A stretch of DNA of 45,231 nucleotides from Actinomycetota bacterium (GTDB lineage: Bacteria; Actinomycetota; Actinomycetes; Actinomycetales; Dermatophilaceae). The DNA is taken from assembly GCA_039934065.1 (NCBI GenBank), contig JBDTMW010000001.1:1-45231 (forward strand). The letters are read 5' to 3'. Under the pieces are notes generated by a model. It saw only the letters and a program-made list of their open reading frames with translations, made no database searches and was not told the origin of the DNA. The number at the start of each line of letters is the position of its first letter. The stretch's first letter is position 1. Positions 1 to 45,231 of the stretch are shown one piece after another. Position numbers and translations under genes: made by a program.

Positions 1-1
1 C

Positions 2-508
2 ACCGGCCGCTTCACCAGCCCCGACCCCGAACCAGGCGGCAACCCCACCGCCTACACCTACCCCACCGACCCCATCAACATGTTCGACCTCGACGGCCAC
101 TGGGGGATCAGCAAGAAGTGGAAGGAGCGATTTGGCCGTGCTGCGGGTGGTCTGAGCTGGGCAAGTCATATCGTCGGCTACTGCCCCCTTGCCCAGTGCC
201 AAGCTGCCTCCCTTGGCCTCGGACTCGCGAGCGCAGGTGCTTACGCTTTCTCAGGCCAGCGGTCCAAGGCTCGAAGCCAACTGGCCAGCACCGTCTGGAG
301 TGTCGCAACGGGCGGTAGGGGCAAGTGGGTCAAGGCGTCGTCGCGTTTCAGCAAGGTGAACACTCGCTTTGGCGGTCTCAACGGGCTTGCTCATCGCTCC
401 TACAGCCGGAAGAAAGTCCCGGATTCGGTCAGAATCTCTAGAGAGCGGAGCCAAGCGCTCCTTGGTGCTGGGTTGAACCACCTCGGCGGCTACATGGGAC
501 AATACTGA
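2..508 (+). CDS. C-terminal end of an RHS/YD-repeat polymorphic toxin (5' partial; variable toxin tip of unknown family)
   Basis: Frame 2 is open from the window edge and reads TGRFTSPDPEPGGNPTAYTYPTDPINMFDLDGHW. This is the conserved end of an RHS core (GRFxSxDP...NxYxYxxxPxNxxDxxG). It is followed by ~135 aa of unrelated Gly/Ala/Ser/Lys-rich sequence ending at TGA 506-508. The ORF track shows only the part after internal Met 80. Confidence 0.8.
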   Translation, partial: TGRFTSPDPEPGGNPTAYTYPTDPINMFDLDGHWGISKKWKERFGRAAGGLSWASHIVGYCPLAQCQAASLGLGLASAGAYAFSGQRSKARSQLASTVWSVATGGRGKWVKASSRFSKVNTRFGGLNGLAHRSYSRKKVPDSVRISRERSQALLGAGLNHLGGYMGQY

Positions 509-527
509 TGTCTCGTTGGGAGAGTGC

Positions 528-998
528 ATGAGTAGACAGAGCGAGCAGCGTCTCCGTAGGGCTACCAGTCCTAGTCTAGGAGACGGTGTTGTTGCGGGGG
601 CACTGTGTGGGGCGTTCGGAGCTGCCGGTACATGGGCTGTCTCCGGAGGCAACGCCTTGGCCTCGGTGATCGTTGCGGTCGCGACTGGTGGCCTCTTGGT
701 GACGCTTTCTGTACTCACGGGCAGGCAGCTCTGGGTAGAGGGAGACTCGGTGCGCGAGAAGTGGCGCCAGGGACATCAATCCATAGCCCTGTCGGATATT
801 CAACTCATCTGGGTTAACTACTTGCCGCGTGTCGGTTGGCGCCTGAACATTGACGGGGTCCATGGTGAGGCAATCTGCAACGTCGCCGTCGATCGCGGCA
901 CTCAAGAATTTCGCCGGGAGTTGGCGAAGAGGCTTGATGAAGTCGGAAACACGAAGGTCTTCGCCGACGAACGAGCTGCCAAGGCGTTGAAAGAGTGA
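528..998 (+). CDS. Candidate cognate immunity protein: two TM helices plus a ~90-aa soluble (PH-like?) domain
   Basis: The ORF starts 20 nt after the toxin stop (ATG 528 preceded by GGGAGAG; TTG 516 is an alternative). Hydrophobic segments VVAGALCGAFGAAGTWAV and ALASVIVAVATGGLLVTLSVL are followed by a charged domain (WVEGDSVREKWRQGHQSIALSDIQLIWVNY...). The immunity call rests on position immediately after a polymorphic-toxin tip. Confidence 0.55.
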   Translation: MSRQSEQRLRRATSPSLGDGVVAGALCGAFGAAGTWAVSGGNALASVIVAVATGGLLVTLSVLTGRQLWVEGDSVREKWRQGHQSIALSDIQLIWVNYLPRVGWRLNIDGVHGEAICNVAVDRGTQEFRRELAKRLDEVGNTKVFADERAAKALKE

Positions 999-1219
999 CC
1001 AAGCCACAACCGCCTTCAGCCACATGGACCCTGCTCTGCAACTTCCTTACCTCAGAGGGAAATCACGGGCCCTTCACTGGATCAATGACCCTCCTCGGGA
1101 TCGGCGGAGGAGTCATCGGCGCGCTAGTTGGCGCCGCAGCTGGGCCGGCAACGACTACGACCAGGGTGCCCCCAGTTCCGGGAACTCCGCCACCGGTGTC
1201 GGGTACCGACTGCCCATGA
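995..1219 (+). CDS. Hypothetical small membrane protein, or debris of a larger decayed gene
   Basis: GTG 995 overlaps the upstream stop (GTGA). The 74-aa product has one Gly/Ala hydrophobic segment (LLGIGGGVIGALVGAAAG) and a Pro/Thr tail. It is in the same frame as the RHS remnant downstream, separated only by TGA-CGG-TGA (1217-1225). Confidence 0.25.
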   Translation: MTKPQPPSATWTLLCNFLTSEGNHGPFTGSMTLLGIGGGVIGALVGAAAGPATTTTRVPPVPGTPPPVSGTDCP

Positions 1220-1225
1220 CGGTGA

Positions 1226-1543
1226 CCCTCTCGGCGGCCGACCCGAGCACCGGCCCCGACCGACCTCGGTTGGTTCCTGTGTGCGGCCACAATTACGACC
1301 AAGGACATGGACCTCTCCGGGGACATCACCACCGCGGCCAGGTTCGACGACCAGGGGCGCAGCGTGGAGTCCCGCCAGCCCTCGGCCACCGGGACCGACG
1401 CCGGCACCGTCGTCGACCGCTGGAGTCGAGGGTGAACGTGGTGCTCGTCCCGGCCTGGGTAAGCCCTCGGCCAAGCCACGACCACCCGATACGCCGAGTC
1501 CATCGGCGGCGACCTCGGCACCAGGATCAACGGCCCGTCATGA
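1226..1543 (+). pseudogene. Decayed RHS-repeat core fragment (frameshifted, no start)
   Basis: Frame 2 (1226-1435) reads ...ITTKDMDLSGDITTAARFDDQGRSVESRQPSATGTDAGTVVDRW, a typical YD/RHS repeat (xxFDxxGRxxxxxxP), then hits TGA at 1433-1435. Protein-like sequence continues in other frames (..TTTRYAESIGGDLGTRINGPS, stop near 1541). There is no start codon or N-terminal part. Confidence 0.6.
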
Positions 1544-1589
1544 TTAAGCGGGCCGCGGTCCGTTGTCATGTGACGCTCCCCTGCTGGGG

Positions 1590-1611
1590 CCAGTACACAG
1601 CCAGTACACAA
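1590..1611. repeat. Tandem 11-nt direct repeat (ccagtacacag / ccagtacacaa)
   Basis: Two adjacent copies (1590-1600 and 1601-1611), read directly, in the non-coding low-GC stretch left of the tRNA fragment. Confidence 0.9.
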
Positions 1612-1646
1612 GAAGTCCGTTGACGGCACTCAGCCACCGTTACCCT

Positions 1647-1706
1647 CAACGACGCAACGTGAGCAATAGCAACGCTTTACACGACTATCAACGACCACCA
1701 ACGACC
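1647..1706. repeat. Short direct repeats CAACGAC(C), three copies; candidate recombinase arm-type sites
   Basis: CAACGAC at 1647-1653. CAACGACC at 1689-1696 and 1699-1706, with exact 10-bp phasing. Looser CAACG copies at 1655 and 1670. The repeats end about 12 nt left of the tRNA 3'-half. Confidence 0.5.
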
Positions 1707-1717
1707 CAGACAATGAT

Positions 1718-1759
1718 CTCATAATCCGTCGGTCCAGGGTTCAAGCCCCTGCTGCCCCA
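1718..1759 (+). other. tRNA 3'-half fragment (anticodon loop CTCATAA to discriminator); candidate att scar, not a functional tRNA
   Basis: Layout is ctcataa | tccgt | cggtc | CAGGG-TTCAAGC-CCCTG | ctgcccc | a. This gives a perfect 5-bp T-stem with a canonical TTCAANN loop, a 7-nt acceptor 3' strand and correct tRNA spacing from positions 32 to 73. No matching 5' acceptor strand (ggggcag), D-arm or proper 5' anticodon stem lies upstream. Confidence 0.7.
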
Positions 1760-1824
1760 CTATTTCGAACGCTTTGCGAAGCGACGGCCCGTGGCCGGCC
1801 GGCGACAGTGACGTCCCCGGCCGG

Positions 1825-4800
1825 TCAGTCACTGCAGGACACCGGATCGTCGAAGTGCCCCGGGGTCGTGGGGTACGCCGAGCCAGCAGCGTGCGCGTTG
1901 TCGGCACCGGGGTAGACCATCGCGAGCTCACGGAACGCCGACGTACCCGGGGTCGACGAGTCGGTCGAGCTTCGCCCGGCCGAGCTTCCCCAGGCGAGCT
2001 GCTGCAGGAACGCCTGCATCGCCGGCGAGTGCTGCCGCACGTCGTTGAAGCCGCCGTACGCCGCGTTGCAGTGGGTGTAGAGGTTGTAGGCGCCGTTCCA
2101 GTCGAGCAGCCGGTCGCCGGGGTTGGGTCCGTTGGCAGCCACGTCGCCTTGCAGGATGTCGCGGTCCCAGCCGCCGTAGAGCCAGTCGGTCCCCTGGTGG
2201 TGCTGGTTGTTGACCAACGACGCCGGGTTCGACGTGTCGTCGTACTTGTTCGTCATGACGAACCAGGAGCACGGATCGACGGTCACGAGCGACTTCTTGC
2301 TGCCGGAGGTCACCGGCCAGTCTCCCGTCGCGCAGCCGGAGCCGGGCACGTACGTGCCCCGCGGGTTGAAGTCGAGCAGGTCGCTGCCGAGGACGCCGGC
2401 GAGCGACGCAGCCGACGTCCCACCAGTGCCACCGAAGACGTGGTCGACGAAGCGGTCGTTGGTGCCGCGGGCGGTCGGGTCGAACGTGTTCGTCCCGGTC
2501 AGCATGCAGTCGGAGGTTGCGGCGTCGGCGATTGGGTCGCAGCCCTTGCCGCCCCAGAGCACGTCCGCGCCGTCGTCGCCGAACACCTGGTCGCCGCCGC
2601 TGTCGCCGTTGGCCAGGTCGTCACCGTATCCGGCGTGGATGGAGTCGTTGCCCATGCCGCCGCGGATTCGGTCGTTCCCGCCTTCCGTGATGCCGTCGTG
2701 CGGCATCGCCGCCGAGGTCGAGGTGCCGATCCAGGTGTTGCCGTCGGTGTCGTGACGCAGATCGACGAACCGGGCGTAGGACCCGGTGGCGAAGCCCGTG
2801 TACGACTCCTTGGGCGGACTGTTGGTCGACACGGTGAATGACATGGTGTTGGCGTCCGAGGCGTTGATGTACCTGTCGATCACACCGCCGCGATCGCCGA
2901 GCAGGGCATCCTCGCCCGCGTCCCCGTAGAGGACGTCGTTGCCGAGCTCGCCATAGATGTCGTCGTTGCCGTCCCCACCACGGATGGTGTCGTTGCCGTC
3001 TTGGCCCCAGAGTCCGTCGTTGCCGGCGTCGCCATAGATCACGTCGTCGCCGAAGGTTCCGGTGGGCTCGCACGTGGAGCCGCCGGCTGCGCAGAATCGC
3101 GTGGGCACACCGGTGAAACCGCTCGTGCGGATCGTCGTCGCGTCGGCCGGCAGTGCGCCGCTCGGGTAGCGCTCGGCGTAGACCGCGTCACGCTGGACAC
3201 CGGCGATCGTGGTCACGGTGCGGACCATGCGTCCGTTGTCACCGAGCACCGCGTCGTCGCCACCGTCACCCTCGATCGTGTCGCCCGCGTCGCGGAACGA
3301 CGGGATCGAGGCACCGCCGACGATGTCGTCCTGCCCGTCAAGAGCGGACCCCTCCAGGGTCGAGGCATCCGATGCCGAGCCGGGCCAGGACCCGGACAGG
3401 GGTACGACGGTGGTCTCGGTCGAGACTACTGAGAGTGGTAGGTCGCCGCGGATGACGTCCGCGCCGCCGTCGCCCTCGAGGTAGTCGGCGCCGCCGCCGC
3501 CGCTGATGTAGTCGGTCTTGTCCTGGCCGAAGACCAGGTCGTTGCCCGAACCCCCGGACAGCTGGTCCGAGCCGCTGCGGTCTTCGGGAGGGGCGGTGAG
3601 GTAGCTCCCACCGTTGCGCAGGTCGAAGAGCTGGATCTGTCGCGGCGTCATGAGTCCCGCCGCACCCATGCGAAGGGTCACCCGTGACGGAGTGCCGGTG
3701 CGCAGGATCGCGCCGTTGTCGCCGAGCACGACATCGTCGCCGGGGCCGCCCCAGATCGCGTCGTCGGTGTCGGCCTGGCCGCCGGCTGTGTCGGTGCCCG
3801 CCGTACCGGAGAGCGGGGTGGTCGACCCGCCGACGAGGTCGTCGTCGCCGAGGTCGCCCTCGACCCAGTCGCTTCCCTGGTCGCCCTCGACGGCGTCGTC
3901 CCCGGCGTCGCCCTTGAGCCGGTCGTCCCCGCCCTGTCCGTAGATGACGTCGTTGCCACCGCCGCCGCTGATGTCGTCGGCCCCCGAGGTTCCGGCTGTG
4001 GGTGTGAGGCCGAGGTCGAGCAGGGTGACGTCGTAGCCCGAGGCGAAGCCGCGCCCGAGCGTCACCGGGGTGCCAGTGCCGGCAGCGACCGCGGTGAGGA
4101 CGGCGTTGTCCCCCGTGATCAGGTCGTTGCCGTCGCCACCGCTGATGACGTCGTCGGAGTCGGGGCGTCCCACACCGTCCGATGCCGACTCGGTGCTGCC
4201 GCCGACAAGTCGGTCCTCGCCGGCATCGCCGTTGATCCGGTCGGCGCCGTTGTTGCCCTCGAACCAGTCGTTCCCGGCCCCGCCGTACATGGTGTCGGCG
4301 TCCAGGCCGCCGAAGGCCCGGTCGTTGCCGTCGCCCCCGTAGATCAGGTCCCGCGCCCCATAGCTGGCGATGCCGCTGCCGAGGTCGTATGCCGAAGGCT
4401 CAGTCAGCCCGCCGACGACACCGATCCCGTTGTCGCCGATGAGAGTGTCGTCCCCGGCGTCGCCGAACAGGGTGTCTCCCAGCGCTGGCGTCGGGACCGG
4501 TCCGACGTCCTGCCGTGCAGGGGCGCGGGTGCCACCGACGACGAGGTCGTCGCCGGTGCCGCCGAACTCGGTGTCGGCGCCGTCGTTGCCTTCGAGCACG
4601 TCGGTGCCGTCGCCACCGTAGAGGACGTCCTGGCCATCGTTGCCGTAGACGTGGTCATCGCCGTTGTCACCGGTGATGACGTCGTCGCTGGTTCCGCCGT
4701 ACCCGACGTCGTTGCCGTCGCCCAGGTAGAGGTGGTCGCTGCCCATCTGTCCGCACACGAGGTCGTTGCCGCCGCTGGCGTAGACGGTGTCGTCGCCCGC

Positions 4801-7800
4801 ACCGGCAGCCACGACGTCGATGCCTGAGCCGCCGATGATCAGGTCGTTGCCCGGTGAACCGGTCGAGGCCTCGGACGGCGGGTCGGACTGCGGGTCCGAG
4901 ACGGGTACGGTGCAGGGCGACTCGTGTCGGTCGCCGAAGATGTCGGCGCCGCCGTTGCCACCGTAGATGCGGTCAGCGTCGTCGCCGCCCACGAGGAGCT
5001 TGTGCGACGGGTCCGTGCCGACGGGCAGCGGTAGGAGGGTCGGGACTCCGCCGTCGACCTGGGACGGCTCGGCGAGGACGAGGTCCTGGCCGGATCCGCC
5101 GAAGACCTGGTCTTGCCCGTAGCCGCCCGCGAGTATGTCGTCGTTCGCCCCGCCGTAGATCGTGTCGACCTGGTCGGGCTTGGAGTGGCCAGCCACGTTG
5201 TCGCGCCCGAGAGCTCCGTAGACGGTGTCGTTCCCGGTGCCGGTGTCGATCGTGTTCACGTCACCCGAGGAGTCACCCGTACCCGGGCCGTCCTCGGCGG
5301 TGGCCGTCTCGTCGCCGGCGTAGAGCGTGTCGTTGCCCGAGCCTGCCGAGATGTGGTCGCTGCCGCCACCGCCGACGACGGTCACCGAGCGCGAGGAGTA
5401 CGCCGGATCCGGTGTCGACGCGCCGAGCGGGTTGTCGGACGCGACGCCGATGGCGTCGTTGCCGGCACCGCCGTACACGATGTCGTGACCGAGCCCGACG
5501 GCGATCGTGTCGTCGCCGTCGCTGCCGGGGTTGTCGGCGGTCGAGCCCATGGCCGGTCCGGTGGCGAACGGTGTGGTCCAGTCGAACACCGTGGTGGGCC
5601 CGGAGAGGGTCTTGCCGGCCCAGGTGAGCGAGGAGTCCCCGGAGACCCGGTCGTCCCCACCGCCGGTGGTGATCTGGTCGTTGCCAGGTCCGCCGGCGAC
5701 CACGACGGAGGGTGGGCTGTCACCGGCCGGCATGCCGATCGGCCGGATGTCGCCGGTGGTGATCTGGTCGTTGCCGGGTCCGCCGTCGACATAGGAGCGG
5801 CCCTGCCCGGTGCGGATCACGTCGGGACCGTTGCCGCCGAACACGACGACGTCCTTGTCGAACGGGGACGAGGCGACGTTCGACTTGTCGGACCCGTCGG
5901 TCTTGGTCGTGTCGCCGTCACCCTGGAACGTGAGCGCCAGCGCGCCGGGAAAACCGTGCCCGTCGACGAGGACCCTGTCGACGGTGACGCCGGTGCGGGT
6001 GCTGAACTCCTGGCGGTCACCTGCAGCGGCGACCGAGAAGCCGATGAAGGGATGGGCGTCGGTCGTCCAGTCGTGCAGCTCGGTGACCACGACCTTGTCG
6101 ACCACGTCGCCGGACCCACCGAGGTTGTACGCAGGGTCGCCGCGCAGGTTGCCGCCGCCGCCACCCGCCACGGTCGCCGTCGCGAGTCGTCCGGCATGCA
6201 CGATGAGCACGCCGTTCTGGTCCTCGCCGAGCACCGGTGGTGGGGGGGTGCAGTCGGGGGTCGCGCTGAAGTCGAGCAGGGTGATGTTCGCGAGGTTGAG
6301 GTCGAAGGACACCGAGAACGGCGAGATGCCGACGGTGACATAGAGCTTGAGGTAGAGCCCGAGCCGGCCGCTCACGGTGAACAGGCAGATCGGGTTGTTG
6401 AGGGCCGCGTCGGTGAACTCGCCGAAACGGAACTTGCCGTCGTTGGTCGGGTCGTTCCAGCTGAATCCGACCGTGAGGGTGATGCCACCCTCGATGCCGA
6501 CCGTGAGGATCAGCACGCTGACCTGAGCGCCGGCGCCGATGCTGCCGCTGAACTGCAGCACCTGCAGCGGGGTGCCGTCATCGTTCTTCGTCCCGAGGTA
6601 GAGGCTGTCCAGGATGCCGATGTCGACCTTGCCGCTCTCCACGGCCTTGCGGATCCCGTAGGTGTCGAACCCCGCCTTGATGTGCGCAGTCACGCTGGCC
6701 GATCCCGAGATGGTGACGAGCACCGGCGGCGGCGCGTAGACCGGGCCGAAGGCCTGACTGTAGGAGAACGCCAGCGTGAGCGGCCCGGAGTCGAACGTCA
6801 CGAGGTCGACGTCCTGGCCCATGATCAGGCCGAACGCCTTCTTCGGGTCCTCGAGGAGCGGGAACTTGAAGCCGGCCTTGTCGCCCTGGCTGCCGGCTCC
6901 GGTCACGATGTTCTTCGAACCGGAGTCCGACTTGGCGTTGACTTCGGTCGCGGCGTTGACGTTCGGCGTGGAATTGTCGATGAGTGAGGGGGCCGCATCC
7001 GGCGTGTTCTGCGTCGAGAGCGCCTCGGGGCCGAGGACGTCGAAGTGACCGAGATCGATCGTCCCGTTTCCGGACAGCGTCTTGTTGGCCAGGGTGACCG
7101 CCGCCAGGACGCGGTCGACGAACGTCAGGTCCGGACCGCCCGCGAGCGAGCTGTAGGCCTTGGCGATGCTCACGAGCGTGACATCGGGCCCTCCGACCAT
7201 GTGGCTGAGGTCGCTGAGCACCGGGATCGGGGCGTACAACGTGTCGATGATGGGCTGCAGCGGCCCGGTGATGCTCTTGACCTCCTTGAAGATCGGTCCG
7301 AGCGTCTTGTCGAGGAAGGGGCCGACCTCGAGGTAGAGGTGCGGGAAGGTGATGATCAGGCCGGTGGTCTTCGAGGGTGCGTCGCCGACGGCGAACGCCC
7401 AGTCGAGGATGAACTGCCCGGAGATTCCGGGGAGCGTCGGGTCGATGCCCGCGTCGAAGTCCCAGTTGATGTGGATGCCGCCGTAGAGCCCGACGTTCAC
7501 GTGGTCGGTGAGGTCGGCGAGCTCGGCGAGGTTGATGACCTTGGTGTTGTCGGTCGCGCATGCGAGGTCGGCGGCGACCCAGGTCCAGCAGGTCGTGTCG
7601 CCGGTCGACTTGAGGTCGACGCCGAACGTTCCGCCGAACAGGACGTCGCTGTCGACCCCGCTGTGGTTCTTGATGTTGGCCTGCAGGAACGCCACGCGCG
7701 CCTTTAGCTGACCGGGCAGCTTGAGGCTGACGCCGACCTGGAGCTCGGGGACTGGCCGGGCGCCGTCCTTGGTGTAGATGACGAAGCCGTCGTCCTTGTT

Positions 7801-10800
7801 CAGGCCGAACTTCAGGTGGATCCGGTAGCCGAGCTCGACCTTGACCTGGCGGTCGGCGGGGTTGTCGCCGTTGGCCGAGAACGACAGTCCGGGGATGCCG
7901 ATGTCAAGCGGCACGGACGCGAGGGTGGTGCAGTTCGTGGCGCAGCCGCCAGCCGGTGCCGGTGCGAACGTGACGGCGGAGTTGCTCAGGATGTCGACGG
8001 CGAAGTCGACGCCGGTGATGTCCTCGGACGGCACGTCGTCGGTGCACCCGGTGACGGTGACGGTGACCGACGTGGTCGTGTAGCCCGCAACCAGCACATT
8101 GGCCGGGACGGAGTCCTTGTCGTCATAGAACGTCGTCGCGTTGCCGGTCAGTACGGCCAGCTCGTCCCAACCGGTTCCGTTCCTCCGCATGACGCGGTAG
8201 TCGGTGGCGCCGACGACCTTGTCCCACGTGAGGTGGTTGTAGTCGGTCGAGGTCAGCGTCGCAGCCCCGGTTTCGGTCACGACCGGGTCTGAGATCGCGG
8301 TGTCGGTACCGCTCTGGCTCGCGACGACGGCGTACTCGTAATGCGTGGTGCCCGCGGTCCCCTCGTTCGTCACCGCCAGGTTGGTCGCCTTATCCAGGAC
8401 CAGGCTGCAGTGCGCTCTGACCGTCACGGGGTAGCCGAGGGCGTTGGTGAGAGTGGTGCTGCCCCAGGCGTTGAGCGTGCTGATCGAGTCGATGCCGCCC
8501 GCACTGCCCAGGGCCGTCTGGAACTTGCCCCGGACGTCGCCGATGAAGTTGGCGCCCTTCTGCACGTCGTCGCCGACGAGCGGGAGCTTGCCGTTGGCGC
8601 TGGCCAGACGCAGGCCGGACTCGAGCATGGCGAGATAGCGGTCGATGCCGTCGCCCATCGACCCGAAGTCGAGGATCGCGCTGGCGATCTTGCTGGCGAG
8701 GTTGCTCGGGATCTCCAGCCGGTCGGCGCCGTCGACCAGCGCCCCGCCGAGGTCGAACAGGCCGGAGAGGGTGCTCGTACGCGGCAGGCGGACGTTGATC
8801 GAGTAGACGGTCGGGTCGATCTTTGTCCAGCCGCCGCCGGAGCTGACGTAGATCGGCAGGTGCGCGCACAGAGCCATTCCGGCCTGCTCGACGCCGGTGC
8901 CGCACGTGACTGGGTCCGAGGTGGTGTCCATCGTGGCGGTGAGGCCGCCGACGAACGTGTCGAGACCGACGGGCGAGGCACCGGACGAGGCGAGGGTCGC
9001 GCCGTAGTTCGCGTGTGCCTGGGCCTTGTCGGTCGTGCTCGGGTCGCCCAGGGAGATCGCGAGCGGACCGACGTTCGCGCCGACGGTGAAGCTGGCGGCA
9101 TCCGCCTTCACCTCGACGGTCACCGACGACTTGGTGGGGTCGGGGTCGACCTTGAGGTCGGCCGGGGATGCCGGCCCGCTCCCGGCCGCGAGGGGCAGCA
9201 GGAGCCGCACCTTGGCCTCGCCGGTGACGGAGACGGCCACCGTGCCGTCGACCTGGGCGCCGACGACGTCCTTGGGGATGCCGGCCTTGGCGAGGTCGAG
9301 CGTCACCGCGGTCTGGGTCTTCTCGGTGTGCTTCCAGTCGACGTCGAGCACGATCTTCGCGGGTGAGCCGGCTGCGTAGCCGAGGGTGACGGGGCTGCCC
9401 GCACCGAGAGCGCCTTGCAGTGCGGCGATCATCGCCTGCAGGCTGTCGGGCGGGTTGGCGGCGAGCCGGTCGAGCGCGTCGGAGAGCGCGCTGCGGAAGG
9501 TGTACGGCGTGCCGTCGGCCGGCTTGTTCGGCCCGAACCCGGGGGTCAGCGAGAGCGTGTGGTCCGTGTGCGACGTCACGACGCCGACGTACGTGCCGAC
9601 GACGACCGCGCGACCGCACCACGTGTCGACGTGGCCCGCCGTGCAGCTCGCGCTGCCGAAGGACTGGTCGGTGTCGGTGAGAGCGTCGGTGCCGTAGGTG
9701 GTTTGCTTGCCGTCGGACGACGACGCGGTGCCGATCAGGTCGCGCAGGTTCTTGCCGACGACGGGGATCTTGGTGCCGAGCATCGACTCCGTCGCGCCGC
9801 TCGCGTGCAGCCCCTCGAGCTGGGTGTCGACGAGGCGAAGCGCCTTGAGCAGCTGACCGAACAGCTGCGTGGGGTTGTCCGGGTTGAAGTCGAACGCCTT
9901 GACCGGGTCGAAGCCCGAGACGACCGGCGAGACGACGGAGGGCTTGCGCAGGTCGTCCATCGACAGCGTGGCGCTCATCGCCGGGAAGTCGCCTCCGCCC
10001 GCGCCCGGAACCGTCGCCGAGAGCGAGGCATAGGCGCGCGCGTTGACGTCGCCGTCGAGCAACTGGGTGGGGTCGTGGGCGAGCAGCGCGAACACCTGGT
10101 CCAGCGGGAGGTCACCCTTGTCCTTGAGACTGAGGGTGACCATGTCCGTCGGGTCGCCCGCCCCGGCGCAGTCGGTCCCCGTGATGGAGCGTGAGCACAT
10201 CCGCAGATCGCCGGTGAGGTGCACGAGCAGGTAGCCGACCGTCACGTCCATGGAGACGGTCGTCGAGGCCCTGAAGCCCGCCGAGAGCAGCGGAACGCCG
10301 GTGCCCGTGTGGAGCAGGATGCGGTCGACGTTCGCCGGCTGCTCGCTGATCACGGTCGTCGAGCCGTCGAGGTTCTTGCGCTTGTACGGGCAGGCCGTCG
10401 ACGGGTCGGCCGGATCCTTGAGCGCGTCGGCTGCGGGGTTGCAGCCCGCTCCGGTCTTCGGGTCCTGAAGGTCGAGGGCCACGGTCAGTTGCGCGTCGTA
10501 CGCCGGCCGCACGGTGGCCGTCGCGGTGGCTGCGTTCGCCTGTGCGACGCCGGCACCCTTGAGCCAGTCCCCGAACTGCGCCCGCCCGGTCAGCGGGTCG
10601 GCGGCGCGCACGACGTACGCGTCGTGGGGCTGCGGGAGCGGGGGCGGACCGCTCCAGGGTCCGGTGAGAGTGATCTTGGTCGCGGTGTTCGACTTCACGG
10701 TGCCCTTGCTCGTGCCGACGACGACCTCGCGGCCCTGGAACGCGTTGGGCGCGAAGGACTGCGCGGTATCCAGCAGCGTGTCCGGACCGTAGGTGATCGT

Positions 10801-16079: not shown

Positions 16080-17273
16080 GTGAGGTACGTCATACACAGA
16101 TCTCTTCCGAAGAGGATCATCGCTCGTCGTCCACAGAGAACAGGTGCCGCCATCACCAGAATCGAAAGCCTCACGGTGCATCACCGGCAGATCGCCCTCG
16201 TGCGGCCGTTTGTCACGGCCGTGCGCCGGGCCACGGCCATAGACGTCGTCCTGGTCGAGGCCCGCGACAGCGACGGTCGCAGCGGCTGGGGCGAGGCGCC
16301 CACCAGCTGGCGGGTGACCGGCGAAAGTCGTCAGAGCGTGACGGCTGCCGTCGAGGGCCCGCTGGCCGAAGCCGCCCTCGGAGCGCAAGCCGGCGATCCG
16401 GTCGGCACCAGCGGCCTGCTGGCCCGCAGTCTGGTCCGCAACTCTGCAGCGCGGATGGCGGTGGACTGTGCCCTCTACGATCTGGCCGCCCAGGCATCCG
16501 GGGTTCCCCTCTATCGATACCTCGGCGGCGACAAGGGGGATGTCCGCACGGACATGACTCTGTCGGCCGGACTGGAAGCAGAGGACGACGACGCACTCAT
16601 AGCGACCGCCCTGCAGCACCGCGAGGCCGGTTTCGGCACCTTGAAGGTCAAGGTCGGCGCGGGCGGAGACGATGTCTCATTGTTGAGACGTGTCCGGGCT
16701 GAGGTCGGCGTGGACGTGGCTCTGCGTGTCGACGCCAACCAGGGGTGGTCCGCTGAACAGGCCGTATCCGTCATCAGCGCGTGGGAGGACGCCGGGCTCG
16801 GGATCGAGCTGGTGGAGCAGCCAGTCGCCATGGACGATCTTGACGCCATGGAATTCGTTACGCGACATGTGAATACGCCGATTCTCGCCGATGAGTCGGT
16901 GTGGACCACGCGCGACCTGACCGACGTGGTTCGCCGGCACGCCGCCGACATGGTGAATATCAAGCTGGCCAAGACCGGAGGGTTGAGCGAGGCTCGTCGA
17001 ATGGCCGAGCTGGCCCGGCAGAACGGCGTGACCTTGGTCGTCGGCTGCATGATGGAAAGTCACGTCGGCATCTCGGCAGCTGCCAGTCTCGCCTGCGCCT
17101 TCGAGTCGACCGGAGTCTCGGCGCGCGGATCGGCGCACGACCTCGACGCCGGACTCTGGCTGAAGTGCTCTCCCGTGACGGGCGGAGCCACCTACGAGCG
17201 CGACGAGGTACGTCTTTCCGATGCTGCCGGCCTAGGCATCTCGGGTGTGGCGAAGCGCTCCGACGGTCCCTAG
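16080..17273 (+). CDS. Dipeptide epimerase (L-Ala-D/L-Glu epimerase type), enolase superfamily
   Basis: ITRIESLTVHHRQIALVRPFVTAV...GWGEAP...LKVKVG...RVDANQGW...ELVEQP...LADES...NIKLAKTGG aligns along its length with YkfB-type epimerases (recalled from memory). There is no ATG, GTG or TTG just before ITRIE. Candidate starts are GTG 16080 (used here) and GTG 16176. Confidence 0.85.
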   Translation: MRYVIHRSLPKRIIARRPQRTGAAITRIESLTVHHRQIALVRPFVTAVRRATAIDVVLVEARDSDGRSGWGEAPTSWRVTGESRQSVTAAVEGPLAEAALGAQAGDPVGTSGLLARSLVRNSAARMAVDCALYDLAAQASGVPLYRYLGGDKGDVRTDMTLSAGLEAEDDDALIATALQHREAGFGTLKVKVGAGGDDVSLLRRVRAEVGVDVALRVDANQGWSAEQAVSVISAWEDAGLGIELVEQPVAMDDLDAMEFVTRHVNTPILADESVWTTRDLTDVVRRHAADMVNIKLAKTGGLSEARRMAELARQNGVTLVVGCMMESHVGISAAASLACAFESTGVSARGSAHDLDAGLWLKCSPVTGGATYERDEVRLSDAAGLGISGVAKRSDGP

Positions 17274-17301
17274 CGTGCGTTTCCTGAGCCTGGTTCGAGG
17301 G

Positions 17302-17814
17302 CTAGAGCCCGGCGCGTTTCGCTATCCCACGGGCATACGAGGCCTGGCCCGCATGCTGCAGATCGTCCGAGAGGATGCTGACCAGACGCACGGCGAGGGT
17401 GACCGGAGGGTCCCACGCCGCGTCGACGATCCTGGCGAAATCAGCTTCGGTGAGAGTGCCCAGATAGTCGATGGTCCGGGTGTGCACTGCGTCGTAGTAA
17501 CCCCGCAGCAGCTCCGGGTCGGGGCGCACCGCCGCAACATCGGCTGCGCTCTGGCCGTAGCCCGTCGCCGCAGGGTCAAACGGAAGGCTGAAACGGCCAA
17601 CCCAGCCACCGGCAGTCCAGACCTGGTCGTTACCCATCAGGTCGGCGATGTGGTCGTCCTGCACCCGGGTGAGGTGCCAGACCAACCAGGCAACCGTGTT
17701 CGCCTCTGGATCCGGCCGTGACGTCAGCGCCTCGGTGCTGGCGTCCTCGAGCGCCCCGTGAACCAAAGCGCGGATCCGGCCGAAGGCATCACTCAAAAGC
17801 TCAGTACTCAACAT
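17302..17814 (-). CDS. DinB-family (DUF664 / mycothiol-transferase-like) protein
   Basis: MLSTELLSDAFGRIRALVHGALEDAS...NTVAWLVWHLTRVQDDHI...LSDDLQHAGQASYARG is the typical four-helix DinB_2 pattern with its His triad. The start is ATG 17814. Confidence 0.8.
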   Translation of the reverse strand: MLSTELLSDAFGRIRALVHGALEDASTEALTSRPDPEANTVAWLVWHLTRVQDDHIADLMGNDQVWTAGGWVGRFSLPFDPAATGYGQSAADVAAVRPDPELLRGYYDAVHTRTIDYLGTLTEADFARIVDAAWDPPVTLAVRLVSILSDDLQHAGQASYARGIAKRAGL

Positions 17815-17891
17815 CCGTCCTCCTCTGTCGCTGTGATCGCAGACTACTGAAGCACCCGGTATCCGGACAGGGGAACAGTGAAGGCCGCACC

Positions 17892-17933
17892 ACAACGAAG
17901 GGCCTACCTGGCGAGAGGTAGGCCCTTCGTTGT
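17892..17933 (-). terminator. Perfect 17-bp stem / 8-nt loop hairpin downstream of the ApbE operon
   Basis: acaacgaagggcctacc-tggcgaga-ggtaggcccttcgttgt, read directly. It lies 85 nt after the ApbE stop (18018) and 78 nt upstream of the DinB start. There is no U-tract on either strand, which is common for actinobacterial hairpins. Confidence 0.55.
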
Positions 17934-18017
17934 TACTCCCCCATCGTAACCGAATCAGAGCGCCGTAGATCACCAAGCCGTTGCGCCACCGTGCTGTCGA
18001 GTCGCCAGGTTGACGGG

Positions 18018-18758
18018 TCACAAGGAGATGAAGCGATAGTCCCTGGCCACCTCAGAGAACCGGAGGGGCAACGACTCCGGCCGCACGAACAGTGCGGTCG
18101 CCCATACGTCGGCCCACATCAGACTCGGTCCGACGACGGTGATCGACCCCGCCCGGTCCACAAAAGCCTGGGTGTCCGGATCGTAGAGATGTGCCCCGCG
18201 GGCGGCCGTGCCAGAAGTAGCGAGGCCGCCGTGGCGGAGCCCGACGACCTCAGCCACCCGAAAGCGGTCGCGCGGGTCCTCGATGCCGATCCGCCAGATC
18301 GACTCAGACCTGCCGTTGGCATGAACGCCCCCGCCCCCAACAATGACGTCGCCACCGGCATTGAGGCAGAAGCTTGTCGATGGCAGGAGGGCCAACCGGG
18401 CCGCGGCTCGTTCCGCGGCCCAGCCCTTGACCAAGCCGGTTGGATCGAAGCGCAGCACACCCTGGTCGTCCGGCAGCTGGTCGGTGAATGCACCATCTGT
18501 CAGCTCGACTGCCTGCCGACACAACGCGGCCACCTCCTGAACCAGCGGATCGGCGCGCTCCTGGTCCAGCTCACCACGGCGAATCCGGTTGACCTCACTG
18601 TCTTCTCGGTAGGTGCTGAACAGCCGATCAGCGTCGGTCAAGAGGTCAAATACGTCTTCGACCGCTCGAGCCACCATCGGCGAGTCGAGGTCCTCGCCGC
18701 GAAGATGAACGCTGATCGGCATACCCATGATCTGCCTGACCCACGCCCGGCGACTCAC
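18018..18758 (-). CDS. apbE: FAD:protein FMN transferase (ApbE family)
   Basis: IMGMPISVHLRG...FSTYREDSEVNRI...FDPTGLVKGWAAE...NAGGDV...LATSGT...HLYDP are ApbE hallmarks. GTG 18758 overlaps the upstream stop (GTGA). Confidence 0.85.
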   Translation of the reverse strand: MSRRAWVRQIMGMPISVHLRGEDLDSPMVARAVEDVFDLLTDADRLFSTYREDSEVNRIRRGELDQERADPLVQEVAALCRQAVELTDGAFTDQLPDDQGVLRFDPTGLVKGWAAERAAARLALLPSTSFCLNAGGDVIVGGGGVHANGRSESIWRIGIEDPRDRFRVAEVVGLRHGGLATSGTAARGAHLYDPDTQAFVDRAGSITVVGPSLMWADVWATALFVRPESLPLRFSEVARDYRFISL

Positions 18759-19228
18759 AGGTGGGCTTGGTCGATCGCGGACTGGAGCGACTGCAGGTAG
18801 CCGTCACTGGTCACCGTGGCCCCGGAGATCGCGTCGATGGAGACGGACTGCTTCTGAACGACCTCCTGGTCGAGGATCGGCAACGCGTAGCTGTTGATCT
18901 GTGCATCGACGTTGGTGCCCTGGGGGTACTGCACAGCCCTGGACCGGGTGATCTTGCCGCCCCGAACCGTGATCTGGACCTGGACAGGTCCCCAACGGGT
19001 ATCGGCAACACCACCGGTGTACGAAACTGCTGCGGCTGCCGGGCTCGACTTGGCCGACGACGATCCACCGCCACTGGACGCCCGCGACGATGGCGCCGGG
19101 TCAGTAGCTGCCGGTGTCTGGACCATGCGGCTGGATGCGAGAAAGGTGCTGTTGGTCGAGGTGTGGTAGCCCAAGAGCAGCATCACTGTGGTGATCGTGG
19201 ACATGAAGACGAGGACGACGCGACGCAT
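18755..19228 (-). CDS. Membrane-anchored FMN-binding domain protein (flavinylation substrate)
   Basis: Signal/anchor MRRVVLVFMSTITTVMLLLG, a Ser/Ala-rich linker, then an FMN_bind domain ending ...IDAISGATVTSDGYLQSLQSAI, which contains the flavinylated [S/T]GAT[S/T] motif. GGAGAA lies upstream of ATG 19228. Confidence 0.85.
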   Translation of the reverse strand: MRRVVLVFMSTITTVMLLLGYHTSTNSTFLASSRMVQTPAATDPAPSSRASSGGGSSSAKSSPAAAAVSYTGGVADTRWGPVQVQITVRGGKITRSRAVQYPQGTNVDAQINSYALPILDQEVVQKQSVSIDAISGATVTSDGYLQSLQSAIDQAHL

Positions 19229-19266
19229 GGTTCTCCTTCGTGGTTCGTAGGCCGGCACGTGGGCAG

Positions 19267-20724
19267 TCAGTAGGTGAAACGCTCGAGGTGGACGTGCTCG
19301 GATGGGACGCCGGCGGCGACGACCGCCTGCTCAGCGGCATCCATCCAGCCCGGGCTGCCACAGATGAACACATCGTGCTTCGCGACATCCGGCACAAGCT
19401 GGCGCAGCGCCTCGACGTCACCCAGATGCGCAGCATGCTGAGGAAGCCAGCTGGGTCGATTCGAGGCTCGACGGCCGGTCACGACGAAGAACTTCGCCCG
19501 ACGTGACGCAGCAAGGTTCGACAGCTCATCGACGAAGATGCGGTCCTGGTCGGAGCGGACCCGGTAGACAAGGGTGACGTCGCCCGGACGCTGATCCATG
19601 GACTCAAACAGCGCGCGCATCGGGGTGATGCCGATGCCCGAGGCCATCAGCAGGACCTTGCGACGGGTCCGCACTCCCTCGTGCAGCCGGCCGTAGGGGC
19701 CTTCGAACAGCACCTTGGTCCCGGGGCGCAGAGCGGCCAGCCCCGCTGACCCGTCGCCGAGGTGGGCTGCGGTGATCCGCAGAGTCTTTCCGTCGGGGGC
19801 CGCGGACAGGGAGTAGGGGTGCGCCCGGGTAAAGCCTGGCCCGCCCAGAAACCGCCACTGCATGAACTGACCCGCCTGGACCGGCAACCGGTGCAGGTTC
19901 CGGCCGGCCATGACGACCGTGGTGACCGTGTCGCTCTCGAAGCGCACCTCCTGCACGACCAGGTGATGGCGCAGGCTGCGCGCCAACGGCTGGCCGACCC
20001 GCCAGAAGAAGACGCTGCCAGCGGCAGCCGCCCACAGCATCCACCAGTACGCCGTCGCGACCGGCGAGGTCAGGAAGTCCTTGCCCGTCCACAGCTGGTG
20101 CGGCAGCGCCAGCCCGACGCCGAGGTAGGCGTACAGATGAAGCAGGTGCCAGGACTCGTAGCGCAGTCGTGCCCGGGCTGCCTTGATCGAGGTGACGACA
20201 ACCATGACCAGCGCCACCGTGCCGCCAACGGCCAGCAGCATTCCCGGGTAGTTCAGTACGAAGTCGACGATCGTGCCCCACAGTCCCCTGGGTGAGGCGG
20301 CCGCATAACCCAGGGTGATCGCAACGATATGCACCACCATCAGGTTGAACGACCAGAAACCCACCAGACGGTGTCGCCGGGCCAGCTCGTCCTGGCCGTA
20401 GGTCTTCTCCACCAGCGGGATCCGGGCCATCAGCAGCACCTGGATCAACAACAGGTCCGAGGCCACCAGGCCGGTCAGCCTGCCAACACTGGTCAGGCCC
20501 GTGCCCACGCCGGCCAGCGTTTGGACCCCCCCGCCAGAAACCCACAGCGCCACGACAACCAGCATCGAGGACCAGACGAAGACCCCGAACGCATCACGCC
20601 ACCACCGTGGGACCCGCGGCTGCCGCAGGGACACATGACGGGTCGCCCGCCGAGACGGCTGGCGTGGCCCGCCGGTCGCGGTCGGCGTCGACGTCTTCAA
20701 CAACGTGTCCACGGGCCTGTTCAT
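19267..20724 (-). CDS. Ferric-reductase-like transmembrane protein fused to an FAD/NAD(P)-binding reductase domain
   Basis: Six TM helices with paired His residues in the N-terminal half. The C-terminal half is FNR-like (RAHPYSLSA, MASGIGITPM, FICGSPGWM). Confidence 0.85.
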   Translation of the reverse strand: MNRPVDTLLKTSTPTATGGPRQPSRRATRHVSLRQPRVPRWWRDAFGVFVWSSMLVVVALWVSGGGVQTLAGVGTGLTSVGRLTGLVASDLLLIQVLLMARIPLVEKTYGQDELARRHRLVGFWSFNLMVVHIVAITLGYAAASPRGLWGTIVDFVLNYPGMLLAVGGTVALVMVVVTSIKAARARLRYESWHLLHLYAYLGVGLALPHQLWTGKDFLTSPVATAYWWMLWAAAAGSVFFWRVGQPLARSLRHHLVVQEVRFESDTVTTVVMAGRNLHRLPVQAGQFMQWRFLGGPGFTRAHPYSLSAAPDGKTLRITAAHLGDGSAGLAALRPGTKVLFEGPYGRLHEGVRTRRKVLLMASGIGITPMRALFESMDQRPGDVTLVYRVRSDQDRIFVDELSNLAASRRAKFFVVTGRRASNRPSWLPQHAAHLGDVEALRQLVPDVAKHDVFICGSPGWMDAAEQAVVAAGVPSEHVHLERFTY

Positions 20725-20808
20725 CCCTCAAGGGTGGTCGAGGATCCTTGGTGGTTTCTGTGACCAGTCTGCGAACGGGATGAGACCCGCGACGGGCATA
20801 CTGCCCAC

Positions 20809-21483
20809 ATGAGCACCAACGTGAGTCTGCTTCTCGTCGAAGACGACCGGGAGCTGTCCGCCATGCTCACCCGACTTCTCAGCGAGGAGGGCTACGACGT
20901 CACGCACGCGCCCGATGGCCAACGTGGCCTGCACCTCGGCCTGACCCGGTCGTTCTCCGTGATCGTGCTCGACCGCGGGCTTCCTGCGATCGAGGGTCTC
21001 GACCTCTTGGCCAAGCTGCGTGCCAAAGGCGTCAGCACGCCCGCACTGATCCTGTCAGCGCGAGGCACCACCAGTGACAGGATCGACGGCCTCGACGCCG
21101 GGGCCGAGGACTACCTGACCAAACCGTTCGACGTCGGCGAGCTCCTGGCCAGGTTGCGCGCACTCCAGCGTCGGCACAGCTCGACCTCCCGGGTGCTGCA
21201 GCTGGGCCACCGGGTCCTCGACCTGGAGAGCCGTCTGGTTCTCGAGCCGGGGGCCGATCCCGCCACTGGGGTGCCGCTGTCCGAGCGCGAGTCACAGCTG
21301 CTTGAGGTCCTGGCCCGGCGTCCCCGCCGAGTGTTCTCCCGGGCCGAGCTTCTCGACCTCGTCTTCACCGAGGCCGAGTCCGAGGTTGTCGCCGACACCT
21401 ATGTCCACTACTGCCGGCGCAAGCTCGGGCGTGACGTGATCCGGACCGTCCGTGGTCTTGGCTACCAGCTCGGCTCGACGTGA
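20809..21483 (+). CDS. OmpR/PhoB-family response regulator
   Basis: Receiver domain (LLLVEDD...VIVLDRGLP...LILSARG...DDYLTKPF) plus a winged-helix output domain (LSERESQLLEVLARRP...VRGLGYQL). Confidence 0.92.
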   Translation: MSTNVSLLLVEDDRELSAMLTRLLSEEGYDVTHAPDGQRGLHLGLTRSFSVIVLDRGLPAIEGLDLLAKLRAKGVSTPALILSARGTTSDRIDGLDAGAEDYLTKPFDVGELLARLRALQRRHSSTSRVLQLGHRVLDLESRLVLEPGADPATGVPLSERESQLLEVLARRPRRVFSRAELLDLVFTEAESEVVADTYVHYCRRKLGRDVIRTVRGLGYQLGST

Positions 21484-22703
21484 TGTCCCCACCATCGCAC
21501 GAGGATGGCGACCTCGGTCTGGTGCGAGTTGCTGCACGCCGGCTGGGGTTGCAGTCCGCTGCACTAGTGGCGCTGGCTGTGATCGTCCTCGTGGCGATCA
21601 GCACGATCTTGGTGCTGCGGCAGCAGAACGCCACTGCTGAGAGACTCCTGGAACAGGCATCGGCCAGGGCCGATGACGCGCAGGACCCGCCGGCAGGGAC
21701 ATGGCTGGTGCTGCGCGGACCCCTTGGGCTGGCGACCTCCCCCGGCATCCCATCTGCCTTCCCCGACGTGCGAGCAATGGACTCGGTCGCGCGCACCACG
21801 AGAACCCAGACCGCGATCGTCCGCGTCGCAACGTCCGAGTACCTGGTGCGCACCACCCTGCGGGGCAACACCACCGTTCAGGCCGTCCTCGACCTGGGAC
21901 CTCAGCATGACCAGCGCTCCGACCTCACGCGAATCCTGTTGGGGGTGGGCCTGGTTGGGCTGATCCTGTCGGCATTCGTGGGAACGTTCATGGCACGACG
22001 TGCGGTACGCCCGCTGTCGGATGCCCTGGCTCTGCAACGGTCCTTCGTCGCTGACGCCAGCCATGAGCTGCGCACTCCGCTGACCCTGCTGAGCACCAGA
22101 GCCCAGCTGCTGCGGCGTTCGCTCGTCGCCGGCAAAGCCGACCCCTCGGTCCTGAACGACGTCGACGGCGTCGTCGCTGACGCGGCGCGGATGACCGAGC
22201 TGGTGGAAGAGCTGCTGGTCGCGGCCGACCCGTGGACTGAAGCGGAATCGGCCAGGGTCGAACTGACCTCGCTGTGTGCCGACCTCGTCGCCAGCACCCG
22301 GGACTACGCCGAGACCCATGAGGTCAGGCTCGTCCTGGACGAACCGGACGCGGACGCGGTGACGACCACGGGCAACGCCGTGGGCCTTCGACGGGCCGTG
22401 CTGGCCATCCTCGACAACGCCATCGCCCATACCCCGTCCTCCGGGACGGTCACCTTGTCGGTGCGGCGCCAGGGCCGGGACGCGGTCATCGAGGTCAGCG
22501 ACACCGGCTCGGGGATCGCCGCGACAGAGGTCGACCGGGTCTTCGACCGGTTCCACTCCAGCCACCACAAGGCCAGCAGGCGCAGCTACGGCCTGGGCCT
22601 GGCGCTGGCCCGCGAGGTCGTCACCCGGCAGGGAGGAAGGATCGTCATCGCGTCAACCTCAGGCAGCGGGACCACCTTCCGGATCTCGCTCCCCCACGAC
22701 TGA
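21480..22703 (+). CDS. Sensor histidine kinase (2 TM, HAMP, HisKA, HATPase_c)
   Basis: The start overlaps the regulator stop (GTGATG). H-box FVADASHELRTPL; N/G boxes LDNAIAHTP, DTGSGI, GLGLALAREVV. Confidence 0.92.
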   Translation: MMSPPSHEDGDLGLVRVAARRLGLQSAALVALAVIVLVAISTILVLRQQNATAERLLEQASARADDAQDPPAGTWLVLRGPLGLATSPGIPSAFPDVRAMDSVARTTRTQTAIVRVATSEYLVRTTLRGNTTVQAVLDLGPQHDQRSDLTRILLGVGLVGLILSAFVGTFMARRAVRPLSDALALQRSFVADASHELRTPLTLLSTRAQLLRRSLVAGKADPSVLNDVDGVVADAARMTELVEELLVAADPWTEAESARVELTSLCADLVASTRDYAETHEVRLVLDEPDADAVTTTGNAVGLRRAVLAILDNAIAHTPSSGTVTLSVRRQGRDAVIEVSDTGSGIAATEVDRVFDRFHSSHHKASRRSYGLGLALAREVVTRQGGRIVIASTSGSGTTFRISLPHD

Positions 22704-22751
22704 GCCTGACTGAGCTTGTAGCTGGGTCCAGCCCCCGCACCCAGATCAGCG

Positions 22752-23978
22752 CTAGGTCAGGCCAAGCTCCTTTGCCTCTTCCCAGAGCTCGGCGCGCACG
22801 CTGGGGTGCGCAGCCTGTTCGATCAGGTGACGCGCCTGCGTCTTCTCGTCATAGCCCCATAGCTTGGCCAGACCCTGCTCGGTCACGATGGCCGTCTGCT
22901 GGAATGAGGTCACCGGCTCGTCCAGCAGCGGGACGACGGTGGAGACATCGGCCTTCGGGTGCCAGCTGCGCAGGGCGATGAACGCCTGACCGCCGGGGGA
23001 ATGCAGGGCCCCGACGATGAAGTCGGTCTGACCGCCATACCCGGAATGGATCCTGGCGTTGATCCGCGACGCGTTCGCCTGTCCGAACAGGTCCACCTCG
23101 AGTGCGGAGTTCACACTGGTCATGGCGCGGTTGGCGGCAATCAGCGCCGGGCTGTTGGTCTTCTCGGTCCGCAGCATGCGCACGCGGGGATTGCGGTCCA
23201 CCCAGTCGTACAGCTCGCGCGAGCCGAAGCAGAAGGAGGCGGTGAGGGGGTGCCCCTCGTCCAACGCCTTGTGCTTGTCCAGCTCGAGGACGCCGTCGGA
23301 GAACATCTCACTCCATACGCGGAGCCCGCGCCGGCCGACCAGGGCGTGCAACGTGGAGTCGGGCACCGCCCCGATGCCGAGCTGGAGCGTGGCACCGTCA
23401 TCGATCATGCCGGCAATACGTTCGGCGATGACGCGACTGGAGTCATCAATCGGGCTGGAGTGCGCGGCAACGAGCTCGAAGTCCACCTCCACCGCGAAGT
23501 CGACCATCTCGACCTCGACCTGCGCGTCGCCGAACGTGTACGGCATACGGGAGTTGATCACTGCGATCACGAGGCCACCCCTGGCACGGCAGGCGTCTAT
23601 GGCAGCGGGAAGGACGTTGACCTCGATCCCCAGGCTCAGCAAGCCCTCGCGCGGCGGCGCGCAGTGCAGCACCACGACATCGGGCGGCATGCTCTGCGAG
23701 AAGAGAAAAGGGACCATGGACAGCCTGCTGGGAACGTACGACAGCGCAGGGTGACGCCGCATCCCCACCCCGACAAAGCTGGTCTCGGCGATGACACCGG
23801 GACGCTCGGGAACACCGACGGCGGCGTTGAGCATGTAGATGCGGTAGGTCGCGATCGAACGGTCGATGGCGTCGACGACGGCCCAGGGCGTGGCCACGTT
23901 TCCGCTCACCACGATTCGGGGAACGCCGTCAATCAGCGACAGGCGACGCTCAAGCTGTTCAAGTTCTATGGTGCGCAT
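22752..23978 (-). CDS. Acetyl-CoA hydrolase/transferase-family CoA-transferase
   Basis: 408 aa with ..LQLGIGAVPD.., ..SGYGGQTDFIVGA.. and ..VTEQGLAKLWG.., typical of 4-hydroxybutyrate/succinyl-CoA:acetate CoA-transferases. Confidence 0.8.
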   Translation of the reverse strand: MRTIELEQLERRLSLIDGVPRIVVSGNVATPWAVVDAIDRSIATYRIYMLNAAVGVPERPGVIAETSFVGVGMRRHPALSYVPSRLSMVPFLFSQSMPPDVVVLHCAPPREGLLSLGIEVNVLPAAIDACRARGGLVIAVINSRMPYTFGDAQVEVEMVDFAVEVDFELVAAHSSPIDDSSRVIAERIAGMIDDGATLQLGIGAVPDSTLHALVGRRGLRVWSEMFSDGVLELDKHKALDEGHPLTASFCFGSRELYDWVDRNPRVRMLRTEKTNSPALIAANRAMTSVNSALEVDLFGQANASRINARIHSGYGGQTDFIVGALHSPGGQAFIALRSWHPKADVSTVVPLLDEPVTSFQQTAIVTEQGLAKLWGYDEKTQARHLIEQAAHPSVRAELWEEAKELGLT

Positions 23979-24054
23979 GAGCTCATCATTCCCGATGACT
24001 GGCCGAAACCGACGATCGGGTGCGTGCGCGACCTGCTGAGAGTCAACCAGCCCG

Positions 24055-24573
24055 TCAACTGGTAGGACGTTTCACGGTCGGCTCTCTGTCTGCCGGAAGT
24101 ACCGTCTCAGCCGCCCCCGCCGATCGGGCACCGCCGTTTACCTGGAAACGACGGCCCGTGATGCTGTGCGGCTCGATCCTGATGAAGTGCGACTTCGGCG
24201 CCGAATGCCACGGAAAAAGTGGCAGCTCAATCACCTCCAGCACGTCGTAGAGCCGGTTCACCTCTTGACCCTCACCCTTGAGCACCACGCTCCACGCGCT
24301 TCCTGTCTCAGGGTCGTACCCGTCCGCCTCGAACGCGACCCAGTGCCCCACGGCCCCCATGAACTTGGTTCCCAGCGCCGTGCGCAGAACCACGCTGCCG
24401 TGGTCGACCAGGTGGTTGACCGGGAAGATCTCGGGCCGGTCGTCCACGACCACGGCCAGGCGACCGACTCCGGACTCCCGGAGCAAGGCCCAGGACTCGG
24501 CCGGCGACAGCTCGATCCCCGCGATCGGCTCACCACTACTCGCGTCGTCGCCAACACTGCGGTCGTTGCTCAT
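24055..24573 (-). CDS. Pyridoxamine-5'-phosphate-oxidase-fold (FMN/F420-binding split-barrel) protein
   Basis: MSNDRS...LSPAESWALLRESGVGRLAVVVDDRPEIFPVNHLVDHGSVVLRTALGTKF...WSVVLKGEG is the Pyridox_ox_2 pattern. The start is ATG 24573; the longer track ORF runs into dosR. Confidence 0.8.
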   Translation of the reverse strand: MSNDRSVGDDASSGEPIAGIELSPAESWALLRESGVGRLAVVVDDRPEIFPVNHLVDHGSVVLRTALGTKFMGAVGHWVAFEADGYDPETGSAWSVVLKGEGQEVNRLYDVLEVIELPLFPWHSAPKSHFIRIEPHSITGRRFQVNGGARSAGAAETVLPADREPTVKRPTS

Positions 24574-24632
24574 ACAGCCAGTCTGACGGTATGTGCTGCG
24601 CCGCGGAAGTCCAACAACTGCACAACTGCGGG

Positions 24633-25277
24633 TCAATGCCCCGCGGTGGGCGGATGGGTGACGGCAAAGACGGCAGCCTGCGTCCTTCGCTCCATGCCGA
24701 GCTTGCCCAGAACCGCCGTGATGTAGTTCTTCACGGTCTTCTCGGCCAACGACATCGCCTCGCCGATCTGGCGGTTGGTGAGACCCTGGGCCACGTGATC
24801 CAGGATCCTTCGCTCCTGCGGGGAGAGCAGCCGCAGCCGAGGGTCGGTGTCCGCGTTGTTGCTCCACGCCTGCCGGACACGCTTCACCGTTTCGGCGTCG
24901 ATCAGCTGTTCGCCGGCGGCCACCGCGCGGATGGCTTCGATCAGACCATTTCCCTTGATGTCCTTGAGCAGGTACCCGGCGGCTCCGGCCAGGATCGCCG
25001 TGGCGAGGGCCCGCTCATCGTCATACGAGGTGAGGATCAACCCTGCGATCGAGGGATCCATGGAACGTACGTCGCGGCATACGTCGAGGCCCGACCCGTC
25101 CGGCAGCCTGGCGTCGAAGATCGCCACGTCCGGGCGTAGTGCCGGGATCCGCCGGGCCGCCTCGACCGCGGAGCCGGACTCACCGACAACCTCGAAGTCC
25201 GTCACCGTCTCAAGCAGCTCACGTAGCCCGCGCCGCACGATCTCATGATCGTCGAGGAGGAATATGCGGATCGTCAT
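24633..25277 (-). CDS. dosR: NarL/LuxR-family response regulator, DosR/DevR type
   Basis: MTIRIFLLDDHEIVRRGLRELLE...RPDVAIFDARLPDGSG...ILTSY...AGAAGYLLKDIKG...LSPQERRILDHVAQGLTNRQIGEAMSLAEKTVKNYITAVLGKLGMERRTQAAVFA. This is colinear with M. tuberculosis DevR as I recall it, including the C-terminal KLGMERRTQAAVFA. Confidence 0.85.
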   Translation of the reverse strand: MTIRIFLLDDHEIVRRGLRELLETVTDFEVVGESGSAVEAARRIPALRPDVAIFDARLPDGSGLDVCRDVRSMDPSIAGLILTSYDDERALATAILAGAAGYLLKDIKGNGLIEAIRAVAAGEQLIDAETVKRVRQAWSNNADTDPRLRLLSPQERRILDHVAQGLTNRQIGEAMSLAEKTVKNYITAVLGKLGMERRTQAAVFAVTHPPTAGH

Positions 25278-25387
25278 CTGGTCGCCCTTCCGGTTCCTGG
25301 TCCCACCACGGTACCGGTCTGGACCCCGCCATCACGCCTGTCATCGAGATCCCTGCGGTCTGGGCGCCTGACATCTGGCCCTCCTCG

Positions 25388-26311
25388 TCACGATCGTCTG
25401 GGATGGCCAGCCAACGCCGATGGGATCGCACGGGATACATCCACGCCCGGTTGCACGACCAACACGTCGCAGGTCAGCTTGTCGAGCACCGCCCTGCTGA
25501 CAGAGCCGACGACCAGACCTGCGAGACGCCCCCGACCATGGGTCCCGACGACGAGCAGGTCGGTTGGCCCGACCCTGTGCAACAGGGCAGACGCCGGGTC
25601 ATCCTGGGTGATCACCAGGCGGTTGGGGACGCCGACCGGAAGGCGGGCCACCCTCACCGCCTCGCGACACCTGCGCCAGCACTCGCCGATCGCCGCACGA
25701 TCGGCATCCTTGCCCCGCGGCAGGGCGTGCACCACGACCAGAGGGAGGCCTCTGATGGCGGCCTCAGCCACCGCGACCGCGAGGACCGCGTCGGGGGCGC
25801 CATCGCTGTCCATCCCGACGACGACCGCAGAGCCGGGCCCGAACCGTCGCCTCTGGCTCGGTCTGCCCTGATCATGCACGACGAGCATCGGGCACTTGAA
25901 CCGTCGCCCGAGCTCCGCGCTGGTAGATCCCAGGGAGAAGGTCGCCTGGCCTCCGTCACCCCTGCGTCCTAGCACCAGCAACCCGGTTCGACGAGCCAGC
26001 CGGTCCAGCTCAATCGAATCGGCCTCCTGAACAACGGCGGTTTGCACGGCAACAGACCGATCCGTCTCGAGAGCACGTTCCATTGCGCGCTCAGTCGCTG
26101 CCTTTGCCTGGTGGGTCGACTCAGCCTCAGCGCGGGCCACCCAGGCGAGGTTGTCCGGCCAGTAAGGCCGATGTTCGGCCACGGCGAGCAACACCAGAGC
26201 GACACCTCGTCGGGAAGCCTCACGCGTCGCGGCAATGACCGCGTGCTGGCTCTCCCAAGAACTGTCACAGCCCGCCACAACGGTTTCGGTGAGTCGGGAA
26301 GACGCGCACAT
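25388..26311 (-). CDS. Tandem universal stress protein (two USP domains)
   Basis: Two USP repeats, each ending in the nucleotide-binding motif (LLVLGRRGDGG..LGSTSAEL..CPMLVV and LLVVGTHGRGRLAGLVVGSVSRAVL..CDVLVV). Confidence 0.88.
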   Translation of the reverse strand: MCASSRLTETVVAGCDSSWESQHAVIAATREASRRGVALVLLAVAEHRPYWPDNLAWVARAEAESTHQAKAATERAMERALETDRSVAVQTAVVQEADSIELDRLARRTGLLVLGRRGDGGQATFSLGSTSAELGRRFKCPMLVVHDQGRPSQRRRFGPGSAVVVGMDSDGAPDAVLAVAVAEAAIRGLPLVVVHALPRGKDADRAAIGECWRRCREAVRVARLPVGVPNRLVITQDDPASALLHRVGPTDLLVVGTHGRGRLAGLVVGSVSRAVLDKLTCDVLVVQPGVDVSRAIPSALAGHPRRS

Positions 26312-26398
26312 ATGCCCTACCTCGCCTCGGATACGCAGCCAGATATGACTGACGACCCTGTCCCCTTCAGGATCGCCGACCGAGCCTCACGGGCCCTA

Positions 26399-26412
26399 GG
26401 GTCCTTGGTCCC
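26399..26412. promoter_or_regulatory. Dos-box-like palindrome GGGTC-cttg-GTCCC
   Basis: 9 of 10 core positions match GGGAC-N4-GTCCC. It lies in the divergent USP/ppdK intergenic region, ~90 nt upstream of the USP start (26311). Confidence 0.5.
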
Positions 26413-26440
26413 CCTTTTGCGAGCAAGCCCGCACGGCATC

Positions 26441-26454
26441 GGGACCATGGTCAC
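26441..26454. promoter_or_regulatory. Dos-box-like palindrome GGGAC-catg-GTCAC
   Basis: 9 of 10 core match. Its centre is 42 bp (four helical turns) from the 26399 box and ~140 nt upstream of ppdK ATG 26591. Confidence 0.5.
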
Positions 26455-26590
26455 TCCCCCTTGACCAAGAATCCAGCCAGCATTGGGTCTGTCAGCTAGC
26501 CCAACCGCCCCCGACCCAGAACCAGTCAGACCGCACATCGCATCCAAACCGCTCCAAGCCCGAGAAACCAGGATCGTCCGGGAGGACCAC

Positions 26591-29374
<2,784 letters not shown>

Positions 29375-29472
29375 GGGCGCGAGGGGTGTCGTCGGAGTGC
29401 GTGGGAGGGGCTGCGTCCGCCGACGCTCGAGCCTCGTGAGACCTCCGGCATCTCCAAGGGAACCCGACGGTC

Positions 29473-30072
29473 TCAGGCGTCTGGGTCCTGCGACGTGACG
29501 CGGCGAACGCCGAGGATGGCCTGCGCGATCGCGGTCGCCGCAGCCACCTCACGGTCTGAGGCCGTCCCGGTGATGTGAACCACCCTGTCGGCAACATCTG
29601 CATGCCAGGAATGCTGACCGATCTGCGCGAACGCCTTGGACACCTCTTCCGCGATGTCGCTGTCGGGCCGCGCCATCGTCCTGATCACGTCACTCCGGCT
29701 GACGACGCCCAAGAGCACGTCACCCCGCACCACCGGCATGCACTTCCAGCTCGTGGCGGCGAACGTCTGAGCCAGCTCCGCAACGTCGGTGTCCTCCCGG
29801 ACCGTGTGCGGACGCGCCGTCATCACCTGACCCACGGTCGTCAGCAGAGGGTCCGAGTCTGGAAGGACGGGACGCATGTGCGCCCGCGGGTCCGGCGCCA
29901 GGTGTTCGCGGAGCAGATCGGCCTCGCTGATGATGCCGACCAGACGCCCGCTACTGTCCACGACCGGGAGACTGGTCACTCGGGCGGTCACCAACGTCTG
30001 CAGCGCCTCCTCAAGGGAGGCGCTCTCATCCACCTTGTGTGCCGGGCTGGTCATGATTTCGCGAACGAGCAT
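29473..30072 (-). CDS. CBS-pair protein with a C-terminal BON-like segment (Hrp1-like hypoxic response protein)
   Basis: MLVREIMTSPAHKV...SLPVVDSSGRLVGIISEADLL...VGQVMTARPHTV...CMPVVRGDVLLGVVSRSDVI gives two CBS motifs. A ~60-aa tail follows (HITGTASDREVAAATAIAQAILGVRRV). GGAG lies 8 nt before ATG 30072 (ATG 30078 also possible). Confidence 0.85.
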   Translation of the reverse strand: MLVREIMTSPAHKVDESASLEEALQTLVTARVTSLPVVDSSGRLVGIISEADLLREHLAPDPRAHMRPVLPDSDPLLTTVGQVMTARPHTVREDTDVAELAQTFAATSWKCMPVVRGDVLLGVVSRSDVIRTMARPDSDIAEEVSKAFAQIGQHSWHADVADRVVHITGTASDREVAAATAIAQAILGVRRVTSQDPDA

Positions 30073-30139
30073 CTCCATAACTCCTTTCAGACGCACTGCA
30101 TGGTGAGGCCACCATGCCCATCGAACCTCGTCGGGACCA

Positions 30140-30153
30140 GAGACGAACGTCCC
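30140..30153. promoter_or_regulatory. Dos-box-like palindrome GAGAC-gaac-GTCCC
   Basis: 9 of 10 core match, ~70 nt upstream of the CBS gene start and abutting the kinase stop codon (30157). Confidence 0.45.
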
Positions 30154-30156
30154 CGA

Positions 30157-31917
<1,761 letters not shown>

Positions 31918-32451
31918 CTAGGGTGTGTCCGATCGATCGGAGTCCTCCAGGACACGGTCGCCGGCGAGCACGCTGTATGCCGGTCCGGCGTCACCCGGTG
32001 ACGCCGGCTGCGTGTCTTCAGGACCGGAGACGGTCAGAACGTCACACCCTGCGTGTTCCTGGCAGTACTGACCCACGCGCACAGGGGCATCCGGCGCATC
32101 GCGCCCCACCACGAGGACAGCAGCACCGCGGCTGCGCTCGACCAGCGTCTGCGCTGCTTCACCCTCCACGGTCTCGAACGTGCAGGGAACGCGCCGCTGC
32201 CTGTGCAGGGCCCGCAGGGCGACGCCGAACATCGCCACATCCATCTCTGCTCGCTCCTCAGAGCTCAGGCCGACGGGCAACACCTGGACAAAGCGCACGC
32301 GAGCTGCCCTATGAACGGCCTCGCGGACAGCGGCGCCGGCGACGAGTGGCGCCATGTCGTCATTCACCAGACCGGCCACCACGTCACGGGGCCGGTACGG
32401 CGACGTGGTGCCCCCAGCTCCGGTGTTGGTGGGTGCCTGCATGAAAACCAT
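31918..32451 (-). CDS. Degenerate USP-like protein without the ATP-binding motif
   Basis: The stop lies 9 nt upstream of the kinase start, so it is operonic. It has USP-like beta-alpha topology (..RVRFVQVLP.., ..AAVLVVGRDAPDAP..VGQYCQEHAGCDVLTV). The G-x2-G-x9-G[S/T] motif is replaced. The start is ATG 32451 or 32442. Confidence 0.6.
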   Translation of the reverse strand: MVFMQAPTNTGAGGTTSPYRPRDVVAGLVNDDMAPLVAGAAVREAVHRAARVRFVQVLPVGLSSEERAEMDVAMFGVALRALHRQRRVPCTFETVEGEAAQTLVERSRGAAVLVVGRDAPDAPVRVGQYCQEHAGCDVLTVSGPEDTQPASPGDAGPAYSVLAGDRVLEDSDRSDTP

Positions 32452-32478
32452 CGTGCGACCCGGCTAGCGGGATCGGCA

Positions 32479-32492
32479 GGGGCAAAGGTCCC
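32479..32492. promoter_or_regulatory. Dos-box-like palindrome GGGGC-aaag-GTCCC
   Basis: 9 of 10 core match in the 150-bp divergent region between the USP-like/dosS operon and the tandem USP gene. Confidence 0.5.
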
Positions 32493-32522
32493 GAGACAAT
32501 GGCGAGCTCGATGCCAGCGCAC

Positions 32523-32536
32523 GGGACCAAGTGCCC
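32523..32536. promoter_or_regulatory. Weaker Dos-box-like site GGGAC-caag-TGCCC
   Basis: 8 of 10 core match, with its centre 44 bp from the 32479 box, in the same divergent region. Confidence 0.3.
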
Positions 32537-32602
32537 TGTCCCTGCGCGGCTGAGGTGACCAGTGTTGGTAGTAGTGAGAAGCAGACGCCCAAGGAGAACG
32601 AC

Positions 32603-33565
32603 ATGGACATCACACCCGCTCCCCGAGGTGCCGTCGTCGTCGGCGTCGATGGCTCGTCAACCAGTGACCTGGCCCTGGACTGGGCGGTCGAGGAGGCCAC
32701 CCGGCGGAATCTGCCGCTGCACATCATCCACGCCTTCTCCTTCGGGTATCCGAAGACGAGGAGCGGGTTTGGGCACTCAGTCGATGACCTGCGCCAGATA
32801 GCCCACAGAGTCCGCAAGGACGCAACGGCGCGCGCACAGCGTGCCAACCCAGAGCTGGCCATCACCTGGCACGAGTCGGCATACGGTCCGGCACCCACTT
32901 TGGTGCAGGCCTCGAAAACGGCGGCAACGGTCGTCGTGGGCGCCCGCGGCCTGAGCGCTGTGCAGGGTGTGCTCGTGGGGTCCGTGTCGCTCCAGGTGGC
33001 GACGCATGCCCACTGCCCTGTTGTCGTCGTCCATGACAAGCCGGCACCCGCTCCCGATGCCCCTGTCGTTGTTGGTGTTGACGGTTCGGCGGTGTCCATG
33101 AGTGCGATCGCCTACGCATACGAGCAGGCGGCTTCACGCGGTGTCGGCCTGACCGTCGTCCACGCCTGGTGGCTGGAGTACGTCGAAAGCACCGCAGCCT
33201 CGGCCATCTGGACGGTTGACTGGCAGCAGTTCGCCGAGGAAGAGCAGATTCTGGTTTCAGAGTCGCTGGCCGGGTGGCAGGAGAAGTTCCCCGACGTCGC
33301 CATGCGTCGACACAGCGTTCGCGGACTCCCGGTAGAGGCGCTGGTTCGTCAGAGTGAGAACGCCTGTCTGGTCGTCGTGGGCACTCGCGGCCGTGGCGGG
33401 TTCAAGGGCCTCCTCCTGGGCTCGGTGAGCCAGGGTGTCATGCACCGGGCTCACTGCCCCGTGGCGATCGTGCACGCCCCCAGAGGGCCCGAGGACGACA
33501 GGGAGGACAAGTCCGGAAGCGCCCCTCATGGGCTCCCCGTGCCGCCGGTGCGAGAGCAGACCTGA
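32603..33565 (+). CDS. Tandem universal stress protein
   Basis: AAGGAG lies 6 nt before ATG 32603. There are two USP domains (VVVGVDGSSTSDLALDWAVEEA..., ..VVVGARGLSAVQGVLVGSVSLQVATHAHCPVVVV; VVVGVDGSAVS..., ..LVVVGTRGRGGFKGLLLGSVSQGVMHRAHCPVAIV). Confidence 0.9.
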   Translation: MDITPAPRGAVVVGVDGSSTSDLALDWAVEEATRRNLPLHIIHAFSFGYPKTRSGFGHSVDDLRQIAHRVRKDATARAQRANPELAITWHESAYGPAPTLVQASKTAATVVVGARGLSAVQGVLVGSVSLQVATHAHCPVVVVHDKPAPAPDAPVVVGVDGSAVSMSAIAYAYEQAASRGVGLTVVHAWWLEYVESTAASAIWTVDWQQFAEEEQILVSESLAGWQEKFPDVAMRRHSVRGLPVEALVRQSENACLVVVGTRGRGGFKGLLLGSVSQGVMHRAHCPVAIVHAPRGPEDDREDKSGSAPHGLPVPPVREQT

Positions 33566-33853
33566 ACCGGAGAAGCCACAGGTTTCGAGAGAGCAAGCCC
33601 CAACTGGAAACCGCTCCCGGTGCGGTCCGAGTCCATCTCCGATGTCGTTCTCACGCATGCTCACCTGGACCACAGTGGCCATCTGCCGGCACAGGTACGA
33701 GAGGAGTACACCGGGCCGACCTGGTGTACCGAGGGCGCGGCGGCCCTGGCTGCGATCATCTTGCGCGACAGCGCCCACCTTCAGGAGGAGGACGCCGAGA
33801 ATGCACGACTCGCGGGGTTCTCCCGGCACGACCGCATGACAAAGCGCGCGTGA
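33566..33853 (+). pseudogene. Remnant of an MBL-fold (beta-CASP-type) metallo-hydrolase gene, truncated at both ends
   Basis: The in-frame reading from right after the USP stop is ..PNWKPLPVRSESISDVVLTHAHLDHSGHLP...YTGPTWCTEGAAALAAIILRDSAHLQEEDAENARLAGFSRHD. This covers the HxHxDH metal motif and following helix of a ~450-aa family. The first ~50 codons and everything after ~95 codons are missing. Confidence 0.7.
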
Positions 33854-33861
33854 CATAGTGC

Positions 33862-33895
33862 ACGGCGGACCGCCCCGGAAGAGGCGGTCCGCCGT
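33862..33895. terminator. 13-bp GC-rich hairpin between the MBL remnant and the malic enzyme gene
   Basis: acggcggaccgcc-cggaagag-ggcggtccgccgt, flanked by an A5 run on the plus strand (T5 on the minus strand). It lies 13 nt from the malic enzyme stop (33908). Confidence 0.6.
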
Positions 33896-33907
33896 GGCAA
33901 AAAGCCA

Positions 33908-35344
33908 TCAGCTCAGGTGCGAGTTCTTCACCGGCTCCGCCTGCGAGACCAGCCCGGCCGCAGCCGCAGCCTTCTGCACCGCTGCGGACACCGCTGGCAC
34001 CACCCGCGCATCAAAGATGGACGGGATGACGTAGTCCCGCGAGGCCCCATCCTCGGCGACGATGTCGGCGAGCGCCCTTGACGCTGCAACCTTCATCGAC
34101 ATGTCGACAGACCGGGCGCGGCTGTCGAGCAGGCCACGGAACAAGCCGGGGAACACCAGGACGTTGTTGATCTGGTTCGCATAGTCGCTGCGGCCGGTGG
34201 CGACCACCGCCACGTTGTCCGGCATCTCCTCGGGCATGATCTCGGGGATCGGGTTGGCCATCGCGAACACAATCGCGTCCTTGGCCATGTTGGCCACCCA
34301 CTCTGGCTTGACCAGGCCGGGACCGCTGACACCGACGAGTACGTCCGCACCCACCAGCGCCTCTTCCAGCCCGCCGCGGCGGTCCTCGGAGTTGGTCGTC
34401 TCTGCGATGGATCGTTTCTGATCGTTGAGGTCCGTGCGGTCCTTGGAGACGATCCCCTTGCGGTCCACACCGATGAAGTTGCCCACACCGGCGTACTGCC
34501 ACAGCTTGATGCAGGCCACTCCCGCCGCGCCCATACCGAGGAAGACGACGTTGAGGTCCTCCATCCGCTTGCCGACCACCTTGGCCGCGCCGTACAGAGC
34601 TGCCAGCGAGACGATCGCGGTGCCGTGCTGGTCGTCGTGGAAGACGGGGATGTCCAGCTCTTCCTGCAGCCGTCGCTCAACCTCGAAACACACCGGCGCC
34701 GCGACGTCCTCGAGGTTGATCCCACCAAACCCTGGCGCGATCGCCTTGCCTATCGCGACGAGCTCCTCAACGCCTGAGGTGCGGACGCACACGGGGTACG
34801 CGTCAACGTTGGCGAGCTGCTTGAACAGCATCGCCTTGCCCTCCATCACGGGCATGGCCGCTTCGGGGCCGATGTCACCGAGGCCGAGCACCGCGGTGCC
34901 GTCGGTCAGCACTGCGACCGAGTTCTTCTTGATGGTGTAGTCCCACACGAGCTCGGGGTCATCCGCGATCGCGGTGCAGACCCGCCCGACGCCGGGGGTG
35001 TATGCCATCGACAGGTCGTCACGAGTGAGCACCGCGAACTTCGGTGTCACCTCGATCTTGCCGCCGATATGCCGGTCGAAGACCCTGTCACTGACCGAAA
35101 GCAGCTCAACGCCTTCGACTGCGCGAGCGGCTTCGACGACCTCCTTGCCGTGCGCCTCGCCACGGGTCTCCACCAGGATCTGCCGAATGATGAGGTCACC
35201 CTGGTGCTCAACAATGTCGATGGCGTCAAGCAGGGCACCGGCGGCACCGAGCGCCGAGGTCAACCTCCCCAACGTGCCTGGAACGCGCTGCAACGACACG
35301 CGCAAACTGAGCGTGTTCCCCGCGGATGGATGGATCATCACCAT
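33908..35344 (-). CDS. NAD(P)-dependent malic enzyme with N-terminal ACT domain
   Basis: An ACT-like N-terminus (LSLRVSLQRVPGTLGRLTSALGAAGALLDAIDIV) is followed by ..LSMAYTPGVGRVC.., VLTDGTAVLGLGDIGP..AMPVMEGKAMLFK, GGINLEDV and FLGMGAAGVA. The start is one of GTG 35353, ATG 35344 or ATG 35338. Confidence 0.9.
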   Translation of the reverse strand: MVMIHPSAGNTLSLRVSLQRVPGTLGRLTSALGAAGALLDAIDIVEHQGDLIIRQILVETRGEAHGKEVVEAARAVEGVELLSVSDRVFDRHIGGKIEVTPKFAVLTRDDLSMAYTPGVGRVCTAIADDPELVWDYTIKKNSVAVLTDGTAVLGLGDIGPEAAMPVMEGKAMLFKQLANVDAYPVCVRTSGVEELVAIGKAIAPGFGGINLEDVAAPVCFEVERRLQEELDIPVFHDDQHGTAIVSLAALYGAAKVVGKRMEDLNVVFLGMGAAGVACIKLWQYAGVGNFIGVDRKGIVSKDRTDLNDQKRSIAETTNSEDRRGGLEEALVGADVLVGVSGPGLVKPEWVANMAKDAIVFAMANPIPEIMPEEMPDNVAVVATGRSDYANQINNVLVFPGLFRGLLDSRARSVDMSMKVAASRALADIVAEDGASRDYVIPSIFDARVVPAVSAAVQKAAAAAGLVSQAEPVKNSHLS

Positions 35345-35491
35345 GAGCTGCACCCTTACCTAGGTCGGCGGGTCGTCTGGTGCGACCCCCTTGTCGCGGG
35401 CCGAGCGATCTCTGAGGCGAGTACGAGTCAGGCTCGCTTGGCCGGGCTGGGGCTCACTGTATCCAGCGCCGGGATCACCCCCGCCACCGGC

Positions 35492-37237
35492 TCAGTCAAC
35501 GTCGAATGCGTCGGTCGCCTCAATCCGCTCACGGACCAGCCGGCGCAGGACCTTGCCGATCTGGGAGCGTGGGAGCTCGTCGAGGATCACGACCCTGCGG
35601 GGCACCTTGTATCCGGTGAGCTGCTCGCGCGCGAAAGTTCGCACTTGCTCAGGGTCGATGGTCGCGCCAGGCGTGGCCACGACGGCCGCAACGACCTCTT
35701 CGCCGGCGTCGCCCGTGTGCACGCCCACCACGGCCACGTCATCGATCTCGGGAAGCTGCCGCAGAACGTCCTCGATCTCGGAGGGATAGACGTTGAAACC
35801 CCCGGTGATGATCAGCTCCTTGATCCGGTCGACGATGCGGATGAAGCCGTCGGTGTCGGCGATCGCGACGTCGCCGGTGCGTAGCCAACCGCCCGGGAGC
35901 AGCGCCTTCGCGGTCTCCTCCGGGCGGTTCCAGTAACCCGCGAACACCTGAGGGCCCGCGATGAGCAGCTCGCCCTGCTTCCCGATCGGAAGGTCGTGCG
36001 ACGGCTCATCCGGATCGACAATTCGGATCCGGGTGGATGGGAACGGGACGCCCACCGTTCCGGGTCGCCGAGTGGGGGCCGCCGGGTTGCCGAGCGAGAC
36101 GGGCGAGGTCTCGGTCATCCCGTAGCCCTCGACGAGCAGCCCTCCACTGACTGACTCCCACATCTCGACCACGGCGGGGGGCAGCGCCATGGCGCCCGAG
36201 ATCGCGTAGCGGATCGAGGTCAGGTCGACGCCGCGCTCGCGAGCCGCCGTAGCCAGGCGTTCGTAGATCGGCGGGACCGCGGGCAGGAAGGTAGGGGGTC
36301 GGCGGTGGACCGCCTCCAGCATCAGGTCGAGGTCGAAGCGAGGCAGCAACACCAGGGTCGCCCCCACGCTCATCGAGAAGGTAAGGCACAGGGTCAGCCC
36401 GTACGCGTGGAACAGGGGCAGCACCGCGTATACGGTCTCCTCGCCGTCCTTGAGCCCGGGCATCCAGGCTCGCCCCTGTGCCGCGTTCGCCCGAAGGTTC
36501 CGATGGGTCAGAATGGCGCCCTTGGGGGTCCCTGTGGTCCCACCCGTGTACTGCAGCAATGCCACATCCCCCGGGCCTGGCAGCGGGTGCGCCCGGTCGA
36601 GCGGGCCGGACGAGGACGCGACCTGCTCCCAGCGCAGGACCCCTGGGGGAACCGGTCCGGTCATGGCCGCACGTGCCGCCCGAGCCTTGGCCACCGGCAG
36701 CCGCAGCTTCAAGCGCATCTGCCAGGGCACGGCGCTCGTGAGATCGACGGCCAGGATGACCCGCACTGCGGTCTTCGAACGCAGCTCGTCGATCACCAGC
36801 GCCGTCTTGTCCCAGCAGACGACGACTGTCGCCCCGCAGTCGGACAGCTGGTGCTCGAGCTCCGGTGCCGTGTACAGCGGGTTGTGCTCGACGACAATGG
36901 CACCCAGCCGCAGCGCTGCATAGAAGGCCACCACGTGCTGTGGACAGTTCGGCAGCACCAGCCCCACCCGGTCCCCTGTCTTCACGCCCAGGTTGCGCAG
37001 CGCCTCTGCGGCCAGGTCCACCTGGGCGGCCAGCTCCGAGTAGGTCGTCTCCGCGCCGAAGAAGTCGAGTGCGACCCGGCTGCTGTGACTTGCTGCACTG
37101 GAGGCGAGCATCTCAGGCAGTGACTCGGCCGGGACCTCGAGGTCTGCCGCGACTCCTGGCGCATAGCTCGCAAGCCAGGGACGCCCGCTGAGTGGGCCGC
37201 TGTCATTGGCCTCATCCGCTGTGTCCGTGCGGTCCAT
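35492..37237 (-). CDS. fadD: Long-chain-fatty-acid--CoA ligase (AMP-dependent synthetase)
   Basis: RPWLASYAPGV.., LLQYTGGTTGTPKGAILTHRN, ..GYGMTETSP.., ..TGDVAIADTDGFIRIVDRIKELI..GGFNVYPSEIE..GKVLRR. The start is ambiguous (ATG 37237 with an upstream GGGGAG is used; ATG 37264 and GTG 37297 are alternatives). Confidence 0.9.
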   Translation of the reverse strand: MDRTDTADEANDSGPLSGRPWLASYAPGVAADLEVPAESLPEMLASSAASHSSRVALDFFGAETTYSELAAQVDLAAEALRNLGVKTGDRVGLVLPNCPQHVVAFYAALRLGAIVVEHNPLYTAPELEHQLSDCGATVVVCWDKTALVIDELRSKTAVRVILAVDLTSAVPWQMRLKLRLPVAKARAARAAMTGPVPPGVLRWEQVASSSGPLDRAHPLPGPGDVALLQYTGGTTGTPKGAILTHRNLRANAAQGRAWMPGLKDGEETVYAVLPLFHAYGLTLCLTFSMSVGATLVLLPRFDLDLMLEAVHRRPPTFLPAVPPIYERLATAARERGVDLTSIRYAISGAMALPPAVVEMWESVSGGLLVEGYGMTETSPVSLGNPAAPTRRPGTVGVPFPSTRIRIVDPDEPSHDLPIGKQGELLIAGPQVFAGYWNRPEETAKALLPGGWLRTGDVAIADTDGFIRIVDRIKELIITGGFNVYPSEIEDVLRQLPEIDDVAVVGVHTGDAGEEVVAAVVATPGATIDPEQVRTFAREQLTGYKVPRRVVILDELPRSQIGKVLRRLVRERIEATDAFDVD

Positions 37238-37492
37238 GTCCACCTGTTCTCCCCGCTCGATCATGCCGTCACTGTTCGGCTCATGTCCCCTGCGCACCCA
37301 TCCGCAGGCGTGGCTCCACCACCATGCACACTATCCAACCGTCACCGGCAATTGACAGGAACAAAAGGTGGGGTTCAAGAATCCGTTGAAGGCATGCCGA
37401 AGGTCCCTGTTGGCCCGGACGCGCTCCGCCCATCCTTAGAGGGCAACCACGGAACGAGTGGGCAGATGAACACGACATCAGGAGCTGCACGT

Positions 37493-37948
37493 ATGGATCT
37501 CGACGCCCTGCTACTCGAGGCCGAGACAGATGTCCTGGTCGAGGCGTATGCCGCCCTTCACAACCGGCATGTCACCCACTATGAGCTGGCGGGAGAGACG
37601 TTCACCCGGCAGCGGCTGGCCGACCTCTTCAGGCTGGTCGTAACGGCAATCCAGACTCACGACCTTGCCGCGATGAGCGCCTTCGCCGAGGGGGTGGCAA
37701 CGGAGCGCTTCGACCACGGCTTCGACATCTCCGAAGTGCAGATGGCCTTCAACTCTCTGGAAGAAGCGATGTGGAAACGTGTGGTCTCCGCTAAGGCCCC
37801 AGGCGACCTCGCCGAGGCAATCGGCATGCTGAGCACTGTCCTGGGCTTCGGCAAGGACGTCGTGGCACGCAAGTATCTGTCCCTCGCGTGCCAGCGACAC
37901 GTCCCGTCGCTCGACCTGACCTCGTTGTTCGCAGGCGTGACCTCGTGA
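37493..37948 (+). CDS. Hypothetical all-helical protein, possibly an RsbR-N/sensor-globin-like domain
   Basis: GGAG lies 8 nt before ATG 37493 (alternative ATG 37466). MDLDALLLEAETDVLVEAYAALHNRHVTHYELAGETF...GVATERFDHGFDISEVQMAFNSLEEAMWKRVV resembles stand-alone RsbRD_N-type domains. The family call is from memory only. Confidence 0.55.
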   Translation: MDLDALLLEAETDVLVEAYAALHNRHVTHYELAGETFTRQRLADLFRLVVTAIQTHDLAAMSAFAEGVATERFDHGFDISEVQMAFNSLEEAMWKRVVSAKAPGDLAEAIGMLSTVLGFGKDVVARKYLSLACQRHVPSLDLTSLFAGVTS

Positions 37949-37970
37949 CCCGACACTCGGACTGACGCTG

Positions 37971-39155
37971 TTAGTCGAGGGAGATCTTCACCACCTCGCC
38001 CGTTGGACCACCACCGTTGTTGGCGGGCATGATGCTCCAGTTGGAGACGTATACCGCGTCGTCGTGGTACGCGAATCCCGAGGGGAAGGACAGCTTGCCG
38101 GCGCCGAGCGTGGTGCGGTGGCCGTTCGGGGCCACCTTGATGACATCGCCGCTGGGGTCGTCTCCGAACATTCCATTGGCCTGGAACTCGGTGGCATAGA
38201 AGTTACCCTCGTGGTCGAACCCGCAGCCCTGTATGCCGGTGAAGCCGGTCCACTTGACCGTCGCCGTGCCGTCAGCGATGCGCCACACCCGCGCATTTCC
38301 TGCCGCATAGTGGCCGCCGAGGAGTTCACCTACGTAGAGGGAGCCGTCGGGTGCCTTCGCGACGCAGGTGGGGACCGAGTCTGTCTCGGAACCGTCGGGG
38401 ACCTGGAGGTAGGCCAGTGTCGAGACGCGTCCGCGGTTGTCGACCTTGGCAATGAGGTTAGCGCCGGCGTCGGCCACGTATTGGGTCCGGCCGCTGGTCG
38501 CGATGCCGTTGGGGTTTGCGTCCGGGAACTGGTCAGGCTGCAGGTTCTTGTGGTCGTTGGTCCACGCGTAGTCGGTGTCCCCGGTGCTCGCCAGCACGCT
38601 CCACGAGCCGTCGCCGTTGATGGCGATTGTCCGACCCAGCTGAGCCCTGGCGGCGTCGACGACAGGTCCCGGGGGTGCCTCTGGCGGGATGCCGGCGCTG
38701 CTGGCCGACATCTGACCGTAGATGCGGTGGCCCTGGGTGGAGACCGCGGCGAGACCCCCAGCGGCGGTCCCGTCCGGCGACGCCACCGAGATCAGGTGGT
38801 CGACGACCTTGGTCTGCTTGCCGTGTGAGAGCTTGGTCATGCCGCTGGTCAGCCCGGCGCACGCGGGCCCTTCCGGCCCGTCGCCCAGGCAGACGTCCCC
38901 GCCGTGACCCGCTTCGGCGATGTAGAGGTCGCCGTGCGGGCCGAAGGCCAAGCCTCGAGGGTTGTCGAGGCCTACGGCGACGACAGTCACGGTCCCTTCG
39001 TTGTCGGCTCTCGTCTGGTCGGCATGGACCGGGCTGGCAGCCAGGAGGCTGCCGGCCGCGAAGAGGCCGATGGCAGCGGAGGCGCTCGTGGTGCGACTGC
39101 GCAACGTCACAGCGCGGCTCGTGAAGGTCATGCGGCGACTGGTCCTGGGTTTCAT
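37971..39155 (-). CDS. Secreted ScyD/ScyE-family beta-propeller protein
   Basis: N-terminal signal (..SRRMTFTSR...ASAAIGLFAAGSLLAASPVHA/DQ). NHL/propeller-like blades follow (GLDNPRGLAFGPHGDLYIAEAG, NPNGIATSG..YVADAG, PDGSLYVGEL, GNFYATEF, FPSGFAYHDDAVYVSNWS). GGAG lies 7 nt upstream of ATG 39155. Confidence 0.75.
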   Translation of the reverse strand: MKPRTSRRMTFTSRAVTLRSRTTSASAAIGLFAAGSLLAASPVHADQTRADNEGTVTVVAVGLDNPRGLAFGPHGDLYIAEAGHGGDVCLGDGPEGPACAGLTSGMTKLSHGKQTKVVDHLISVASPDGTAAGGLAAVSTQGHRIYGQMSASSAGIPPEAPPGPVVDAARAQLGRTIAINGDGSWSVLASTGDTDYAWTNDHKNLQPDQFPDANPNGIATSGRTQYVADAGANLIAKVDNRGRVSTLAYLQVPDGSETDSVPTCVAKAPDGSLYVGELLGGHYAAGNARVWRIADGTATVKWTGFTGIQGCGFDHEGNFYATEFQANGMFGDDPSGDVIKVAPNGHRTTLGAGKLSFPSGFAYHDDAVYVSNWSIMPANNGGGPTGEVVKISLD

Positions 39156-39181
39156 CTAATCTCCTCATGTGGGGCGGCCTT

Positions 39182-39196
39182 AGGTAAGGCTTACCT
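39182..39196. promoter_or_regulatory. Perfect 15-nt palindrome AGGTAAG-G-CTTACCT upstream of the ScyE-like gene
   Basis: Read directly. It has 7-bp arms around one central base and lies 27-41 nt upstream of the start codon in a low-GC patch. The loop is too short for a hairpin, so it is more likely an operator. Confidence 0.35.
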
Positions 39197-39335
39197 GCTC
39201 ACGGAAGCACGGATGCCCGGGTCGCGTCACCCACCAAGAAGACGACCCAAAGGCGGATCCCAGCGGTGCGGCCTCATTCTTTGCACGTACCGGTATCCAA
39301 GCGAGCGGTAGCCCGGGATCACTTCCAGTGCATGC

Positions 39336-39590
39336 TTACTTCCAGCGGAAGTGGACGAAGACGCGGCCGAAGTTGTCGGAGTCCTTCTCGACGCGGTGGT
39401 AGAGGGCCTTGATCTCCTTCTGGTCCAGAAAGCGCAGCACGTGCTTCTTCAGTGCCCCGGAACCCTTTCCCGGGATGATCTCCACCAGGGGTGCCTTCTT
39501 GGCGACTGCTTCGTCGATGATCGCGCGAAGTGCCCGGTCTATCTCCGCGCCCTGGTTATGGATGTCATGAAGGTCCAGCTTCAGCTTCAT
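39336..39590 (-). CDS. Stand-alone Smr (MutS2 C-terminal-like) domain protein, 84 aa
   Basis: MKLKLDLHDIHNQGAEIDRALRAIIDEAVAKKAPLVEIIPGKGSGALKKHVLRFL carries the LDLHG-like and GKG motifs of Smr. GGAG lies upstream of ATG 39590. The longer track ORF is an upstream extension. Confidence 0.8.
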   Translation of the reverse strand: MKLKLDLHDIHNQGAEIDRALRAIIDEAVAKKAPLVEIIPGKGSGALKKHVLRFLDQKEIKALYHRVEKDSDNFGRVFVHFRWK

Positions 39591-39671
39591 CGAGGCATTC
39601 TCCTCGGACTCGCACCTCGTGAACGAGAATGGCTGCTGGCACGGGCTTCGGAGGAGGAGGAGAAGGAGAAC

Positions 39672-40313
39672 TTGAGCAAGCTCCGACTCTGGATCGCCAT
39701 GTCTGTGGACGGCTTCGTCGCCGGTCCCGGGCAGGACGTCAACCACCCCCTCGGCGTCGGCGGGGTGCAGCTGCATGACTGGGTGTTCCCACTTGCCGCC
39801 TGGCGCAAGCTGCAGGGGCTGCCGGGCGGCGAGGTCAACAAGAGCACCGCTGAGATCGAGGCGTCGACGGCAAACATCGGCTCAACCATCATGGGACGCA
39901 ACATGTTTGGAGGAGGCCCCGGACCGTGGAGCGACAACCCGTGGAACGGCTGGTGGGGCGAGAACCCGCCGTATCACCACCCCGTCTTCGTACTGACGCA
40001 TCATCCGCGTGAGCGGATGGTGTGCAAGGGCGGCACGACGTTCACCTTCGTCACCGACGGGATCGAGTCGGCGCTCGATCAGGCCCGGACCGCGGCAGCC
40101 GGGATGGACGTCTCACTTGCCGGGGGCGCGGCGACTGCCCGGGAGTATCTCACCGCGAACCTGGTCGACGAGATGGAGATCAACCTCGTGCCGGTCTTCC
40201 TCGGCGACGGTGAACGACTTTTCGATCAGCTGGGCGTTGGTCACCCGCGGTTCACACATGTCAGAACGGTGGCGGCGCCAGGCGTCACGCACCTCACCTT
40301 CCGCCGAGCCTGA
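39672..40313 (+). CDS. Dihydrofolate-reductase-family (RibD C-terminal domain) protein
   Basis: SKLRLWIAMSVDGFVAGP...TIMGRNMF...PVFVLTHH...VSLAGGAATAREYLTANLVDEMEINLVPVFLGDGERLF. TTG 39672 is preceded by AAGGAG. Confidence 0.8.
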   Translation: MSKLRLWIAMSVDGFVAGPGQDVNHPLGVGGVQLHDWVFPLAAWRKLQGLPGGEVNKSTAEIEASTANIGSTIMGRNMFGGGPGPWSDNPWNGWWGENPPYHHPVFVLTHHPRERMVCKGGTTFTFVTDGIESALDQARTAAAGMDVSLAGGAATAREYLTANLVDEMEINLVPVFLGDGERLFDQLGVGHPRFTHVRTVAAPGVTHLTFRRA

Positions 40314-40483
40314 TGCCACTCGCCGCTCTCTCGGTCACCGTCGTATCTACTCGCATCAGCACACGCTCACAGGGAATTTACAGGAAGTCTCAAGGTTCCT
40401 CCGAGGGTTTAGCGGTTCGCTTGGGCACAGGTGATGGAACACGGTCACTGTCCAGAAGGAGCCCCGCCCCCAAGGAGTAGTTC

Positions 40484-40801
40484 ATGTCTCACGGTCGCCA
40501 CCCGATCTGCCAGATCAGCGGCAAGATCCGTTATCGGGAGCCCAAAGACGTCAAACTCGCACTGCGACAGGCCGATCGGGAACGGTACCGGGCTCGTGTG
40601 GACGATGTGTCATCCAGCCGGCGCGAGACTCACGGCTACATCTGCACCGACTGCGACGGCTGGCACCTCACGTCCCAGTCAATCCGGCCGACCAGGCTGG
40701 CCCCGCTTGCTCACCTCGCGGTGCACGTCCCCGGACCCGCGGCGGAGGCGATCCGGCAGATGGCCAACGCAACCGGGCTGACAGCCGGCGTCGCCGCATG
40801 A
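40484..40801 (+). CDS. Hypothetical 105-aa Cys3-His protein (possible zinc ribbon)
   Basis: Strong RBS (AAGGAG 6 nt before the ATG). Cys9 plus C54-x2-C57-x3-H61 (ICTDCDGWHLTS), a basic N-terminal half and an Ala/Pro-rich tail. No family was recognised. Confidence 0.6.
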   Translation: MSHGRHPICQISGKIRYREPKDVKLALRQADRERYRARVDDVSSSRRETHGYICTDCDGWHLTSQSIRPTRLAPLAHLAVHVPGPAAEAIRQMANATGLTAGVAA

Positions 40802-40874
40802 CGATCTGAGCCGCTCAAGACCTGGAGAACCAAGGACCTGAACCGCCACACACGCAACGAGGTGGGTATGCCGG

Positions 40875-41525
40875 TCAGCTGGCCGGTCCGGGATCGCGAC
40901 CGGCAAACTCCTCAGGTGGCAGAGACGCCAACGCGTCCTGGATTGCCGGTGGCGCCTTGACCTGGCGACGCCCGAAAGCACGCAGCAGCGCGCGAAGCTC
41001 CTCGCCGATACCGCGGGGTGGCAAGGGGATCTCGTATTCGACGGCGCCGGCCTCGCGGTCGGTGACACGAACGCCCATGCTGCTGTCGCGCAGCATGCCG
41101 AGGACGCCTTCATTGTCGGCCGCGACCAGTGCGGTGAAGTGGCCAATGCCCTCCTGGCGGGCCCGATCGGCCAGTCGGTTCAGCAGCTCGGTCCCCAGCC
41201 CTCGACGCTGCCATTCGTCGATGACGGTGACGGCAACTTCGGCTCCCTCTGGATCTTCGCCGTGCCTGATGTAGCGCGCGATGCCGAGCCCGCGGCCGTC
41301 GACCGGATCCAGTGCGCCGAGCGCCTCGTGGTCATGGTGGTCGATTTCGGTGAAGTAGCGCAGCTCCGCAGGGGTCAGTCTCGGCTTGCCGGTGAGGAAC
41401 CGCAGTTGGCGCGACTCGGCGCTCAGCCGGGCGAAGCCTTCGGCCAACAGCGGCGCATCCTCCGCCTGAACCTGTCTGATGAGGACGACCGAGCCGTCAC
41501 GCAGCAGCGCGGTGCTACCCCTCAT
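40875..41525 (-). CDS. GNAT-family N-acetyltransferase, Pat (protein lysine acetyltransferase)-like catalytic domain
   Basis: LRDGSVVLIRQVQAEDAPLLAEGFARLSAESRQLRFL...ALGALDPVDGRGLGIARYI...VIDEWQRRGLGTELLNRLADRAR. The start is ATG 41525. Confidence 0.8.
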   Translation of the reverse strand: MRGSTALLRDGSVVLIRQVQAEDAPLLAEGFARLSAESRQLRFLTGKPRLTPAELRYFTEIDHHDHEALGALDPVDGRGLGIARYIRHGEDPEGAEVAVTVIDEWQRRGLGTELLNRLADRARQEGIGHFTALVAADNEGVLGMLRDSSMGVRVTDREAGAVEYEIPLPPRGIGEELRALLRAFGRRQVKAPPAIQDALASLPPEEFAGRDPGPAS

Positions 41526-41685
41526 CGCACAGCCGGATGAGAACGGTGCCGCCACCTGCCATGACACCCAGCGCCCGGTTGGTCGTCATACCCTCTTCTA
41601 TTCGTTCGGTTCCGGTTCGATGCCCAGCATGTCAAGGCCTCGCCCCTGAGGTCAGGACGACACCCCGCGTGGCGCTGCCGGCGTC

Positions 41686-42321
41686 TCAAGGCGACTGGCC
41701 GTAGTCAGTCACCGCACCGGCGACCGCGTCGAACTCAGGCACAGTGAGCAACCGGGGCTGGCCCAGAGCCTTGGCCTCGCAGTAGATCCGGCACAACCAC
41801 TCCAGATAGGTGCTCCGGGAGTACGCCTTGGCGAGAGTGTCCCCATAGGTTGTCGCCCCATGGTTCTGAAGCAGGACGCCGTACCGGTCCTTCATCGCCG
41901 TGATGCAGTTCCTGGCCAGTTCTTCAGTGCCGAACGGGGCATACGGCGCGACCCTGACAGGCCCTCCCAGGAGAGCCAGCATGTAGTGGATCCGTGGAAC
42001 CTCGTCGACAATGGTTCCCAGAACCGTGGCGTAGAGGGGGTGCGTGTGGACGACAGCCAGCGCGTCGGTGTTCTGGTAGACGACGGTGTGCATCGGCACT
42101 TCCGTTGACGGGTTGTCCGGCCCGTCGACGTGCCTGCCGTCAAGGGTGATGACGCAGATGTCCTCCGGCACCAGCGTCTCGTAGTCCACGCCACTCGGCG
42201 TGATGGCGATGTTCTCGCCGACCCGGACGCTGACGTTGCCCGACGTTCCCACCGTGAGCCCGTCCTTGAGCATCCGCAGGCAGAACTCAATGATCAGCTC
42301 GCGTTCCTTCTGCATGCGCAT
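41686..42321 (-). CDS. Class II aldolase/adducin-family protein; probable methylthioribulose-1-phosphate dehydratase by context
   Basis: ..GTSGNVSVR...ITPSGVDYE...EVPMHTVVY...AVVHTHPLYAT...LLQNHGATTYG carries the zinc-His motifs of the family. It is divergent from mtnA. GGAG lies 5 nt before ATG 42321. Confidence 0.75.
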   Translation of the reverse strand: MRMQKERELIIEFCLRMLKDGLTVGTSGNVSVRVGENIAITPSGVDYETLVPEDICVITLDGRHVDGPDNPSTEVPMHTVVYQNTDALAVVHTHPLYATVLGTIVDEVPRIHYMLALLGGPVRVAPYAPFGTEELARNCITAMKDRYGVLLQNHGATTYGDTLAKAYSRSTYLEWLCRIYCEAKALGQPRLLTVPEFDAVAGAVTDYGQSP

Positions 42322-42413
42322 TGGGTCTCCCTTTCCTGGTCTCACGAGAGCATGCCCTATCCCAGCTCCGACACGGGTGCAGGGACGTTCACTGCATACG
42401 TCACACTGGCTCG

Positions 42414-43595
42414 ATGGTGCGGTCGATTGAGTGGGTGGACGATCCGAGACCGATGATCAGGCTCATCGACCAGACTCTGTTGCCGGGCACGGAGCAGTAC
42501 ATCGACGTCACGACGGTCGACGTCCTGGTCGAGTCGATCGAGCGGCTCGTGATCCGCGGCGCGCCGGCTCTCGGAGCGGCGGGGGCGCTGGGGGTGGCCC
42601 TTGCCATGGTCCAGGCCGCCGATGAGAGCTGGGACGCGGCGAGGCTTGATACCGAGATCGACAAGATCCGTGATGCCCGTCCCACAGCGGTCAACCTCGC
42701 CTGGGGTGTGAACCAGGTCAGGGGGTCGGTCCCGTCCGGGACGGCAACGGCCCTCCGGCTCGCACGGCAGGTCGTGGCCGACGATGAGGCCGCGAACCGG
42801 CAGCTCTCCAAGCATGGCGCCGACTGGATCCTTGCGCACGTGGCCAAGGAGAAGGTGAGGGTCGTCACGCACTGCAACAGCGGCGCGCTGGCCACCAGCG
42901 CGTGGGGCACGGCATACGGAATCATCCACGAGCTGCACCAACGCGGGCGCCTGGGTCTGGTCTATGCCGATGAGACACGACCGCTGCTACAAGGTGCGCG
43001 ACTGACCAGCTGGGAGCTGCTGAACGACGGGATCGAGCATGTGGTGCAGGCTGACAGCGCAGCCGCGAGCACCATCCTGCGAGGTCTGGTCGACGTCGCG
43101 ATCATCGGGGCCGACCGCATCGCCGCGAACGGTGACACGGCGAACAAGGTCGGTTCGGTGAGCCTGGCCCTGGCCTGTCAGCGAGCAGGGATCCCCTTCG
43201 TCGTGGCAGCGCCGTCTTCCACGGTCGACCTGACCATCGCACGAGGCGAGGACATCGTCATCGAGGAAAGGGACGAGGACGAAGTGCTCTGCCTGGGCGG
43301 GGTGCGGACCGCCCCCGCGGGGGCCAGGGGCTTCAACCCGGCATTCGATGTCACCCCGCATGACCTGATCAGCATCGTCGTGACCGAGCTGGGCGTGGCC
43401 GAGACGGGGGTCGAGCACTTCCTTGCTAAGGGCCATGTCGCCGCGGGCACCTCCGGTGAGGTGGAGCCGGGCAAGCGACACGTCTTCGGCTGGGGCTGGG
43501 AAGGCAGCGAGGCTGCGACGTATGACGTCCGCTTGCCGGGAGGAACGATGACGATCGGTGCCTCCCGGTGGCGGCACGGTCAGCGGGGCACGTAA
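42414..43595 (+). CDS. mtnA: S-methyl-5-thioribose-1-phosphate isomerase
   Basis: IRLIDQTLLPG...IRGAPALGAAGALG...ARPTAVNLAWG...VTHCNSGALATSAWGTAYG...ADETRPLLQGARLT...IIGADRIAANGDTANKVG...FNPAFDVTP. An unusual ~60-aa C-terminal tail follows. Confidence 0.9.
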   Translation: MVRSIEWVDDPRPMIRLIDQTLLPGTEQYIDVTTVDVLVESIERLVIRGAPALGAAGALGVALAMVQAADESWDAARLDTEIDKIRDARPTAVNLAWGVNQVRGSVPSGTATALRLARQVVADDEAANRQLSKHGADWILAHVAKEKVRVVTHCNSGALATSAWGTAYGIIHELHQRGRLGLVYADETRPLLQGARLTSWELLNDGIEHVVQADSAAASTILRGLVDVAIIGADRIAANGDTANKVGSVSLALACQRAGIPFVVAAPSSTVDLTIARGEDIVIEERDEDEVLCLGGVRTAPAGARGFNPAFDVTPHDLISIVVTELGVAETGVEHFLAKGHVAAGTSGEVEPGKRHVFGWGWEGSEAATYDVRLPGGTMTIGASRWRHGQRGT

Positions 43596-43637
43596 GGACG
43601 CCTTTCATCGCCATCCCGATCAGTCCGTAGCCAGCCA

Positions 43638-44198
43638 TCACTCAGGCGTCGCAACGCCATTGGTTCGCGGCGCGTTGGTTTCTGAATCGCCGTTTGAGCC
43701 CAGGGACGCCAGCCAAAACAGACAGAGCGACCCCGCGGCAGCGACCGCTTCCGCGATAGCGCTGATGGTCTTCTCGGGGTACCAGATGGGGTCATACATG
43801 TCAGGCACTGGACCGAACCCGCCGATGTCGAAATAGCCGTAGAGCAGTACCGCACCCAAGCCGCCCGCCGCAATCAGGAAGGCCACCACCGCCCCAAGGC
43901 GGTGTCGGGTCAGCAGCACCAGCGGCATCGCAATCAGGGCCAGAATGGACTCGAGACGGAATAGCTCCCCTTGGCTGATGTGTGGGCTCGCGGCCCCCTG
44001 GACGCCGTCAAAGCCCGGGGCAAGGTGCCAGTGGACGTAGGCGTCGATGCCCAGTCCGGTAGCCACCACGAAGGCCAGCAACCTGTGGGTGGCCCTGGAA
44101 GCCGTTCGACGCGAAGGGGTCCGGCCCTCGGTGGTTGATCCGGGGCCAGGCGTGCGCACGTCGGCGGCATCAGGGTTTGGGTGTGCGCGGCGAGACAT
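43638..44198 (-). CDS. Hypothetical integral membrane protein (4 TM), operonic with the cupredoxin lipoprotein
   Basis: The start lies 6 nt after the cupredoxin stop. There is a basic/Pro-rich N-terminus and then four hydrophobic helices (LLAFVVATGLGIDAYV, ILALIAMPLVLL, AVVAFLIAAGGLGAVLLYGY, ISAIAEAVAAAGSLCLFWLA). Confidence 0.7.
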   Translation of the reverse strand: MSRRAHPNPDAADVRTPGPGSTTEGRTPSRRTASRATHRLLAFVVATGLGIDAYVHWHLAPGFDGVQGAASPHISQGELFRLESILALIAMPLVLLTRHRLGAVVAFLIAAGGLGAVLLYGYFDIGGFGPVPDMYDPIWYPEKTISAIAEAVAAAGSLCLFWLASLGSNGDSETNAPRTNGVATPE

Positions 44199-44204
44199 GG
44201 CGAG

Positions 44205-44636
44205 TCAGCCGACCGTGATCCTCATATCCATGCCCCTGTCCTTGTGGCTGTCAACGGAGCACCACAGCTCGTATGACCCCTTCTGCAGCGAGACCGTGAC
44301 GGAGCCTGACTGTCCGCCCTGCAATGTCGGCGAGGCCATCTTGTCGACCCCGGGACCCTCGATGGTCAGGTCGTGGGGAAGCGAACCCTGGTTCTTGACC
44401 GTGAAGGTATAGGTCCCCGCTGTGAAGGACGTCTTGTCCAAGGTGATCGAGAACTCCGTTTCCATCACGCCGACGGCGGTGCCCACGGGCGCGGCTGATG
44501 AGGGTTCAGTTGCCCCTGCCGGCGGGGTCGTGGCAGTGGTGCTGCTCGTGTTCACGCCGCCGCAGGCGCCGAGCAAGAGAACAACCATCGCCGCGGTCAC
44601 GGCGCGCACTGCCGCGGTATGCGCTGAATTGGTCAC
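44205..44636 (-). CDS. Cupredoxin (type-1 copper, plastocyanin/azurin-like) lipoprotein
   Basis: GGAGG lies 6 nt before GTG 44636. Lipobox LLLGAC. A Thr/Pro linker is followed by a cupredoxin domain with ligands His (LPHDL) and C-x4-H-x4-M (WCSVDSHKDRGM). Confidence 0.8.
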   Translation of the reverse strand: MTNSAHTAAVRAVTAAMVVLLLGACGGVNTSSTTATTPPAGATEPSSAAPVGTAVGVMETEFSITLDKTSFTAGTYTFTVKNQGSLPHDLTIEGPGVDKMASPTLQGGQSGSVTVSLQKGSYELWCSVDSHKDRGMDMRITVG

Positions 44637-44810
44637 CGGACACCTCCCATGTTTGGCACTCCCCTTAATACGGGCCGGGCCGCGGTGAGGTTCAAGGTCC
44701 ACGACCGTCTGAGTGAACAGGTCCAGCACCGGGCTCGAACAACCATGGACAGATGCAGAAGGAGCGACCACGATTGGATGGTCCACCGAGAACCACGAGA
44801 GGTCGTCGTC

Positions 44811-45017
44811 ATGAGCGTGTACCGAGTGATCGATGTGATCGGGACGAGTTCGTCATCCTGGGAGGAGGCGGCCGCAGAGGCCATCACCACGGCGCGGGGG
44901 TCGGTGCGTGATATCCGAGTGGCCGAGGTAACCAAACAGGACATCGTCGTCGGTGACGCTGGGGAACTGGTCTACCGGACCAAGATCCAGCTGTCGTTCA
45001 AGTACGAGTCGGAGTAA
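44811..45017 (+). CDS. Dodecin-family flavin-binding protein (68 aa)
   Basis: MSVYRVIDVIGTSSSSWEEAAAEAITTARGSVRDIRVAEVTKQDIVV..GELVYRTKIQLSFKYE is the canonical dodecin sequence pattern. Confidence 0.85.
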   Translation: MSVYRVIDVIGTSSSSWEEAAAEAITTARGSVRDIRVAEVTKQDIVVGDAGELVYRTKIQLSFKYESE

Positions 45018-45095
45018 GGCCCCCACCTCAGCTGGCTCGGCGGACGCGGGCGTCGCGCCGCTTGAGGGCGCGTCGTTCGTCCTCCGGGAGAACGC

Positions 45096-45231
45096 CTACA
45101 CGCCCGCGTCCAGGCCGTTGTCGATGGCCCAGTTCACGCCTGCCTCCACGACCTCGCATGCCTCCACGACCTCGCATGCCTCCACGACCCTGCATGCCTC
45201 CACGACCCTGCATGATGCAACCTTCTTGTGG
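45096..45231 (-). CDS. 3' end of an unidentified gene (5' outside window) whose C-terminus carries Cys-containing hexapeptide repeats
   Basis: The frame with G-rich first and GC-rich third codon positions reads ...KKVASCRVVEACRVVEACEVVEACEVVEAGVNWAIDNGLDAGV, with the stop TAG as the reverse complement of 45096-45098. It has no Met in the window, so it is absent from the ORF track. Confidence 0.45.
   Translation of the reverse strand, partial: HKKVASCRVVEACRVVEACEVVEACEVVEAGVNWAIDNGLDAGV
45142..45213. repeat. Four tandem copies of an 18-nt unit (gcctccacgacctcgcat x2, gcctccacgaccctgcat x2)
   Basis: Read directly. Units span 45142-59, 45160-77, 45178-95 and 45196-213. Copies 1 and 2 are identical, as are copies 3 and 4. 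The two pairs differ only by tc versus ct. Confidence 0.95.

Follow-up and report, generated by a model that had tools for sequence, protein, structure and literature searches.

A conserved family of giant actinobacterial RTX proteins with Sec-type signal peptides and unclassified modules of predicted beta hairpins

The window, which is the whole stretch of 45,231 nucleotides of DNA from a soil actinobacterium that we analysed, carries a 10.4-kb minus-strand gene for a protein of 3,453 residues (Table 1), close to the ~3,450 residues given by the sequence-only reading from which we started. Translation begins at the ATG at 12186 and ends with the stop codon at 1825-1827. Starting from an in-frame GTG at 12291 would lengthen the protein by 35 residues. 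We preferred the ATG because it yields a signal peptide and agrees with the starts of the homologues. The mature protein has a computed mass of ~347 kDa and a pI of 4.2. The G+C content of the window (64-71%), a nearby DinB/mycothiol-S-transferase gene, and the affiliation of all close homologues with Actinomycetota fit the Gram-positive-type genome that the earlier reading had assumed. Scans for Rfam families, promoters and terminators around the gene gave nothing meaningful.

Table 1. Features of the giant RTX gene, in window coordinates
Feature	Residues	Position	Strand	Basis
Whole coding sequence	3,453 aa + stop	1825..12186	(-)	
Signal peptide	1-35	12082..12186	(-)	Rule-based test
N-terminal region	36-1227	8506..12081	(-)	AF2 model, hhalign internal repeats
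FN3-like unit	~1270-1365	8092..8379	(-)	PDB 3mpc match
Conserved core module	1425-1990	6217..7914	(-)	Alignment, AF2 model
Small beta domain between proline linker and first RTX block	1991-2110	5857..6216	(-)	AF2, model residues 608-709
RTX region	2117-3271	2374..5838	(-)	Pfam, motif count, alignment
Conserved C-terminal domain	3272-3453	1828..2373	(-)	Alignment, cysteine pairs

A long repetitive gene, apparently on a metagenomic contig, might be an assembly artefact (the collapsed repeats that the sequence-only reading had warned of) or a decaying pseudogene, and a few orthologues are indeed annotated as two neighbouring ORFs. However, the 10.4-kb frame is uninterrupted and has a GC3 of 0.91, the top value among the ORFs of the window. 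Its repeats are degenerate at the DNA level (27-nt units, 60-82% identity) apart from a lone 40-nt pair at 95% identity (5661/5751), which makes a collapse unlikely, and co-linear orthologues of equal length are present in complete genomes of several genera. These observations effectively refute the explanation, to which we attach a negligible probability.

At least 80 actinobacterial species genomes carry co-linear orthologues of 3,067-3,765 residues (median 3,503). Full-length identity is 39-50% across genera of Pseudonocardiaceae, Kribbella, Micromonospora, Intrasporangiaceae, and Streptosporangiaceae, and in 58 of 65 cases the nearest neighbour is a congener. These comparisons show that orthologues of the gene have been conserved in several orders of actinobacteria. 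The neighbourhoods of the orthologues have nothing in common beyond the genus level. We found no conserved partner gene at the four annotated loci (Kribbella, Nocardioides, Microtetraspora, and Nocardioidaceae), nor a conserved neighbour on the contig of the closest homologue, a 67%-identical protein from soil. The all-against-all clustering of 85 loci also failed to reveal a partner, the top clusters being made up of shadow ORFs that lie antisense within the giant gene itself. Upstream, the gene has a small divergent ORF (12696-13073), to which the ORF in front of the Kribbella orthologue bears no relation.

The N-terminus, MARSWKRIVIYSTVSAMMASGVTVAVAPSAAAAQA/PD, passes a rule-based test for a canonical signal peptide, with a K/R-containing n-region, a hydrophobic core, and an AXA-type cleavage motif (AQA/PD). 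The Sec signal recognised earlier (..AAAAQA/PD) is a family trait: 24 of the 28 full-length homologues pass the same test, and locus-derived homologues also have signal-like N-termini. The signal peptide contains neither a twin-arginine motif nor a lipobox, and RR is sporadic among the homologues, which makes Tat export unlikely. Hydropathy over the whole protein shows no other stretch of transmembrane-helix grade. The absence of LPXTG from the protein, already remarked upon, held in a motif scan whose sole match to L[PA]xT[GAN] is LAVTN at aa 1270. The protein terminates in ...PGHFDDPVSCSD, lacking a C-terminal hydrophobic stretch, and the combination of LPXTG, hydrophobic segment, and basic tail that marks sortase anchors was not found. 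Pfam searches of 30 further ORFs of the 45-kb window gave no sortase and no wall-binding domain. They also gave no match to HlyD-family, TolC-family, or ABC-exporter proteins, in line with the earlier statement that ABC, MFP, and OMP genes are missing nearby.

The RTX assignment is confirmed. PF00353 (HemolysinCabind) matches in 16 stretches (E = 2e-68; 226 bits, cut-off 23), and the strict GxxGxDxU pattern occurs 46 times over the ~1,155 residues of the region, of which the sequence-only reading had counted ~1,100. The nonapeptides form ~11 blocks separated by conserved linkers, and the blocks of the homologues align one-to-one. Their nearest solved relatives in a PDB sequence search are the RTX blocks of CyaA (7usl, E = 1.6e-28). 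The C-terminal domain that follows closes with a near-invariant tail, [YF]PxTPGHF[DE]..C.., and contains the cysteine pairs 3285/3306 and 3373/3451. It had no PDB match by sequence, and a search for it in other contexts returned almost solely fragments of the same family. Further conserved pairs lie within the RTX region (2425/2478, 3032/3039, and 3216/3227). In total, at least 96 of 100 homologues retain each of nine pairs, and others are gained or lost jointly (582/599 in 73, 1533/1543 in 72, and 664/673 in 48). This is how disulfides of an exported protein would be expected to behave, and the nine retained pairs point to extracellular disulfides.

RTX domains fold upon Ca2+ binding, and their folding requires a C-terminal capping structure (PMC9120197); that RTX proteins fold outside the cell, driven by Ca2+, is the accepted principle (PMC8486122, PMC3034196). 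We propose that the C-terminal domain caps the last beta-roll. It is no sorting signal. The substrates of type I secretion systems (T1SS) leave the cell with the C-terminus first, and this end nucleates folding. The folding model of CyaA is not simply transferable to the giant protein, because export by Sec would reverse the order of exit.

Could the protein nonetheless be a normal type I substrate, with ABC and MFP genes encoded elsewhere and an N-terminal 'signal peptide' that is not used? RTX arrays are the hallmark of type I cargo, as stated in a 2010 survey (PMC3034196). The window shows only 1.8 kb downstream of the gene, and distant Verrucomicrobiota relatives, which have a short C-terminal RTX block and lack a Sec-type N-terminus, do resemble such cargo. 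Yet T1SS substrates have an uncleaved C-terminal signal and no N-terminal signal peptide, whereas a canonical cleavable one is retained here in 24 of the 28 homologues. The C-terminus is a conserved, cysteine-containing folded domain with an invariant tail, whereas T1SS signals are loosely conserved, and the 26 cysteines of the protein are arranged in conserved pairs. An ABC transporter and membrane fusion protein adjoin the gene neither in the window nor in any of the orthologue neighbourhoods examined. The survey, by Linhartova et al., also reports RTX genes in six genomes of Actinobacteria and T1SS homologues in none of them (PMC3034196). We thus regard type I export as highly improbable. 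The survey also shows that the sequence-only reading overstated how unusual RTX proteins without T1SS are in this phylum.

The ~2,000 residues preceding the RTX region are of a different nature. When we modelled the segments with AlphaFold, as had been advised, we obtained a series of about five divergent modules (pLDDT 75-81), built of beta hairpins 16-25 residues long and connected by helical linkers. The N-terminal region (pLDDT 81.4, long hairpin sheets) is predicted to start with a short helical head, followed by three long-hairpin beta modules (~aa 105-313, 562-745, and 933-1135). The helical linkers between these modules bear an hP[LFV]hG motif (aa ~64, 359, 808, and 1200), and aa 423-529 and 762-900 form two small beta inserts that are related to each other. 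The inserts align to each other in hhalign (97.9%), as do segments 152-244 and 1820-1923 (95%). The earlier claim that, save one FN3-like unit, no known adhesin repeat family is recognisable here withstood searches with Pfam, PDB, and Foldseek. In Pfam, the whole protein, seven overlapping segments (E <= 10), and 18 diverse N-terminal regions gave PF00353 only, with no Big, cadherin, or Ig match in the last at E <= 0.01, so the well-known adhesin domains that would have refuted the earlier reading did not appear. NCBIfam returned nothing but sub-threshold RTX-type families. Residues 1-370, where the signal peptide is followed by the helical head, had no Pfam or NCBIfam match, hence none to a retention module. 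Foldseek found no real PDB fold neighbour for the N-terminal model, and no Ig-like neighbour for this model or that of the core. The sole PDB sequence match of the N-terminal family profile is that of the FN3-like unit to the 'Fn3-like protein' 3mpc (E = 4e-4), and this unit is variable or absent in some homologues.

The best-conserved stretch within these 2,000 residues is a core of ~560 residues, with 58-71% column identity. It consists of beta module 4, a helical insert bearing the near-invariant TGPLQPxxDTLYAPIPVLSDLS, and beta module 5, which bears FDSGPL, FGPVYAPPPV, and WNDPxxDGKFR; it ends with PDCxPPPP. The beta-rich segment quoted in the sequence-only reading (GFKFPLLEDPKKAFG...) lies in it, at ~aa 1772-1814. 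The AF2 model of the core (pLDDT 74.6) shows long hairpin sheets. The core has no Pfam model and no PDB match by sequence, and Foldseek searches of its AF2 model against PDB and BFVD gave no real neighbour. It matches 1,605 representative proteins and was detected in 194 species genomes with a distribution that looks patchy. It is mobile, being joined to different C-terminal domains in other giant proteins. These include Verrucomicrobiota giants annotated as 'LEPR-XLL domain-containing protein' and metagenomic giants that combine RTX with Calx-beta, SdrD_B, or FG-GAP. In some of these relatives the similarity extends over query aa ~900-1990 and so takes in the beta module and helical linker ahead of the core, and in the RTX-bearing ones that we examined, RTX repeats come after the core, as in the window protein. 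They differ in their LEPRxLL-type N-termini, where the window protein has a Sec signal, and in having the core at other positions or twice, together with other accessory domains. The actinobacterial C-terminal domain had no BLASTP match in the nine relatives checked.

The core is also unusually hydrophobic (GRAVY +0.22). It contains the 19-mer of highest hydrophobicity outside the signal peptide, and its hairpin VSVLILTVGIEGGITLTVG reaches the score of the signal peptide itself. This counts against a purely structural role, which does not require such hydrophobicity. One may imagine a secreted toxin or membrane/lipid effector, in which the hairpins of the core, acting like a beta-pore former or a lipid groove, would enter target membranes or bind to them, and the RTX region would serve Ca2+-dependent folding and targeting, as it does in RTX cytolysins. 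The mobility of the core among giant proteins would suit this role. The only Foldseek matches of the two AF2 models, all weak, are to pore-state gasdermin, MACPF, outer-membrane barrels, and the lipid-binding sheets of MTP, lipovitellin, and ApoB. However, their TM-scores are <=0.13, mostly with low probability, and we rejected these pore, outer-membrane-protein, and lipid-transfer candidates as generic long hairpins; none of the folds of beta-barrel pore-forming toxins (aerolysin, haemolysin/leukocidin, MACPF/CDC, and gasdermin) was matched beyond this score. Moreover, there is no conserved adjacent acyltransferase (RtxC-like), immunity, or delivery gene, the amphipathic-helical hydrophobic domain of RTX cytolysins is absent, and similar hairpin modules recur five times, which fits a structural repeat better. 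An effector of this kind is decidedly unlikely. A bolder proposal, that the core and its upstream beta module form a new membrane- or lipid-engaging machine, a Ca2+-gated hairpin array inserting into or bridging membranes, is a long shot. If true, monoderm soil bacteria would have in this family either a Sec-dependent equivalent in function to the RTX cytolysins or a new class of bridge-like lipid or surface conduit, which they would share with the giants of the PVC group.

Comparison with known RTX proteins places the family apart from each of them. The window protein shares with CyaA and other T1SS exoproteins the tandem GGxGxDxUx nonapeptides, arranged in several blocks with linkers, and a non-repeat segment after the last block, reminiscent of the CyaA capping structure (PMC9120197). 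In contrast to these exoproteins, it has a cleavable N-terminal Sec-type signal instead of a C-terminal T1SS signal, ~11 blocks over 1,150 residues instead of the five of CyaA, no T1SS genes nearby, conserved cysteine pairs inside the RTX region, a C-terminal domain with an invariant tail, and no acylation, hydrophobic-helical, or enzymatic toxin domain. The giant RTX adhesins of Gram-negative bacteria, such as LapA, MpIBP, FrhA, and SiiE/BapA, resemble the window protein in being extracellular, acidic, Ca2+-dependent, and very large, with a beta-roll region in the C-terminal part, and both they and the window protein are plausibly fibrous and engaged in surface contact. These adhesins combine a retention module at the N-terminus with BIg-like extenders in tandem, variable in number and often near-identical, and further have a ligand-binding region and a beta-roll of 120-450 residues with a T1SS signal (bioRxiv 10.1101/2025.09.30.679566). 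The window protein has neither retention module nor BIg extenders, carries a Sec-type signal, and its far longer beta-roll region (~1,155 residues) is followed by a conserved domain of 180. Its family is highly conserved, fixed in length, and devoid of near-identical tandem extenders, unlike typical fast-evolving adhesins. Finally, three RTX proteins of Actinobacteria from the tables of the 2010 survey, namely Salinispora Sare_0017, Kineococcus Krad_3615, and Streptomyces SGR_2957, also occur in Gram-positive high-G+C bacteria, but are small (265-868 residues; PMC3034196), whereas the window family has 3,450 residues, ~2,000 of which belong to N-terminal modules lacking annotation, and a C-terminal domain of its own.

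The best explanation is that there is a large, uncharacterised superfamily of RTX giants, whose actinobacterial Sec-dependent branch includes the window gene. We give an even chance to the fuller reading, in which the members of this branch are Sec-exported, Ca2+-folded, disulfide-stabilised extracellular proteins with a structural or adhesive role. The classical signal peptide would target the precursor to SecYEG, through which it would be threaded unfolded with the N-terminus leading, and cleavage would follow AQA (aa 35). The ~1,150 residues of nonapeptides that make up its C-terminal third would be disordered in the Ca2+-poor cytoplasm and, once outside, would bind Ca2+ to form ~11 beta-rolls capped by the disulfide-pinned C-terminal domain. 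The N-terminal ~2,000 residues would fold into some five elongated hairpin modules, with their helical linkers, the two small inserts, and the FN3-like unit, and ~9-13 disulfides would stabilise the whole. The product would be a very acidic extracellular protein without covalent anchor, either held non-covalently or released, acting as an element of the cell surface or matrix.

The sequence-only reading had seen in it a calcium-rigidified surface fibre or S-layer-like protein, which it may be. In its stricter form, an envelope protein that self-assembles into a lattice or sheath on the wall via Ca2+ bridges, in the manner of the RTX-bearing S-layer protein RsaA, the second possibility has some appeal: the protein is very acidic, predicted to bind Ca2+, and lacks a covalent anchor, while the fixed length and strong conservation suit a defined assembly more than a variable adhesin. 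S-layer proteins containing RTX exist in Caulobacter and cyanobacteria. The extreme GC3 may reflect high expression, but it may also simply mirror a composition rich in Gly, Asp, and Ala. Against a lattice stand the lack of SLH or other wall-binding Pfam domains, a length of 3,400 residues, several times that of known S-layer subunits, and the patchy-looking distribution; to our knowledge, no S-layers have been reported for the genera bearing orthologues. We consider it unlikely.

For the Sec-exported structural or adhesive protein that we favour, the fact that several actinobacterial orders have kept this 347-kDa extracellular protein constant in length and 39-50% identical suggests that it likely does something basic at the surface of common soil genera such as Kribbella, Micromonospora, Lentzea, and Terrabacter. 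In this family, monoderm bacteria would send RTX arrays of the largest kind through the general Sec pathway. By reversing the order in which the repeats exit, this route would offer a natural test of whether Ca2+-driven folding of beta-rolls needs export with the C-terminus first. Each protein further contributes ~2,000 residues of confidently predicted yet unclassified beta-hairpin architecture. RTX genes without T1SS have been known in Actinobacteria since 2010, but we found no paper on the giant family or its core, and neither the family nor its N-terminal modules appear to have been described. Fragments of the family recur in environmental metagenomes, including those of soil.

The giant gene is real. 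It lies on the minus strand within a stop-to-stop span of 1825-12306, in which a GTG is the first possible start (1825-12291), and a start at the ATG at 12186 gives a product of 3,453 aa. We re-derived the ORF, the signal and the repeats, and the description and coordinates in the sequence-only reading were correct. The alternative that the gene is an artefact has a negligible probability: its DNA repeats are degenerate 27-nt units of 60-82% identity, with the exception of a single isolated 40-nt pair (95%), and it has many full-length homologues. Our first protein search found 28 further clusters from Kribbella, Nocardioides, Marmoricola, Microtetraspora, Sphaerisporangium, and metagenomes. 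All are 3,067-3,652 aa long (bar one fragment of 2,174 aa), most are co-linear with the window protein, and a forest-soil sequence is the closest (67% identical). Scanning one genome for each GTDB species yielded 194 stretches that encode the core (aa 1425-1990, the best conserved part of the N-terminal 2,000 aa). Nearly all of the 80 loci fetched have one ORF of 3,200-3,650 aa with ~30-50 RTX motifs, and they share a near-invariant C-terminal tail, [YF]PxTPGHF[DE]..C... The family occurs in Lentzea, Saccharothrix, Actinokineospora, Kribbella, Micromonospora, Hamadaea, Catellatospora, Terrabacter, Intrasporangium, Humibacillus, Nakamurella, and Jatrophihabitans, with full-length identities to the window protein of 39-50% in all these genera. 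As expected under mainly vertical inheritance, 58 of 65 sequences have their nearest neighbour within their own genus. In the P0158 cluster of orthologues, those of Actinosynnema sp. ALI-1.44 (2,717+784 aa) and Saccharothrix mutabilis subsp. capreolus (509+2,997 aa) are annotated as two adjacent ORFs, the cause being a frameshift or else an error in sequencing.

The only Pfam match in the protein is the RTX nonapeptide (PF00353, E = 2e-68, 16 stretches), which by Pfam criteria places it in the RTX-repeat class. From the core to the C-terminus, one finds a PDCxPPPP linker, a small beta domain, ~11 RTX blocks in positions that correspond one-to-one between homologues, and a 180-aa non-repeat C-terminal domain. 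Conservation is highest in three stretches: aa 1651-1700, aa 1801-2000, and the final 150 residues. For the N-terminal ~2,100 aa, the sequence-only reading had recognised no adhesin repeat family apart from one FN3-like unit, and this held: they match no Pfam family even at E ≤ 10, 18 diverse homologous regions match none at E ≤ 0.01, and a search of the whole PDB by sequence with the family profile retrieved only the FN3-like unit (E = 4e-4). AlphaFold2 models built from family alignments are reasonably confident and predict hairpin sheets with unusually long strands (16-25 residues) and helical segments between them. Foldseek found no real neighbour of these models in PDB and BFVD (TM-scores ≤ 0.13); matches to pore-state gasdermin, MACPF, outer-membrane barrels, SprA, MTP, lipovitellin, and ApoB were generic large beta-sheets. 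HMM-HMM comparisons (hhalign) between slices of the 100-sequence family alignment revealed internal repeats; the N-terminal 2,000 aa are therefore ~5 divergent copies of one predicted long-hairpin beta module. The helical linkers between modules each carry an hP[LFV]hG motif, and the region also holds two small, mutually related beta inserts.

Features of the giant protein (aa) and of the window (nt)
Feature	Coordinates	Strand	Remarks
AlphaFold2 model	aa 36-1235		pLDDT 81.4, pTM 0.56
AlphaFold2 model	aa 1380-2110		pLDDT 74.6, pTM 0.60
FN3-like unit	aa ~1270-1365		PDB profile match 3mpc
Repeat pair	aa 423-529 / 762-900		hhalign probability 97.9%
Repeat pair	aa 152-244 / 1820-1923		hhalign probability 95%
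Repeat pair	aa 159-300 / 1445-1596		hhalign probability 89%
Repeat pair	aa 196-321 / 636-765		hhalign probability 78%
Repeat pair	aa 126-234 / 940-1068		hhalign probability 63%
Strict GxxGxDxU pattern	aa 2117-3271		46 occurrences
Conserved Cys pairs	aa 1095/1107, 1260/1381, 1415(/1419), 1934/1979, 2425/2478, 3032/3039, 3216/3227, 3285/3306, 3373/3451		in at least 96 of 100 homologues
Gap upstream of giant gene	12187-13298		1.1 kb
125-aa ORF	12696-13073	+	sole ORF in gap; one transmembrane-like stretch
LuxR-type response regulator	24633-25277	-	dormancy-type cluster
Universal stress protein	25388-26311	-	dormancy-type cluster
Pyruvate phosphate dikinase	26483-29374	+	dormancy-type cluster
CBS+BON protein	29473-30096	-	dormancy-type cluster
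GAF-GAF-HisKA_3 sensor kinase	30157-31908	-	dormancy-type cluster
Universal stress protein	32531-33565	+	dormancy-type cluster

The protein has 26 cysteines, among which nine pairs are highly conserved, while the others are gained and lost pairwise among homologues. This pattern is the signature of predicted disulfides, and thus of a putative extracytoplasmic location. One pair (3373/3451) would fix the invariant tail in its domain, an argument for a structural tail and against a sorting signal. We found no PDB relative of the C-terminal domain; its matches in a collection of 5.8 billion proteins (136 clusters, mostly short metagenomic contigs) are almost only fragments of the giant family itself.

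The N-terminus, MARSWKRIVIYSTVSAMMASGVTVAVAPSAAAAQA/PD, has the basic n-region, hydrophobic core, and AXA motif of the Sec-type signal initially proposed, and a simple rule, which the protein passes, also classes the N-termini of 24 out of 28 annotated homologues as signal-like. The product has no LPXTG, as already noted, and past the signal no hydrophobic stretch fit for a membrane helix; it is not sortase-anchored. The mature protein has a computed mass of ~347 kDa and a pI of 4.2. It lacks the defining traits of the RTX exoproteins of type I secretion systems (T1SS): its signal is N-terminal, it has no C-terminal T1SS signal, and no ABC/MFP genes are nearby. Nor does it have those of giant RTX adhesins: their retention module and BIg extenders are absent, and its beta-roll region spans 1,155 aa, versus 120-450 aa in theirs. 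The absence of a T1SS nearby extends to the whole 45-kb window, where we found no HlyD-type, TolC-type, ABC-exporter or sortase genes; secretion through a T1SS encoded elsewhere is very improbable. That a Gram-positive has RTX repeats but no T1SS, the surprise of the sequence-only reading, is real but not novel, since Linhartova et al. 2010 (PMC3034196) report such genes in Actinobacteria; the three entries examined from their tables are small proteins (265-868 aa). We found no publication on the giant family or its core. What is new is the conserved 3,400-aa orthologous family, the ~2,000 aa of long-hairpin modules that recur within it and fit no known class, and the core, which it has in common with PVC-group giants.

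At the Ca2+ levels of the cytoplasm, RTX repeats stay disordered; binding of Ca2+ outside the cell makes them fold into beta-rolls. To fold, CyaA needs a capping structure at its C-terminus, and templating proceeds block by block (PMC9120197, PMC10511787, PMC8486122). We propose that the precursor would leave unfolded via Sec, N-terminus leading, with cleavage after AQA. The RTX third, unfolded in the cytoplasm, would help the very long chain stay export-competent; outside, it would fold with Ca2+, the disulfide-pinned C-terminal domain acting as terminal cap. Conserved linkers between RTX blocks may be local caps, because here, contrary to type I secretion, the cap exits last. An elongated, disulfide-stabilised beta structure would be formed by the N-terminal modules. 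As for function, we infer with about even confidence an extracellular structural or adhesive protein, non-covalently held or released. Ordinary adhesins are neither so constant in length nor so conserved, which keeps two alternatives alive: an S-layer-like assembly, and a toxin or membrane-/lipid-engaging effector built around the hydrophobic core. Both are unlikely, the second slightly more so.

The N-terminal profile reached three more distant proteins: a Jatrophihabitans Calx-beta/RTX protein, a partial one from Candidatus Accumulibacter, and a 3,162-aa metagenomic one in which the core (aa 187-727) precedes PKD, cadherin-like, and virginiamycin-lyase/NHL domains. When 1.84 billion representatives were searched exhaustively with the core by phmmer, 1,605 proteins matched at E ≤ 1e-3, of which 367 also pass E ≤ 1e-30. 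Many are giants of 3,000-5,300 aa with the core at variable positions, in some examples immediately ahead of RTX repeats and accompanied by Calx-beta, SdrD_B, FG-GAP or MAM domains. Those outside Actinomycetota include P0029, P0237, P0264, and P0213 (5,294 aa, two core copies), and in some distant giants homology reaches back to query aa ~900. Several are Verrucomicrobiota proteins with LEPRxLL-type N-termini, named 'LEPR-XLL domain-containing protein' by NCBI. The core is thus a widespread unannotated module, often accompanying RTX repeats, of which the actinobacterial giants are the Sec-signal branch. The LEPRxLL-type motif at the start of several distant giants, versus the Sec signal of the actinobacterial ones, suggests that diderms and monoderms export the one module through different routes.

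The giant gene is a stand-alone unit. Its neighbours are ordinary chromosomal genes: DUF2254, DUF4352, an enolase-superfamily enzyme, a DinB/mycothiol-S-transferase-like protein, ApbE, an FMN-binding protein, a ferric-reductase-like protein, two-component systems, universal stress proteins, and pyruvate phosphate dikinase. Comparing the window, four annotated orthologue loci and the closest homologue's contig, we found no neighbour common to any two of them, and all-against-all clustering of the ORFs of 85 loci showed no conservation beyond the genus level. The upstream gap has no Rfam match or promoter-like site, and its 125-aa ORF bears no resemblance to the divergent ORF (154 aa) that lies upstream of the orthologue in Kribbella. 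The giant gene has the highest GC3 of the window (0.91, versus 0.70-0.85 in the other ORFs scored), which could reflect strong expression or merely a Gly/Asp/Ala-rich composition. Further along lies a dormancy-type (DosR/DevS-like) cluster (24633-33565). The minus-strand ApbE, FMN-binding, and ferric-reductase-like/NAD-binding membrane proteins (18018-22703), which may form an extracytoplasmic flavoprotein or redox module, adjoin a plus-strand pair of OmpR-type response regulator and histidine kinase. Finally, a 394-aa minus-strand ORF (37971-39155, GC3 0.85) matches NHL repeats. NHL/virginiamycin-lyase-like repeats also form the end of P0032, one of the distant giants with the core, a link that is probably coincidental.
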